Shown here: positions 1 through 64,000 of the stretch, in pieces
Numbering within the stretch: position 1 is the first letter of the stretch
Layout: each line of letters opens with the position of its first letter
Assembly: GCA_963845755.1 (NCBI GenBank)
Contig: CAWJTV010000028.1
Span: 64,001-128,000 of the forward strand
DNA length: 64,000 nt
Direction of reading: 5' to 3'
From: an uncultured Planctomycetota bacterium
GTDB taxonomy: Bacteria > Planctomycetota > Planctomycetia > Isosphaerales > Isosphaeraceae
Translations under genes and position numbers: made by a program
The notes under the pieces: model-generated
What the model saw: only the letters and a program-made list of their open reading frames with translations
Databases searched by the model: none
What the model was told of the DNA's origin: nothing

Positions 1-3000
1 CAGGCTTACCCAGGTCGTGCAATGCGATCCCCAGCGCGGCGTGGGCCATACCGGAGGTGGGTTCCAGGCGGACCGCCTCTTTGGCTTCGGTGTGTGCCTG
101 CTCGAAATTGCCCCGTTCTCGCAAGACGGACGCCAGGTTGAGGTGGGGATTGATATAGTCGGGTTTGAGGCGGAGTGCCTCGCGGTACGCGGCGATCGCC
201 TCGTCATTCTGCCCGCGGGCATGGAGGGCCAAGCCGAGCGTGTTGTGGGCGTAGGCGAGTTCCGGCCTGAGGCGGATCGCCTCACGGCATTCGGCGATCG
301 CTTCGGGCAGATGGCCCTGGTCCATCAGGGCGATGCCGAGCGAGTTGCGGGCGTAGGCAAATTCGGGCCTGAGGCGGATCGCCTCGCGGAGCTCGACGAT
401 CGCCTCCGCCAACATCCCCTGGTCTTGCAGGATCATGCCGATTCGATGGTGATTGTCGGCGTTATCCGGCCTGAGCCGGACAGCCATCCGGATTTCGGCG
501 ATCGCCTCGTCCAGCTTCCCCTGGTCCTGGAGGATGATGCCGAGCATTTCGTGGGCTTCGAGGTGATCGGGCCTGCGTTCGATCAGCCGCCGTAGGATTG
601 CGGCGGCCCTGGTCAGTGCCGCCATCGAGCCCGGGCGGTCGCCCCTCTCCTTGAGCAGGCGACCGTAGCATCCCCAGTCGCGGCCATCGTCCGGGCGGAG
701 CTGCACGAGGTCCCGGAAGACCGCGATTGCCTCGACCGACTCCCCTCGGGATTCCAGCAGATGGGCCAGGTCGTGCGCAGTGGCGGGCGCGAGGCGCGAG
801 CGATCGAGTAATAGCGGAGCGCTTCGTCGCCGCGCAACTGCGCCTCCAGGAGACGTGCCAGGTCGTAGTTGAGCCAGACGTCGTCGGGGAATCGGCGCCG
901 GCCGGCACGAAGGACCTCCTCGGCCGCCTTCGGCTCTTCCACGGCTGCCAGGGCCGTGCCCAGCAGGTTCAGATCGACAGCAGGCCCAGTCTCGCGACTC
1001 ATGGACGCGGCCAGGTCTCGCAGCGCCTTCGCGCGCGACGAGCGGTCGGCCAGGTCGAGTGCCCGGCGCAGGCCGACTCTCCAGGTGTCGCCGTCCGCGG
1101 CATTCGCCGCCTCGGATAGCCGTAGCGCACCGGGCCGATCATGACGAAGCGAGCGTCGCACCGAGGCCCAGTCGTCCAGCGCCGCGACCAGCGCGGAGGC
1201 CAACGTCGCGGGCCGAGCCTTGATCCGCGCCCCCACTTCGGCCGGCGGCAACGCCGCGATGTCAATCCCAGCCTCCTGGAACGCCGCGGAGTAATCCCGA
1301 TTGCTGATGGTGCCGTGAGGATCGTCCGACCTGGCCGAGCGGATGTTAACCAGCTTATCAAGGAGGATGCGGTTGGCCTCGGCGGCGCGGGCGGCCGACT
1401 CGGCTTCCGTCTTCTCCGCAGTGATGGCGGCCAGCAGAGACTCGACCTGGGTGCACAGGGCGGCATCGAGGCCGGGCTCGAGCAGATCGCGGGCCTTCTG
1501 CGCCGCGGCCTGCGCCTGGGTCCAGGTGATGAGGTCCCCCACCTTCGCCGATTTGGCCTGGCCCCTGAGCCCTGACGCCTCTTGCATGGCCGTGCTGATC
1601 TGGGTCGTCCTCGCCGTGATCCGCGACACCCGGTCACGCTCAACCCAGGTCCAGCCGGCGGCGCCGAGCGCACCGGCGATCAGGAGCGAGGCCGCCAGCC
1701 CGACGGTCATCCTCCGGGCCCGCCGCTCGGCCCGAGCTCGCCCGTCCGCGGCCATGGCCGCCGCCCGCGCTTCCGTGGCCCGCGCCTCTTCGGCCGAGCG
1801 GGCCCACTCAGCCGCCGCGGCCGTGGCCTTCGCTTCCTCGGCCCGCGCTTCCTCGGCGGCCCGCGCCAGCTCGGCCGCCCGCAGGCGCTCCTGCACACCG
1901 GCGAAGTACGCCGTCAGCCGCCGCGCCACCTCGCCCGCGTCATGCGGCCGATCGTCGGGATCGACTTCCAGGCATCGCCTCGCCAGGGAGACCAGCTCGG
2001 TGTCGGCGGCGCTGCCGTCGAGTCGCCGCAGGGCGTCGTCCGTCTCGCCGCGTCTGGCTTTGCTCAGGATCGCCTGGCGCGACTGGCCGGTATACGCCGC
2101 CCGGCCGGTGAGGATCTCGCACAGGATCGAGCCCAGCCCGAAGACGTCCGACCGCTCCGAGAGACCCTCGATCTCGCCGCGGGCCTGCTCGGGCGACATG
2201 TAAGCCGGCGTACCCATCACCGAACCGGGGCGCGAGGTTCCGGCATCCGAGCCGCTCCGCACCGTGCGGATGAGGCCGGGTTCGGTCTCCTTGGCGGAAT
2301 CCCGCAGCTCGTCGTCGCCCGCCACGGGCAAGATCTTGGCCAGTCCCCAGTCCATCACCTGGACCTCGCCGAACGATCCCACCATGATGTTCGACGGCTT
2401 CAGGTCGCGGTGGATCACGCCGCGGGCGTGCGCGTACGACATCGTCTGGCAGACCAGCTCGAAGATCCCAAGGAACCGCGGCCGATCGTGATCGGGAGCC
2501 TCACGGTCGGCCAGCAAAGCGGACAACGTTCGGCCTCGGACCAACTTCATCGTGAAGTAGGGCCGCCCGTCGTCGAACTGACCCAGTTCGTGGACGGGTA
2601 CGATGCCGGGGTGCTGGAGCTGTCCGCCGATTTGCGCCTCCTCGATGAAGCGACGCACCAGGTCGGGGTCGTCACGGTGCTCCTCGAGGAGGACTTTGAC
2701 GGCCAGGTCGCGGCCGAGGTCGGGGTCGCGGCCCTTGAGGACGGCGCCCATGCCGCCGTGGCCGATCTCGCCGAGAAGCTGGTAGCGACCGGCGGAGGTG
2801 GGCATCTCGGCGGAGCAGGGTCGGACCACCGCCGTCGCGTCGTAAGGCTCGGTCTCGCGGAGCAGGACGCGGGGGACGGAGCCGATCGTCCGGGACAGCG
2901 CGGCCAGGATGCTCGCCATCGGGGATGGGTCGAAGGTCGCCGGCCGCTCGCCCGGCGGGCTGCTCGGCGCCCCAGCTTGGTCGGAGAGGGCAGACAACCC

Positions 3001-3262
3001 TACCGAAAAGACGGCCGCGATCGCCGTGGCATGGTCGGGGAAGCGACGCAGATACTCGTCCGCGGCCGGTTCTTCCTGATCTCGTCGCCGTAGCTCGAGT
3101 TCGACGCGGAGAAGCTCCGCGAGGAGGGCGGGCCGACAGCGTCGATTCGGCCTCGGCCAGGTAGTCCTCGATACGCGGCCGCGGCCCTCGCTTCCACGCC
3201 CGCTCGAAGCCGTCTGCGATCTCGTTGATCCGGGTCCAGTCCGAATTGGGGATCTCGGCCAT
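1..3262 (-). CDS. Membrane-anchored Ser/Thr protein kinase with C-terminal TPR array (runs off window start; frameshifts near ~3140 and ~780)
   Basis: N-terminus MAEIPNSDWTRINEIADGFERAW (ATG 3262); ORF 613..2997 has GHGGMGAV, AVK, HRDLKPSN, DWG, GTPAYMSPEQ and a TM segment; 1-600 translates on the minus strand as 34-aa TPR units (e.g. AYARNSLGIALMDQGHLPEAIAECREAIRLRPE). Confidence 0.9.
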
Positions 3263-3441
3263 GGTCCGCCTCGTTACGTTGCGTCAGGAACCTCGTCCGG
3301 CCGAGCCGCGATCTTCAGGGAGTGGGGGCTTCGGCCAATGTCAACCGACTGGTCACCCAAGGTCGCCTCGCACCTTGCCGATCGTGGAGCCGCTCGCTGT
3401 ACGCAGCGCCCGGCGACCGGCGTCAACCGGCCGCCTTGCTC

Positions 3442-4060
3442 TCATAAGCCCCGAACATCAAACGACGTCCACTTGCTGCGGATGCGCTCCATCCGCCGCT
3501 CGACCGACCGCTCGGTGCAGTCGAGCTGATCGGCAATCTCGCGATTGGTGTAGCCTTCCAACCGCCAGAGCGCGATCCGGCGCAGCTCGGGGTCGGCCAG
3601 CGCCTCCAGTCGGCACTCCAGCGCCTCGTTGAGCAGGGCAGCTTCCGCGGGCGAGGGGCCGGCGGCATCCATTTGCTCGAGCGCCCACTGGACCGACTCC
3701 CCTTCGTCGGAGTCCGCGAATGTGTGTTCGCGGGTGATATCCCGCTTGTGAGACATTTGCCGATTGGCCGCGTTCCGCGCCTTTCGGAGCGTGATCGTCA
3801 CGAGCAGCTTCCAGAGCGCGTCCCGGTCCGCGAGGTCGAACTCGCCCCGCTGCTGCCGCTGACAGAAGCTCTTGTACATGCTCTGGAGTACGTCCTCCTC
3901 ATCCTCGCGGCGGCGGATGCGCCGGTTCAGGTTCTTGCGCCAGCATCAGGAGGTCAGGGAAATACCGCTGCCAGATCAATCGGGCTGCCAGTTCACGCTC
4001 CGCCGCATCATCGGACTGGAGGAGCTGGATCAACCGGGTGACCGAGCCGTCGCGAACCAT
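3442..4060 (-). CDS. ECF-type RNA polymerase sigma factor, planctomycete type (frameshift near ~3938)
   Basis: Reconstructed MVRDGSVTRLIQLLQSDD...IWQRYFPDLL / KNLNRRIRRREDEEDVLQSMYKSF...LWKLLVTITLRKA...LEGYTNREIADQLDCTERSVERRMERIR (region 2 and region 4 HTH). Confidence 0.88.
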
Positions 4061-4271
4061 CTTGCATGTCCCCCGATCGGATCGTGCCGGCGGACCTCCA
4101 GGAGCGTATTCGCCCCTCTTCGGGTTCCATCAACACCCCGACCGCCAGCCCGACAGCCGGCACCGAATTTTTCTCGGTTCGACCGGGACGGGTTGCCATT
4201 TCCCGGGACTCGTCAATGAGACCTGACACCCGAAATCGCATTATCCCACACGCCTGGCGCCGGCATAACCC

Positions 4272-4345
4272 TTAGACGCTGTTTCAAGAAGGGGACAGGC
4301 ACCTCGAAGACTCGGAGCCAGTCCCGTTCTTGAAACAGTTTGTAA
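4272..4345. repeat. 74-bp imperfect palindrome (MITE/REP-like)
   Basis: Left arm ttagacgctgtttcaagaaggggacaggc vs reverse complement of right arm ttacaaactgtttcaagaacgggactggc: 24/29 identical; begins TTA, ends TAA. Confidence 0.7.
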
Positions 4346-4584
4346 GAGATCTCGAATTCACCGAGATCCTGTGGGCTTGGACGGTCGAGTTTGGACTGCC
4401 TCTTCAGGTCGTCGGGCGAGCGGGTCGCGACTCAAAATCACGACGAGGTGTGACCGATCCTTCGGCCACATTCTCCAGACCTCGACGCCTACTGGACCGA
4501 ATGTCGCCCGGTGTGTCGGATTACGAGGCTTTCGCTGGGTCACCTGGCAAGGTCAGAAGACCTTGGCACGACGTGTAACGCAGG

Positions 4585-7500
4585 CTAATTCTGCGGAGCG
4601 CGGGCGAGCATTTGATGAAACTCGGGCAATGCCTGAAGGGGCTTCAAGTCCGGGTCCGAAGCCATCTCCGAGGCCGGGAATCCGGTCTTGAGGGCGCGGG
4701 CGAGCAGCTCCAGCGCATGGGGGAGTTGCCTGGCATCGGCGGACTTCTCTGCATAGAGGGCCACGGCGCAGCCGGCATTGTAAAGGCGCCCGGAAGTGGG
4801 ATTGGCGATGAGTCGGTCGACGTCGTCCAGGGCCGCCCGGTCGCCCAGCCGCGCCCGGACCAGGGCGCGGAGCTGGATCGCGTCGATCAGGTGAGGGTCC
4901 GAATCGAGCGCCGCGTTTAGGTGCGCGAGGGCCGATGGGAGGTCCCTTCCCCGGATCAAGAGCGCCATGCCGTAGTGGGCGGCGGCCTGTCGCGGATCCC
5001 CCTCGAGGACGCGCTCGAAGTCGCGCAGCGCTCCCTGTGGATCGGAATGAACCCGGGTCATCCCCCGCGCAACCTGGACCACTGGATCGTCCGGGTTGCG
5101 GGCGAGCAAGGCGGCGAAATCGCGTTCGGCCTCGGCCTGGCGACCGAGACGCGCGAGGGTCTCGCCGCGCGATGCCAGGACGCCCAGGTCTTTCCGGCCG
5201 AGCTCGACGGCCCGGGTCAGGTCGCGCAGAGCTTCCTCGAGCTGATTCAATTCCAGCTCGACGAGGGCCCGGTTGACCATCGCCTCCACGAATCGCGGGT
5301 CCAACTGGAGCGCGCGATCGTAGGCATTGCTGGCATCGTGCAGCCGCCCCGCTCGGGCCAGCGCCAGTCCGCGATTGAAGTGGGCCCAGGCAAAGTCCGG
5401 CCCTCGCGCGGAGCAGACCGCAAAATCGCCGGCTGCCTCGAGGTACCGCCCTTGCTTGTAGTGGCAGTGGCCCAGGATGAACCAGGTCCAGAAGGAGGTC
5501 ACGTCGAGACGGATGGCCTGTCGCAGCGCGTCCTCCGCGGCCGGCGCATCACCGGCGGCCAGCAGCGTGGTGCCGAGCAGGGTCCAGTCGTGGCAGGTCG
5601 AAGGCGCGGTCCGAGCCGCCTGGAGTCGGTCGCGATCGGCCCTGGCGGGCTCGCCGAGTGCATCGTAGTATCGCGATCGCTCGTCGAACAGCGCGGCCGG
5701 AGCCGGTCGGTCGAGGTTTTCCGCCCGATCGAGCCGGGCGATCGCTCGTTCAATCGCCCGCCGCCGATCGGCCTCCGATCCGTGTTTCTTCGCCCGGAGG
5801 ACCTGTGCCCGAGCCTCCAGCATGATGAGCTCGACGGCTTGCTGGCGCACGCGACCTTGCTCGTCTGCGGCCAGGCCGTGGATCCAGCCCGACAGGTGGG
5901 CCGGTCCATCGGCCGGCAAACCGAGGTCGATGAGGCATTCTCGGGCCTTGGCGACTCCGTCGGCGAGGTGCTCATCCGACGCACCCGCGGTATTGAGCAG
6001 GAACTGAGTCTGGGTGAAATCGCGATCGAACCTCTGGAGCTGGAATCGGACCGCGAGATTCCTCACTGCACCCATCGTGAAGACCACGGCCGTGCCCATC
6101 GCGACGAGGAGAACGAGGGAAATCAGCGCGATCGAGGTGGTGCCGCAGAGGCCGGGATGTCGCCTCGCGAACTTGCCCATACGTTCCCGATAACTCGGCT
6201 CGGGACAATGCTTCATGGGCCAGTCCTCGAGGAACCGGCGCAGGTCTTCGGCGAGATGCCGGGCACGCGCATAGCGGCGATCCGGCTGGAACTCCAGGCA
6301 CTTGGCCACCAGAGCATCCAGGCTCCAGGGGATCTGGGGACATCGCGCCCGGAGCGACGGCGCGCGTCGCCGGCTCTCGGTCAGGAAGGCAAGGGTCTCG
6401 AAGACGGTCGCACCCGATGGCGGGGCGGGAAACGGGGGCTCGCCGGCAAGCATCTCGAACAGGATGAGGCCGAGGGCATAAATGTCGGCCCGTTCGTCAA
6501 CCGATTCGGGAGAGGTCGTCCCGCGCGGGTCAAACGCGTCGAGGTGCTCGGGCGCCATGTAGGGCAGGGTGCCGCCGATCAGGGCGCGGCGGATCTCGCC
6601 CTCGGACGGCTCAGGTCGATTCTCCGCCGCCAGGTTGAAATCCAGCAACATCGGGGTGCCGTCGGCCGCCAGCAGGATGTTGGCCGGCTTGAGATCGCGG
6701 TGGAGCAACCCGCGCGAGTGGGCGTGGTCCAGCCCTTCAGCCAGGCGCGCGACGATCCAGACTGCCGCGTGGACGGCACTGGCCCGGCTCAAGAACTGGC
6801 GCGAGGGCTGGTGCTGATCGTCGTTGAGGTTGACCGAGGGTGGAACCGGACTCGCGGTCCCCGTTCCGACCAGCCGGTGAAACAGGGAGCGGAACCGGGA
6901 GACCGACCCGGAACGCTCGAGTCCTTCGGTCATCCGGCTCACCGCGTTTCCGTCCGGAGCGAACAGAAGGCCGTTTGAGATGTCCGATCGCGGTGGAGGC
7001 GTGCCCAGGATCGATCCGGTCCCCCCGCTCTGGGGCACCGGCTGGCTGAGGAGGTCCAGTGCCTCGACCAGGCTGCGACCGTGGTGATCGACCTGGTCGA
7101 GACCACCCGCGGCGTCGAGGACCTGGGCGAGGTTGGCACCGCCGAAATACGGCATGCACAGGATGCGTAGGCCGGTCTCCGGATCATCGCAGACGGAGTG
7201 GACGGGCACGATGTGGGTGTGCTGGAGACGGGCGAGGATCTGGGGTTCCGCGCCTTCCGGGCGCGAGACCTTGATGGCGACCAGCCGTTGCCCCAGGGGG
7301 ATCTCCTCGGCCAGGTAGACGCGCGCAAATGCGCCGCGACCCAGCTCCCGGAGGATCCGGAACCCCGCCAGCTCGTCTCCCGGAAGCGGGAGTCCGCCGA
7401 CGCTGCGCAACCGGCTACTTCCCTGCGCCGACTTCCGGGGTCGCACCGTCCGGGTCTCTTCGAACACCCGACCCTCGTTTGCCTCCGCCCCGCCACCATC

Positions 7501-7779
7501 TTCGCCGAGGCATCCCCCCAGCCCCATCGACGCGCCCGACCGAGATTGTTCCAGAACGAATCCGGAGTGCAACTCCACGCTTTCGTTCAAGGGAAGTTCC
7601 CGCGCGATGCCGGCCGAATGCCCGCTCGTAGGGTCCGTTGGCGGGACACCGAGAACCAGGTCTACCGAGGCGGACGATTTCGACAAGTCGAGATCGTCCG
7701 GGTCCTCGATGTTCCAACCGGCCAGCAAGTCGCGGGTCGAGTCCGGATTCGAGCGTTCCGTTCCACGGGTGTTGGACAT
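4585..7779 (-). CDS. Ser/Thr protein kinase with TM segment and C-terminal TPR repeats
   Basis: GRGAFARV, AIK, HRDLKPAN, DFNLA, GTLPYMAPE; TM IALISLVLLVAMGTAVVF; TPRs (AWAHFNRGLALARAGRLHDA...). ATG at 7779 chosen within ORF 4585..7848. Confidence 0.92.
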   Translation of the reverse strand: MSNTRGTERSNPDSTRDLLAGWNIEDPDDLDLSKSSASVDLVLGVPPTDPTSGHSAGIARELPLNESVELHSGFVLEQSRSGASMGLGGCLGEDGGGAEANEGRVFEETRTVRPRKSAQGSSRLRSVGGLPLPGDELAGFRILRELGRGAFARVYLAEEIPLGQRLVAIKVSRPEGAEPQILARLQHTHIVPVHSVCDDPETGLRILCMPYFGGANLAQVLDAAGGLDQVDHHGRSLVEALDLLSQPVPQSGGTGSILGTPPPRSDISNGLLFAPDGNAVSRMTEGLERSGSVSRFRSLFHRLVGTGTASPVPPSVNLNDDQHQPSRQFLSRASAVHAAVWIVARLAEGLDHAHSRGLLHRDLKPANILLAADGTPMLLDFNLAAENRPEPSEGEIRRALIGGTLPYMAPEHLDAFDPRGTTSPESVDERADIYALGLILFEMLAGEPPFPAPPSGATVFETLAFLTESRRRAPSLRARCPQIPWSLDALVAKCLEFQPDRRYARARHLAEDLRRFLEDWPMKHCPEPSYRERMGKFARRHPGLCGTTSIALISLVLLVAMGTAVVFTMGAVRNLAVRFQLQRFDRDFTQTQFLLNTAGASDEHLADGVAKARECLIDLGLPADGPAHLSGWIHGLAADEQGRVRQQAVELIMLEARAQVLRAKKHGSEADRRRAIERAIARLDRAENLDRPAPAALFDERSRYYDALGEPARADRDRLQAARTAPSTCHDWTLLGTTLLAAGDAPAAEDALRQAIRLDVTSFWTWFILGHCHYKQGRYLEAAGDFAVCSARGPDFAWAHFNRGLALARAGRLHDASNAYDRALQLDPRFVEAMVNRALVELELNQLEEALRDLTRAVELGRKDLGVLASRGETLARLGRQAEAERDFAALLARNPDDPVVQVARGMTRVHSDPQGALRDFERVLEGDPRQAAAHYGMALLIRGRDLPSALAHLNAALDSDPHLIDAIQLRALVRARLGDRAALDDVDRLIANPTSGRLYNAGCAVALYAEKSADARQLPHALELLARALKTGFPASEMASDPDLKPLQALPEFHQMLARAPQN

Positions 7780-8192
7780 ATTTCTCGATCGGGAATCGGG
7801 AATGAAACGGTTGCAACGAAACCGGGCGCTTTTGGGGCTCGATCCCAACCACTCCGGCGCCGACGCCGGACAAAAGGTGAGTGGCTAGGGTCGAATCCGG
7901 CTTCAGACGGCCGGTCCCAGGAGTGCCGGCGCTCGAGTGACCGCACAGAAACCACGCGCGGTTTCCAGGCGACAAACTCGAGATGCCTCGGAACTCCTCG
8001 TTCCGTTGTGGAAGGACGTGCCCGTATCTCCCTCTCGCGGAGGAAGACTCTACTTCTCTCTATGTCTCGGAACGAACTCTGTCCAGCAGATCGATGAATG
8101 TCCTGGCGATTCGCAGCGTGAGTGGCGCAGCGTCACTACGCGAATTCAATCGTGGCCTAGAATAGGGATAGGTACTCTCAAGAGGTGGGATC

Positions 8193-9350
8193 ATGCGAGT
8201 CGAGACCAGTCGGACGGCCGAAACGCAAGGCGTTGGCAGCGATTCGGGTACGATCACGGCTCCAAACCGGGGTGAAGAGAGCGAGCACGTCGTGATCGGC
8301 CGTCTCATTCGCCGACTCCGGATTTCGGACCCGCCAGATCGCTTCCAGGAACTGGCGACGACGGTATTGCGCTCGTCCCTGGGCGTGATGGCGGTGGCCT
8401 GGGTCCCCCGAGATCCCCACGAGCCGGTGATTGTCGGCGGATCGGTGGAGGGGCTGGACGCTCCGGCGTATCGGCTGGTGCCCGCGCCGACCGGCCGAGA
8501 GACGATCGTGGTTCACAACGAGATCGCGACCGGCCCATCGCGGTCGATCCACCCCAACATCGTCCGCTATGCCGCCGTCTCGGCCGGCGCGCTCGGTTGC
8601 TTGATCGCGGTCAATCCGCTCGACGACCGGCCGTTCCACCAGGACGAGGCCGAGCGCCTTCAGTATGTCGCCTCGTTGATCGAGACCCAGCTCGCCAACG
8701 CGAAGATTTATGGCGATCTCAAGGAGTTGCTTTTCGGGATCATCCGGGCCCTCACCGCCGCCATCGATGCCAAGGATCCCTACACGTCGGGCCATTCCGA
8801 GCGCGTGGCTCGGATCGCCGTCCGCCTGGCCGAGGAGCTCCGGATGCCGTCGCCGAAGCGGAGCGATCTCTATGTCGCCGGACTCCTCCACGACGTGGGC
8901 AAGATCGGCATCGAGGACGACGTCTTGAAGAAGGGCGGCCCGCTCACCCAGGACGAATTCCGCAAGATCCAATCGCACGTCGAGATCGGGGTGACGATCC
9001 TCAAGGACCTCAAGAAGCTGCACCACATCCTGCCCGGAGTCCGCCACCATCACGAGAGTTACGACGGCAACGGATACCCGGACCGCCTGGCCGGTGATTC
9101 GATCCCGTACGAGGCCCGGATCCTGGCCGTCGCCGATTCCTATGACGCGATGTCCAGCAATCGACCTTATCGCCGACGCTTGAGCCTCATGCAAATCGAC
9201 GAGATCTTCCGCAAGGGGCGTGGGCAGCAATGGGACCCCGCGGTCGTCGACGCCCTCTTCGCCTGCCGGCGCGACCTCGAGGCCATCCGGCAGAAGGGAC
9301 TGGGTGAGAGCCTCATCGGAGCGGTCAACGTCGCTCTCGGTCGAACTTGA
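8193..9350 (+). CDS. HD-GYP domain protein (probable cyclic-di-GMP phosphodiesterase) with N-terminal GAF-like region
   Basis: DPYTSGHSERVA, LLHDVGKIG, HHHESYDGNGYP, ARILAVADSYDAM, RPYR motifs. Confidence 0.92.
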   Translation: MRVETSRTAETQGVGSDSGTITAPNRGEESEHVVIGRLIRRLRISDPPDRFQELATTVLRSSLGVMAVAWVPRDPHEPVIVGGSVEGLDAPAYRLVPAPTGRETIVVHNEIATGPSRSIHPNIVRYAAVSAGALGCLIAVNPLDDRPFHQDEAERLQYVASLIETQLANAKIYGDLKELLFGIIRALTAAIDAKDPYTSGHSERVARIAVRLAEELRMPSPKRSDLYVAGLLHDVGKIGIEDDVLKKGGPLTQDEFRKIQSHVEIGVTILKDLKKLHHILPGVRHHHESYDGNGYPDRLAGDSIPYEARILAVADSYDAMSSNRPYRRRLSLMQIDEIFRKGRGQQWDPAVVDALFACRRDLEAIRQKGLGESLIGAVNVALGRT

Positions 9351-9376
9351 ATCGAACGGGAGATCGGCCCTGTGAA

Positions 9377-9852
9377 TCACTTCATCGCGCGTATAATCGG
9401 TCGGCTCGAGGAACACCGACTCCACCTGCTTGACCAGTTTCCCGTTCTTGTGGCTTTCCGCGTAGACCTTCTGCCACTCAGGGTCCTTCCCGAACGCTTC
9501 CCACGTCTTCTTGGCGGCCTCGCGACTGGGAAACGCGACCAGGTAGATCAGCTTCGCGCCCTTGCCGTCCTTCTCATCCGTGGGGGTCCAGAACCCGATT
9601 AGCTCCGCGCCGTGCTTCTTGAGCAACTGGCAGGTATGGTCGCGGAATCGCTTGTGCAGGTCGGTCAACTTGCCTTCGTTGAGGTGGTAGGTCCGAAGTT
9701 CGAAGACGCGTCTTGCGCCGGTGGAATCCTGCCCGCCGCAGCACGTGCACGCCTTTTCCTTGGCCGTCGGGGACTTGGCGGGATTTGTCGTCGGCACGAG
9801 CCGGCACCATGCAAGCCACCAGCACTAAGCCCGTCATCATGTGGCGAATCAT
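9377..9852 (-). CDS. Secreted NIPSNAP family protein (frameshifts near ~9780 and ~9388)
   Basis: Signal peptide MIRHMMTGLVLVACMVPARA; core VFELRTYHLNEGKLTDLHKRFRDHT...HGAELIGFWTP...LIYLVAFPSREAAKKTWEAFGKDPEW...VFLEPTDY; ATG AAG TGA ending in the shifted frame. Confidence 0.85.
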
Positions 9853-10079
9853 GGGTGCGATGCTCCGTGTGATTGTGTCGGCAGTTTGACCAAGAACCGA
9901 TCTCGTTTCGGTTATAACGCCTCGTGAGATGCTGCTCAAGCGCCGGGTAATTCGTAGGGATAACGGGATGACGTCACTAAACCCATACACTCTGACACGC
10001 GGCTCCCGTGGATTTCGGTTCTCGAAGTCATGCAGTTGGCGAGGGCTGGTCGAGTTCGACGACCGAGAGCTGCGAAGAT

Positions 10080-11536
10080 TTACTCTCTCGAATCCCGCAT
10101 CGACTCGTCGTTTGGTTGTCCAGGACGGAGGGGCCGGGAGCGCGGATTGCGTGACTCGCCGAAGATTCTGACCAGCGCCAGCGTTTTATCTTGGAGAGCG
10201 GGCGCGTTTCCATGATCTCAACGAGGTCACCGTAACGCGATAGGTTCCGCTCGTCATGAGCGTAGCAGATCGTCCGCCTCCGGATCATCTTGCCGTACTT
10301 CGGGTGAGGCTCGATTCCCACGACCTCGACCCGGCGCGTCTTGTCCATCTTCGCGCTGGTGACGAGCCCCTGGAGGACGCGACGCGGCTTGCGGCCGCGG
10401 GCGGGCGATTCCCGATTCGCGTCGGGGAAGCCGGGGATTTCGGGAAACGGCGTGAGTGGTTCGTGCTCCGTTGCTTTTTGAGGCGGAAGCCGCGGCGCGA
10501 GGTCGTGGTCCGGCTCGGAGAGGGCCAGCTTGAAGGAGGAGTAGTCGAGGCGGTTGGCGATGGTCCGCAGACGATCGCGGAATTCGGTGGCACGCTCCAG
10601 GTTACCGCACACAATCCGGTCTTTCGCCCTGACGACGCGTGCCATCGACGCCGATTCGATGAATTCGTTCAAGCGGGAATAGAGGATCGAAAACCCTTCC
10701 GTGAAGAGCGGTCCCTCCAGCCTCTCGACTCTCAAGAACTGGGCGAGGGCCTCCGGCCGTCTTGATCTCCGGGCGAGGTTCTCGCCGAAGATGATCGCCG
10801 CGTCCGGGAATTCGGGGAATCGCGCCGCGAACGACTCAGCCCACGGGTTGACGCGGTTGTTGGCACCGAGGCTCAAGAGGCCATAACCGCCGGCCGCGAC
10901 GGCAATCGAGTCGTCAAGGTCCCGGAACAGTGCGAGATTCTCGGCCTGGATCAGCAGTTGATCCGCCTCCTCCAATTGACCCGACTTCAAGTACCGAAAC
11001 GCCATGCCGGCCGAGAGCGACTCGCGAGCGAGAGACGCGAGCGAGGAGGATGAAGACGAGGAGTCGCCTCGGGCGAATGACGGGTCTGCGCGACCGAGGG
11101 GTTCGGAGGTCGCAAGTACCGAGAAATCGACGAGGCATTCCGCCTCGTGTTGGATCTTGCACGTCTTCGAGTACGCCTGGCCACCAGGCGGCCTGCTGGA
11201 GATGACGTAGTAGCCTGGTTGCAGGTCGAGCCGCCTGGAACCGATGACCCAGATCGAGGACGACTGGGCGTGGTCCCGGATCTGGATCGGGAATGGGCAC
11301 TCCTCGGCCCTGATCCAGAGCCGACCGGTCCCGCTCGCCGGTCGCTTTTTCGCGGCGGGGTCACGAGCAGGTTCGGGACCGGGGACATCCGCGGGAATGC
11401 CCAGCTCGTCCTCGATCCAATTGCTCAGGATGTCGGGGCCATCAGCAGGCTCTGGCCCGGCAACCTCCGCGGGCATGTCCGCCTCGTCCTCCTCTTCCTC
11501 CTCCTCTTCCTCCTCGATCCAGCCACTCATGCCCAT
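10080..11536 (-). CDS. Multidomain protein: acidic repeat N-terminus, probable beta-sandwich, helical/TPR-like domain, C-terminal ribosomal protein uS17-like domain
   Basis: ORF 10028..11536; C-terminal RRVLQGLVTSAKMDKTRRVEV...HPKYGKMIRRRTICYAHDERN..YGDLVEIMETRPLSKIKRWR is unmistakably uS17; a 1-nt shift near 10173 restores RWRLVRI and a stop at 10080. GAGGT SD upstream of the ATG. Confidence 0.8.
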
Positions 11537-11549
11537 TAGCGACCTCGAA

Positions 11550-12890
11550 TCACTCGAAGGGGACGAAGTGCAGGGTTTCGTTGCAATCCTTATCGGCCTC
11601 GATTGGGAGATAGATTTCCGTGTGGGGTGGGTCGGACGACGCCGAGTCAGCCGTGAACTTCAACCGGCATACGCCCGAGGGCGCGGAGGCCACCGGAAGG
11701 TACGGGGCCAGCTCTTTCTTCTGGTCGGCGGTCAGCGAGCTCACCGCGCCGTCGACGTCGAAACTCAGCGTGTAGGGTCCCGGCTGGACCGTGGAATCGT
11801 ATGGGTTGGCGGGGAGTGGGCTATCCAGGACGCTCTTCTTGTGTTTTAGGTTTCTCAACTTCGCATGGGCCACACGGATCACGAGAGTGGGGTCGATTTC
11901 GAGATGGAAGGGGATCTGGGGCGGACGGCTCGTATAGTGAAAGTTCGTCTTGAATAAGCACTTGGAAGTGTCGGCTTGGACGTACTGGACCTTCTTTTTG
12001 TAGTTCGCGATGTCCAGGGTCCTCCGCTGGAGCGGCTCGACGAGGTCCTTAACCGCAACGCTCCACCCATGAATGCCGTGTTCTCGAAGTGCGAACCGTC
12101 CCAGGCATTCCAGCAAGGCACGGCTGAACACCGTCCCAAACTCATCTCCTGTCTCGTAAGCCGGATCTCCATCGCGCGTGCTGTAGATCGTGCATCGATT
12201 GATGGGGTCGCGATACGTCTTCGACTCGTACACAATGATAGGGCGGCCACCCAGGACGTCAGGATTCTTGTACTTGGAGGGGATCGGCTCCGTCTTGCAA
12301 GCGTTGACGAACACAAACTGTTTGCGGGCGTCGGCGTAATCGAGGGCCTCGTGAATATTCCGAAGATCGAGAGAGCCGTCGAGGCACCGTTTCGTTTCGG
12401 CGAAGTCTTCCAGCAACACGCGAGTGATCTGGTGTCCATCGAGGATTCCGTGGCCGCTCACGTAGAGAATCGCAACATCGCGCGAGCGTCGGTTGCAATC
12501 GTCATACCAGGCTAACACGGTGCGCTCCACCTCTGGGAAAGTCGCGCGTTGAATCGTGCCAGTTTTGTCGTCGAAGTCCTCTTTCGCAAGGCCCAGGTTG
12601 ACCATCTCCTTCGGGGTCGGAGACAGGAGCAATCGGATGGAGGCCAGAGGGACAACCGGTTCCTCGCGGCGATCCAAGGACTCCTTGAGATACTCCTTGC
12701 GGAGCCAATCCGCGAATCGATAGGCGCCCGTGGCCGTCGAGGTGAGTTCATCGAGTCCGAAGGTCTCGTTCTTCGGATGATCTGGCGTGTCGCGGAGGTA
12801 GGGATAGTGGCTCGACCCAACGATGAGGGCGTGCGTCGCGCTCCCCTTCGAGCTCCGGTCGGGATTCCTGAACCACACCGCTTCGTTCAT
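11550..12890 (-). CDS. Caspase-like (peptidase C14/metacaspase-type) protease with C-terminal beta-rich domain
   Basis: THALIVGSSHYP start, LYVSGHG (His ~12451), FVFVNACK (Cys ~12298), TVFSRALLECL late helix. Confidence 0.85.
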   Translation of the reverse strand: MNEAVWFRNPDRSSKGSATHALIVGSSHYPYLRDTPDHPKNETFGLDELTSTATGAYRFADWLRKEYLKESLDRREEPVVPLASIRLLLSPTPKEMVNLGLAKEDFDDKTGTIQRATFPEVERTVLAWYDDCNRRSRDVAILYVSGHGILDGHQITRVLLEDFAETKRCLDGSLDLRNIHEALDYADARKQFVFVNACKTEPIPSKYKNPDVLGGRPIIVYESKTYRDPINRCTIYSTRDGDPAYETGDEFGTVFSRALLECLGRFALREHGIHGWSVAVKDLVEPLQRRTLDIANYKKKVQYVQADTSKCLFKTNFHYTSRPPQIPFHLEIDPTLVIRVAHAKLRNLKHKKSVLDSPLPANPYDSTVQPGPYTLSFDVDGAVSSLTADQKKELAPYLPVASAPSGVCRLKFTADSASSDPPHTEIYLPIEADKDCNETLHFVPFE

Positions 12891-14281
12891 TCTGCTTTCT
12901 CCCGCAGCTCATCGGCGATCTTCTCGTAGAAGAACGACTCCGTGAAGTAGGCGGAGTGTGCCTTCAGGATGTCGTTCCGGCCCGGCATCCGGATGTCCGT
13001 GACCGCCTCGTTACCGAAGACGGGCTGAGCCTGGTATGAGAAGAGGTCGGCCTGGTCGTAGAAGTTGAGCCACTTCTGGACCTTCGCGGGCTTGAGCAGG
13101 AATCCGGCGGTGGGCTCGGCATTCTTGCGATAGACGGCCATCTCCGCGAAGAGCGAGACCTGGGCGCCGGCCATTACCCAGAGTCGGACGGAGATATCGC
13201 TGAGGTCGCTCGAGGTGAGAAGGTCGTAGAAGATCGCACTGCCGAAGGAGTGCGTCACGACCACGAGCGGTTCATTGTTTTTCTCGGCGACCTGCGCGGC
13301 GGCCTGGATGCCCTTGGCGGCGCGGTCGGCGATTGGTCCAAGTTTCTCACCGGTGCTCTGCCCGCGCCGGAGGTACTCGAACACGTCGCCGAAGAAGAGC
13401 ATCGCGCCGGGCCCCACCTCGTTGCGCAGCCAGGGGGCAAGTCGTGGATCGGAGGGGTTCAGGAGCGCCCCCGCTGAGTAGAGCCGGGCGCGGAATGCCC
13501 CCGCGCCGGCCTTCTCGGCAATATATCTCGCAGCCCCTACGGTGGCGTCCTTCAGCGCGTGCAGTCTCTCGGAGGCCTCCTTGATGATCTCCTTTGCTCC
13601 CATCTCGTCGTACGGCTTGCCATCGGCGACCGCTCCGGCGGATTCCTCATACGTGTTTAACTCGTCCACGATGGCCTGATCGATGGCGTCGAGGGCGGCT
13701 TTCCCTGTCTTCGACGTCTTCAACTTTGCGAGGAACTCGGGCCGTTGCGCCACGGCATCGGCGGCGATCAGCAGAAGGGCGCTGACCTGGCCCTTCTGCT
13801 CAGCAGCTTGCCGATCGTCCACCTTCATGTCCTTCGTCTCGGCGACGGTCCGCAAGTCCGGTTCGAAGCGACATCGCTCGGGGGCCACCACGGCCCGGAT
13901 CAAGTCCACGGGGGCTTCTCGGGCCGCCTTGAGTACGACCTGATCGTGTGTCTCCGGTAATGTCTCCGGGTCCGGCTCGGTTCCGTCCTTCGACAGGATC
14001 GAGATCAACTCGAAGAGTGCGGCAGCGGGATCGGTCGTTTCGACGTGGCCCGTTGCTCCCATTGCCTTGGCTTTCTCCAGGCCGAACATCGAGGAGAGAT
14101 CCCAGCGAAAGCGGACACCCAGATCACCCCAATAAAGGTCCTCCAGGACATCGAAGTTTGGATAGCGGGGCTTGGTCACGGGGAGCACGTACTGCTCGAA
14201 CATCTTCCTCCGCGCCTTGCCGCTAGCGAAGTAAACCTCGTCCTTGCGGACGCTCACTCCGTGGATGAATAAGATTGGCAT
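12887..14281 (-). CDS. Alpha/beta-hydrolase fold protein (lipase/esterase-like) with large helical insertion
   Basis: ILFIHGV oxyanion strand, YWGDLG, FFGDVFEYL, VVVTHSFGS nucleophile elbow (Ser ~13248), WLNFYDQADLFSY, AHSAYF; GGAGGT SD; ATGA overlap with the caspase gene. Confidence 0.85.
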   Translation of the reverse strand: MPILFIHGVSVRKDEVYFASGKARRKMFEQYVLPVTKPRYPNFDVLEDLYWGDLGVRFRWDLSSMFGLEKAKAMGATGHVETTDPAAALFELISILSKDGTEPDPETLPETHDQVVLKAAREAPVDLIRAVVAPERCRFEPDLRTVAETKDMKVDDRQAAEQKGQVSALLLIAADAVAQRPEFLAKLKTSKTGKAALDAIDQAIVDELNTYEESAGAVADGKPYDEMGAKEIIKEASERLHALKDATVGAARYIAEKAGAGAFRARLYSAGALLNPSDPRLAPWLRNEVGPGAMLFFGDVFEYLRRGQSTGEKLGPIADRAAKGIQAAAQVAEKNNEPLVVVTHSFGSAIFYDLLTSSDLSDISVRLWVMAGAQVSLFAEMAVYRKNAEPTAGFLLKPAKVQKWLNFYDQADLFSYQAQPVFGNEAVTDIRMPGRNDILKAHSAYFTESFFYEKIADELREKAE

Positions 14282-14625
14282 TGTCGGGCACCTCCAGCGA
14301 ATGCCTCAAGGTGGGCAGGCAAGGCCGGCCTGCACTCAACTGACCTGGCACGCGTCGGCGACATCGCCTGTCCATTTGTATGGGCGTCTGGCGTATTCAC
14401 CGCCGAGCGCCGATCGCCCCACCCTTCATCTGTCAGAATGGACGATAATTGAACCGGATTCAAGAGGCCTCTCCAACTGCGCAGCGAGATCCCGAGCGCA
14501 CCGACGCCTTGAGCATTGCGGAGCGCTTCCGCCATGCAGCGACCGTCGTGGTTCCCTGGTGTCGATTCACCGGCTGGTCCATCCGATGGCCCTCGGACCA
14601 GCCGGGCGAATCACTCCGACCCCGT

Positions 14626-17600
14626 TCAACGGAACCCACCAGCCGCGGCACCATTCCGATTGCCGGCCGGTTGATCGAACCGTTGCTGGAGCCGCTGGAT
14701 CTGCTTCAAGTTATTGGTCGAGTTCTGCATGCGGAGATTGGCATCGAGGGATTCATCCGCTTTGGCTGAAGCATTGGGCATGGTCTGTCCCTGCCCTGGT
14801 TGCTGAGCCGGCACTTGATTCTGACCCTGCAGCGATTGGCCGACGTAGCTCGTGCCGCGGTAGAAGGCGTATTGATTCGACCCTCGGCGCGCGACGGCCG
14901 TGACGACTCCGCGCACTCCTTCGGCCACGAAGATGCCCCGAAGGTCGGTCTCGCCCGAGAGGAACTGGGGATTATCGCTCCCGATGACTTTCACCTGGAC
15001 TTTCGGCAGGAGGTCCTTGGTCGATGCATCGCGGACCGTCACACGAACTCGGCCGGCGCCCGAGTCTTCGAGTACCTCGAGTTCGATCGGTGAGACCAGG
15101 ACGATCCCGGATGCGTAGAGACTCTCGCCGCGAAGCATGACGAGATACGCCGCCGTCCTTGGTCAAGGGAAGGTCGATTGCCTTGGCCTTGTCACCATAG
15201 TCGGCTCCATTGCCGAGGGTCACGGCTTTCTCGACCAGCGGCGTGATGCCCGCGAGGTCAATGCCGGCGATCCCGTTCAAGTTGCGGCGGGTGAGGTAGA
15301 GCTGCATCAGGTTGACGGGATAGGCTTTCACGTCCACCTGGGCGATATTGCGATAATCCAGGGCGATGCCCGGCGAAGGGCCCGGATCGGGGGCTCGATC
15401 GGCGGCGACCGCCGCACCCCTGAGGCTGGCGACAAGGACGCCGCGGACGGGGGTTGCGGGTTCGGTCCGCTCGGCGACCGCGGGACGGACCGCGGACCGG
15501 ACGACGGAGACCTCGGGAAGCTTCAGGTCCTTGCGGGTGTACGAGGTGATGGCGCCCGCCGCGTCGGTGAAGCGGTCGGCAACCTGCCGGTAGTATTCCA
15601 GCGCCTTGGCCGGCTGACGGCGCGCATCGTAGATCTGGCCAAGGATATAGAGGGCCTGCCACTTGTTCGGGCTGGGTTGCTCGGCACCCGCGGCGTCCTT
15701 GTAAGTCGCCCTGGCGATGGTGCCGGCCACCTCGACCGCGCGGTCATAATGGCCGAGATGGAAGTCGCCCAACGCCTCGCTGTACTGGAAGCTGTCGAGG
15801 TACGTGCTCTTGGGATAAACCGTGGCGAACCGGCCGGCCAGGCGGACCACCGACTTGAAGTCTTCCAGCTCGATGAACGCGCCGACCAGGGCCAGGCTGG
15901 CCTCGTCGGCCATGGGGTTCCTGGGCGATTGCGCGAGGAAGACCTGGATCATTCGAATGGATTGCACCAGCAACTCCGAGCGAGTGATCCCGGCGGCGGC
16001 CAGCTCGCGACGGAGATTGGGCTCGGTGATCGCACGTGACGCCGCCTGGGTCAGGACCTGGGAGAGTCCGAAGAAATCGCTCTCGATTGACGCCGTGTTC
16101 GGATAGGACCGCCACAGGTCGATCAGATAGGCCATCCCCTCGAGCGTCTTTCCCCGCTGGCGCAGCAGCTCGCCCACCCGAACATCCTCCAGGTAGCTGG
16201 CCTCGATCAGCCCGCGCCAGACGATCATGGCGCGCTCGAATTCCTTGATGTCCCGATAGGCGGTGCCGATCGCCAGCAACTGGTCGAAGCTGAGGAACAG
16301 CTCGGGGGATTTCTCCTTGACTACCTCGAAATACTGGACGATCTTGCGTGGCTGGCCCGCGCGGATGCTGATCAAGAGGAGCATCCGGGCCGCGTCCTTC
16401 GCGATGTCATCGCGGAGGGTATAGCCACCATAAAGCGACTCGAGGGCATCGCCGGCCTCGGCGAACCGTCCGGCGTCGAAGTGCGCCTTGCCTCGAGCAT
16501 ATAACTCGTCGGGCGTCGGCTTGTAGGGATCGGTGCTCGCTTGGCCGGGAGACCGGACACGCAGCTCGCCGGGCTGGCCGATGTGATAGTGCCCCGGCTC
16601 GTAGGCACTGCGCACCGAGGCGGGCAGGCGCGGTACGTGCCGGGAAGATACCCGTAAAGGTCGTAGGTGGTTGTCCCGGGGTTGACATCGGGCGGGAAGT
16701 AGAGGGTCAGCACGCCGTCGGCCAGCTCGAAGGAGGAAGCCGATGTATTCACGGAACCCTCGATCAAGGTCGTGCCGGCAGGCAAGTGTTCCTGCACCAC
16801 GAGGTAGTCGCGCTCCCACTCGGGAACGTTCCAGGGGATGTTCCGGAATGCGGTGACGGCAATCTGGGCTCTTCCGCCCACACCGACCTGGCTGGCGATG
16901 TTCTCGAATGTGTTGGGATTGACCGCGACCCCGAAGCCGACCGGCAAGACCTTGCCATCGAGCTCCGGCGGCGCTGGATAATAGACGCGGCGATCGATCC
17001 ACGCCACACGGCCGTTGCGATCCTGGTCGGGAGCGAATTCACGAGTAAATCCGGCGAGCGTGACGGCATATCCGAACTCGCCGCGGCCTTCCATCTCGAA
17101 TCGGATGCGGTTGGGCTTTCCGACCTCCAGGTTGGTGCGTGGGACGGCGACGACCTTTTCCTGGGCGGTTCCCAGCACGTCGATCACCGTGAGCGGCTTG
17201 TCATTGACGGTCACAGTCAGGCGATAACGATCCTCGGCGCCCTCGGCGCGGCCGTAATACGTCGCCAGCGCGGTGAGTGCCGGCCCCTTGGCCTTGTGGG
17301 GGAGCCACCCATTCGCGACACGGTGAGCCTGGAGCCAGTCGATGCTCCGGTCCATCTCGTTGGCCTGGGGGCGGACCCGGGCGTAAGCCAGGCTGACGAG
17401 GGCCGTCGTTTCGGCGGTACCACGGACCATCGGAGATCGGCCGGGGGCTTCCCAGTAGATCCGGGGCCTCAGGCCGGGCGCGACGGTTTCCGTCTTGGCA
17501 CGCGGTCCCAGGATGTCCAGCAGCTCGCCGGCCATCGAGGCACGGTCCAGGTTGGCGAAGGTCAACGCCAGGTACGCCAGGGCCGGGCTCGACAGGTTGT

Positions 17601-20600
17601 TCCGGAGCCGGTTCAAGCTGTTGGCCGCCTCGAAGCTGGCCGCGCGTCGCGTGCTCAAGGCGTGCAGCAACGCGGCACGGGTCTCGAGATCGCTGCCGTT
17701 GACCCGGGCGAATTCCTGCTTGAGATAAGTCAGCGCCTGGTCGAGCACCTTGGGATCGGTCAAGAGTCCCAGCGGCTCGGCCGAGGCCAGCGCCAGACGA
17801 CCGCCGCGGAGGACAGCCGGTCGCTCTGTAGCGACTGATCCGGTCGATTCACGATCGAGAGCGGCGGAGGGGCGGCCACCCACGGCCAACCGCCGTCGGG
17901 ATTCTGGGCCGCGATCAATTCGGCGACCAATCCCTGGATCCGTTCGGTCAGGCGCTGGGCTTCCGGTGCTGCAGTGGCGCGGGCATCGTGGAGATAGCGC
18001 AAGACCGAGGTCGCCCCCACCAGGTCCGCGGCACGATCCGCCGTGGTGTTGCTCGGCGGCGGGATGACCCGCGCCGTGGCGTTCAAGCTGTGCTCATCGA
18101 TGTTGATCAGGAGCTGATAGAGATTGGCGTCGCGTCCTAACGCCATCTCGATCAACATTCGGCGAATCGTCGGAGAGAGCGCAATCAGCATGTCGGGATT
18201 TTCATACGTCCGACCCGCCGGCAGTCCGACGAAGACGGTCGTGCTCTCGCGGCCGGTCCCCGATGCCGAGGCGTAAACCGGCATGCCCCAGGGATGGATC
18301 GGGACCTCGACGACCAGCTCATCCTTCAGGTCGCCGACGGCGCCGGTGAGGGTCAATCGAAGCGTATCACCATCGGGCACTTCATACGGTTCGAACAGGA
18401 CCTCGTCGATTCCGTCGCCCTTGAGTTCGAGCATCCTGGGAAACACGTCGTCGCGGCCACCGGCGTAAGTCGCCAGGCGCAGCGCGAGCTGGCCCTTGAC
18501 GCCCGTATGGTGGACTTGCGCGATGAAACGCGGCTTGTCCCCCTGAGTCAGCGCGGTGGGAACCTTCAAGTCAACGAAGAAGTCCTGGCGGACCGTCAGG
18601 GACGATGTGGTTTGCCCGGCCAGGGTGTCGGCGCCGGTGATGCCTCGCGCCGTGATCCGGTACTCGGAGAGTGCATTGGGGGCCTGGAACGTGACCCGCG
18701 CCTTGCCGTCCTTGCCGGTGACAACAGCCGGGTTCCAGTAGGCCGATTCCACGTATCGCTCGCGCGGGGATCGAGGATCGTCCGGTTTCTGGACGGCGAA
18801 GGTGGAGCGACGCCCTTGCGAGCGATCCCGGGAAAGATCATTGAAGTTTCTCGCAAATTGGACCCCAGCGAGTTTCTGCGCTCTGATTGTCACCCAGGCC
18901 TTCTTGATCGACGGCGAGAGGAACGCTCTTTGTCGCATCCTCACCGCTCATGGCCCTGCCGCCGACCCCGCCGCCCATTCCTCCCATCATGCCCATGCGC
19001 GGGTGCAGGCGAATTTCCAGGAACCGGAGCAGCCTCGGCGGGCGTCGGCGCAGGGGCTAGGGGCGCTGGGGCGACCTCATTGAAGAACCCCTGTCTCCCG
19101 CCCGCAGCGAAGTACTGCCGTCGTGCGCCCGCATTGGCCACCCTGGCTTGCTCACGCGCTGATTCCTCGACAACCGCCTGTGACACACCGACTGTGTCCG
19201 GCCGATAAGCGAACGTGTTCGTCGCCTCGGTGGAGAAGGATCCGGTACGGGTCTGGCTGTAGAAGAACGGACCGATCTCCGGGAGCCGGTCGTGGAAGAG
19301 GCGCAGGAGCGACTGGTCGACCATCGCGATCGAGAGCTCGGCCGAGACGGGCTGGCCGAGCTGGTCGGCGGCCGTGATGTCCAGCTCGACCGGCTCGCCC
19401 GGCCTCACGACCGCCCTGGCTGGCTTGACGGTGACGCGGAGGTCGCGCACGACCTCGATGTCGAGCCTCGCTTGATCGCACTCGTTATGCCACATTCGCG
19501 TCGAGGTCAGCGTGAAGTTGGGGAACTGGGCGCCGTCGATCGGCCAGGCGAGCGGGTTATCACCGTCCTTGAGAGTCACGATGCGGTAGGAGAGGATGCG
19601 GTCGGCCTCCCAGGTCAGGAGCGCCGTGCCGGACCGCCCGCGGCTGTGCAGGTTGACGCGCGCCTCCTCACCCACCTTGTAGCTTTGACGGTCGGTCAGG
19701 AGCCGCAGCTTGGTCTCGTCCTCCTTGCCGGAGATGAAGATCAATCGATCGGCGACGATCGGGGTGCCGAACCGGTCGGTCCCCGCGACGCGGAGGATGT
19801 AATGGCCTCCCTCGGAATCGTCGGAGCGGAAGGTCAGAGAGCCGCGGCCGGTCTTGGGGTCGGTCGCAATGGTCTTGCTCGTGACGTCGCGCTCGGTGGT
19901 GCGTCCGTCGACGTTGACCTGCTTGATCAACGTGGCCGAGAGGGACTCGCCGATCGGGCTGCCCTGGGCGTCTGTCGTGACGATCTGGAGCAGGAACGAT
20001 TCGCCGTCGAGGTAAACGCCGCGGGGCGTGCTCACGCTGATCTCGAATCCGCGGATTGCAAGCCGCACGTGGGCCTCGGCGGCCACGTTATCCTGCGGCA
20101 GCCGGGCGGTGAGGTGCAAGGTTTGCTCCTCGGCGAATCCCTCGGTCGAGAATTCGACGTGATACTTACCCACCGCGTCGGTCGTGCCGTGCAGTGTGCG
20201 GCCGTCGGGGAGGCCGATCTCGATCGGCCGAGATGACAGCGGTGCGCCGTATTGATAGCGAGCGACGAGGTCAACCTGGACCGTCTCGCCGCGGTAGACC
20301 ACACTCTGCTTCACGTCGAAGGTCAGGTCGATCGGTTCGAGCTGGTACGACTGGACCTCGAAGCTCCCCGAGAAGACGCTCTTGCCCGGCTGCGATACCG
20401 TGACGCGGTAACTGCCCAGCGGGGCGGCCGTGTCGAGCGGAAGCGTTTCGTGGAACGTCCCGTATTCCGAGAGGGTGATCGACCGGGCCACGATTATCCG
20501 GCCGCGGCTGTCGGCGACCTCGAACCGATAGACGGCCTTCGGCATATTGGCATACTGGCTGTTCCGGATCTCCCGCACGACGCCGCGGACCGAGACTTTC

Positions 20601-22906
20601 TGGCCCGGTCGATAGGCGGGCCGGTCGGTGTAGATGTAGGCGCGGGGACTCAGCCCCTGGGCGACCTGGTTCGGCACGGTCAGGTGCGAGCCGGCGACGT
20701 GCGGCCCGTCGAGGACCAGATAGGTCAACTTTCGGTTCAGCTCGCGGGGCGAATCCCAGTTGCGGAGCAGGATGCCGTCCTGGCCGGTCGTCGCCTCGAG
20801 CACGACCTGACCGTTGTCGGCGACCAGCACCCGTGCACCGGCGCGGCCCTTTCCGGTCTTCATGTCCTGGGCGAAGACGAGGACCTGGTCGCGCGACGTC
20901 TTGACGATCGCGTCCAGATCGCTGCCGATCACCAGTGTCGTGGCCTGGAACGACTTCTCGTCGGTCACCTTGACGACGTAGACACCCGGCAGCTCCAGCT
21001 TCTTCAGGTCGTAGGTCTTCTCGATCGGCTTGTACCTGGCATATCCGGGGACCGGGACCGACCACGAGGCGTCCGGCGCGACGAGACCGATGTCGAGCGT
21101 CTCGACGTTCGCCAGCTCGTTCTTCTTTCGGAAGTAAGCCTCGGCGCTGAGTTTGTACGCGGTGAAGCTGAGCGTCTCGATGTTCCGCGACGTGATCTTG
21201 AGGTGGGCCTCTTCGCCCGATCGGAAGGTGCGCGGTGTGATGACAACCAGGTACTTCGATTCCATCACGTCGATCCGCCGGAGCGCCTGTGATCGCCAGG
21301 GCTCGACGGTGATCTTCTTGAAGCGCTCGATGGCCTCGGCCGGATCGCCCTTCTCCGTCTCGAAGATCGCAGCCGTCTGGTACTGGGCGTGGGCCGCCGG
21401 CTCGCTATCCGGGAACTTGCTGGTCAAGGTCTCCCAGGCGGCGATCGCCCGGTCCCATTGCTTTTCCTTCTCGAAACTATGGCCGATCAGGTAGAGGATC
21501 GCGGGAACGCGCGAGTCGAGTGGGTTTTGAGCGACGAATTCCGACCAGGCCGCGCGGGCCTCGGCGAAGTGACTGCGACCCTGGTGATCCTGGGCGATCA
21601 TGAGCTGCGCGGTGAGGATGGCCCGCTGGGCATCGGCGCTCTGCGGCCCGTTGGGGAACCGGGCGAGATAGCCCTTCCACGCCGCGATCGCCTCGGCGAA
21701 CTTCTGCTGTCCCTGGAGGATCGCTCCGACCCGGTAGGATGCCGCCATCGACAGCGAGGCCCAATCGCGCCGCGCCTCGTCGGTCTCGATCTTGAACCCC
21801 TCCTCCTTGAGGAATCGCGTGAACGCATCGAGCGCCTGGTTATCCTTGCCGCGGACCTGATAGGCGGAGCCAATCTCGAAAGCAGCCTGAACCGCGCGAG
21901 GATGCGCGGGCACGGCAGCCAGGAATCGTTCGAGGGTTGCCACCCCCAGGTTCAGGCTCGTATCGTCGGGCGGATTGGGTATGCCGTAAGTGGAGGGGAT
22001 CTCGGAAAGAGCCTGCGCGCGGATCGCGTCGATGGCCGGCGTCCGATCGGCCGGCTTCAGACGCTCGATATCCCGCGACAGGTCGGTCCAGGTCAGTCGT
22101 GCGGGGAGGGGCTGATTGACTTTCTGCTGTGCCTCGCCCAGCCGCAACCGGACCGTGAGCCGGTCGGCTCCTGCGGGGTAGTCTGCCAGATAGGCCTGGA
22201 AGTTCTCGATCGCTCGACCGAAGTTCCCGGCTGCGAGACTGGCTCGACCCATCGCGAAAAGGAACGTGGCGCGCAGGGCCGGGCTCTTGGCGAGGTCGCG
22301 TGCCTGGTCGAGCAGCTCGTACGCCGCGTTGGGATCGGCCCTGACCAAAGGATCGTCCGGTTCCAGTAAGCGGCGTGCAAACGCATGGTAGACCTCGGCC
22401 AGCCGGTCCTTGCGGTCGCCGGCCAGCAGTCGTTCGGCCTCGGAGCGGGTCAACTGCTCGGCGGCGGCCAGGTTCCCCGAGGCCAGCTCGATCCCCGCCA
22501 GCTCGAAGCGGATCTTGGCTTCCCATCGGGTCACGGGCGCGGCCTGGAGCGCCGACCGGAGCGTTTCTCGGGCGGCGTCGCGATTCCCGGCGAGTCGTTC
22601 CGCAATCCCTCGGAGGTAGCCGAAATACGCCCGATCGTTCGCGTCCTTCGCGTTCTCGCCCAATCCGATCAAGGCCCGACGCGCGTCCTCATAACGGCCT
22701 TCCTGCATCGCGGCCACGAGTTCCGCAGGGATCGTGGGTGCTGCCGGGTCGATTGCGCTCCTGGCCGTTACGACGGCCGGCAATGCAACCCCGGGATCGA
22801 CCTCGAACGCTCCCGACCGCAAACCCGCCAAACCCACGAGCATGATCCAGGCGGCCCCGACGGGGATTCTCGGCCCGATTAGTCGTCTCACGGTTGCTGC
22901 CTCCAT
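14626..22906 (-). CDS. Giant secreted TPR + alpha-2-macroglobulin (MG2) family protein, split in five ORFs by frameshifts
   Basis: ORFs 18941..22909, 17760..18944, 16372..17889, 14972..17002, 14626..15138 join in order: signal peptide, TPRs, YIYTDRPAYRPGQ (MG2), LSIAMVDQSL, RERYVESAYWNPAVVT, QNPDGGWPW, YLVVQEHLPAG, further TPRs. Confidence 0.88.
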
Positions 22907-23776
22907 CAAAAGTTGAGCACGACGGGTGGATGGCCTGGGTCCTTCGGGAAGCAGTCTCAGCTTCGGTCGAGGACCTTGTTCAAGCTGAAAATCCTTGAAG
23001 TGTCAGGAATTACAGTTCCGAAGGGCACGACCCGGTCGCCTGCCAAGGAACTCCATGGGAGGAAGGGGCGGCGGGCCCACCGATCTCACAATCACACAAC
23101 CCGCCAGCGATTCTACCTCTCCCTCCGCGGTTTTGAGCCCCTCAAGTCAGAATTGGTTCCCGAGACCGATGAAATCCTTCGGAGTTGCTCCGCGCCAGAT
23201 TCCGGCTTTCCTTCAGACTTGACGTACGAAGACCTTTTTTCTTTGTCCCAAACGGGAAAGTTCGCCCGTATCCGCGTGGAGATGCGGATCGATTACGTTG
23301 TCCTCCTCCGCCGTTCCAAAGCGTTCGATGATTGCATCGAGTGAGAAACCAGCCCAGCGGAACGGCCCGCGACTGGAACTCTCATCGTATTCCCTGGTCT
23401 CATTTCCCGTTAGAAAGACGAACTCGGCCTGAAGATGCCGCAGCATCACGCTCCGGCGTGCCTTCGCATTGCGACCGAGTCATCACGAGTGTGTGAAATC
23501 GAGGTTGGCCGAGCGAATTGCTAGAAATGGGCATCGCAAGGATCAACGCCATTCTGTATCCATGCACGCATTTTATTGCATGAATTGAGGTTCAGTACTT
23601 GGTGGTGGTGGGATTTTTAGGAATAATGTGTCGCCGTGCGTCGCCTTATTTCGAGATGACACAACAGTGGAGTTCCTGTATCTAAGACATCAGGGGTTTG
23701 CAGAAACTCTATTCGAACAGGATTGCGGAGTGATTCGTGACGAGGTGGACCATTCACGGAAGAGTCGGAGACTGAA

Positions 23777-25708
23777 GTGCCATTCCAGGGTCGAGACGAT
23801 GGAAAACGAGCCCGCAAGGGACCCGATCCGGGTTCGCGTACCCGTCATGGCTTGAGTGCGACTCGGTCCGCGCCCTGGTTGTCCGCCATCGAAACTCTGG
23901 AACCGCGCGTCCTCCTCTCCGCCGCCAGCTCACTTTCGAAGATACTCCTGGTCTCGGAACACGAGTTCCCACGCTCCCCGATTGTGATCGTTCCCTTGGT
24001 CTCCCATACGACGCGGGCGGTCAGTCCGGTTAAGGTCATCGAAGGACCCGTGAATCTCGCGTCAACGATGATGGAGACCGGTTTCCCGGCCGACGACGTG
24101 CCCGGCCTGCGGATCTCGGGAACCGTTGCGCTCGACTCGCCTCCGGCGATCGGAGGTACGAGCAAATCCTCGTCGGGAGTCGGAGGGATGCCCGGTCCGA
24201 ACATGACCGTGGCGGGGTACTCCACGTCTCCGCTCGATGAGGAGTCCTTCGCCCCGGTTGTGATCGTCGATCCCGCTTTGGAGACGGATGCGGGTTACGG
24301 GACCATCTCGGATCCCCTCAGTTGGCCTCCCCCGCCGCCGGGAGTGCCCGTATCGAGTTCGGGAGTCGTGGCCACGACTCCGGTTTTCGGTGCATCGGGT
24401 GGTGACGAGGTTAGCCTGGCAGGAATACCCGAAGATCGCCACGTACAAGTTGTCTCGACTCTGGACAGCACTGAAACCTCCATGTCGGTCTTGATCCCCG
24501 TCGGCCCTGCCACCGAGGCGGTCGGAGTAAGCCTGCACTCCATGACCGTTGACGACCCGGGGGCGATGCCGGTCGTCGAAGAGATGGTGCTGGAAGACGA
24601 GGAGGGCGACCCGATCGCCCAGTTGGGTCCGTTCAATGTCAATGGACCGGCGACGTATCCGGTCCGGTCGTTGACCGTTGCACTCGAGGACGCGCCGACG
24701 GGCGGGAACCTGCTCGTGCAGGTATCGCTTCCCTTGAAGAGCAGCTCAGGGGCGGGGACCGTGACGACGTCACCCCAGACCCTGGGCTCGGCACTGCCCT
24801 TCATGATGGATATCCAGCGTCAGGACGTGACCGCTGCCGTGAGTTCCACCGGGGGGATCGCGATACTCGGTGCGCTCCCCGGACAACTGGGGTCGGGGAT
24901 CGGGACCCTGAATAGCAGCTCCCTGACCGGGCAGGGAGGGAACGCTCTCGACCCGGCCGATTCGTCGAACTCCGAAGGAGAGAACCAGGCGCAAACGATC
25001 GTCGTGAATCCGGGGAATGTTCTCCCGCCGACCAAGGATCCCGCGGATTCCGGAGAGACGTTCAAGGCGAGCGCCGACCTCGGGGTGGGAACTGGACCAC
25101 TGGTATCGCGAAGCTCGTCCCCGCTCGGACCCATCCTGGCCACTCTGCTCGCCGATCCGGCCCCGCCGGTGGATCGCCATGAGCGGGCACTCTTCCAGTT
25201 CATCGAGGAGTCGGACTCGGACGATGCCGGCGCTGCCGTACTGCGGACCCCGGATGACGCGGAGGTCCAGGAATCGGCGTCAGCGTTGGCCTCAGAACGG
25301 GCATCCGGCGGTACCTCGGATGGTACGCGTGTGGCATTGGCCGGACTCGGAGCATTCCCACTCAAAGTGACGGGCGCCGACGTCGGAAACCAGGACGCCG
25401 ATCTCGCTTCGCTGCTGGTCACTCTCCCGGGATCGCTGCAAGGCATCGGGAGCCTGGCGGTCGTCGCCGCGAAAGATCACGAGATGGCCGACATCTCGGC
25501 CGTGGTGACTTCGGCCCGCGACTCCGAACGCACCGACCGGATCGTTCCCAATTTTCTCATCACCGTATGCGGACTTGCACTGGGAGTGGGACTTACCGCG
25601 AGGCCCCTCCTCCCCGACCTTCTGGGCTTGCTCCCATCGCGATTCTTGTCTCGCTCCCGACGATCCGTTCCAGGCGTGCGCTCCGGCCAAGTAGACAGCG
25701 GCCGGTAG
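23777..25708 (+). CDS. Hypothetical exported/membrane-anchored protein with planctomycete LEPR-XLL motif
   Basis: IETLEPRVLLSAA near the N-terminus, S/T/G/P-rich body, C-terminal hydrophobic segment followed by basic tail; start uncertain. Confidence 0.65.
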   Translation: MPFQGRDDGKRARKGPDPGSRTRHGLSATRSAPWLSAIETLEPRVLLSAASSLSKILLVSEHEFPRSPIVIVPLVSHTTRAVSPVKVIEGPVNLASTMMETGFPADDVPGLRISGTVALDSPPAIGGTSKSSSGVGGMPGPNMTVAGYSTSPLDEESFAPVVIVDPALETDAGYGTISDPLSWPPPPPGVPVSSSGVVATTPVFGASGGDEVSLAGIPEDRHVQVVSTLDSTETSMSVLIPVGPATEAVGVSLHSMTVDDPGAMPVVEEMVLEDEEGDPIAQLGPFNVNGPATYPVRSLTVALEDAPTGGNLLVQVSLPLKSSSGAGTVTTSPQTLGSALPFMMDIQRQDVTAAVSSTGGIAILGALPGQLGSGIGTLNSSSLTGQGGNALDPADSSNSEGENQAQTIVVNPGNVLPPTKDPADSGETFKASADLGVGTGPLVSRSSSPLGPILATLLADPAPPVDRHERALFQFIEESDSDDAGAAVLRTPDDAEVQESASALASERASGGTSDGTRVALAGLGAFPLKVTGADVGNQDADLASLLVTLPGSLQGIGSLAVVAAKDHEMADISAVVTSARDSERTDRIVPNFLITVCGLALGVGLTARPLLPDLLGLLPSRFLSRSRRSVPGVRSGQVDSGR

Positions 25709-28356
<2,648 letters not shown>

Positions 28357-28371
28357 GGTTGGTCCTTCAAA

Positions 28372-29848
28372 CTATTTCCCCACGGTCATGGTGCCGTGGT
28401 CGGTGTCGAGCACGACTGGCCCGTCTTGGCCCTCGACGGCCTCGGCGAATGCCTGTGGGGTCGGCACAGGGCGCTTCGCGACTTTCTGGATCAACTGGCC
28501 TTTCCTCAGACCGGCGGAAGACGCCGGCGATCCGTCCTCGACCTCGGTTACGACGACGCCCGCCAAGGGCTCCTCCAGGAATCCCGGAGCGATCGCCTGG
28601 TAGTTTCGCCCGGTGGAGTAGTCCACGCGCAGCCCGCGCCAGGGGCGGGGCCGGTTGGTGGCGATGATCTCACCGTTGACAGGAAATTTGGCCAGTACGA
28701 TGGCCTTCTCGATCACCGCATCGGCACGGCGAATCTTCAACCGCACGGGCTCGCCGGGGGGAAAAACATTGATCGCCAGGATCAAGGAATCAAAATCCGT
28801 CACCGGCACGTCGTTGACGGCGATGATCTCATCGTTGACCTGGAGGTCTCCCAGCGAGGCTGGTGTGTTCCGCTGCACTTTATCGACGCGGTTGGTGTGA
28901 TTGGGATCGGCCTGGATTCCGAGGAGTCCATACTGGACCTCACGACCTTCCTTGAGGGTCTCGACGGCGCGGCGGCCCGATCCTGTCCATGGGGATGGCA
29001 TAACCCGCCTGGGAGTCGAATCCCGCGGGACTCGAGGCCGTCGTGGTCACACCGACGAGCTCTCCGCTGAGATTGATCACCGCGCCTCCGCTCATGCCGA
29101 GATTCAGCTTGGAGTCGAGCTGAAGGAGGGTCGGATAGTTCTGAAGTCGAGGGTTCTTGCGAGTCATGCTATCCGCGGGATCGTCGAGGTCGACATCGAG
29201 ACGTCGGGCCCGGTTGGACAGGATGCCCCAGCTCGCCGAGGGGCTCCCATCCCGCGCCGCGTTGAACGGGTTGCCCAATGCGATCAGAAACGAACCCTTG
29301 CGGAGCCGCGAGGCATCGCCGATCGCCAGCGGCTTCAAGCGTGGAGGCTCCACTCCGGGGAGCGCACGGGGAGCGATCACCGCCAGGTCACTACGGGGGT
29401 CCGCGGCGATGACCTCTGCATAGAACCACCGGTGTCCCGTTGCGCGGACTTTCAAGCTGGCCGCACCGCGTACGACATGAAACGCGGTCAGGATCTGGCC
29501 CTTGGTGCCAATGACGACTCCCGCGCCGTAATCGAACGAGATAAAGTCATCGGGGTCCGACGGCCGGCGCAGCCGAACATCCAGCTCGGTCGGTTCCCGC
29601 AACAAATGGGCCGGCTTTCGACCACGGACCGCCTGGGTCTCCCCGGGGTTCCCGGCCTTTTCCCGGTGAATCGCGACCACGGACGGCTCGGCCTTGGCGA
29701 TCGCTTCGGCCATGACGGTCTCCAGCGAGGTAACGACGTCGGCCGGTTTGGGTCCTGGTGTCGAGCCGGACGCGGGCGATTGTGGACCGTCCAGATTCCA
29801 GGCGAGGCAACACACGATGACGAGCGAGGTCATGATCGGGTCCTTCAT
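28372..29848 (-). CDS. HtrA/DegP-like trypsin serine protease with PDZ domains (frameshift near ~28980)
   Basis: ILTAFHVV, SDLAVI, LNLGMSGGAVIN triad; two PDZ-like segments in ORF 28372..29001. Confidence 0.9.
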
Positions 29849-30422
29849 TCTGGAGCCGGCGCCAGCGGGAAATACCTCCCGGATGGGCCGCCTGCCCCGC
29901 GCAGTCGCACGTCTCCATCATTTCCGGTTCCCGTCGCAGGAGCAACCCGAGATCCAGACGGCATTCCCCAAACTACATGGCCAGAGGGGTCCGAGCCGGA
30001 CGAAGTTCACTCCCGGAATCCTCGAAGAAACCCCTACCAGGAAGGACGGAGAGGGCCCGCGTATCGGGAGTTGACACCGCGCCACTTCCGTCGGATAGTA
30101 AAGGCTAAGCTTATCTCACGTTATCCCAGCGCCCTGGATCATACTGGTTGGGCGGGAGCGCGTCCGGACGACCCGCAAGGACCCTCGGGCCGCCCAGGTC
30201 GATGCTCGGCGGACTCGCCAGGAAACCTCAGGAATCCGCGTGAGCTGGGAAATCGCTCGGGATAGTCCCGGGATGTCGAAGGTGTCGCAACGGCTCGCAC
30301 CCTCGGGGCGACCCGGGCGAGCATGATTGAAGTCACTGATCGTGGTCGCAGCCGTATTCCTAAGGGTTTCGGTGTCGCTCCGGGCCTGGGTGATCTGGTT
30401 CCTGTCGGTGGAGACTTCTTCG

Positions 30423-31328
30423 ATGTGGCAGCTCTTGCATTCCCGACGAGCCGGGATCTCCGGACGGCGGTGGATAGTATTCACGATTCTCAGCGGCCTG
30501 CTGGCGGGGATGGCTGCCAGCGAAATCGGACGGGTCCATGCCCAGGAGCCGGGCAAGGCTCCGGCCCCCGAGGCGAAGGAGCGCCCGCACCCAAGGACGA
30601 GAACCCCGCGCCGGGAGGTGCTGACGCGGCACCGACGGCCAATCCCGCCGCACCCGCCGCGGCCGGTGATGCGGGTTCCAAGCCGCCGGACAACCTGCTC
30701 ACCCTGGCAGTGCGCTCCTCCGGACCGATCGGGGCGTTCCTCTTGCTGCTGTCCATCTATTTCACCGCACTGGTGATTCGCCTATTCATGGAATTGCGAG
30801 TCAGCGAGGCCGTGCCGGCGCCCCTGGTTCGACCGGCTCGAAGGCGCGATTCGTGACAAGAAGTTCCAGGATGCCTACGACGCCTGCAAGGACAACGATT
30901 CCTATCTGGCACGATTGGTCCGGACCGGGATCGCCAACCTTCCCAATGGACGGAGCGAGGCCAAAGAGGCCATGCTCGAGGCATCCGACGAGATCGTCAC
31001 CAGCATGGACATGCGGATCAGCTACCTGGCCATCATCGGTACACTCGGGCCGATGATCGGGCTGGTCGGCACGATCTGGGGGATGATCATGAGCTTCAAG
31101 GAGATCGCCATGGCCGCCGGCGCCCAACCTCGGCCGGATCAGGTCGCCCAGGGCATCTCGACGGCGCTGTTCATCACGCTGGAGGGCGTCTCGCTCTCGG
31201 TCCCGGCGATCTTCTTCTTCGCCTTCTTCCGGAATCGGATCGCCCAGATGACCATGGAGGCGACCCGCGTTGCCGATCGGACCATCAACTCTCTCGTCGC
31301 CGCGGCCAAGGCCGCCAAGACGGCCTGA
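30423..31328 (+). CDS. exbB: MotA/TolQ/ExbB proton channel family protein (frameshifts near ~30590 and ~30832)
   Basis: Signal peptide ...VHAQEP; SGPIGAFLLLLSIYF; IGTLGPMIGLVGTIWGMIMSF; GISTALFITLEG. Confidence 0.88.
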
Positions 31329-31351
31329 CCCCATCGTCCGGAGGTGTTGCC

Positions 31352-31819
31352 ATGGCCGGATCGACGAGCATCGAGCTCAAGGCCGAGCCCAATCTGACGC
31401 CACTGCTCGATGTGGTCTTCCAGTTGATCACGTTCTTCATGCTGGTCATGAACTTCAGCAACGACAACTACGACCAACGGATTCGCCTTCCCGTGGCCGG
31501 CTCGGCCCGGCCGATCGAGGATGAATCGCACGTCGAGGATCGCCTGGTCCTCAACGTGGACCAGGATGGCCACCTACTCATGGGCGGCGAGGTCCAGCCC
31601 CTCCACAAAGCCATTCAGACGATCAAGCATCAGGCCGACCTGGTCAAGCTCAATCTCAAGGCGGGCGGCATCAAACTGGACGCCTCGGGAAGCCTGCCGA
31701 CGACGATCGTGCTCCGCGCCGACAAGGAGACGTCGTTTTCCTCCGTGCTTGGCCTGATCAAGGCTTGTCAGGCGAACGGGTTCCGTAAGTTTGCGCTCAA
31801 GGCGATGAATGCGGGTTAG
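31352..31819 (+). CDS. exbD: ExbD/TolR family protein
   Basis: PNLTPLLDVVFQLITFFML; IVLRADKET; GGAGG SD. Confidence 0.92.
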   Translation: MAGSTSIELKAEPNLTPLLDVVFQLITFFMLVMNFSNDNYDQRIRLPVAGSARPIEDESHVEDRLVLNVDQDGHLLMGGEVQPLHKAIQTIKHQADLVKLNLKAGGIKLDASGSLPTTIVLRADKETSFSSVLGLIKACQANGFRKFALKAMNAG

Positions 31820-31864
31820 TTCGCTCGATCCCCCGATCGATTACCCTTTGCGGGAGTACGAGCC

Positions 31865-32371
31865 TTGCGTCACAAGAAGAAGAAGCGACAAGCCGAAGAA
31901 CCCACGATTCCGGTCGCACCGATGCTGGACATGGCCTTCCAGCTCCTGACGTTTTTCGTCCTCACGTACCGGCCGATGCCGTCCGAAGGCCAGTTTGTGA
32001 TGAACCTGCTGCCCCCGCAACCGGCGACGTCGATCACGGCGGAGGCACCCGCCGAGGCGGCGTCCGACAAGCTGCCCGCATCGCTGCGGACGCTGCCGAC
32101 GATCCTCAGGGCCGGAGCGGGCGGAAGTCTGGGACAGATTCAGGTCGGCGAGCAGACGATCCCCACGGATCCGTCGGCATTGGAAAAGGAACTGGACAAG
32201 TACTTCCAGGATCCGAACTTACCGTTCGATCAGACCTTGCTCAAGGTCAACCCACGCCTCAAGTATTCGGAGTTGATGAAGGTCATCAATGCCTTCTCCA
32301 ACGCGTTCGTCCGCGCCAAGAAGGAGCCGAAGGTGAGCTTCGACGAACTGGTTCCGGGTGAGGAAGGCTGA
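31865..32371 (+). CDS. exbD: Second ExbD/TolR family protein
   Basis: IPVAPMLDMAFQLLTFFVLT; TTG start with GGAG upstream. Confidence 0.85.
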   Translation: MRHKKKKRQAEEPTIPVAPMLDMAFQLLTFFVLTYRPMPSEGQFVMNLLPPQPATSITAEAPAEAASDKLPASLRTLPTILRAGAGGSLGQIQVGEQTIPTDPSALEKELDKYFQDPNLPFDQTLLKVNPRLKYSELMKVINAFSNAFVRAKKEPKVSFDELVPGEEG

Positions 32372-32401
32372 CAGGCGTAGGCTATCGAGGAGTGATCGAT
32401 C

Positions 32402-33283
32402 GTGGAGCGTTCCTCGTCATTCTTCCGCGGCTCGGAATTCTCTCGCCTGGTGATATTGTCGGTCATCTTGATCGGTGGTTGGGTCGGGTTCTGGTACTAC
32501 TGCGCAGCAGCAGCCCAAGCTGCCCGAGCCGCCGCTCAGGGCCACAGAACCGCCCGAACCGGTTGTCGCCGATCGTTCGATCGATTTCGAGACGGTCACG
32601 GATTGGACGCCGATGTCGTTCCGCGATAATGCGGGGTTCGCCCGGCTTCTGGACCGAGTACGGACCAGGACACCGAACGACCTGGCCGGCGAGAGCCGCC
32701 GCGACGTCCTCGCCACGCACCTCTGGGAGCGACCGGAGCACTACCGAGGCGTTCCGATTCACCTGGCCGGCACGGCGCTTCGCGTCATCCGACAAGATTC
32801 CAAGCTCAGCAAGACCGGCTGGCTCTACGAGGCATCGATCCTCACGCCCGAAGCGCGGCGGGTTCCGTATCAGTGTGTCTTCGAGGACGTCCCCAAGGGA
32901 TTTCCGATCAGCCCGAACATCTCCGAGCGCGTCGTCTTCAACGGCTACTTTCTCAAGGTCATGAAGTACGAGGCCGGCGACCTGTGCGCGGGGCACCGGT
33001 CCTCATCGGCCGCATTGGCTGGGAACCCGGTGACTCCGCCGAGGCGGATAACCAGGGGATGGGTTCGACCTTGAGATGGACGCTGATCGGCCTCGGTGCG
33101 ATGTTCTTCATCTCTCTGGTACGCTGGCTGATTCCGCTCCGTCGAATCTTCACGCGTCCCGGCGCGAACGTGGAGCCCAGAACGATCGTGAAGGACGAGC
33201 TCGACCCCGGACACCTCGATGCCTGGGTCCAATCCGTGACTCAGGAACCGGGCTCCAACGACCCTAACTCGATCCAGAGCTGA
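32402..33283 (+). CDS. Hypothetical membrane protein (frameshifts near ~32503 and ~32985)
   Basis: MERSSSFFRGSEFSRLVILSVILIGGWVGFWYY + LWERPEHYRGVPIHLAG...VVFNGYFLKVMKYEAGD + APVLIGRIGW...TM; three consecutive frames form one coherent protein. Confidence 0.7.
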
Positions 33284-33498
33284 CCGTCAATTTGACACGA
33301 GTCGGCGTTCCATCGTCCTTTGTCGAGTTGATCAAAGCGGGGTGTGGACCAACGAGGCATGCAGGACTCTGTATGAGGTATTCGGACAAGCCCCTTGGTG
33401 AGAAGAGTCCGGTTCTCACTGGTCACGGGCGCCGGGCCCCTGGATACTAATGACTGGCCGCTGGCCATCGAATTCTCTCCCACCAGCCGACAAGACGC

Positions 33499-36400
33499 AT
33501 GCACCGCGAGTATAGACCGGACGACACGCACCATGTTCAGGTGGGCGCCTTCGGCGTCCCCCTGGCGGATACCGCACCCGACGAGCGCGCGCTCATCGCG
33601 TTCACGGCGTTGCTGGGCATCCTGATAGGGGTTGACGTGTTGCTGGGCGCGATGGGCTGGGGCGGCCTTCGGCTTCCACTAGGTCTGTCGTTCACGATGA
33701 TCGCGGCGGTACTGGGGGCCGTCTACATCGTCTACGGTACGCTCCGATCGTTGTTGCAACGACGGATCGGGGCCGACCTGGCTCTGGCACAGGCGAGCCT
33801 GGCCGCCCTGGTGATCGGTCAGCCATTCGTCGCGGCCGAGGTCGTCTTCATCGCCCTGCTGGGCGAGGTCCTCGAGGCGTGGACCTTCTCTCGCACCCGG
33901 CGCGCGCCTGGGCCGGCTCGTCGAGCAGACCCCGCGCACCGCACGCGTGCGCCGTGATGGCCAGGAGGTCGAGGTCCCCGCGGATCAGGTCGCGATCGGT
34001 GATCGTGTGCTCGTCGGGCCAGGTGAGCGGATCGCCGTCGACGGTCGGATCCTGTCGGGCCGGTCGACCGTCGACCAGTCCGCGTTGACCGGCGAGTCGC
34101 TGCCGGTCGACAAGGGCCCCGAGGACATGGTCTTCACCGGGACCATCAACCAGTTCGGCGCCATTGAGGTCGTCGCCGAGAAGGTAGGCGGCGAAACGAC
34201 GTTCGGCCAGGTGCTCCGGATGGTCGCCCAGGCGAGACGCCGGAAGGCGCGACTGGAAAAGACGGCCGACCGGTTGGCGCGCTACTTCTTGCCCCTGGTC
34301 GAGCTGATCGCCGGGGCGACCCTCGTCATCGGGTATCTCGCCGGCTGGCCCGACGTCTGGTCGCGCACGGTGGCCGTTCTGGTCGTGGCTTGCCCGTGCG
34401 GCCTGGTCCTGGCGACGCCGGCCGCGATGCTGGCCAGCATGGCCTGGCTGGCACGGCACGGCGTCCTAATCAAGGGGGGCGCCGCACTCGAAAGCCTGGC
34501 TGCGTGCGACACTTTCGCGTTTGACAAGACCGGCACGCTCACCCGCGGCAAGCCCGAGTTCATCAGCTTGGTCGCCGTCGGTGGTTATGAGGATAGGACA
34601 CTGCTGCGTCTGGCCGCGTCGGCCGAGGCTGCCAGTCGTCATCCGTTAGCCGCCGTCGTCGTCGCGGAGGCGCGGCGACGATCGGTCGAGCTCGTCGACC
34701 CGATCGAGGCCATCGTCTTGCCGGGCGCCGGGGTCCGTGCTCGTTGTGCCGCATCGCACGAGGAAGCTCACACGGTGCTCGTGGGGAATCGTCGTCTTCT
34801 AGCAGAGCAGGGGATCGCCATCGAGCATCCCATCGAGGAGATCCTGGGTCAGCTCGATGCCCGCGGTCAGACGGCGCTGATCGTTGCGATCGATGGCGCG
34901 GTCGCTGGCGTCCTCGGTGTCCACGACGCGATTCGCCCCGAGGCGCACGATGTGATCCACGACCTCCGCCACTTGAAGATCAAGGAAATCGCCGTCCTCA
35001 CGGGCGACCGCGAGCCGGCCGCCCGGGCAATCGCAAAGCGGATCCACGCAGACACGATCGCCGCGGAGCTCCTGCCGGCGGACAAGGCCCGCTGGATCGA
35101 AGAGCGACGGGCCGCCGGGCGGCGGGTCGCCATGGTTGGCGACGGGATCAACGACGCACCGGCCCTGGCGCAGGCGGACGCGGGGATTGCGCTGGGCGGC
35201 ATCGGTGCGGATCTTGCGGCGGAAGCCGGCGGGATCATCATCCTGGGCGAGCCGCTCCGCGTCTTGCCGGACTTGCTTAGCTTGGCCCGCGGCACCGTCG
35301 CGATCATTCGGCAAAACATCATCGGCTTCGCCTTTGGCCTGAATGCCGTGGCGATGCTCTCGGCAACACTCGGCATCCTCGGCCCGGTTCCCGCCGCGAT
35401 CCTTCATCAGATTGGCTCGTTGCTCGTCCTGCTCAATTCGATGAGGCTCCTGGTCTTCGGCGACTGGGCCGAGCTGCCGCCGTTCCGGCGCGCCCGACAG
35501 TTCGGGGCCTGGATCGCTCGATTCGATGACCGCATGGATCTGGAACGGGTACCGATGTGGGTTTGGAGTCGCCGTCGAGCCCTCCTGGCGTGTGCCCTCG
35601 TCGCGATCGTGATCGCCTACGCCACGAGCGGGTGGACCTCGATCGGTCCGGACGAGGTCGGGCTACTCCAGCGGTTCGGTCGCTATCAAGGGATGCTCGG
35701 ACCGGGCTTGCACCTGAGGTGGCCATCTCCGATCGAGCGGGTCCGGCCCTTTGCTCCCGACCGGGCGCGCAGCCTGGAAATCGGCTTTCGTGCGGCGCCC
35801 TGGCGCCGCGATGGTGGCGTCGGCTGGGAGGCGACCCACGGTCGTCAGCCCGGCGATCCGATCGAGGACGAGGCGCTGCTCCTGACCGGGGACGGCCGCT
35901 ATGTCGAGGTGGCGGCCACGGTCGAGTACGCGATGGACCGCGCGGATGCCGAATCGGTCCGGCGATTCCTCCTGGAGCTCGCGGATGGGGAAACCGCCGT
36001 GCGATCGCTGGCGGAGTCGGTCGTCCGCGAGGTGGTCAGCCGTCGCGAGCTGCTCAACCTCTTGACGGAAGGAAGGCGGGAGGCCGAAGGCGCAGCCGCC
36101 GAACTCCTTCGCGCGCGCCTCCAGCAGTATCGATTCGGTATCGCGGTCCGTCGCATCGCGTTCCAGGACATCCACCCGCCGCTGGCGGTCCTCGATGCGT
36201 ATCGCGATGTCTCCCGGGCCAGCAGCGATCGCCAGCGGCGCATCAATGAGGGGATCGCCTATCGCGATCGGGTCGTGACGGAAGCGCACGGTCGGTCTCG
36301 GTCGTTGAGGAATCATGCCGAAGCCGGCCGGAGCCGTCGCCTGTCGCTTGCCGCCGGCTCGGCCGACCGATTCGCATCCCTTCGCCAGGCGAGGCAATAC

Positions 36401-36646
36401 GCACCCGCCTTGACCGATTTCCGGCTCTTCTGGAAGTCGATCGCCGATGCCCTGGCCGGCAAGGACAAGTTCATCCTCGATGACAACCCGGCCAGGCGCC
36501 GACAGATGGTGATACCCGGTATCCCCTGGGAACAGATGATACCCGCACTTCATCCGGACCGACAACCTAGCGAAGGAACGACTCCGTCCTCCGGGATGCC
36601 GACCGGAGAAATCCTCATCCCATCGCTCGGGAACCCCGAACCATGA
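33499..36646 (+). CDS. Heavy-metal P1B-type ATPase fused to a C-terminal HflK/SPFH domain (frameshift near ~33905)
   Basis: LTGES, CPC, DKTGTLT, SRHP, GDGINDAP; then in frame TM + IGPDEVGLLQRFG...GPGLHLRWP...LLTGD...FQDIHPP (Band 7). Confidence 0.92.
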
Positions 36647-37623
36647 AGCATCTCCTTCGCTGGATCCTCGCACTCCTGTTTCTGGGCGCCGTGATCGGCG
36701 CGACGATGGCGTCCTTCGTGATCGTCAACGAGACGGAGTACGCCGTGGTGACGAGCTTCGGGCGGATTGGTGCGGTCTATGGCGACCAGCCATCCGAGTC
36801 GGGGCTACATCCGAAGGCGCCATGGCAGCTCGCGATCAAGATCGACCGCCGGATTCGCGTGTTCGATCCGCCGCCCCGTGAAGTCATCACCGGCGACAAG
36901 AAGAACCTCGAAGTTGCCCCCTATGTCGTCTGGCGAGTGGCCGACCCGATCTTGTTCTTGCGTGGGTCGGGGAGTCACGAGCTGGCCGAGGCGCGATTGA
37001 ACGAACGGATCTCGGCCGGTCTAAGCGATGCGATCGGCCGCCGGGAACTGGCCGGGCTCGCCTCGACCGACACCGCCAAGTGGGCCATCGACGCGCTGAA
37101 TGGCGACGTCATGGCCGCCGTCGTCCCCGGGGCCCGCGAGGAGCTGGGCGTCGAGGTCCTCGATGTGCGGCTCCGCCGGTTCAACCACCCGGTCGAGGTT
37201 CGGCCGGCCGTTTTCGAATTGATCCGGAGCGAGCGACGGCAAGTCGCCGCCAAGCTGAGGGCGGAGGGGGAGGCCCAGTACATCACGATCACCAGCCAGG
37301 CGGATCGGGCGCGCGACACGATCCTGGCCGAAGCCGAGGCCGAGGCCCAGCGGATCCGCGGTCAGGGTGAGGCCGAGGCAACTCGGGTCCTCAACGAGGC
37401 ACACGGCCGCGATCCCCGGTTCTTCGAATTCCTTCAGACCCTCGAATCTTATCGTTCGATCCTCGATGAACGCGCAACCGTGGTCCTCTCCGCCTCGAGT
37501 CCTCTGCTCAAGTTGCTGATCAAGGGCCCCGCGATCGATTCGCCCCCCGCGGCGCCCGATCGCCATGCGGCCGAGCCCACCGTCAAACCTCCCGCCCTCG
37601 AGAGCACGGCGCGACAACGATGA
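36643..37623 (+). CDS. hflC: HflC-like SPFH protein
   Basis: VNETEYAVVTSFG, ITGDKKNL, RSERRQVAAKLRAEGE, DPRFFEFLQTLESY; ATGA overlap with the ATPase gene. Confidence 0.88.
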   Translation: MKHLLRWILALLFLGAVIGATMASFVIVNETEYAVVTSFGRIGAVYGDQPSESGLHPKAPWQLAIKIDRRIRVFDPPPREVITGDKKNLEVAPYVVWRVADPILFLRGSGSHELAEARLNERISAGLSDAIGRRELAGLASTDTAKWAIDALNGDVMAAVVPGAREELGVEVLDVRLRRFNHPVEVRPAVFELIRSERRQVAAKLRAEGEAQYITITSQADRARDTILAEAEAEAQRIRGQGEAEATRVLNEAHGRDPRFFEFLQTLESYRSILDERATVVLSASSPLLKLLIKGPAIDSPPAAPDRHAAEPTVKPPALESTARQR

Positions 37624-38598
37624 AGAAACGGCTAGTCATCTTCGGAGTCGGGCTGGGGGTCATCGGCAGCCTCTTCGCCGCGAGTGGCGTGTGCCTGGTC
37701 GCGCCGGGAGAGGTCGTTGTGGTCCGCCGGTTCGGCAGACGCCTCGATCCTTCCTGGGGACCAGGACTGCACTGGCATCTTCCCCTGGGGATCGATCGCC
37801 TGGACCGGGTCCGATCCGATGCGGTGCGTCAATTCACCGTGGGAGAGGCTGGTCCGCCACGGGTTGACCAGGATCCTTCCGAGGGTGAAGCCCTGACCGG
37901 CGACTGGAATCTTGTGCGTATTCAGGCGACGATCCAGTATCGTGTGGCGAGTCCGATCGATTTCGTGGTGAAGGCCGAGCAAGTCGAGGGCCTGCTGATC
38001 AGGACCACCGAGGGGAGTATTTCGCGGGCGCTGGCCAGCCGAAGCATCGATTCCGTGCTCCGCTCGGACCGCAGGCGAATCGCGGATGAGGTTCACGCCG
38101 ACGTCCAGCGGGCAGCCGACCGACTCTCCCTTGGGGTGACGATCCTGGGTGTCAGCCTGACCGACGCGCGGCCGCCTCTTGAGGTCGCCGCCGATTTCGC
38201 GGCGGCCCAGTCCGCCGAGAGCCTGCGCGACCGTCGCGTCAACGAGGCAAAGACCTACGAGGCAGTGCAGCTCCCTGCGGCCACGGCGCACGCCCATGCC
38301 GTCCGAGAAACGGCCCACTCGGTCGCCGAAAGGACCGTGCTTCGCGCAGGCCGACTCTGGACGATTCCTCGCACTACTCGCCGAGGTCGTCCGTTCGCGC
38401 GAATTGACGATCAGACGGCTTTATATCCAATCGCTCCCGTCGCTCCTCGACGGCGTCCGGCGAAAGCTGGTCCTGCCTGCCGGAGATGCGCCGGACTTGA
38501 CCGTGATCGGACTTGGCGGCGAACGCCTTCCCAGGAACACGCCAGTACTGCAATCCGCCGAGCCATCCGGGGACCGACAGAACCGGGACGAGCCCTGA
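37620..38598 (+). CDS. hflK: HflK-like SPFH protein (frameshift near ~38348)
   Basis: VAPGEVVVVRRFG, GPGLHWHLP, LTGDWNLV, RPPLEVAADF; shifted frame gives RELTIRRLYIQSL; ATGA overlap. Confidence 0.82.
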
Positions 38599-38732
38599 TC
38601 GTTGGTCGGCCCTCGAGGATAGGCGCCTCATCCCGGCGCAACCGCCGGCAAGTCTTGTCGTGATCTCAGACCGCCTCCGTTTCCGGGTTGCTCCCCTTCC
38701 CGCAGCCGGGCTCCCTGTCCATAATGGTTTTC

Positions 38733-38978
38733 ATGGAAAGACCTTCCTTTCAAATGACTGTCGGTGCGATGCTGGGCGTCGTGGCGTGTATTGCGCTCAA
38801 CTTCTGGTTATTCCGACTCGGCGTCCTGTGGGGTATCCTGGGCTTGAACGTGACCAAACATGTCGTAATCGCCTATCTTTGCCAGATCCTCGGCGTTGAT
38901 CGGCGTGTCCCTAGCGAGCCTTCGAACATCGCCCCGAACCGTCCCCCACACGTTCCGGCCTCGTCGGGTACCCCATAG
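38733..38978 (+). CDS. Small hypothetical membrane protein
   Basis: MERPSFQMTVGAMLGVVACIALNFWLFRLGVLWGILGLNVTKHVVIAYLCQILGVDR: hydrophobic, protein-like composition. Confidence 0.6.
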   Translation: MERPSFQMTVGAMLGVVACIALNFWLFRLGVLWGILGLNVTKHVVIAYLCQILGVDRRVPSEPSNIAPNRPPHVPASSGTP

Positions 38979-39994
38979 TTGAAGCCGTGGGTTGTTCTTG
39001 CAACGCGTGTCGATTGCTCGATGCCGTGCGTCCGTGCACACGCTTGCGCACCTACTCGGCCGCCAGTCACGGATCCGTCCGTCGGCACGGTCGCGAGCCA
39101 GCCCTGCGAAACCGAGCTTCCTCTCAAGAACGAGTGACTTCGGGCATCTGACTCTGGAACTGGCATGGATTTCCGCCGCGAGGGCTCAGGTCACGCGAGT
39201 CCGCGCAAGTGAGGCGCTTCGGCAACAGAGCCGGTGACTATTCCACAAAAACCGTCAGTAGCTTGTTGTCAAGTAACAGACGGCTTCTTATCATGAGGGG
39301 ACCTACGGGGCGGATTTGCGTACAGTAGAACCTCTCCGTCAGCTCCAGTCAGTCTTCTCAAACGATCTTGATCTCTACGTCGTGGCAAAGGTTCTTTCGG
39401 GTTCAACCCGGAAGTCGAGGGTTCGTGCTGCCCTGCATCCTCGCTGGATGTGTTCGACTGAACGATCTTGGTGTTGTCAACGAGGCCAATAAGCTCATGT
39501 TCGGCTTGCGTGCGCATTCCGAGCCAGCCCGAGCTGGACGGAGCGTACGTGGCCGCTAATTGTCATGATTCTGCGTATGCAGCGTCGATCAGCCTCAACC
39601 GACCCAGGTTCGGGTGAACTGGAAGGCACTAATCCTAATTGATTCGTTATGAGATTCAGCCCTTTATGGCTGCAAAGATCAAGGTGCGCGCGTGGAGTTG
39701 GCAACTGTCCATTCGAATACAACCTGAGACGATGTGTTTTTGAATCGGGGTCTTTCCGCGGAATCGAGCAGAATCTCCGAACCGCAATCCTTCCGTGAGG
39801 TTCCTTATCTAAGTGGGCGTGGGCGATTGATGGGGCGGACCGGCCTGAAGACTCCGCGTGGTTCCACGACAGGACAATCATTCGACCAGAGACTTTTTCT
39901 CGACGCACGCGTTTGCGCGGCACCTGCATTCGCGATTGGCAGGTGCTCTGTCAGGTCCGATTTCCATTTTTTTACCATGCCGAGGGAACGATTG

Positions 39995-40213
39995 ATGAGC
40001 ACACGGCGAATTCCTCGTGGTCAGCGGTTGGTCTTGTGTCTGAGTTTACTCGGGTTCCTGGGCTTGATGAGCGGTTGCTCTGAATCCAATCCGGTGGATG
40101 CGATCGGGCCGGAGGCAGCCAAGGAGAAAGGGCTGGCCCAGCAGAAAGCGCGTGAGAACGCGTTTGGTAAGGGTGGTAACCCGAAGAGCGAGAAAGGCGC
40201 GAAGAAGCAATGA
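39995..40213 (+). CDS. Small lipoprotein (cassette copy 1)
   Basis: MSTRRIPRGQRLVLCLSLLGFLGLMSGC lipobox; tail KARENAFGKGG resembles 51654..51872. Confidence 0.75.
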   Translation: MSTRRIPRGQRLVLCLSLLGFLGLMSGCSESNPVDAIGPEAAKEKGLAQQKARENAFGKGGNPKSEKGAKKQ

Positions 40214-40650
40214 TCCGAGAAGGCTCGACTCAATCCAATCGGTTCCGTGTCGATCGGGCCAGTTGGTTGGGCTGCCTTCATGTCTCCGTATCGGGGTCGG
40301 CATGAGCTCAGTTAGCCCAGTGTTCGATCGATCGTTCGAGTCCGAGAAGATCCGAGATGTCCGTTCCGAGAGCACTGCGCCAATGTCCATCCTTACTCCG
40401 ACAGTCTTGCGTTTTCGGCAACTGGCGAAGGACCTTCCGTTGGACTTCTCGGTGCTTCGGCGTGCGAAGCTTGCCGATAGATCGTCGCTCACATTCCTGC
40501 TCGCACCCGTTCTTCGTGATCGATCCTGAAAGGGGTTTCGGTTCGGTCAACATTCGGGGACGCATTGGGGATCCCAAGACGTCCCATCCCCGTTCGTGAC
40601 ATCTTGAGTCGTTCGTTCTCACTTTCTTATCCCTGATTTGGAGCGCTCTC

Positions 40651-41820
40651 ATGACGGCGAGAATGCGTCGAGGATTCACTCTGATCGAACTCCTGGTCGT
40701 CATCGCGATCATCGCGGTGCTGATCGCGTTGTTGCTACCGGCGGTGCAGGCGGCCCGTGAGGCGGCCCGGCGCGCGCAATGCAGCAACAACCTCAAGCAG
40801 ATTGGTCTGGCGTTGCACAACTACCATCAGACCAACAACAAGTTTCCACAAGGTCATTCGCAGTCATTCGCCTATTTTTCGCATACCGCGTATGCCGGCT
40901 GGACCGAATGGAGTGCGCACTCCCAGATGCTCGGTTACATGGAGGCGACCGCGATCTACAACGCGATTAATTTCAGCTTCTGCGGCGGCTACGGCAACGC
41001 GGGCTACATCAACGTGACGGCGTACACCGCTGTCATCAGCTCGTTCATGTGTCCCTCCGACACGAATGTGGACAAGGGCGGCCCGCCGGCCGGCATCAAT
41101 GGACTCAACAATTGGGGAGGCAACGGCACGTATCCGCCGAACATCTGTGACTACCGCGGCAGCGTGGGCACCACGACCGCTCCCTACAATTGGGGGGCGG
41201 GCTTTGCATGCTGCCAGCCCGACCCGTTCAATCTCTCGGGTGGCACAGGGTCCGTCTCGGCGGCCTCGACCGGGATGTTCGCCTACTGGATCAGTAACGG
41301 CATCCAGGACTGCACCGACGGCACCTCGAATACGATTATCTTCGCCGAATCGCTGGTGGGCGACCCGACGAACATCGGTTCGGCGACGCTCTCGCACAAT
41401 AACAACTCGGTGACGAACGTCACCGCCGCCGCAGTGGCCCAAGCCTATGACGCCAGCACGCTCAATTACCAGCAGGTCGTCCTGCCGGCTCTCAACGCCT
41501 GCACCGCGGCGTACAAGTCGAACAGCAACGTCACCACGGATAACGGCAACCGCTGGGGCTGGGGCGCCGTGGGAATTACCTTATTCAACACGGTCATCCC
41601 TCCGAATTTCGCCCCGTGGAACGCGTGCCGCTCTTCGTGCCCGGGTTGCAGTCCCGATGATTCGATGTTCTCGATGGCCCAGAGCAACCACCCCGGTGGA
41701 GTCAACGTACTGATGACAGACGGCAGCGCCCGCTTCATCAAGAGTACGATCAGTCCGTTGACCTGGATGCAGTTGGGCACGAAGGCCAATGGCGAAACCA
41801 TCAGCTCCGACTCTTACTGA
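40651..41820 (+). CDS. DUF1559 prepilin-type N-terminal cleavage/methylation protein (copy 1)
   Basis: [40 protein letters not shown]-terminal [15 protein letters not shown] (H-X9-DG). Confidence 0.95.
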
Positions 41821-41870
41821 CCTGACCGGAGTCCATCGGGCACTTCGGGTCCGTTTCTTTCGGAAGAATG

Positions 41871-41910
41871 GCTAAGGTCCGGCCGAGTCCCAGGCTCGGC
41901 CAGCCTTGGC
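41871..41910 (+). terminator. GC-rich stem-loop between DUF1559 and CRTAC1 genes (terminator or mRNA-stabilising hairpin)
   Basis: gctaaggtccggccgag-tcccagg-ctcggccagccttggc; equivalent hairpin at 53235..53273. Confidence 0.45.
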
Positions 41911-41937
41911 CTTCGGATTCGCGTTGTCGAGACATTG

Positions 41938-44853
41938 ATGCGTGGTCGGTTGATGATTGTCTTCCTTGCGCTCGCGGCCATGGTGGCGGCGTGGCTCGGG
42001 GCTCGCGCGCTGGGAGCACGGCAGTTCGGGGGTGAACTGCGCCTCGCTCGAGGTGAATTCGCAGCGCGGCGGTTTGCCAAGGCGCGTGAGCGGTTAGCGC
42101 GGCTCGCCCAGCGCTGGCCGGGTCAGGGTGAAGTCGAGTATCTGCTCGGGAGTTGTGAGAAGGTTCGGGGCCATCTCGACGCCGCGATGGCGGCGTGGGA
42201 TCGGGTACCCGAGAACGCCAACGAAGCACCCCTGGCGGCTCTCTCGCAAGGCCGGCTCGCGCTGGAGCTGGGTCGCTATCGGTTCGCCGAGGACCGTTTG
42301 ACCCGCGCCAGCCGTGCGGAAGCCGAGGTCGCCGACGAGGCGTGGCGGCTTCTCGAATGGCTGTACTGGATGACCGGTCGGCGCGACGAGAATCGCGAAA
42401 TCCTTGATCGGAGGGTCGAGCGGACAGAGGACCCGTCGAAGACGCTCCGCGTCCTGTGGAGCGAGTACCAGGACCCCTATCCGGTCGATGGCATCGCGTA
42501 CGCACTGGCCAAGGCCAACAAGTCCGCTCCGGACGACGATCGCGTCTGGCTGGGACTGGCCGATTTGGCAACTCGCAGCGGGCGGTTCGACGAGGCCGAC
42601 AACTGGCTGACTCAGTGCCAGCGGGCCCATCCCGATGATCCGGTGGTCTGGCATGCTCGGCTCCTGTGGGCCAAGGCCGCTGGCCAGCCCGAGGAACTCG
42701 TCCGAGCGGCGACCCACTTGCCCGCTTCGCGGGTGTCCCAGTCCACGATGCTGGGTCTCCGCGCCTGGCTGGCCGCGCGGAACGGCGACAGCCGGGCGGA
42801 GCGATCGGCCCTCGAGGCACTCATCGGCCTCCAGCCTGGAGATGATGCGGCTCTGGAGCGACTTGCCGACCTCGCCGCACAGACCGGCGAGCTCGATCGG
42901 GTCGCCGAGCTGAGACGCCGCAAGGCGGCGATCGACAGGGCCCGCGATCACTACCGGGCCCTGATCAACCTGCCCGACATGGCGCCCCACGCGGCCGAGT
43001 TCGCCTGCGTCGCGGAGGCGATCGGCTGGTGGTTTGAAGCCAAAGCCTGGTGGGCCCTTGCGGCCCGGCGCGACCGAGCCCTCGCCCGTGAGGCGTCCGC
43101 CTCGATCGCCCGCTTGACCCGGGCCGAGCCGGCCTCCGCGCCCGACGGCCAAACGCTGGCCGACCTCCTCGGTCCGAGCCGTCCGAGGACGTCCGACCTG
43201 GTCCCGGCCCCGCCCGGCCTGAGGATCCCCACGTTCGTGGACGACGCCGAGCACCGGGGTCTGACGTTTACTTTCAACAACGGCCGCTCGGAGCTTTTCC
43301 AGCTCCCCGAGACCATGAGCGGAGGCGTGGCGCTCTTGGATTTCGACGGGGATGGACGACTCGATGTCTATGTTGTCCAAGGAGGACCGTTCCCTCCACC
43401 CACGGATCACCCTCCCTTCGGGGACCGCCTCTTTCGCAACTGCGACGACGGCCGGTTCGTGGACGTGACCGACGCATCGGGACTGGCCGGGCTGCCCGGC
43501 GGCTACGGCCACGGCGTGGCTGTGGGAGACTGCGACAACGATGGCCGCCCGGACCTCTTCGTGACCCGATTTGGCTCCTATGCCCTCTATCACAATCTCG
43601 GCCAGGGTCGGTTCGAGGACGCCACCTCTCGGGCAGGGCTGGGCGGCGACCGCGACTGGCCGACCTCGGCGGCCTGGGCCGACTTCGACAACGATGGCGA
43701 TCTCGACCTCTACGTCTGCCACTACCTGAAATGGCACGCCCAAGAGCCAGCCGTTTGTGACTATGCGGAGCATTCCAAACCGGGGCATATGTATTGCGAC
43801 CCGCGCCAATTCCCTGCGGTGCCAGACCACATCTTCCGCAATGATGGTGGCCGGTTCATCGATGTGACCAAAGAGGCGGGCATCGGCGACCGCCAGGGGC
43901 GCGGCTTGGGGGTCGTCGCGGCCGATCTCGACGGCGACGGCAAGACCGACGTGTTCGTAGCCAACGATACGACGGCCAATTACTTCTTTCGCAACCGCGG
44001 CGGCTTCCGCTTTTCGGAAGAAGGCGTCGAGTCGGGCCTTACTTCCAGCGCGGAGGGGGGCGATCTGGCGGGAATGGGGATCGCCTGCGGTGACTTCGAT
44101 GGCGACAGCCGCCTCGACCTGGCCGTCACCAATTTCTTCAACCAATCGACCACCCTCTATCACAATCACGGGGGTGGGATCTTCAGCGACCGGTCCACCG
44201 TCACAAGACTCGCCGCGTTGACTCGGCAAGTCCTCGGCTTTGGGCTCGCCGCGCTGGACGCCAACAATGACGGCTGGCTCGACCTGGTCCAGGCCAACGG
44301 CCATGTCACCGATTACCGTCCCACGATCCCGCGCGAGATGAAAGCCCAGCTCCTCCTCGCCGACGGCGCGGGGCGGTTCGTCGATGTCTCCGACCGCGCC
44401 GGACCGCCCTGGCAGGTCCTCCGGATCGGGCGCGGACTGGCCGTTGGCGATCTGGACAACGACGGTCTCACCGACGTATTGCTCGTCAGTCAGAACGGTC
44501 CGCTGGCAGTACTCCATAATCGATCCCAAGTTCGAGGCCATTTTCTGACCCTGACGCTGGAGGGAACCGCCTCGAATCGAGACGCCGTCGCCGCGCGGGT
44601 GGCCGTCACCGCCTCGGGTCGGACTCAGGTTGCGGCCCGCTTCGGCGGCGGCAGCTATCTGTCGGCCTCGGATCCCCGTCTCCACTTCGGGCTCGGCCCT
44701 GCGGAAGTCGTCGATCGCGTCGAAGTCACCTGGCCGTCGGGACGGCGGGACTGCTATCAGAGCCTAGCAGCCGATACGGGCTACCGGTTCCGCGAAGGAG
44801 AGGCGGCCCCGACTCGCCTCCGTGGTTTCGGGGCCAGCGCGACCGATCAGTGA
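41938..44853 (+). CDS. TPR + FG-GAP/CRTAC1 + ASPIC/UnbV protein (copy 1)
   Basis: N-terminal TM and TPRs; PETMSGGVALLDFDGDG, repeated DxDxDG motifs; GGGSYLSASDPRLHFGLG...VTWPSG. Confidence 0.93.
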   Translation: MRGRLMIVFLALAAMVAAWLGARALGARQFGGELRLARGEFAARRFAKARERLARLAQRWPGQGEVEYLLGSCEKVRGHLDAAMAAWDRVPENANEAPLAALSQGRLALELGRYRFAEDRLTRASRAEAEVADEAWRLLEWLYWMTGRRDENREILDRRVERTEDPSKTLRVLWSEYQDPYPVDGIAYALAKANKSAPDDDRVWLGLADLATRSGRFDEADNWLTQCQRAHPDDPVVWHARLLWAKAAGQPEELVRAATHLPASRVSQSTMLGLRAWLAARNGDSRAERSALEALIGLQPGDDAALERLADLAAQTGELDRVAELRRRKAAIDRARDHYRALINLPDMAPHAAEFACVAEAIGWWFEAKAWWALAARRDRALAREASASIARLTRAEPASAPDGQTLADLLGPSRPRTSDLVPAPPGLRIPTFVDDAEHRGLTFTFNNGRSELFQLPETMSGGVALLDFDGDGRLDVYVVQGGPFPPPTDHPPFGDRLFRNCDDGRFVDVTDASGLAGLPGGYGHGVAVGDCDNDGRPDLFVTRFGSYALYHNLGQGRFEDATSRAGLGGDRDWPTSAAWADFDNDGDLDLYVCHYLKWHAQEPAVCDYAEHSKPGHMYCDPRQFPAVPDHIFRNDGGRFIDVTKEAGIGDRQGRGLGVVAADLDGDGKTDVFVANDTTANYFFRNRGGFRFSEEGVESGLTSSAEGGDLAGMGIACGDFDGDSRLDLAVTNFFNQSTTLYHNHGGGIFSDRSTVTRLAALTRQVLGFGLAALDANNDGWLDLVQANGHVTDYRPTIPREMKAQLLLADGAGRFVDVSDRAGPPWQVLRIGRGLAVGDLDNDGLTDVLLVSQNGPLAVLHNRSQVRGHFLTLTLEGTASNRDAVAARVAVTASGRTQVAARFGGGSYLSASDPRLHFGLGPAEVVDRVEVTWPSGRRDCYQSLAADTGYRFREGEAAPTRLRGFGASATDQ

Positions 44854-45114
44854 CGAGTGACTTCATTACGATCACTCGTTGATTCGAAGCGATGCGTGCC
44901 GGCACGGCCCTTGTGCCCGAAGGAGGTGGAGATCCGGGCCGGCAGATCAAATCATGGAGGTCCCCGTAGACGGGGCTGATTCCTTTTTGTACAGTAGAGG
45001 GATGTGACTCACCCTGGTTTGATCCTCTTCGCTGAGGAGCCGTACGTGGCCAGGATCGGATCGGCCCCTTTCCACCACCCCTTGTTGGTTTTAGTCGCAC
45101 CCGTTTGAACGCCG

Positions 45115-47094
45115 ATGATCAGTCGTACCGCTGTCGTCACGAAAGCCGAAACGGTCGGCCAGCCGACTCCCGACCGGGCAAACGGGTTCGGTTCCGTCTC
45201 GCTCTTGCTCCTGTCGGCCTGGTCCGGCCTGGTCGGCGGCTCGCTGGAAGTGGCCACGATCGTGGTTCGCCATGAGTTCTTTGATCCGGATCAAATCTGG
45301 AGGATCAGCCGACACGTCTTCTGGCTGATCCCTCTTTCGAACCTCGCGGTCTTGCTAACGCTGGGATTGCTCGGTTGCGGAGTGATCCCGGTCTGGCCGC
45401 ACCGTGGTCGATGGGTGTTGACGCGGGTGTTGGTCGCGCTTCTGTTTCTGCCCTCGTTTCTGGTGGCCTTTCCCAGGATCTATACTCTGGCGTGGTTCGT
45501 GGTGACCCTGGGGATGGCCACGCGGCTCGTTCCGCTTCTCGAACGTGCGAGTCGAGGATTTCGGCGATTCGTCCTGGTCAGTTTGCCGATGGCCGTCGGG
45601 ATTGTGGCGATTCTGGGGGCATCGCTATGGGTCGGCGACCTGAAGAAGCAACGGCGCGAGAATGAGCGATCCTTACCGCCGCCGGGGACGCCGAACGTCC
45701 TGTTGATCGTGATGGACACCGTCACCGCGGGCCACCTGGGGCTGTATGGCTACGACCGGGCGACCAGCACAACCTTGGCCGAGCTCGCCGAGCGCGGCAT
45801 CCTCTTCGATTCGGCCCGGGCGGCCTCGTCATGGACGCTGCCATCTCATGCGACCATGTTTACAGGACGATGGTTGCACGAGCTCTCCGTCGGCTGGATG
45901 ACGCCGCTTGACGAGACTCATCCGACGCTGGCAGAGTCCCTCGGCGACCGGGGGTACGCGACGGCTGGGTTCGTCGCCAATACGGCGTATTGTGCTGCCG
46001 GTACGGGGCTGGGCCGCGGCTTCACGCGATACCAGGATTTCATCTTTCCCGAGCTCACCACGCTCAAGACGGCGGCACTGGCAAGCCGGGTACTGGAAGG
46101 CCTGCGCATGACCGTCTATTATGCGGAAGATTGGCTGAAATCCGCCGGGCTCCTCCCCTATGTGGACCGCCTCGTGCGGGCGCTGGACGCCGATCGCAAG
46201 GGGGCGGCGGTGGTCAATCGCGAGCTTCTGGACTGGCTCTCACACCGCACGCAGCCGGAGCGGCCTTTTTTCGCTTTCTTGAACTACAATGATGCTCATT
46301 ATCCCTACGAATTGCCGCCGGGAAGGCCCCATCGTTTCGGGGCCGAGCCGACCGATGATTATCAGCGCCTCCTGATCGGACATTGGGGGGACCTCGACAA
46401 GACGACAGTCTCACCTGCGGGTGTCACATTTGCCTCCGCCGCTTATGACGATTGCATCGCAGACCTTGATGAGCAGCTCGGGAAGCTGATCGACCAATTG
46501 AACCAACGCGGGGACCTGGAGCGGACGTGGCTGATTGTCACCTCAGACCATGGCGAGGGCTTCGGTGAGCACCCTGGCTATTTCTGCCACGGCATAAGTC
46601 TGTATGATACCGAGCTGCACGTTCCGCTACTGATCATTCCGCCGGGGGGCAGCGCGACGAAGCAGTCCGTCAAAGAGGCGGTCAGTCTGCGCGACCTGGC
46701 GGCGACGATTGTCAACGTGGCCGGTCAGGAGGGAGGCGCGCCATTTCCCGGGGTTTCTCTGGCACGGTTCTGGAAGAGGCCCGGGCCGGTGGCGATGGTC
46801 CAGCCGCCATCGGCGTCACCCTCGCTCGCCGAGTTGGTCCGGGACCCGCACCAGCGCGATCAGGGGGGCTTGCCCAGGCCACTCCTTCCGCAGGCAGCCG
46901 TCAAGAACTCAGAGTGGTCCTATATCCGTCGAGAGGGCGATGACCGCGAGAAGTTGTTCTATTTGCGCGAAGACGCGAAAGAGCAGCACAACCTGGCCGA
47001 CGATCCGTCGGCACAAACAATGCTCCGACGAATGCGAGCCGAGCTGGAGCGTCTCACCGGCGGGCCGCTGGTGCCGGGGCGCTTCAGTAAATGA
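45115..47094 (+). CDS. Membrane-anchored sulfatase-like hydrolase/transferase (alkaline phosphatase superfamily)
   Basis: About 5 TM helices then PNVLLIVMDTV, SWTLPSHATMFTG, FLNYNDAHYPY, TSDHGEGFGEH. Confidence 0.9.
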   Translation: MISRTAVVTKAETVGQPTPDRANGFGSVSLLLLSAWSGLVGGSLEVATIVVRHEFFDPDQIWRISRHVFWLIPLSNLAVLLTLGLLGCGVIPVWPHRGRWVLTRVLVALLFLPSFLVAFPRIYTLAWFVVTLGMATRLVPLLERASRGFRRFVLVSLPMAVGIVAILGASLWVGDLKKQRRENERSLPPPGTPNVLLIVMDTVTAGHLGLYGYDRATSTTLAELAERGILFDSARAASSWTLPSHATMFTGRWLHELSVGWMTPLDETHPTLAESLGDRGYATAGFVANTAYCAAGTGLGRGFTRYQDFIFPELTTLKTAALASRVLEGLRMTVYYAEDWLKSAGLLPYVDRLVRALDADRKGAAVVNRELLDWLSHRTQPERPFFAFLNYNDAHYPYELPPGRPHRFGAEPTDDYQRLLIGHWGDLDKTTVSPAGVTFASAAYDDCIADLDEQLGKLIDQLNQRGDLERTWLIVTSDHGEGFGEHPGYFCHGISLYDTELHVPLLIIPPGGSATKQSVKEAVSLRDLAATIVNVAGQEGGAPFPGVSLARFWKRPGPVAMVQPPSASPSLAELVRDPHQRDQGGLPRPLLPQAAVKNSEWSYIRREGDDREKLFYLREDAKEQHNLADDPSAQTMLRRMRAELERLTGGPLVPGRFSK

Positions 47095-47170
47095 TGCCGT
47101 TGGCCTCGCCCCGTCGGGGTTGCCGAATGCCGATGTGTGGGCTAACGCGGCCTTGCCGCAACCAAAAAGG

Positions 47171-47254
47171 GATTCCCGATTCGAGATTCCCGATTCAAGA
47201 AACCGGAAGCGTCTCCATCCTGAATGGGGAATGTGGAATCTTGAATGGGGAGTC
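47171..47254. repeat. Inverted arrays of 7-bp tandem repeats between convergent genes
   Basis: gattccc gattcga gattccc gattcaa (47171-47198) and ctgaatg gggaatg tggaatc ttgaatg gggagtc (47220-47254), the complementary heptamer. Confidence 0.7.
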
Positions 47255-47287
47255 GAGTCCTTCCCAAACGCGCAAAACGCAGGGGCC

Positions 47288-48567
47288 CTACGGCGGAAGA
47301 CTCGATGTCGCCGGGGTTGCGCTCAACTGCCGGAGGCGCTGGCGGAGACCAGCGCGGCCAGGGTCTTCCGAGATCGCAATGGTCAGAAAGACTCGGGATT
47401 CGAACCGTCGACCGAGCACCTCGGCCAGCCGGGCGAGCTCCTCGGCGTCGCGGATGGGCTGATTCCGATCGTGGCGCTTCAGGTATCGCGCGAGCAGCCG
47501 GGCGATTTCCGTCTCGCGCGCATTAGTTCTGCGGCTTTAGCGGGCTGATGTTCCTTTTCCGCGAGGTCGGCCAACCGGGTCAGGGCCGTCACGTCGGCGG
47601 GGTTGGCTGTGAGCAACAGTTCCAGCTCGCGGCGTTCGGCGGCAAGATCGCCGCGCTGGGCGGCCAGCCAGGCATTGGTCCGATGGAGCCAACCGGCGAT
47701 CCGCTCGTTGGCGGGCCGGTGGTTCATGGCCAGAGTGACCACGTCGATCCGCCTGGTCGCGATGCCGAAGCGCAGGCAGGCTCGCCAGACCGGAACGTCA
47801 TCAGGCCGGCCGTTCCGGCACGCGTCCAGCCATCGTTGGGCCTCGTCGTAGGCCCCGGTGCGGATCGCCAGGTTGGCTCGCCCCAGCCAGACCCGATCGT
47901 CGTCGGGGGCAAGCTGCGCGGCGCGCTCGAGCGCGGCGCGGCTGGTCTCGACCGGAGTGGGCTTCAAAGTCAGCTCGATGTGCGCGCGGACCAGCTTGCT
48001 GGCCGACTCGAACGGATCGATTGCTGATGCGTTCAAATGTTCCCACCGATCCTCGATCAACCGCTCGGCTTCCTCGAGGCGCCCCTGGTCGCTATAGAGC
48101 GGTACGAGCAACAAGAGCAAGGCCGTTCCGTCGTTGCGAGGGTCCTGGGCGGCTTCGTTCGCGAGTCGCTCGGCGGCGGCGTATTGCCCGGCCTCTTCGA
48201 GCAGATGGATCCGGCCCTCGATGGCTTTTTGCCCGAACGCGCACCCCGGGACGACGCGTGCCCACGCTCGACCGGCCGCCTGGTTTCGCCCCCGGGCCAG
48301 CTCGCAGGACCCTAGAAGGTAAAGGGCCCTCCCGTTCGAGTCCGACGTCCACGACAAAAGTGCCTCGAGGTCACGGCAGGCGATGGAGAATCGACCGGAG
48401 ACGATTTCCGCTTCGATCTCGTCCATCGCGCTGCGATAGCGCCAATAGCTCCACCCGGCCCAGCCGGCCGCGACGAGCCCCGTTCCCAGGAGAAAGGCGA
48501 TCAGCAGCCTCCATCGTTGCCGGCTCCGGGCCATGGGGGCGCCGTTTGCCGCGTTGGTCACTGACAT
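47288..48567 (-). CDS. Membrane-anchored TPR protein homologous to the N-terminal half of the CRTAC1 proteins (frameshift near ~47515)
   Basis: YLLGSCE, APDDDRVWLGRANLA, RPDDVPVW shared with 41938..44853; shifted frame continues EIARLLARY...AEELARLAEVLGRRFE to TAG at 47288. Confidence 0.82.
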
Positions 48568-48574
48568 TGACAGC

Positions 48575-50608
48575 TCACTCCGACAGTTCCCTGGTGGGTT
48601 CGACTTCAAGTGTTGAACTTAAGATGCGGTGGCCCTGAGTGGGAGATCCATTCTTCTGGAGAGCAATTCCGCGCGGACGACTGAGATTCGTGACGGTCGG
48701 AGGGTGGGCTTTCGCCAGTTGGAGCCGGTCGCGAAAACGTCGCAGGACCGGAAGCATGGCCTCGGCGCGAGCACGATTGCTGAGCTCATATGGGTCATCG
48801 CGCTCATTAAACAACTCCTCACTCCCGTCACCTTCGTTGCGGACGTACACAAAATCCCCCTCTGCCAGGGAAATGAGCGGGCCGCGATAGGCCGGAGATC
48901 GACCTTGATTGGGATCGGTCGGATTGGGCGACGTGAGCTCGGAAAGGACCATGGAGTCGGCGGCGGGACCGGACGGTTTCCCCGAGAGCTCGCTAAAGGA
49001 CCACGTCAGCGGCCGGCCCGGGAACGGTGACCTCGTCCCGGGACGAACGACATCCACGATAGTCGCCGGGAGGTCGCGGAGGCTGACGAAATCGTCCACA
49101 ATCGCACGGAATTGGCCCCGCCCACCAGGCGGGACGAGCAACAGAGGCACCCGGACCTCCGTGCGGTAGAGGCTCTCGCCATGATCGAACAGCTCGTGCT
49201 CCCCCAGCCCCTCGCCGTGATCGGCCGCCACGATGATGAAGGTCTTATCGAGGATCCCGCGACGCTGCAATTCGCCGATCAATTGGCCCAGGCATTCATC
49301 GACATAAGCCAGGCAGTTATCGTAAGAGTCGCGCACCAAGGCTCGCGCCCGTTGGGAGATGTGCCGCTTGTCAACCCGCGACCAACCGTCCAGCAAGAAC
49401 AGGAAATCGGCTTGCGTCTCCGGGACTTCCCCGAAGCGGTATTCCGCACCCGCGGGCAGGACGTAGGGGGCATGAGCGTCTGCATAGTTCAGAAATGCAA
49501 AGAAGGGTCGGCGCGGCTCGCGACGCCGCGATAACCATTCGAGGAATTCACGATTGACATCGCCCGCGCCCTTGCGGTCGGCGTGGGTGATCTGACGCAA
49601 CCGCAGGTCGCCGATCGACAAAAACCTGCCGAGCGGGCCGACCCGCTTCAACGCTTGGTCGATCAGGGACACCGTCCGAACCGCGCCGAGCATGTCGAGG
49701 ACGTAATCCTGATAATGTGTAAAGCCACGGCTCAGACCACTGTCGTAGGAACAATAGAAGGTGTTGCCGACAAAACCCGCTGTTGCATAACCGATCGAAC
49801 CGAGGAATTCGGCCAGAGTCGGCACGTCGCCACGCAGGGGACGCATCCAGCCGATGTTGATCTCGTGTGGCCATCGACCTGTGAACATGCTCGCGTGTGA
49901 GGCCAGGGTCCAGGGCGCCGCCGTACGTGCCTGGTCAAAACGGATGCCGAGGGCTGCCACCCTCTGGAGGTTGGGACTGGTCGGACGTCCATATCCATAG
50001 AGGCTGAGGTGATCCGCGCGCACCGTGTCGAGAACGACGAGCAGGACGTTGGGTGCATCGGCGGGTGGCAAGGGCCGGCCGTCTTCCTGCCACTGCTTCA
50101 GCCGGTCACCGCCGAAGATCCAGGACGCCTGCAGAAGCACCATGCCTAGAAGGATCGGAATCACAAAAGCAAACACGCGCCGCATCCCCGCCGCATGCCG
50201 CTCGATCACGGGGCCGAACCAGACTCCGATCCCGATGGCGAGGATTAACCAGGCTTCGACATGAACCTGGCGCCCCACCTCCACGAGTATGGGAAGGATG
50301 GCCCAGGCGACGATGAGGCGCGGACTCAGCCACCCGACCCGGCGAGGCCAGGAGCGCGTACCCAATGCCAGGAACGCCCCAAGTCCAAGGAATAGCAGAA
50401 GATCGACCAGCGGGACCAACCAGACGAAGTGGCGCGTCATCATCAGAAGCCGGTTAGTCGAACTCACGGTACTATACAGGACCCTGGCGACCACCTCGCC
50501 TTCCCCGGAAATCAGGGCGCATCCTGCCGACAGCACCAGCACGTCGAGCGGGCCAAGCCGGGAGGCATCGGCGGTCGATCGCGACATGCCGTGAGAGGCG
50601 GACTTCAT
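48575..50608 (-). CDS. Membrane-anchored sulfatase-like hydrolase/transferase, paralogue of 45115..47094
   Basis: PNVLLVVLDTVRADHL, PWTLASHASMFTG, FLNYADAHAPY, AADHGEGLGEH; start uncertain. Confidence 0.9.
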   Translation of the reverse strand: MKSASHGMSRSTADASRLGPLDVLVLSAGCALISGEGEVVARVLYSTVSSTNRLLMMTRHFVWLVPLVDLLLFLGLGAFLALGTRSWPRRVGWLSPRLIVAWAILPILVEVGRQVHVEAWLILAIGIGVWFGPVIERHAAGMRRVFAFVIPILLGMVLLQASWIFGGDRLKQWQEDGRPLPPADAPNVLLVVLDTVRADHLSLYGYGRPTSPNLQRVAALGIRFDQARTAAPWTLASHASMFTGRWPHEINIGWMRPLRGDVPTLAEFLGSIGYATAGFVGNTFYCSYDSGLSRGFTHYQDYVLDMLGAVRTVSLIDQALKRVGPLGRFLSIGDLRLRQITHADRKGAGDVNREFLEWLSRRREPRRPFFAFLNYADAHAPYVLPAGAEYRFGEVPETQADFLFLLDGWSRVDKRHISQRARALVRDSYDNCLAYVDECLGQLIGELQRRGILDKTFIIVAADHGEGLGEHELFDHGESLYRTEVRVPLLLVPPGGRGQFRAIVDDFVSLRDLPATIVDVVRPGTRSPFPGRPLTWSFSELSGKPSGPAADSMVLSELTSPNPTDPNQGRSPAYRGPLISLAEGDFVYVRNEGDGSEELFNERDDPYELSNRARAEAMLPVLRRFRDRLQLAKAHPPTVTNLSRPRGIALQKNGSPTQGHRILSSTLEVEPTRELSE

Positions 50609-51653
50609 AGACAGTAGTCCACTCGCCGTGGCTTTTCTGAAGAGACCCATCGAGTCCAGACAATCCTTTACAAATCGTGGAGGACTTCGCCGCGACGTTT
50701 TGCCCCCAAGCCACCGACATGGGCACAATCCGTATCGCAGCCTGTCTATCCTCATTCACGTCATGAATCGATTGCCGGTAACGGTCCAGTCTCGGGTTGG
50801 CCGCGACACGAAACCGGCCAAACCGAAGCTATCACGAATAGAAAAAGGCAGCAAGACATTTTATCAACCTGCTTGTTAGCAATTTGTCATATGCACAATT
50901 GGGGTTTTGCCTCGAAGTCGGCCCGATTTCGCCGGATTTTCCGGGAATCGGGTCCAACTCGATCGGTGTGAAGCTCGACTTTCACCCCAGGATGGAGGTC
51001 CCCGTTTCCGTCCATCTCATGGGGAAGGCTCCGTGTACTCGAGAGATCCGGCGAACGGAATGAGGAACTCGAGCTGAAGCGAAGGCACGATCGGTTTCAA
51101 ACACTCGCAATCTTGGATTGAAAGAGGGATCGTCGGCATCGCCTCGGGAGACTCGATAGATCCCCCACATATTCATCCGCATCCAAATTAGTCGGAACGA
51201 ATTTTGCTTGGTAAGTCGTTGAATGCTTGTCAGGACAGGGTCGCTCCCGTTAACATAAGGATTGTACGAGGGAATTCGGAGTGAGTCGTGATGTCACCAA
51301 ACGCCCGCTTGCGAGAGTTTTGGCAGGTGACATGACCTCGGCGTCAAAGAAAGAGCTGAATCAAGGTTTCTGCTCAAGTGAGCGACCGCGCCAAGGTCTC
51401 ATGGCTTTGCGGAGGGTTCGGGGCGCATACAACGACCAACAACCGTGACCGTAATCTCAGCGATTCGGCTCGGAATCCGAGAACCAGGGCTTCGTTGTGA
51501 CGCTCTCTTAACGATAGGAACCTCGCTGGCACTCGCACGAAGTCCACCCTCGGCACGCCCGTTGGAGCGGCGGCGGCTTTCCCTAAGCCGGTTGGTAACC
51601 TGCCTGTTTTTGCTCCAACGTTGTCCCACTCTCCAAAAGAAAGGATCGATCGC

Positions 51654-51872
51654 ATGCCGCGATTTGAGCGCGCGAGCCGGTTGGCCCTGGCTCTGACTCT
51701 GTTCGGATTGCTCCCTTTGTCGAGCGGGTGCAGTGGTGAAGGCGAGGCGCCAACTCCGCAGCAGACCCAGCAGATACAGAAAGACGAGTCGGACGCCCGC
51801 AAGAAGGCCTACGGAGGGAACACCGGCGTCCCCGTTGGCAAGAAAGCCATGGAGAATGCTTCGAAGCAGTGA
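51654..51872 (+). CDS. Small lipoprotein (cassette copy 2)
   Basis: MPRFERASRLALALTLFGLLPLSSGC lipobox; DARKKAYGG tail. Confidence 0.75.
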   Translation: MPRFERASRLALALTLFGLLPLSSGCSGEGEAPTPQQTQQIQKDESDARKKAYGGNTGVPVGKKAMENASKQ

Positions 51873-52031
51873 TTCCCCAATTGGATCAATCGGGCTGTCC
51901 GCATCAGGAGGACCGCCAGAGGGCCTAGTATCTTGGTGTTGCCACCCGACTCCGTGTTTCGTGGTGTCGCCGTTTAGAACCCCTGTGTAGGGGACCGTCC
52001 TTTTTCCTTTCATTTTCGCAGGACATCGCTC

Positions 52032-53192
52032 ATGAGTTCCAGAACCAGAAGGTTTCGCGGGTTCACGCTGATCGAGTTGCTGGTTGTCATCGCCATCATC
52101 GCGGTGTTGATTGCCCTCCTCTTGCCCGCCGTCCAGGCCGCACGCGAGGCAGCCCGCCGCGCACAATGCAACAACAACCTCAAGCAGATCGGCCTGGGTC
52201 TGCACAATTATCATCAGACCAACAACGTTTTCCCGCCGGGCCATTCGGAATCATTCGCCTACTTCACTCATACCGCCTATGCCGGCTGGACCGAATGGAG
52301 TGCCCAGGCGATGATGCTCAGCTACATGGAGCAAACGCCGACGTACAACACGATCAATTTCGACTTCTGCGGCGGCTACGGCAATGCCGCACAGGTTAAC
52401 GGAACCGCCTGGAGCCAGATCATCCAGACGTTCCTCTGTCCCTCCGACACCAACGCCGCCTTTTCCGCTTCGCGGAGCGCTCTGGTCGGCACCAATCCCC
52501 CGAACACCAACAGCTACCGGGGCAGCGTGGGCACAACCACATCCCCTTACGGTTGGGGCACCGGGTATGGCGGTTGCACACCCGATCCTCTGAACATCCA
52601 GGGTGGTACCCCCAGTGGGTGCACGCCTTATTCCTCGGGAATGTTCGCTTACTGGATCAGCTACGGCATCCAGAGCTGCACCGACGGGACGTCCAATACC
52701 ATCATTTTTGCCGAGTCGCTGACGGGCAATTCGTCCGGGGCCACGATCAATCCGATGACGCAGCGAAACAACGCCGTCACGGGTGTCACCGCAGCGGCAG
52801 TCGCCGAGGCTGCGGATGCCAGCGCAATCCCGTACGCCACGGTTGTCCTCGCGATGCAGGCATGCAACAACGCGTATCGCACGAGCAGTTCCCCTCTGAC
52901 GGCTGTCACTGGCAATCGCTGGGGCTGGGGTGCCACGACGATGACACTGTTCCACACGATCGTCCCGCCGAGTTCGACGACGTACCTCTTCAACTCGTGC
53001 CGCGACCAGTGCAGCGGCTGCGGTCCGGACGACTCGATCTTCTCCAACGCCCAGAGCAACCACCCGGGCGGTTGCAACGTGCTGATGTCTGATGGAAGCT
53101 CTCGGTTCATCAAGAATACGATCAGTCCTCAGACCTGGATGGCACTGGGCACCAAGGCTAATGGCGAGACCATCAGCTCCGACTCCTATTGA
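52032..53192 (+). CDS. DUF1559 prepilin-type protein (copy 2)
   Basis: [14 protein letters not shown]...; [15 protein letters not shown]; shares [17 protein letters not shown] and [14 protein letters not shown] with copy 1. Confidence 0.95.
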
Positions 53193-53234
53193 TCGGATCG
53201 ACCATGGGGCGTCCGATCATTGTCGTCGAAATGA

Positions 53235-53273
53235 GCAGGATCCGGCGGGGTCGCTGACTCGGCCGGATCTTGC
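53235..53273 (+). terminator. GC-rich stem-loop downstream of DUF1559 copy 2
   Basis: gcaggatccggcggggtc-gct-gactcggccggatcttgc followed by ctttcc. Confidence 0.5.
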
Positions 53274-53429
53274 CTTTCCGTCGCAGTTCCCCAGGCTCCA
53301 TTCGCCGCGCACTGGGTATCGCCAATCCTCCATTCCAGGTTCCCGCGAGCGATCTCCGGAATTCGGGATCTGGAATCCTCTCTCATCGTGGCCGAATGCC
53401 GCGTTCCGGGGTCGAGTGTCGAGGCGACG

Positions 53430-56374
53430 ATGCGCGGTCGCTTGCTGATCGGTTTAATTGTGATTGGGGTCGTGCTGGTGACGTGGTTCGTGGTCCGCGC
53501 GGTGGAGACGCAGCGGTTCGGGAACGAGTTACTCAGGGCCCGTCGCGATTTCGGGGCGGGGCGGTTCGAGACGGCCCGAAAGAACCTGGCGCAACTGGCT
53601 CGGGGGCGGCCCGGCGAGGGAGAAGTCGAGTACCTGCTGGGCGCCTGCGAGATGGTCAAGAGCCATGCCGATGCGGCGATGGCGGCGTGGGCTCGCGTCC
53701 CCGATTCATCCCCATTCGCACCGGCCGCCGGTCTGGCGCGGGGCCGCCGTGCGCTGGATGTCGGTCGCTACCGGCTCGCTGAGACCTGCCTCGAGCGCGC
53801 GAGCCGCGGGGGGGGCGAAATTGGCCAGGAGGCCGGGCGGCTTCTCGAATGGCTCTACTGGATGACCGGCCGGCGCGACGATTACAAGAGACTCTTGCAC
53901 CGGAACGTCGAGCGGGCCATCGATCCTTCCCCTCTCCTGCGTACCCTCTGGGCCGCCGACCACGATCCGTATCCGGTCAACGGCATGACGCGGTCGCTCG
54001 CCAAGGCCAGGGAGTCCGCTCCCGACGACGATCGTGTCTGGCTCGGTCTGGCCGACCTGGCTACCCGCAACGGGCGATATCAGGAGGCCGGCTCCTGGTT
54101 GGATCGATGCGAACAAGCGCAGCCCGACGATTCCTCAGTCTGGCTTGCCCGTCTCCGATGGGCGGAGGCGGCCGGCCGGTCCGACGAGGTCAGCAGAGCG
54201 GCGACACACCTGCCAGGTTCGAGTGTGCCCTGGTCGCGCATTCTGGCCCTTCGGGCGAAGCTCGCTGCCCACAAGGGAGACACACAGGGCGAGCGCGCCG
54301 TCCCTCGAAGAGCTCGTTGCTGTGCAACCGGGGGCCGATGACGCACTCGAGCGCCTGGCCGATCTCGCCGCGCAAGCGGGGGAGGGGGAACGCGTCGCGG
54401 AATTGCGGCACCGCAAGGCGACGATCGATTCGGCTCGCGATCATTATCGGGGTCTCATCAACCTGCCTGACATGGCGCCGCACGCCGCGGAATTCGCCCG
54501 GGCGGCCGAGTCGATCGGCCGATGGTTCGACGCTCGAGCCTGGTGGACGCTGGCGGCTCCGTCGCGAACAATCCTTCGCCGCCGAGGCTGCCGCCGCGAT
54601 GGCCCGGATGTCTGAGGCCGAGTCGGCCGCCGAGGCGGTATCGCCGAGTGTCGAGCCGGCGTCACGCCAATCGCTGGCCAACCTCATCGGTCCGATCGCA
54701 GTCCCACAAGCGCCGTCAACCACCGGAGTGCGCGGTCTCGACATCCCTCTGTTCGCGGACGAGGCTGAGGCCCGAGGGTTGGTTTTTCCTTTCGACAACG
54801 GTTGCACGGATCTCCGACAGATCCCCGAGACCATGAGCGGCGGGGTGGCTGTCCTCGATTTCGACGGCGATGGATGGCTTGACGTCTATGCCGTTCAAGG
54901 CGGCCCTTTTCCGCCTCCCGATGCGAACCCGCCGTTTGGCGACCGACTCTTCCGCAACCACGGCGACGGCCGATTTGTGGACGTGACGGCAGCATCGGGA
55001 CTTGCCCGCTGTCCCGGCGGATACGGCCACGGCATCGCCGTGGGGGATTACGACAACGATGGCCGGTCGGACCTCTTCGTCACTCGATGGGGGTCTTACG
55101 CCCTCTATCACAACCTCGGCGAGGGCCGCTTCCAGGACGTCACCTCAGAGTCGGGGCTTGGCGGCGATCGCGACTGGCCGACCTCGGCGGCCTGGGCCGA
55201 CCTCGATAATGACGGCGATCTCGACCTCTATGTCTGTCACTATCTGAAGTGGGATCCCAAGAACCCCGAGCTTTGTGAGAGTCCGGATCATCCCGGGCAG
55301 GGGCACACTTACTGCGACCCGCGAGGCTCTCCGGCATTGCCGGACCACGTTTTTCGAAACGACCGTGGCCGGTTCACCGACGTGACTCGCGCGGCCGGAA
55401 TTCTCGACCGCGAGGGGCGCGGCCTTGGCGTCGTCGCGGCCGATCTTGATGGCGACGGCCGGACCGACCTGTTCGTGGCCAATGATACCACCGCCAATTA
55501 CTTCTTCCTTAATCGCGGAGGCTTTCGCTTCTCGGAGCAGGGGATGGAGTCGGGTCTGACCGCCAGCGCCGAGGGCGGTTATCTCGCGGGGATGGGGGTG
55601 GCCTGCGGCGACTTCGACGGCGACGGCCGGATCGACCTGGCCGTGACCAATTTCTTCAACCAGTCGACGACCCTGTATCACAATCACGGCGGCGGTCTCT
55701 TCAGCGACCGCTCCGCCGAAACTGGCCTCGCCGTCGCCACGCGGCAGGTCCTCGGCTTCGGTCTGGCGGCGCTGGACGCCAACAATGACGGCTGGTTAGA
55801 CCTGGTCCAGGCCAACGGACATGTCGCCGACTTCCGCCCCTCGATCCCTCGAGAGATGAACGCCCAGCTCCTGCTCGGCGATGGCATGGGCCGGTTCGTC
55901 GATGTCTCGGACCGCGCCGGTAAACCATGGCAAATCCCCAGGTTGGGACGTGGCCTGGCCCTCGCCGATGTGGACAATGATGGGTACACTGACGTGCTGC
56001 TCGTCAGCCAGAACGCGCCGCTGGCCCTGATGCGCAATCAGTCCCGCTCGCAAGGCCACTACCTCGCGCTCGCGCTGGAAGGAACGGCCTCCAACCGCGA
56101 CGGCGCAGGCGCGCGGGTGGCTGTGACAGTATCGGGCCAGACGAGAGTGACGGCGCGGTTCGGGGGCGGAAGCTATCTGTCGGCGAGTGACCCCCGGCTC
56201 CACTTCGGGCTAGGGCGGGCTCAGATCGTGGATCGTGTCGAGGTTACCTGGCCATCGGGCCGCCGGGACTCCTACCGAGACCTGCCCGCCAACACCGGCT
56301 ATCGGCTTCGCGAGGGGGCTGCCGCACCGGAGCCACTTTGCGGATTCGCCCCCGGGGCGGCGAAACGGCAATGA
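53430..56374 (+). CDS. TPR + FG-GAP/CRTAC1 + ASPIC/UnbV protein (copy 2; frameshifts near ~54302 and ~54558)
   Basis: ORFs 53388..54341, 54034..54615 and 53849..56374 together align end to end with 41938..44853. Confidence 0.92.
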
Positions 56375-56612
56375 GTCGCGCCCTACGTGACTCACAGTAT
56401 TCTCGACGACGACCGTGTCCGCGCCCGTAGAACAGCTGTTGGAATCCGCGATGGGCGCCGGGCCAGCGTCTGGATAAGATGTCCGGACAGCCTAACACCC
56501 GAGTTGAACTCGCATGAGCCCTGAGCTAGCGCCCATGCGTTCGCATTAACGAGTCCAAGCGGGCCCTGAGTCGGTGACGGGACTCGAACGAGAGGATGGA
56601 CTCTGTTCCCTC

Positions 56613-57122
56613 ATGGAGAAGACCATGGATGGTAAGGGACGGGGCAGGCTGTTATTGGTCGAAGACGAGAGCCTCCTGAGGCGATTGATCGCGGAATTCC
56701 TTCGTGCGGAAGGGTTTGAGGTGATCGAGGCTGCCGACGGACTCGAAGGGGCCGGCTTCTTTGCCGGTCAGGGTCCTTTCGATCTGGTTCTGCTGGACCT
56801 GAATCTCCCCTTCCTCTCCGGTGTCAACGTCTGTCAACAGATCAAGACCCGCAACCCCCTCCAGCCGGTGTTGATCTGTAGCGCCGCCATTCTGGACAAC
56901 CATGTGGCGGCACTCCATGCCCTGAACGTCAACCATTTCCTGACCAAGCCCTATCACCCCCTCGACCTGTTGGATCGCATTGCCGCGAGATGTCCCGCCC
57001 CATCTCGAGGGAGAGTGAACGTCTCCCGCGGCCCTTCACCGCCGCGGGTTTGGCACCGAAGCCCCCCGGCCCATCATTGTCGCAACGGTCAAACCCTGGT
57101 CAAGCGACTCCCTTTGGATTAA
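56613..57122 (+). CDS. Stand-alone response regulator receiver protein
   Basis: LLLVEDE, DLVLLDLNLP, ICSA, FLTKPY. Confidence 0.88.
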   Translation: MEKTMDGKGRGRLLLVEDESLLRRLIAEFLRAEGFEVIEAADGLEGAGFFAGQGPFDLVLLDLNLPFLSGVNVCQQIKTRNPLQPVLICSAAILDNHVAALHALNVNHFLTKPYHPLDLLDRIAARCPAPSRGRVNVSRGPSPPRVWHRSPPAHHCRNGQTLVKRLPLD

Positions 57123-57226
57123 GATGATTCCCTGTTCGTGTGCCGGTCTCGCTCGTCACGGGTGATCGCGTCGAGGGAGCCACACTGGGACCAAGCGACA
57201 TTATCTCGTCTGCGAAGGACGGTTTC

Positions 57227-57748
57227 ATGGCTGGGAAACCGCTGAATCGATTGGACCTGCGGCGGCAAAGGGAGGCTGCTGAACCCCTGGACCCGATGGA
57301 AGACGAAACCGACGAGGTCGTCGAGGAAGTCGAGGAGGAAGAGGTAGCCGAACGTCGTCCCAAGAAGAAACCGAAGGCGGCTCCCAAGTCCAAGGCGAAG
57401 TCTTCCCGCTCGGCCAAGCCGGCCGCCCGGATGCGAATCGTCTGGGCGGTCCTGAACGATGCGTTCAAGCCGGTCGCAACATTCGAGTATTCCCAGAAGC
57501 CGGCGGCCGAGGCCAGGGCGGCCGAGTTGACCGCCAAGGGGAAGGGAACCCATTTCGTGGTCAAGACCAAGGAGCCGATGCCCGAAGACGCTCCGGGTAT
57601 CGGCGCCGCGATTCCCCGCGTGGTCACACCGCCGGCGAAGGCGGCACGGAAAGAGGTGGAAGCTCCGATCGAAGAGGAAGAAGAGATCGAAGAGGAAGAA
57701 GACAACGATATCGACATGGGGGATGACGGCGGCGACGACGACGAGTGA
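57227..57748 (+). CDS. Hypothetical highly charged protein
   Basis: MAGKPLNRLDLRRQREAAE, Lys-rich linker, RMRIVWAVLNDAFKPVATFEY...HFVVKTKEPM core, acidic tail; typical codon usage, AAGGA SD. Confidence 0.75.
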   Translation: MAGKPLNRLDLRRQREAAEPLDPMEDETDEVVEEVEEEEVAERRPKKKPKAAPKSKAKSSRSAKPAARMRIVWAVLNDAFKPVATFEYSQKPAAEARAAELTAKGKGTHFVVKTKEPMPEDAPGIGAAIPRVVTPPAKAARKEVEAPIEEEEEIEEEEDNDIDMGDDGGDDDE

Positions 57749-57851
57749 GGGCGACGAATCTCAGGACTCGCGGTCGTCCGCATCGCTCGTCTCATCCCAG
57801 CGATCATCGGGATCCTACGACCGAGCTTCGTCATCTCCCATTCTTCCAGGG

Positions 57852-58553
57852 TTGTGTAACTTGCTCGATGCTTTGGTCGTTGCACCGCATCCGGATGATG
57901 CCGAGCTCGGTATGGGTGGGACGATCATCCGGCTGATCCAACAGGGCTGGTCCTTGGGTATCCTCGACCTGACCAGCGGCGAGCCGACTCCGTTGGGCAA
58001 TCCGGAGCGCCGCGCGGCCGAGACGGCGGCGGCCAACGCTGAAATGGGGAATCCCTGGCGGAAAAACCTCGGGCTCCCCAACCGCAACCTCGAACCGACC
58101 CTTCTCCATCGCCGGGCCGTTGCAGCGGTGTTCCGCCAGGTCCGGCCGCGACTGTTGTTCGCCCCCTTCTGGGAAGATGCCCATCCCGATCACACCGCGG
58201 CCACCAAACTGGTCGAGGACGCGCGATTCTGGAGCAAGCTCACCAAGTCGGACATTCCCGGCGAGCCGTTTCATCCGGCGCGAATCCTCTACTACTTCAG
58301 CGTGCACTTGAAGATCGTCGAGCGTCCCAGCCTGGCCATCGACGTCTCCGACCAGCACGACGCCAAGCTCGCGGCCCTACGGTGCTATCGGTCGCAACTC
58401 GTGGAGAATCAGCCCCAGGTCGGGCTGGGGGTCATCGATTCGATCTGCGACCGGACCCGCTACTGGGGACATTTCATCGGCGTTCGTCATGCCGAGCCGT
58501 TCGCCAGCCGCGAGCCCGTCGGGTTGCGCGGGCTCGATGACCTGTTGCTGTGA
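57852..58553 (+). CDS. bshB1: PIG-L family deacetylase, BshB1-like
   Basis: APHPDDAELGMGGT, DLTSGE, DAHPDH, AEPF motifs; start uncertain. Confidence 0.82.
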   Translation: MCNLLDALVVAPHPDDAELGMGGTIIRLIQQGWSLGILDLTSGEPTPLGNPERRAAETAAANAEMGNPWRKNLGLPNRNLEPTLLHRRAVAAVFRQVRPRLLFAPFWEDAHPDHTAATKLVEDARFWSKLTKSDIPGEPFHPARILYYFSVHLKIVERPSLAIDVSDQHDAKLAALRCYRSQLVENQPQVGLGVIDSICDRTRYWGHFIGVRHAEPFASREPVGLRGLDDLLL

Positions 58554-58561
58554 GATGACCA

Positions 58562-59218
58562 TCAACCCGCCGGCGCGACGCGAACACGACGGCCGTCGAC
58601 CTTGAGTCGGCCCTGGGCATACATCGTGATCGCTTCGGGCAGCGCCTTGCATTCCTCTTGAAAGACACGGGCGGCGAGGGTCTCCGCAGTGTCATCTTCC
58701 AGCACGGGAACGACTCGCTGAAGGATGATCGGCCCACTGTCGTAGTTGTCATCGGCGAAGTGGATCGTGCAACCACTCGTCTTCACACCGGATTCGATCA
58801 CGGCCTTGTGGATCTTCGAACCGTAATACCCCTCGCCCGAAAAGGCGGGAATCAGTGAAGGATGAATGTTGATCACGCGACCCTTGTAGTCGGGCGGGAT
58901 ATGCAGCAATGAGAGAAAACCTCCCAGCACCACCAAATCGGCCCGGCTATGCCGGATCGGTTCGAAGACCGAGGCGCTGAACTCGGTCCGGGAACGTGCG
59001 TTGCGGTTGGCCAGGGCCATCGGGATCTGGGCCGCATCGGCACGCGAGACCGCGCCGATCCGAGGTCGACTCGCGACCACCTGAACAATCTCCGCCGTCA
59101 GCCGCCGCCCTCGGATCTGATCGATGAGGTTTTGGAGCGTGGTTCCTTCCCCCGAGACGCAAACAGCCAGCCGAATCGGTGGATTGACGATCGGCGGATT
59201 GCGCGGAATCTGGGCCAT
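58562..59218 (-). CDS. purN: Phosphoribosylglycinamide formyltransferase
   Basis: SGEGTTLQ, INIHPSLIPAF, SGCTIHF, YDSGPII. Confidence 0.95.
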   Translation of the reverse strand: MAQIPRNPPIVNPPIRLAVCVSGEGTTLQNLIDQIRGRRLTAEIVQVVASRPRIGAVSRADAAQIPMALANRNARSRTEFSASVFEPIRHSRADLVVLGGFLSLLHIPPDYKGRVINIHPSLIPAFSGEGYYGSKIHKAVIESGVKTSGCTIHFADDNYDSGPIILQRVVPVLEDDTAETLAARVFQEECKALPEAITMYAQGRLKVDGRRVRVAPAG

Positions 59219-59318
59219 GGCGAATCATCTCCCGGAAGGAGGATTGGCTGTCATCCCATTATGAAGCCTATCCGGGAGTTTTCAAATCCTCGTATGGAAA
59301 CGGGTCCGACCGGCGTCT

Positions 59319-59915
59319 TCAAACCTGGGCCGCCGGCGCGATCGGATCGAACAACCGCGCCAGCGGCAGCCGAAAGCCGGGCAAGACGTCGCCACCCTCG
59401 AGCGCGTCGGATTCGGTGATGAGTCGCATCCGGGTCGGAGACTCGTAGACGTGAGCAAAGCGATGCTGGGGGGAGATCAACCAGACAAGTCGAACTCCGG
59501 CCTGGAAATACTCGAAAACTCTGCTCCATAAGTCCTCGGCGAAGTCGGTGGGGCTGACGACCTCGACAGCAAGGTCGGGGACGACGTCCCAGGCATTATC
59601 GCCGACCGGTTGCGTGCGATCGTCGGGCCATCGTTCACTGGAGACGAAGGCGACGTCGGGTTTTCGATTGCGACCGGTATCCTTGGCCAGGGGCAGGCGG
59701 AAGAGAGATTCGACAATCGCTTCACCACGTTTCTCGGGCCAGGCAAAGAGATTGATCTCGGTCGCCAGCCTCGTTGCGATCTTGGCGGCATAAGCACTCA
59801 TGGGAGGGATCTCGATGCGTTGTCCATCGACGATTTCGTAAGCATCGTCGTCCAAGAATGCCGGTTCTAACTGGACAGCGCTGTCCGGGCTCTCGAGTAA
59901 GGCGGTAGCCGCCAT
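59319..59915 (-). CDS. Uma2 (DUF820) family endonuclease-fold protein
   Basis: YEIVDG, RKPDVAFVS, PDLAVEVVSP, YFQAGVRLVWLI, DVLPGFRLPL. Confidence 0.92.
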   Translation of the reverse strand: MAATALLESPDSAVQLEPAFLDDDAYEIVDGQRIEIPPMSAYAAKIATRLATEINLFAWPEKRGEAIVESLFRLPLAKDTGRNRKPDVAFVSSERWPDDRTQPVGDNAWDVVPDLAVEVVSPTDFAEDLWSRVFEYFQAGVRLVWLISPQHRFAHVYESPTRMRLITESDALEGGDVLPGFRLPLARLFDPIAPAAQV

Positions 59916-59942
59916 GATCGTCTCCCCCCCGTCCGCCCCGAC

Positions 59943-62815
59943 TTACGACGATTCACCACCGGTCCCAACACCGATTCTACACTCGGGTTCAATCCGCTCC
60001 CACTCGAGAGCTGGACTCGGTGACGACTCGCGCCAACGCTCGCAGAGCGTCGGATGCGCGGAGTTCTGGCCGACGCTAGGCCGGTAATTCCAGCATCGTT
60101 CACACTTGGCGTATGACGAGCGTTCAGCCTGGATGGTCTCGTTGGCGGCCGACGGGTCGGCGACGATCTCGACCTCGGAGACCATGCAGAGCATCGCGAG
60201 CAACTCGCAATCGGGTAGCAAACGATCCGGCCGACTGGTCGCGATCCGGACCCTGGCTTCCTGGCGCTGCCGATTTGTTTGTTCTTCCGCAACGTCTCCA
60301 GGGCGACGAGCACTTGCTCACGGAGCCGGATCAGCTCGTCCCAGCGTGCGCTGAATGCCTCGTCGTCCCATCGGGGGTCGGGCTCGGGGAACTCGGTGAG
60401 ATGCACGCTCGACCGTTCCTCGAGTCCGGCGGGCCGGTAGTCCCACGACTCCTCGGCCGTGTGCGGGATGATCGGGGCGAGCAGTCGAGTAAGATGATCG
60501 TGCAGTCGAGCGAGGACGAACTGGGCGGCGCGGCGGTCGGGGCCCGAGGGCGCTTCGGCATAGAGCCGGTCCTTGAGCACGTCCAAGTAGAAGCTCGACA
60601 GCTCCACTGCGCAGAACTGGTAGATTCGCTGATAGACCCGATAGAACTCGAACCGTTCGTAGGCCGCCCGGACGTCGCGAGTCACCCGGTTGAGCTGGCC
60701 GAGCGCCCAGCGGTCGATCTCGTGGAGAGACGACGGGGCGACCGAGGACGGGTCGAACCGCTGATAGTCCTCGACGTTTCCCAGGAGGTAGCGAAACGTG
60801 TTGCGGATCTTGCGGTAGGCTTCCGACATCTCCTTGATGCCGCGCTCGCTAACCGCGATGTCGTCGGCATAGTCCATGCTGGCGACATACAGCCTCAGGA
60901 CGTCGGCCCCGTAGGTGTTGGTCATCGTGTCGGCCGGGATGTAGTTGCCCAGCGACTTGGAGATCTTTCGCCCCTTCTCGTTGACGACGAACCCGTGGGT
61001 GAGCACCGTCTCGAACGGTGCGGTACCTGTCGTGCCGACGGCCGTCAAAATCGACGACTGGAACCAACCGCGGTGCTGGTCCGAGCCCTCGAGATACATG
61101 AACGTCGGGTAGCCGAGGTCGAAGTCCTTCGACAATACGGCGCGATGGCTGGAGCCGGACTCGAACCAGACGTCAAGAATGTCTCCCTCCTTGCGGAAGG
61201 AATTCCCGCCGCACTGCGGACACGACGCGCCGGGCGGAAGTAACTCTTCGACCGGCCGGGTGAACCAGGCATCGGCACCCTCGGCGCGGAACAGATCTCG
61301 GAAATGGCGTACCGTCTGGGCCGTGAGCCACTGGGCGTGGCAGGAGGTGCACCCCAGAGCCGGGATCGGAACACCCCAGGATCGCTGACGGCTGATGCAC
61401 CAATCCGGGCGGAGCGACACCATGGCCTCGATCCGCGTCTGGCCCCACTCCGGCAGCCACCGCACCTCGTCGATAGCCTTGAGAGTCCGACCCCGCAGAT
61501 CATCGTGGTCCACGCCGATGAACCACTGCTCGGTCGCCCGGAAGATCACGGGCTTCTTGCAGCGCCAGCAATGGGGATAGCTGTGCACCAGCGGCTGCTC
61601 GTGATACAGGTGGCCCGATTCCTTCAGCCGGTCGACGATCACCGGGTTCGCGGCAAAGACCTGCTGGCCCGTGAGCCAGCCGGGGGCCTCGGCAGTAAAT
61701 CGACCGGACTCGTCGACCGGACTCAGGACCGAGAGCTGATAGGCGCGCCCGGTATGATAGTCCTCGGCACCGTGCCCGGGCGCCGTGTGCACCATCCCCG
61801 TCCCATCCTCGACGCTCACGTAGTTGGCCAGCACGATCGGGCTAACCCGGTCAACGAAGGGATGCCGGTATTCCCGATGCTCGAGATCGCGGCCGCGGCA
61901 TCGGCCGACCTCGGTGAACTCGGTGACCTGGCGCAGGCCCATGACCTTGGCGACGAGGTCGGCGGCCAGGATGGTCGAAACCGTGCGTCCGGTCCCCGGG
62001 TCGTGATACCGCACTCCCGCGTAGGTTACTTCCGGGTGGACGGCAATCGCCACGTTGGCCGGGAGTGTCCACGGGGTGGTCGTCCAGATCATGAGGTGCC
62101 ACGAACAGCCGCCGGCGCCTTCACTCGCCTGCCAGCCGTCGGGCACACCCGAGACCATCGGGAAGTTGACATAGATGCTCGGTGTCGTCTCCTCTTGATA
62201 TTCCAGCTCCGCCTCGGCCAGAGCAGTGCGATCGGTCAGGCACCAGTGGATCGGCTTGAGCTGGCGGTTGACGAAGCCCCGCTCGATCAGGTCGGCCAGG
62301 ACGTCGAGGATGCCCGCCTCATACCGCGGGTCGAGAGTCAGGTAGGGACGGTCCCAGTCGCCCAGGACCCCGAGCCGTCGGAACTGGGTACGTTGAACGT
62401 CCACCCACTTCATGGCCTCGGTTTGACACAGGGCCCGGATTTCGGCATGGCTCATCCGCGCAGCCTTGGGCCCCAGGTCCTTGGCCACTTTGTGCTCGAT
62501 CGGCAGCCCGTGGCAGTCCCAACCGGGAACGTACGGACTGTCGAACCCCACCATCGACAACGAACGGGCGACGATGTCCTTGAGCACCTTGTTCAGCAAG
62601 GTGCCCATATGGATCTCGCCATTGGCATAGGGAGGCCCGTCGTGCAGGACCTTCCGCGGTCGTCCGGCGCGCACACGACGGAGCTGGGCGTACAGATCCT
62701 CGTCGCGCCACCGGGCCTGGATCTGCGGCTCGCGAACCGTCAGGTTCGCTTTCATCTCGAAACGGGTCACCGGGAGATTAAGAGTTTCTTTATAGGGCTT
62801 GGTATGAGTGGCCAT
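59943..62815 (-). CDS. ileS: Isoleucine--tRNA ligase, type 1 (frameshift near ~60268; probably another near ~60033 giving a stop at 59989)
   Basis: LHDGPPYANG, GWDCHGLP, WTTTPWTLP, DWCISRQR, EGSDQHRGWF, KISKS, C-terminal KCERCW zinc finger. Confidence 0.97.
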
Positions 62816-63026
62816 GGGCAAAACGGCAAAAAAGGGTGCGGGATAAATCGTCCTCGACCAGGGAACACCGCGATGACGATCGGGTCGGATGACTCCGTCG
62901 CGTCGTCGAGGCCAATGGAAACGTTCCCGATCTCCGACCGGCCCGTCGTGGTCCAGGAAGGTGCATCGAATCGCGAATAGAAGGGTGAGTCTCCCCAGGT
63001 CGCGCCGCGATTCCAGCCGCCCTGGA

Positions 63027-63856
63027 CTAGCCCTTCCATCTCATGAGGACACCACCAACGATCGCTCGCAACTTGGACTCGGCTTCGTTGGCCACGGCGA
63101 CGATCTCCTCGATGCTCACCGGATGCAGGGCGTCGGGCAGGCACAAGTCCGTGACGATCGAAAACCCCAGCACCTTCAGACCAGCGTGGACCGCGACGAG
63201 AACCTCGGGAACCGTTGACATCCCGACCACGTCGGCACCGATGCCTCTAAGAAAGCGATATTCGGCGCGAGTTTCGAGATTGGGGCCGACCACCGCCACG
63301 TAGACACCGCGGCGCGCCACGATGTTCGATTCCATCGCCAGTTCCAGCGCGAGATTCTGGAGGCCTCGATCATAGGGCTCGATCAGGTCGGGGAAACGGG
63401 GACCGAGCCGGTCGTCGTTGGGCCCGATCAGCGGGTTCAATCCCATCAAATTGATGTGATCGTCGATGACAACCAGGTCCCCCTTCTCGTAGAGAGGGTT
63501 GAGACCGCCCGCGGCGTTGGAGACGATCAGGAGCCGGCAACCCAGTTCTTTCATCACGCGGATCGGAAAGGTCACCTGCGAGGGCGAATAGCCTTCGTAG
63601 AGGTGGAACCGCCCCTCCATGGCCATGACCGCCTGGCCGGCCAGCCGGCCACAGACCAATTGCCCCTTGTGGCTCTCGACCGTCAACCTCGGAAAATGGG
63701 GTATTTCCGGGTACGGGATCGTCACTTCCGTCTCGATCTCGCGCGCAGGGCGCCCAGTCCCGTACCCAGGACCATGCCGACTCCCGGCTCACCACGCCAC
63801 CGCTCGCGGATTGTCCGTGACGCCTCCTGAACATGCTCCCATTCGTGTCGAATCAT
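63027..63856 (-). CDS. punA: Purine-nucleoside phosphorylase (frameshifts near ~63790 and ~63745)
   Basis: [52 protein letters not shown]. Confidence 0.93.
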
Positions 63857-64000
63857 GGGTCTCCCCGATAGTACGTCAAGAGAGTCTCGGCCCGAACACG
63901 GCCATCACCGACCCGTCAGGTTGCGACGGGTCTTTTAGCCGCTCGACGCGGCATGTTCCATCGCATCTCCCCGCCAAACGGGAGAGCCCCCATGAGTCAG

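Follow-up and report, generated by a model that had tools for sequence, protein, structure and literature searches.

Analysis of the window, the whole 64,000-nucleotide stretch of planctomycete DNA considered here, revealed a three-gene cassette on its minus strand that, judging from comparison with loci of many phyla, is one copy of a widespread bacterial cassette and not an orphan. We consider it fairly probable that the cassette is a protease-gated cell-death module of the alpha/beta-hydrolase plus caspase type, in its common three-gene form. The first-pass annotation had known of no described system with this uS17-bearing architecture. The hydrolase-caspase core is not new, however, since the passages cited here show the pairing predicted in 2020 (Kaur, Burroughs, Iyer and Aravind, PMC7159879) and this type of protease-triggered cell death first demonstrated experimentally in 2025 (PMC12642450). 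The unusual feature of the present copy is the spare ribosomal protein S17 at the end of its partner protein.

Organization and conservation of the cassette

The three open reading frames and the segment that holds them are as follows.

12887-14281, minus strand: gene 1, alpha/beta-hydrolase ORF of 464 aa, lipase-like putative zymogen effector
11550-12890, minus strand: gene 2, caspase-like cysteine protease ORF of 446 aa
10028-11536, minus strand: gene 3, ORF of 502 aa, Y4kD-like partner fused to a uS17 paralogue
9943-14625, no strand: indel; in G401, a genome of the same genus, about 110 bp stand in its place

The co-directional and tightly coupled arrangement proposed earlier is borne out by the sequence. 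Genes 1 and 2 overlap in an ATGA at 12887-12890, a GAGGT lies within the 13-nt gap upstream of the gene 3 ATG at 11536, and a GGAGGT stands 7 nt upstream of the gene 1 ATG at 14281. Promoter and terminator scans gave no result above chance, and no signal peptide was evident in the three proteins when their N-termini were inspected by eye. The lower G+C content ascribed to the cassette stands relative to the right flank and fails relative to the left: in 1-kb windows the values are 0.58-0.64 over 10001-14500 (lowest, 0.58, at 11501-12500) against 0.64-0.67 in the right flank, while the left flank is similarly low (0.61-0.63 over 7501-10000).

The flanking genes had been described as unrelated to the cassette, and comparison with G401 makes this sharper than claimed. 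The flanks are collinear in that genome at 78-82% identity (query 2049-3943 and 8627-12867 with G401 C2 1762538-1764444 and 1758177-1762428), and the junction alignment shows about 110 bp in place of the cassette. No terminal repeats were seen by eye at the indel boundaries. The absence of the cassette from this site in G401, together with the failure to find the N-terminal part of gene 3 among 400 other genomes of the phylum, suggests that the cassette is mobile.

Using hydrolase patterns alone, we collected 160 loci, whose record titles name Acidobacteriota, Pseudomonadota, Actinomycetota, Cyanobacteria, Planctomycetota, Chloroflexota and others. Where at least 1300 bp were available downstream of the hydrolase (137 loci), the next ORF encodes a caspase in 135; where at least 2700 bp were available (118 loci), a gene-3-like ORF comes after the caspase in 99. 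Three Mesorhizobium loci scored as gene 3 misses gave weak matches (E about 1e-8) under relaxed settings. At a fourth Mesorhizobium miss (L121), an ORF of the same size and in the same place as gene 3 was observed. The neighborhood search called for in the first pass thus found the order and orientation of the triad kept across many phyla. Clustering of 1431 neighboring ORFs yielded no other conserved neighbor, with no further family in more than 17 loci; the largest other cluster (17 loci) is antisense to the hydrolase.

The hydrolase and the caspase

Gene 1 matched no Pfam, NCBIfam or PADLOC family, and 51 homologues were found. The following positions in genes 1 and 2 are relevant to catalysis and putative cleavage.

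14057-14071, minus strand: candidate protease site 1, residues 71-75 A-K-A-M-G, at the family motif position
13598-13612, minus strand: candidate protease site 2, residues 224-228 Y-D-E-M-G, family motif at the second insert edge
13247-13249, minus strand: codon of the nucleophile Ser345 (T-H-S-F-G), with H344, S345 and G347 invariant in 39 sequences
12450-12452, minus strand: gene 2 catalytic His147, invariant in 75 sequences
12297-12299, minus strand: gene 2 catalytic Cys198, invariant in 75 sequences

The Ser-Asp-His set recognized in the first pass is invariant across 39 homologues (H344, S345, G347, D412 and H442), and D409 and the N-terminal H7-G8 come close to invariance. In the AF2 model (pLDDT 85.5, pTM 0.88), Ser345 sits between strand 340-344 and helix 346-357, and a helical insert separates the N-terminal strand from the catalytic core. 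Minimal lipases, B. subtilis LipA among them, came up as weak Foldseek matches, with a best E of 7.6e-3 and a target TM of about 0.5.

Alignment of 139 hydrolases revealed that the insert is variable (91-154 residues) and flanked at both edges by a repeated motif (V/F/I/L, E/Q, A/S/T, L/F/M, G). The glycine is present in 125 of the 139 sequences at site 1 and 135 at site 2, and the residue preceding it at site 1 is L, F or M in 137. Both sites of the window's hydrolase fit this motif poorly: site 1 retains only M-G, with a PSSM score of 6.8 against a family median of 12.5, and site 2 scores below 6 against the same median value. The two motif loops are low-confidence stretches within an otherwise confident model, with pLDDT below 50 for residues 70-82 and of 64-70 for residues 211-230.

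Gene 2 matches Pfam PF00656 (Peptidase_C14, E 3.5e-8) over about residues 20-285, followed by a C-terminal domain, and scores 33 bits against NCBIfam caspase_w_EACC1, below the cut-off of 140. Its His-Cys dyad, previously read as intact, is conserved without exception, H147, G148 and C198 being invariant in 75 sequences.

A precedent for such a pair is LcHydrolase-LcCaspase of Lysobacter capsici AZ78 (Evans et al., bioRxiv 2025.11.14.688446 = PMC12642450), which according to the sections cited here also consists of an adjacent alpha/beta-hydrolase and caspase-like protease, spread widely across phyla. LcHydrolase proved to be a zymogen that LcCaspase cleaves twice, and its N- and C-terminal fragments together poison E. 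coli. LcHydrolase, whose closest folds are likewise lipases, has an internal piece between two sites with Gly at P1'. However, its size is about 33 kDa and its cuts fall at Arg73 and Arg117, each followed by Gly, whereas the window's hydrolase, which is likened to it by description, is 51 kDa and belongs to a family with L/F/M at P1, where none of the 139 sequences has Arg at site 1. In the systems described in these sections the sensors are fused to the protease, whereas here a Y4kD-like protein is encoded by a separate third gene.

The partner protein and its C-terminal slot

Gene 3 can be divided into five parts.

11339-11536, minus strand: acidic head, residues 1-66, probably disordered
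11117-11329, minus strand: beta-strand-rich N-terminal domain, residues 70-140, from AF2 strands
10469-11065, minus strand: TPR-like helical core, residues 158-356, HMM match of 115 bits
10175-10384, minus strand: uS17 domain, residues 385-454, Pfam and NCBIfam matches
10028-10174, minus strand: 48-residue tail after K-R-W-R-W, and stop codon, from frames read in the sequence

Precomputed Pfam assignments for gene 3 are PF27295 (Y4kD_C in the atlas output) and PF00366. The core HMM was built from 118 locus ORFs, and the gene 3 profile matches at least 3228 representative proteins. The core is predicted with pLDDT above 90 over about residues 180-340 and resembles TPR proteins with Z of 10-12.8, values that helical repeats may reach by shared arrangement or chance. 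The AF2 strands of the N-terminal domain (70-76, 82-87, 94-98, 109-113 and 133-139) are of low to middling confidence.

The complex model of the caspase with residues 60-350 of gene 3 scored 0.75 (0.72, 0.75 and 0.80 in individual runs), compared to 0.00 for the best of three controls; of the 157 solved complexes in the benchmark 116 came up to this mark, as did 2 of the 215 mismatched pairs, counts that hold only roughly because our own alignments were used for the model. The runs share at least 77% of their contacts, with a partner pLDDT of at least 74. The modeled caspase contacts include 150-156 and 202-205, just past His147 and Cys198, and residues 87-127 of gene 3 lie within the predicted interface. 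The model suggests that the gene 3 core binds the caspase. In loci devoid of gene 3, the caspase often bears TPR or NB-ARC/STAND plus TPR sensor parts (L094, L106, L109 and L118), which fits a sensor-like role of gene 3.

The ribosomal-protein end of gene 3 was confirmed by Pfam Ribosomal_S17 at residues 390-454 (84 bits, cut-off 25.9), with 86.6 bits for both NCBIfam NF004123 (cut-off 74) and TIGR03635 (cut-off 88.7). This OB-fold domain keeps nearly all conserved S17 positions, with 69% identity over 70 columns to the canonical uS17 (rpsQ) of the same genome and 67-73% to other S17s. The canonical gene is found on contig C33, flanked by the genes for L29 and L14 within the S10 operon. The gene 3 copy is a paralogue outside that operon; it follows 384 residues of a different protein, and an unrelated tail takes the place of its final strand. 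Canonical S17 proteins end in ...KRWRIVRIV and ...KHWRLVRIL; the other frame of gene 3 continues with an S17-like V-R-I-F, so that a one-base frame change has removed the last strand, and the domain may therefore be decaying. The tail itself has pLDDT below 50 and no predicted structure.

Three further proteins bear on the origin of the fusion. P0066 (ENA, 260 aa) shares 71% identity with gene 3 across 51% of the gene 3 length and has the same tail, and its S17 part reads as frame-shifted several times, by decay or assembly error. In P0002 (500 aa) and the partial P0055, a gene 3 core 38-39% identical to that of the window is joined to an S17 with a normal end, P0002 matching the core profile with an hhalign probability of 97.6%. 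With at least two diverged relatives besides gene 3, the S17 fusion is, as far as these proteins indicate, not a one-off. We regard it as unlikely that the S17 end is a functionless accident, in which a duplicated rpsQ read through from gene 3 is decaying and the module works without it. The deleted strand, the unstructured tail and the apparent renewed frame-shifting in P0066 are what such an accident would leave; moreover, in about half of the family little or nothing follows the core (fewer than 30 residues in 46 of 107 third ORFs), and the fused S17s have longer branches than canonical ones (0.29-0.92 versus 0.09-0.32) in a tree that is unresolved. However, the S17 positions are well conserved, two S17 matches occur in only 4 of 401 genomes of the phylum (this genome included), and P0002 and P0055, given their divergent cores and normal S17 ends, suggest that the fusion was kept through long divergence.

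Tabulating the C-terminal domains of gene 3 homologues, as proposed in the first pass, revealed a variable slot with many different fillings. Domains were scanned in 91 relatives (41 plus 50 representatives). Fillings elsewhere include EF-G domains III-V, Hsp70, RNA polymerase alpha-CTD, proteases, a RES domain and others, and the relative in L134 (Mycolicibacterium peregrinum) carries an almost complete Hsp70 at its end (818 bits). S17 is one filling of this slot, not a defining trait of the system. Some fillings are of classical effector type, namely RES, Trypsin_2 (4), CHAT and nucleotide cyclase domains among the 50 representatives, to which glycosyltransferase and polyphosphate kinase, found behind a CATASP domain, can be added. 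They raise the alternative, to which we give little credence, that the slot is an effector position and that the active caspase frees or exposes the tethered S17, or its counterparts in other loci, to serve as a second toxin; an extra or shortened S17, or a piece of EF-G, could obstruct the decoding site or the assembly of ribosomes. The passages cited here also report glycosyltransferases 'in the effector position' of caspase-dependent ternary systems (Kaur et al. 2021, PMC8195603) and OB-fold RNA-binding domains among effector-side domains (Kaur et al. 2020, PMC7159879). Nevertheless, a motif scan found no family-type cut site in gene 3, linker included, gene 1 already provides a dedicated effector, the window's S17 lacks its last strand, and many fillings bind rather than poison (pentapeptide repeats, Ig-like domains, RNA polymerase alpha-CTD, histone fold and RAMA).

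Related systems and proposed mechanism

As described in the cited parts of PMC7159879, the MoxR-vWA (VMAP) ternary systems share with the cassette a caspase with a neighboring alpha/beta-hydrolase gene and a variable-domain grammar. However, the window and related loci contain no MoxR, vWA or VMAP gene, and the third component here is a TPR-like Y4kD-family protein. CATRA, characterized here from one passage of PMC8195603 and Pfam names, likewise has three parts, depends on a caspase and can hold a glycosyltransferase in its variable effector position, and CATASP ('CATRA-associated small protein') occurs as a fusion with two actinobacterial gene 3 relatives (L116 and L166). In contrast, gene 3 itself has no CATASP, CATRA-C (PF20270) has no match in this genome, and no CATRA families were found in the 91 scanned relatives. 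In PMC8195603 the CATRA system is credited to Kaur et al. 2020 as well as Burroughs and Aravind 2020.

The DnaK-fused EACC1-protease modules (PMC12642450) likewise combine a death module of caspase type with a duplicated housekeeping protein, a likeness that extends to the Hsp70 end in L134. However, their effector EACC1 is a pore former, the chaperone is fused to the protease and not to a separate partner, and no ribosomal protein is mentioned, the word 'ribosomal' being absent from that text. The integrated decoys of plant NLRs (RRS1-WRKY) would be comparable only if S17 were a host-protein copy targeted by invaders; the decoy idea was also proposed for the bacterial bNACHT11, which, in the passage cited, has no recognizable host domain (PMC11702601).

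The defence identity presumed in the first pass drew no known system for the cassette from PADLOC, the sole match being a weak caspase (E 7.7e-4), and the parallels with gasdermins, Craspase and CBASS lipases hold as analogies only. The lack of a PADLOC system and of a direct tie between the family and phages would also suit a role in the cell's own physiology, such as regulated proteolysis or lipid remodeling in stress, development or ribosome quality control, in which case gene 3 would direct the protease to ribosomes. The S17, EF-G and Hsp70 fusions all point to the translation and folding machinery, and stress responses were raised for the DnaK-fused protease modules in the cited part of Evans et al. 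(PMC12642450). We nonetheless rate this role as very unlikely: the patchy cross-phylum distribution, variable flanks and absence from the sister species are typical of accessory conflict genes, and the zymogen design together with the toxic LcHydrolase fragments fits cell death better than housekeeping.

Taken together, the conserved triad, the duplicated motif, the LcHydrolase precedent and the caspase/gene 3 model favor the logic of zymogen, switch and sensor put forward in the first pass, whose parts on defence, cleavage, toxicity and S17 stay conditional; the trigger, cut sites, substrate, defence role and S17 function are what we infer. In the favored cell-death mechanism, gene 1 would encode an inactive lipase-like hydrolase whose catalytic core is interrupted by the variable helical insert, bounded by two exposed loops with a common short motif ending in (L/F/M)-G. 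The caspase would be kept in complex with gene 3, acting as a regulator or sensor subunit. Upon a trigger, it would cleave the hydrolase in both loops and the insert would be set free or rearranged, allowing the activated enzyme to attack an ester-type substrate, possibly a lipid, and the cell to be killed or arrested. The slot-borne S17 would most likely be the input or address of the sensor, either binding ribosomal RNA or ribosome-assembly intermediates or being bound or modified by a factor of the invader, and the cassette would probably serve in anti-phage or other conflict.

The hydrolase–caspase–partner cassette and its setting

Genes 1, 2 and 3 lie head to tail on the same strand of the window:

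12887-14281, minus strand: gene 1, alpha/beta-hydrolase, ORF of 464 aa
11550-12890, minus strand: gene 2, caspase-like protease, ORF of 446 aa
10028-11536, minus strand: gene 3, Y4kD-like partner fused to uS17, ORF of 502 aa

The three-gene arrangement noticed in the first-pass annotation was recovered in full, with its ORFs, couplings, catalytic residues and S17 domain. A GGAGGT Shine-Dalgarno sequence stands 7 nt ahead of the first ATG of gene 1, genes 1 and 2 overlap by ATGA, and a 13-nt spacer with GAGGT precedes gene 3. The lower G+C content claimed for the cassette is indeed observed (0.58-0.64 in 1-kb windows), but the left flank is low as well, so that the drop is weak evidence taken alone. 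Promoter and terminator scans of the cassette gave nothing beyond chance level. No anti-phage system model of PADLOC-DB v2.0.0 was matched by the cassette; genes 1 and 3 had no match at all, and gene 2 had a single weak one to a generic caspase model (E 7.7e-4).

Conservation of the triad was analyzed on loci fetched with hydrolase-alignment patterns only. Searches with these patterns confirmed 209 metagenome and 226 genome loci, from each of which the 80 best-scoring were taken; the ORFs of this subset are stop-to-stop reading frames rather than gene calls. HMMs built from gene 2 and from residues 1-384 of gene 3 matched 156 and 119 locus ORFs, respectively. The next ORF downstream of the hydrolase is a caspase in 135 of the 137 loci that offer 1300 bp or more of room. 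Of the 118 loci offering 2700 bp or more, 99 have a gene-3-like ORF behind the caspase. Three of the 19 misses, all from Mesorhizobium (L119, L136, L140), give a weak gene 3 match at relaxed settings, another (L121) has an ORF with the size and place of gene 3, and in four others the caspase itself is fused to TPR or NB-ARC/STAND+TPR (L094, L106, L109, L118). Clustering of 1431 neighboring ORFs yielded no additional conserved family, the next cluster being an antisense ORF over the hydrolase in 17 loci. The hydrolase and caspase genes are adjacent, co-directional and kept as a pair, and the cassette is a conserved, self-contained triad. S17 occurs in none of the fetched loci.

In this organism the cassette is accessory. 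In G401, a genome of the same genus, the flanks are collinear with the window at 78-82% identity, and the segment corresponding to about 9943-14625 is replaced by about 110 bp. Gene 1 gave weak partial matches only, in 4 of 100 relatives searched, and no match in G401; the N-terminal part of gene 3 had no match in 400 other genomes of the phylum. The surroundings of the cassette comprise the following features:

14626-22909, minus strand: alpha-2-macroglobulin-like region of several end-overlapping ORFs
18941-22909 (1322 aa), 17760-18944, 16372-17889, 14972-17002 and 14626-15138, minus strand: the macroglobulin-like ORFs
8178-9797, minus strand: mostly spurious ORF, whose upstream part (about 9400-9797, minus strand) is a NIPSNAP-like gene
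8193-9350, plus strand: looks by eye like a GAF and HD-GYP protein (H-D-V-G-K and H-H-E-S-Y-D-G-N-G-Y-P motifs)
4585-7848, minus strand: Ser/Thr protein kinase of 1087 aa that has a single membrane span and a long TPR region and is 78% identical to the collinear stretch of G401

Since the stretch of G401 that matches the macroglobulin-like region has ORFs of similar size, the splitting of the latter is no sign of errors in the assembly and looks like a genuine gene structure or an old break common to both genomes.

Gene 1 as a candidate zymogen of the gene 2 caspase

Gene 2 carries a Peptidase_C14 caspase domain (Pfam, E 3.5e-8), in which H147, G148 and C198 are invariant among 75 sequences. 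Gene 1 has no Pfam, NCBIfam or PADLOC family match; its 51 homologues, retrieved by a word-indexed search, are mostly full length. In 39 aligned members of the gene 1 family, H344, S345, G347, D412 and H442 are invariant, with D409 and the N-terminal H7-G8 close to invariant. Both the Ser-Asp-His set of the hydrolase and the His-Cys dyad of the caspase are intact in sequence. The AF2 model of gene 1 (pLDDT 85.5, pTM 0.88) places Ser345 between a strand and a helix in the fashion of alpha/beta-hydrolases. Foldseek returned weak matches only (best E 7.6e-3), to minimal lipases, a DDHD phospholipase domain and an acyl-protein thioesterase, and searching the PDB sequences with the hydrolase profile gave nothing below E 0.29.

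Aligning 139 hydrolases revealed a variable insert of 91-154 residues with the same short motif at either edge. The motif of candidate site 1, which ends at G75, reads V/F/I/L, E/Q (114/139), A/S/T, L/F/M (137/139) and G (125/139); at candidate site 2, which ends at G228, E/Q, L/F/M and G are found in 124, 128 and 135 of the 139 sequences. The residue preceding the glycine is L (76), F (56), M (5), Q (1) or D (1) at G75 and mainly L (67), F (50), M (11), Q (6) or Y (4) at G228. Compared to the rest of the hydrolase, the insert is richer in Glu (8.1% versus 4.5%) and in Ala. It is modeled as a helical bundle, with residues 70-82 below a pLDDT of 50 and the second candidate site in a confidence dip. 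Gene 1 looks like a zymogen that would be cut twice, at the two candidate sites flanking the insert. The window's own copy keeps M-G at both, the rest fitting the motif poorly by PSSM. A bacterial gasdermin is reportedly cut after a Leu by a caspase-like protease, so a hydrophobic P1 residue would not be unprecedented.

The same motif was searched for in the other two proteins. In the gene 2 caspase, residues 40-46 (K-N-E-T-F-G-L) form a motif-like site with a score of 10.5, which is suggestive, although chance alone would give about 0.1 hits of this kind at this protein length; gene 3 contains none scoring 6 or more. Six caspase ORFs of other loci (L046, L056, L071, L138, L143, L156) bear a hydrolase-type motif about 283 residues in, such as E-V-Q-T-L-G-G, which hints at self-processing of the caspase in those lineages. 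Likewise, eight third ORFs (L017, L019, L027, L035, L037, L096, L113, L126) have the motif about 50 residues before the core end (Q-I-E-A-L-G-A, PSSM 12.5-15.8), a hint that the partner may be cut in those lineages. The window's copy has neither the core-end motif in gene 3 nor the motif near residue 283 in the caspase.

Pairs of this kind have been described. According to Kaur et al. (2020, PMC7159879), the caspase domain of their ternary systems always occurs with a neighboring alpha/beta-hydrolase gene, and Evans et al. (2025, PMC12642450) count the alpha/beta-hydrolase among the most abundant protease-linked effectors. In the latter study, LcHydrolase of Lysobacter capsici AZ78, whose substrate is given as unknown, is cut by its partner LcCaspase at Arg73 and Arg117. 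As far as the Lysobacter pair is described there, the present family differs from it in a larger hydrolase, in a pre-Gly residue that is never Arg and in a separate third gene. Arg precedes Gly at neither site in any of the 139 hydrolases, so that the Arg-Gly scissile motif reported for LcHydrolase homologues is absent from these sites. The first-pass annotation had cast gene 3 as sensor or adaptor, gene 2 as switch and gene 1 as lipase-like zymogen effector; this logic is the best-supported reading, but its hydrolase–caspase core is already a known kind. What is new is the predicted seat of the Y4kD-like partner on the caspase, the duplicated hydrolase motif with its hydrophobic residue before Gly, and a variable partner slot, filled here by uS17.

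The partner core and its variable C-terminal slot

The precomputed annotation of the window's protein assigns gene 3 to Y4kD_C (Pfam PF27295), a family also present in 96-99% of the members of the nearest atlas clusters (score 0.90). Its conserved core, residues 158-356, consists of stacked helices with pLDDT above 90 in the AF2 model, and is preceded by an acidic head and by a beta-rich domain (70-140) that is modeled with less certainty. The head (residues 1-66; 11339-11536, minus strand) has no predicted structure and includes nine consecutive Glu inside a longer acidic stretch; the motif W-I-E-(E/D)-E occurs twice in the head. Structure searches with the core retrieved TPR proteins (Z 10-12.8), a similarity in which helical repeats may share only a common arrangement. 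A profile built from 75 cores and searched against 1.84 billion representative proteins (50% identity) matches at least 3228 of them at E ≤0.001 and 1021 at E ≤1e-30; among the best 150 of the 3228, the core mostly starts at around residue 100-150.

We modeled the complex of the caspase with residues 60-350 of gene 3. The model scores 0.75, compared to 0.00 for the best of three controls, and lies over the tool's mark. In the calibration of this mark, 116 of 157 solved complexes passed, as did 2 of 215 mismatched pairs, counts that are only rough for runs with our own alignments. The runs share at least 77% of contacts, with a partner pLDDT of at least 74, and the predicted interface takes in the caspase residues directly after the catalytic His and Cys. 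The modeling supports the predicted binding of gene 3 to the protease. Gene 3 also stands at the place where other versions have built-in sensors. The literature searched contained no relevant paper on y4kD and described no role for the usual third gene of the hydrolase–caspase pair.

Past the core, 46 of 107 third ORFs end within 30 residues and 30 of 107 run for at least 100 residues. A Pfam scan of 41 of the 107 found 11 with recognizable C-terminal domains.

Table. Domains in the C-terminal slot of third ORFs, with their loci.
EF-G domains III, IV and C: L082
Hsp70, near full-length: L134
Formaldehyde-activating enzyme: L072
Pentapeptide repeats: L100
DUF4407: L104, L160
Leucine carboxyl methyltransferase: L133
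Ig-like domains: L024
TPR: L155
CATASP, then glycosyltransferase: L116
CATASP, then polyphosphate kinase: L166

A second scan covered the 50 longest extensions among the best 150 of the 3228 representatives. Pfam matches were obtained for 21: RNA polymerase alpha-CTD (3), histone fold, HC2, RAMA (6, only 1 above the Pfam cut-off), RES, Trypsin_2 (4), CHAT, nucleotide cyclase, pentapeptide repeats and others. Judging from the domains found in these third ORFs and representatives, the slot is taken by binding domains in some proteins, by host-machinery copies in others and by effector domains of classical type in still others, S17 being one rare filling.

The L116 fusion resembles CATRA, a caspase-dependent ternary conflict system for which PMC8195603 describes glycosyltransferases in the effector position. 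CATASP, a CATRA-associated small protein, is present in 2 of 41 gene 3 relatives scanned, and searching the CATASP-like segments of L116 and L166 against all locus ORFs found only these two. Gene 3 has no CATRA or CATASP match at E ≤0.1, no CATRA family matched any of 91 gene 3 relatives scanned, and CATRA-C (PF20270) gave 0 matches in the window's own genome, although it matched none of the 14 control genomes either. Since neither CATRA-C nor the CATRA families matched in these scans, the cassette is not placed in CATRA.

The uS17 end of gene 3

S17 is recognized at the end of gene 3 by Pfam PF00366 (residues 390-454, 84 bits, cut-off 25.9) and NF004123 (385-454, 86.6 bits, cut-off 74), while TIGR03635, at 86.6 bits, stays slightly below its cut-off of 88.7. 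The genome (14.27 Mb, 49 contigs, 87.9% complete) contains two S17 matches, a situation seen in 4 of 401 genomes of the phylum, this one included, so that second copies are rare. The canonical gene (108 aa) lies on contig C33 in the L29-L14 interval, next to the S3, L16 and L24 genes. The window's S17 is a spare copy, 69% identical to the canonical one over 70 columns and retaining nearly all conserved S17 positions. Compared with a stand-alone S17 (about 80-110 aa, S10 operon, complete C-terminal strand), it is fused and has a frame-shifted end. After K-R-W-R the gene 3 frame reads W-S-E-S-S and then a 48-residue tail; an alternative frame reads on as V-R-I-F, resembling the canonical I-V-R-I-V, and a one-base frame change would therefore have removed the last S17 strand.

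This frame change is probably real, since the same odd tail is present in P0066, an ENA protein of 260 aa with 71% identity to gene 3 along half of its length. Poor assembly quality as its cause was rejected on this ground and on that of the split macroglobulin-like ORFs, which have like-sized counterparts in G401. The S17 part of P0066 appears frame-shifted several further times, which could be decay or assembly noise. Three DNA runs of one study contain small parts of the window, and no RNA run containing it was listed. The four pieces aligned are identical to the window, but none lies over the S17 part, so that they bear neither on the frame change nor on expression.

An assembly error might also have joined an unrelated gene to a separate S17 gene. 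This was rejected in view of P0002 (500 aa) and of P0055 (partial, 249 aa, on a 2.2-kb contig), in which a like N-terminal protein, 38-39% identical to gene 3, is fused to an S17 with a normal end. Residues 133-376 of P0002 align to a core profile built without it with an hhalign probability of 97.6%. In the homologue search with alignment A2, S17 words dominated and mostly ordinary S17 proteins were returned. The S17 tree, with 0 starred branches, was unresolved and did not tell one fusion event from several. Two other S17 fusions were observed. P0003 (376 aa, JGI metagenome) has an N-terminal S17 followed by about 280 residues without a listed family and unrelated to the gene 3 core, and P0064 (247 aa, ENA) joins ribosomal L29 and S17 (PF00831 and PF00366) in one predicted protein, either a read-through of adjoining S10-operon genes or a gene-calling artefact. 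No paper in the literature searched combined 'ribosomal protein S17', 'caspase-like' and 'phage defense'.

The S17 end may serve as input (bait or ribosome tether), as output, or be a decaying passenger. A bolder and rather unlikely reading is that the slot contains integrated decoys, host-machinery copies which invaders would bind or modify (uS17, EF-G III-V, Hsp70, RNA polymerase alpha-CTD), in parallel with the decoy strategy of plant NLRs. What the cassette guards in this organism would then be the small ribosomal subunit: an invader factor that seizes or modifies S17 would act on the bait and release the caspase from the TPR-like core, and the hydrolase would be switched on. If so, a bacterial death module would reveal a decoy strategy in its sequence, and the slot domains would together list the host proteins attacked by phages, naming the targets of unknown phage factors; if not, this is an accessory death module of ordinary type whose appendage is decaying. 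The hydrolase–caspase pair is among the commonest protease–effector modules, and its S17 version offers a concrete, testable handle on triggering, through the binders of the S17 end and the ribosome or a phage factor as the signal.

Follow-up and report, generated by a model that had tools for sequence, protein, structure and literature searches.

The window, which is the whole stretch of 64,000 nucleotides analysed here, harbours a three-gene cassette of 4.65 kb on the minus strand (approximately 9950..14600), in the order alpha/beta-hydrolase, caspase and Y4kD. The cassette is bordered by a kinase/HD-GYP flank (4598-9942) and an alpha-2-macroglobulin flank (14626-18866). In G020, a genome of the same genus that lacks the cassette, these two flanks lie about 110 bp apart on contig C2, and no clear target duplication could be detected in the alignment of the G020 junction. 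The GC content of the cassette is 0.616, compared with 0.652-0.655 in the flanks.

The first gene (12887..14281, minus strand) encodes an alpha/beta-hydrolase-like protein of 464 aa, with LFIHGV at position 4, HSFGS at 344, YDQADL at 408 and KAHSAY at 440. The residues read as hydrolase motifs comprise HSFGS (344), D (about 411) and H (about 442). The protein has no match of its own in Pfam, NCBIfam or PADLOC. On four rhizobial plasmids, the gene that precedes the caspase encodes a homologue (E 2e-18, 2e-21, 4e-21 and 2e-23); two of these four homologues possess weak Abhydrolase matches, and the fold was assigned from these weak matches together with the motifs. The hydrolase holds a single R-G (306/307), and N-R-G is found at the aligned place in the homologues of pNGR234a, pAK76 and pR76.

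The second gene (11550..12890, minus strand), whose start overlaps the stop of the hydrolase gene (ATGA), encodes a caspase-like C14 peptidase of 446 aa (PF00656, E 3.5e-8, 33.8 bits, cut-off 21.4). A sequence-only reading of this DNA had placed a caspase beside the uS17 fusion, and the predicted catalytic dyad, His147 (SGHG) and Cys198 (NACK), is indeed intact. The protein is 22% identical to the caspase of pAK76 over 374 residues (E 1e-9). PADLOC (2023 library) matched the caspase weakly (PDLC02987, E 7.7e-4, 16.8 bits) and did not match the other two cassette proteins. The EACC1-caspase two-gene system was considered because of a weak NCBIfam hit and then rejected: the model caspase_w_EACC1 gave 33.4 bits against a cut-off of 140, and the neighbouring gene encodes the 464-aa hydrolase instead of a small protein with one TM helix. 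EACC1 itself is small and pore-forming (PMC12642450).

The third gene (10028..11536, minus strand) has GAGG 8 nt upstream of its ATG and is one uninterrupted frame of 502 aa, with a Y4kD_C-family part at the N-terminal side and a uS17 domain at the C-terminal side. The precomputed database Pfam label for exactly this protein is PF27295.1 + PF00366.27. The upstream part thus labelled is assigned to the uncharacterised Y4kD_C family (PF27295), an assignment that was taken from the label and from the Atlas neighbours, the nearest Atlas clusters being 96-99% PF27295. The sequence-only reading had recognised neither this caspase-partner family nor the three-gene unit with its hydrolase. The upstream part consists of two domains, first a beta-sandwich and then a helical one that is TPR-like. 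The protein begins with an acidic disordered N-terminus (11342..11536, minus strand; residues 1-65) containing a Glu run (pLDDT 33-55), which is absent from the other fusions described below. The beta-sandwich domain (11117..11341, minus strand; residues 66-140, pLDDT ~90) was matched by VIA-align to Ig/pilin-like chains (Z 8.9-9.2, rmsd 2.0-3.0 over 75-77 residues). The helical repeat domain, the Y4kD_C core (10532..11044, minus strand; residues 165-335, pLDDT ~90), was matched to TPR proteins at Z 10-11.4; this is below the caution level of the tool for helical repeats (~13), and 'TPR-like' therefore describes the domain without assigning it to a family. Foldseek yielded no match for the N-domain at E<=1e-3. 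The two domains are followed by a Pro-rich disordered linker (10385..10531, minus strand; residues 336-384, pLDDT 30-43), with R380-G381 directly before uS17.

Pfam Ribosomal_S17 (PF00366) matched residues 390-454 (E 7.8e-24, 84 bits, cut-off 25.9), and NCBIfam NF004123 matched residues 385-454 (86.6 bits, cut-off 74). TIGR03635 reached 86.6 bits on the protein, slightly below its cut-off of 88.7. From the spans of the Pfam and NCBIfam matches, the uS17 OB-fold domain is therefore located at about 10175..10384 (minus strand; residues 385-454); its earlier placement at 10160..10399 was correct to within a few codons. The AF2 model of the domain (pLDDT ~90) is a five-stranded OB fold with the last strand shortened to residues 453-455. 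At E<=1e-3, Foldseek found 202 matches of the domain, and the alignments with solved bacterial uS17 chains gave TM(target) ~0.75 and rmsd 2.3-2.6 over ~75 columns, with 45-51% identity. Furthermore, the window uS17 keeps all 25 of the 25 columns that are at least 90% conserved among 41 canonical planctomycete uS17.

The sequence-only reading had described a uS17 domain fused to a non-ribosomal protein outside the ribosomal operon. This description holds, as the profiles are positive, the domain looks complete and its neighbours are the caspase gene and the edge of the cassette. The domain was said to be in frame with about 380 upstream residues via a Pro-rich linker, which agrees with the open frame of 502 aa and the profile matches, and to lack a start of its own; no in-frame ATG, GTG or TTG occurs from residue 336 to the conserved internal Met397. 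GC3 is 0.80-0.85 in the N-terminal domains, 0.78 in the linker and 0.83 in the uS17 part, and the coding signal hence runs through the linker. Four public soil-metagenome runs with small shares, all from one study, were found for this region, no RNA run was listed, and within 10000-11600 their contigs cover only 10470-11143 and 11521-11600. We regard the fusion architecture, a mobile cassette in which the Y4kD partner carries uS17, as very probable.

The canonical ending LVRI had been read as part of the same frame, which proved incorrect. After RWR454 the frame reads WSESS..., and LVRIFGES...* is present only in the -1 frame from base 10175; the last uS17 strand of the window copy therefore contains a 1-nt frame break (10172..10177, minus strand, between 10174 and 10175; RWR-WSE in frame, RWR-LVRI in the -1 frame). 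The leftover ancestral uS17 ending (10080..10175, minus strand) reads LVRIFGESRNPRSRPLRPGQPNDESMRDSRE in the -1 frame, followed by a stop, and has a GC3 of 0.68. The in-frame tail past the break (10028..10174, minus strand) comprises residues 455-502 and the stop, is disordered (pLDDT 33-49) and has a GC3 of 0.62, so neither frame carries a strong coding signal after the break. The C-terminal strand motif W-R/T-L/I-V-R of rpsQ is not intact in the window copy, which has RWRWSE in frame; the other fusions end in ...WRLVR[IV]... A stop, frameshift or misassembly at the junction had been named as grounds for giving up the fusion. The one frame break that is present affects the 3' end of uS17 instead of the junction. 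Inspection of the sequence by eye revealed no slippery heptamer for a programmed frameshift at 10175. The frame break is a previously unreported feature of the window copy, and it could be an assembly error. Since it clips the last uS17 strand, the window copy may be weakened.

The genome contains exactly two uS17 matches, and the window uS17 is consequently not its sole rpsQ. The other copy (G000:C33, L001 1441..1767) encodes 108 aa and is located within rpsC-rplP-rpmC-rpsQ-rplN-rplX. The window uS17 lacks such features of an rpsQ gene, as it is not a stand-alone gene of ~85-110 aa between rpmC and rplN. Exactly one uS17 copy was found in 114 of the 120 other genomes of the planctomycete family and none in the remaining six, and no genome had two; in the rest of the phylum, all 40 sampled genomes have exactly one. 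Here, a core r-protein has become part of a non-ribosomal protein, a rare event for uS17 by these copy counts. In the tree, the fused domains group with the canonical uS17 of the planctomycete family to which this genome belongs (starred clade, 99/87), in agreement with the proposal of a captured host domain. The branch of the window uS17 is long (0.4, compared with ~0.05 for its canonical neighbours). A Gemmata genome also carries uS17 fused to another, unrelated partner, so in planctomycetes the uS17 OB fold may serve as a module that can be used repeatedly.

Three other proteins have the same domain order as the window protein, namely P0002 (500 aa), P0163 (572 aa, with the label PF27295 + PF00366) and the fragment P0156. 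Their overall identity to the window protein is 30-34%, and they originate from Logan (once) and JGI (twice). These three proteins argue against misassembly at the window junction, and the fusion is, as far as the sequences indicate, real and recurrent and not an artefact. The fused uS17 domains keep 23-25 of the 25 strongly conserved columns, similar to the 22-25 kept by four canonical sequences that were checked. Given that these columns are kept despite a mutual identity of just 66-73%, the fused domain is apparently under uS17-type constraint. The fused and canonical uS17 differ chiefly in the strand-2/3 segment, with VERLVPHP versus VVGIEPHP, VSWQSKHP and VFYPTQHP. P0004, the product of an ENA contig, is nearly identical to the window protein and is interrupted by several frame switches, which could be errors of a noisy assembly. 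A metagenome scan with P0163 revealed 16 loci, in which the match was limited to residues 444-552, that is, uS17 and at most ~30 preceding residues; the contig of P0163 itself was not among them.

A phmmer search detected 494 family representatives at E<=1e-3, 98 of them at E<=1e-10. A typical Y4kD_C member has ~407 aa and ends shortly after the helical domain. P0002, P0163 and most family members possess a beta-rich middle segment that is missing in the window protein. A C-terminal extension of at least 90 aa was present in 14 of 149 listed representatives, with Endonuclease_NS in two and trypsin in three; the C-terminal domains were sampled in 25 proteins picked by length among the 150 listed of 494. 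It had been suggested that homologues might swap in other housekeeping domains at this position, but the C-terminal slot of the relatives holds nucleases, proteases and other domains instead. An alignment-based search at E<=1e-6 returned no longer Y4kD proteins, which were probably crowded out. In 300 other genomes of the phylum, the search for the Y4kD family gave only two weak matches, both to the beta-sandwich part. The whole window protein matched 95 of 100 genomes of the planctomycete family in the uS17 part only and had no match in the other five. No relative was found in the metagenome scan with the window N-domain alone, and tblastn of the window N-domain against plasmids gave no match. 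P0011, a typical family member, matched seven plasmid records.

Six of these seven plasmid records were examined; H3, a record without annotation, was left out. The caspase gene adjoins the Y4kD homologue directly upstream in five of the six loci and is fused to it in one. In four of the six, the caspase gene is preceded by a homologue of the window hydrolase gene. In the two loci with a giant Y4kD protein, an M12 peptidase replaces the hydrolase, and the giant protein that was scanned has trypsin and PLD. The plasmid loci sit among defence-type genes, including RES toxin, restriction enzyme, HNH and Vsr. Fusions of caspase and Y4kD are represented by P0074, P0136 and L022. The model of the caspase-Y4kD complex had a score of 0.80, compared with 0.00 for the best of three controls; 116 of 157 solved complexes attain such a score, as do 2 of 215 mismatched pairs. 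Three runs gave 0.80, 0.84 and 0.00, with a contact agreement between runs of at least 0% and a partner pLDDT of at least 59. The modelled interface would involve the beta-sandwich and the TPR-like domain on the Y4kD side, with no linker or uS17 residue, and on the protease side it would include residues 150-154 and 202, adjoining His147 and Cys198.

The presence of a uS17 copy in a caspase cassette suggests a functional link between this cassette and the ribosome. The sequence-only reading had proposed four roles for the domain, as a decoy, an rRNA sensor, a ribosome tether or a released dominant-negative fragment, and the arguments bearing on them here are indirect. Our preferred explanation, put forward tentatively, is that the uS17 domain binds 16S rRNA or the 30S subunit and serves as the input or tether arm in a hydrolase system gated by a protease. 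By analogy with published caspase/alpha-beta-hydrolase modules, the protease would cleave a hydrolase zymogen, and the activated hydrolase would kill or arrest the cell. Cleavage of hydrolase zymogens by the protease is the published model of Evans et al. 2025 (PMC12642450). The Y4kD core would bind the protease near the catalytic cleft as a regulatory or sensor subunit, and the uS17 domain would still bind the target of uS17, namely the 16S rRNA of the 30S body, whether naked or during assembly. The uS17 arm would position the protease complex at the ribosome or at pre-30S particles, or would signal that the site becomes free or damaged, so that the protease would fire according to the condition of the translation apparatus. 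An input role is favoured over a payload role by the separate hydrolase effector that the window cassette retains and by the giant-Y4kD plasmid loci, which have an M12 peptidase where the hydrolase would be. Several observations speak against it. The closing strand has lost LVRI through the frame break, the branch of the window uS17 is long, one of the three complex runs scored 0.00, and the hydrolase has one R-G versus the two reported for the studied homologue. The typical toxic enzymes in the C-terminal slot of the relatives (Endonuclease_NS, trypsin and PLD) also argue for a payload and against an input. With a more speculative likelihood, this cell-suicide cassette would have captured the primary 16S-rRNA-binding protein of the host as a built-in ribosome probe, docking on 30S or pre-30S or acting as bait for a phage factor, and damage to or takeover of translation would fire the protease and activate the hydrolase. 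If true, prokaryotes would possess an equivalent of integrated-decoy or guard immunity that is directed at the ribosome.

It is unlikely, in our judgement, that uS17 is itself a second effector. The caspase would then cut the Pro-rich linker, and the freed uS17-like domain would compete for 16S rRNA in 30S assembly or coat RNA, and stop translation. The effector-type enzymes in the C-terminal slot of the relatives (Endonuclease_NS and trypsin, and PLD in a plasmid member) would fit such a release, and the only two [RK]-G of the window protein, R156-G and R380-G381, are both in disordered linkers, with R380-G381 immediately before uS17 and K-G at the matching place in P0002. The studied caspase/hydrolase pair cleaves at R|G, as reported by Evans et al. 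2025 (PMC12642450), and Kaur et al. 2020 (PMC7159879) count OB folds that bind RNA (S1-like, cold-shock) as effector domains and propose that effectors are released by proteolysis. However, [RK]-G is missing near the domain start in P0163 and P0156, so the site is present in two of the four fusions, and ~3-4 [RK]-G are expected by chance according to a rough composition estimate. In addition, the complex model places no linker residue at the protease, the hydrolase is already there as a separate effector, and one extra r-protein domain would be a weak poison unless made in large amounts. It seems still more improbable that the domain mimics uS17 as bait for a phage factor that modifies, cleaves or binds uS17, its action on the bait triggering the caspase, as in the integrated decoys of plant immune receptors. 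We know of no phage factor targeting uS17, and uS17 is largely buried in rRNA within the ribosome, which makes it an unlikely phage target compared with surface proteins. A faithful bait would also be expected to track the host protein, and the strand-2/3 segment diverges from canonical uS17. Nevertheless, the domain was copied from the lineage of the host, its conserved positions are kept very uS17-like, and a flexible linker joins it to a TPR-like scaffold that would bind the protease. Other protease modules are fused to housekeeping-like domains as well, e.g. a DnaK-like domain with 50% identity to canonical DnaK, as given in PMC12642450.

The window copy may be decaying, given the frame break and the long branch. 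That the fusion was functional in an ancestor and is now becoming a pseudogene, with an inert uS17 part in this genome, is nonetheless a poor prospect in our view. The 1-nt break has removed the last strand, no frame has a coding signal past it, the branch of 0.4 is long, the beta-rich middle segment is missing, and the near-identical P0004 is broken by several frame switches. On the other hand, the frame is otherwise intact over 502 codons with a GC3 of 0.78-0.85 and no loss among the 25 strongly conserved uS17 columns, both the caspase dyad and the motifs of the hydrolase are preserved, and the break, like those of P0004, could be an assembly error. Hardly credible is an artefact, be it a stray rpsQ that happens to be in frame with an unrelated gene before it, or a contig with a chimeric junction. 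Long chance open frames do arise in high-GC genomes, and the public runs found had no reads over 10000-10469. Nevertheless, three proteins from other sources share the domain order at 30-34% identity, the ENA contig product repeats the window sequence, the coding signal is continuous and the uS17 part lacks a start codon of its own.

Protease-gated effector modules are now regarded as a major theme of bacterial immunity. A uS17 domain that is apparently under ribosomal-type constraint on the partner of the protease leads to a hypothesis that can be tested, in which the ribosome or its rRNA is the input, or a second output, of one such module. The Y4kD_C family would gain its first context-based role, as a putative caspase-binding scaffold with a variable C-terminal slot. 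In the literature, we found no paper that ties Ribosomal_S17/uS17 to caspase or phage defence, or ribosomal proteins to bacterial anti-phage integrated decoys, and nothing relevant on y4kD; Burroughs and Aravind 2020 (J Bacteriol 202:e00365-20), Nicastro et al. 2023 (NAR 51:11479) and the supplements of Evans et al. 2025 may already list the fusion.

The cassette resembles bacterial cell-suicide defence systems. Similar to the caspase/alpha-beta-hydrolase modules, as described by Evans et al. 2025 (bioRxiv, PMC12642450) and Kaur et al. 2020 (PMC7159879; 'alpha/beta hydrolase-CASPASE pairings'), it has a C14 protease with a His/Cys dyad next to a hydrolase-like gene, translational coupling of the caspase to the preceding hydrolase gene, a small mobile unit and a defence-type plasmid context. 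In contrast to these modules, the window cassette has a constant third gene of the Y4kD family, which here carries uS17. The studied Lysobacter hydrolase has ~300 aa and two R|G sites, whereas the window hydrolase has 464 aa, a long insert and one R-G, and the two are likened by description. For Y4kD_C (PF27295, named for y4kD of pNGR234a), the order hydrolase-caspase-Y4kD is the same on pNGR234a; unlike a typical member, the window protein lacks the middle beta-rich segment and has an added acidic N-terminus and uS17. The CATRA and CATASP components were reportedly defined by Burroughs and Aravind in 2020. The CATRA ternary systems (PMC8195603, PMC12657218, bioRxiv 10.64898/2026.08.12.744502) are described in these sources as ternary, caspase-dependent and TPR-associated, with a variable effector position, which fits a caspase, a TPR-like Y4kD and a variable C-terminus by descriptions alone. 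The EACC1-protease modules with a fused DnaK-like domain (PMC12642450) share with the window protein a host housekeeping copy inside an immune-type protein, by analogy only. Compared with uS17 itself (rpsQ; PF00366, TIGR03635), the window domain is alike in sequence, in the predicted OB fold and in 25 of 25 conserved columns, with the planctomycete family of the genome as the nearest; it differs in being outside the S10/spc operon, without its own start, C-terminal in a 502-aa protein and with the last strand out of frame. The integrated decoy domains of plant NLR immune receptors are likewise built-in copies of host housekeeping proteins, and for the window protein they are an analogy only.

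The 502 codons of 10028..11536 (-) form a single open frame, and profile searches placed a uS17 domain near its C-terminal end. Pfam Ribosomal_S17 matches residues 390-454 with 84 bits (cut-off 25.9), and the NCBIfam bacterial uS17 models cover residues 385-454, with NF004123 scoring 86.6 against a cut-off of 74 and TIGR03635 scoring 86.6 bits, slightly below its cut-off of 88.7. From these match ranges the domain is located at ~10175..10384, near the 10160..10399 proposed by the sequence-only reading. That reading had also described an in-frame upstream fusion and a domain with no start of its own, and both descriptions hold: a Pro-rich stretch and ~335 more residues precede uS17 without a break, and after residue 336 the earliest in-frame ATG, GTG or TTG is the conserved Met397, inside the domain. 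The Pro-rich linker looks translated, since its GC3 (0.78) is close to that of the N-terminal domains (0.80-0.85) and of the uS17 part (0.83). The in-frame LVRI ending did not survive: RWR454 continues in frame as WSESS..., and one must shift to the -1 frame at base 10175 to recover the canonical LVRIFGES... and its stop codon. No frame has a clear coding signal past this break, with GC3 at 0.62 for the open frame and 0.68 for the -1 frame.

The assembly (14.3 Mb, 49 contigs) possesses exactly two uS17 matches. The other, 108 aa long and encoded on contig C33, is the real rpsQ, with rpsC, rplP and rpmC to one side and rplN and rplX to the other. Among 120 other Isosphaeraceae genomes, 114 possess one uS17 match, six (all incomplete) none, and none has two. 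Each of 40 genomes drawn from elsewhere in the phylum also has a single uS17 match.

Domain regions were taken from AlphaFold models built with alignments. Residues 1-65 form an acidic, disordered N-terminus of low confidence, followed by a beta-sandwich (66-140, pLDDT ~90), a disordered Ser-rich linker (~146-171), a helical repeat domain (165-335, pLDDT ~90), the Pro-rich linker (336-384, pLDDT 30-43), an OB fold (387-455, pLDDT ~90) and a disordered tail past residue 455. The predicted C-terminal domain resembles solved bacterial uS17 chains (TM ~0.75, rmsd 2.3-2.6), and the beta-sandwich resembles Ig/pilin-like domains (Z ~9). TPR proteins match the helical part at Z 10-11.4, under the caution level of the tool for repeats, so "TPR-like" is used as a description only. 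The search with phmmer of the full database with residues 1-375 revealed 494 representative proteins at E<=1e-3, 98 of them at E<=1e-10; the median length among 149 listed relatives is 407 aa, and the nearest Atlas clusters are named PF27295, Y4kD_C. The 65-residue acidic N-terminus (11342-11536 (-)), with its run of nine Glu, is present in the window protein alone. As pure speculation, it could mask the very basic RNA-binding C-terminal domain in cis.

Two upstream genes on the same strand complete the cassette: a C14 caspase-like peptidase (11550..12890 (-); PF00656, 33.8 bits; His147 and Cys198) and a 464-aa alpha/beta-hydrolase-type protein (12887..14281 (-)) with the motifs LFIHG, HSFGS, D and H, for which no family match of its own was found. 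The caspase ATG overlaps the hydrolase stop. A plasmid tblastn with P0011, a typical Y4kD member, matched seven records, of which six were examined. In five loci the caspase gene immediately precedes that of the Y4kD homologue, and in one (L022) the two are fused; further caspase-Y4kD fusions are present among the database matches (P0074, P0136). Four of the six loci (pNGR234a, pAK76, pR76 and Agrobacterium leguminum plasmid p4, L022) encode a homologue of the window hydrolase just ahead of the caspase (E 2e-18 to 2e-23). The remaining two encode an M12 metallopeptidase in its place and a giant Y4kD protein, and the one giant that was scanned carries trypsin and PLD domains. The Y4kD proteins of pNGR234a, pAK76 and pR76 (548-550 aa) extend ~150 residues past the helical domain, a variable region that occupies the place of uS17; a Pfam scan of the first two gave no match in this extension. 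Neighbours at these three loci (L019, L020, L073) include RES toxins, a restriction enzyme, and HNH and Vsr endonucleases.

A complex model that pairs the caspase of the window with its Y4kD-uS17 partner (residues 66-460) scored 0.80, whereas the best of three controls scored 0.00; 116 of 157 solved complexes reach this score, as do two of 215 mismatched pairs. Individual runs scored 0.80, 0.84 and 0.00, with a contact agreement of at least 0% and a partner pLDDT of at least 59. The modelled interface comprises the sandwich and helical domain of the partner and caspase residues 150-154 and 202, next to the catalytic pair, and names no linker or uS17 residues. The prediction supports, rather than shows, binding of the caspase to its Y4kD partner.

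The cassette is an indel. In a genome of the same genus (G020), both flanks, one with the Ser/Thr kinase and HD-GYP genes and the other with the alpha-2-macroglobulin genes, keep their synteny (80-82% nucleotide identity) with ~110 bp between them, versus ~4.65 kb in the window (~9950-14600) with exactly three genes inside. The GC content of the cassette is 0.616 versus 0.652-0.655 in the flanks. A search with the whole window protein found no Y4kD family member in 100 Isosphaeraceae genomes; in 300 other genomes of the phylum only two weak partial matches were detected. On one side, 4585-9350 encodes a 1087-aa protein that by eye resembles a Ser/Thr kinase ending in TPR-like repeats, together with an HD-GYP-type (HD_5) protein of 385 aa; G020 conserves both, and neither belongs to the insertion. 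On the other, 14626-22909 (-) harbours alpha-2-macroglobulin-like genes (MG2, A2M_BRD and A2M domains, TPR repeats), syntenic in G020 to 18866; their consecutive and overlapping frames (18941-22909, 17760-18944, 16372-17889 and 14972-17002) could reflect split or frameshifted genes.

A maximum-likelihood tree of 69 uS17 domains (79 columns), in which many forks are unresolved, places the four fused domains inside a starred clade (99/87) with 12 canonical uS17 of this family. P0002 and P0163 are sisters (98/91), and a single origin of the fusions appears in 16% of bootstrap trees. Two other architectures were observed. P0003 (JGI, 376 aa) possesses an N-terminal uS17, which groups with the Y4kD fusions (94/79), and then ~270 residues without a Pfam match. 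In P0164 (Gemmata scaffold, L074:6001-7116 (+); 371 aa), ~270 residues of non-Y4kD sequence (hhalign probability 0.2%) precede uS17 (78.7 bits). The gene lies near genes for an LRR protein, DUF1573 proteins and a C39 peptidase rather than ribosomal genes, and represents a second type of non-ribosomal uS17 fusion within this clade.

The Y4kD-uS17 fusion is not an artefact, an explanation to which we give almost no weight. The same architecture is present in P0002 (Logan, 500 aa) and P0163 (JGI, 572 aa; precomputed label PF27295 + PF00366), and P0156 (JGI, a 249-aa fragment) retains the end of the helical domain, the linker and uS17; all three share the C-terminal ...WRLVR[IV]... at 30-34% overall identity to the window protein. 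Public read-run contigs over the locus cover only 10470-11143 and 11521-11600. An ENA contig of 4986 bp encodes P0004, nearly identical to residues 247-502, and its identical RWRWSESS... tail hints at a frame break that exists in the DNA itself, as opposed to a single-assembly error. P0004 also switches frame several times in its linker and uS17 stretches; the contig may be a noisy assembly from the same organism, or else P0004 is a decayed allele. That the window gene is itself a decaying copy is unlikely. Its uS17 branch is long (0.4), and the main departure of the fused copies from canonical uS17 is the segment before HPKYGK. Across 41 canonical planctomycete uS17, 25 columns are conserved at >=90%; the fused copies retain 25, 23, 24 and 25 of them while sharing just 66-73% pairwise identity, the picture expected of a domain on which selection for the uS17 function persists.

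uS17 binds 16S rRNA early during 30S assembly. Our leading, still tentative, reading is that the fused domain would serve as an input or tether arm on 16S rRNA or the 30S subunit, with, by analogy with published modules, the hydrolase as putative effector, the caspase as candidate switch and the Y4kD core as a candidate regulatory or sensor subunit. We prefer this role because the window cassette keeps its own effector, the hydrolase, and because the Y4kD member with toxic enzyme domains and the second giant member sit in hydrolase-free cassettes. According to Evans et al. 2025 (PMC12642450), a caspase-like protease cuts an adjacent alpha/beta-hydrolase zymogen at two R|G sites, the cleaved hydrolase is lethal to E. 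coli, and diverse sensors are coupled to protease-effector pairs. A cut at R380|G381 would release the uS17 domain as a payload, which is conceivable though doubtful: R380-G381 is one of just two [RK]G in the window protein, both in disordered linkers, but the motif is present in only two of the four fusions. A protein-level decoy is improbable.

Cassettes of this type are already known, as is the Y4kD_C family, which is uncharacterised. CATRA systems were reportedly defined by Burroughs and Aravind in 2020. In PMC12657218 and bioRxiv 10.64898/2026.08.12.744502, the name stands for "Caspase and TPR repeat-associated". A uS17 domain in such a cassette was not found in the literature searched, outside which lay the CATRA-defining paper, Nicastro et al. 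2023 and the supplements to Evans et al. 2025. Kaur et al. 2020 (PMC7159879) describe alpha/beta-hydrolase-caspase pairings, RNA-binding OB folds (S1-like and cold-shock) among effector domains, and L12/ClpS domain insertions, and S17 is absent from all three "ribosomal" mentions there. The Y4kD-uS17 fusion is notable, yet it has precedent in the housekeeping-like domains (DnaK-like, L12/ClpS, S1-like OB) of such systems and in the Gemmata uS17, which is joined to an unrelated partner away from the ribosomal operon.
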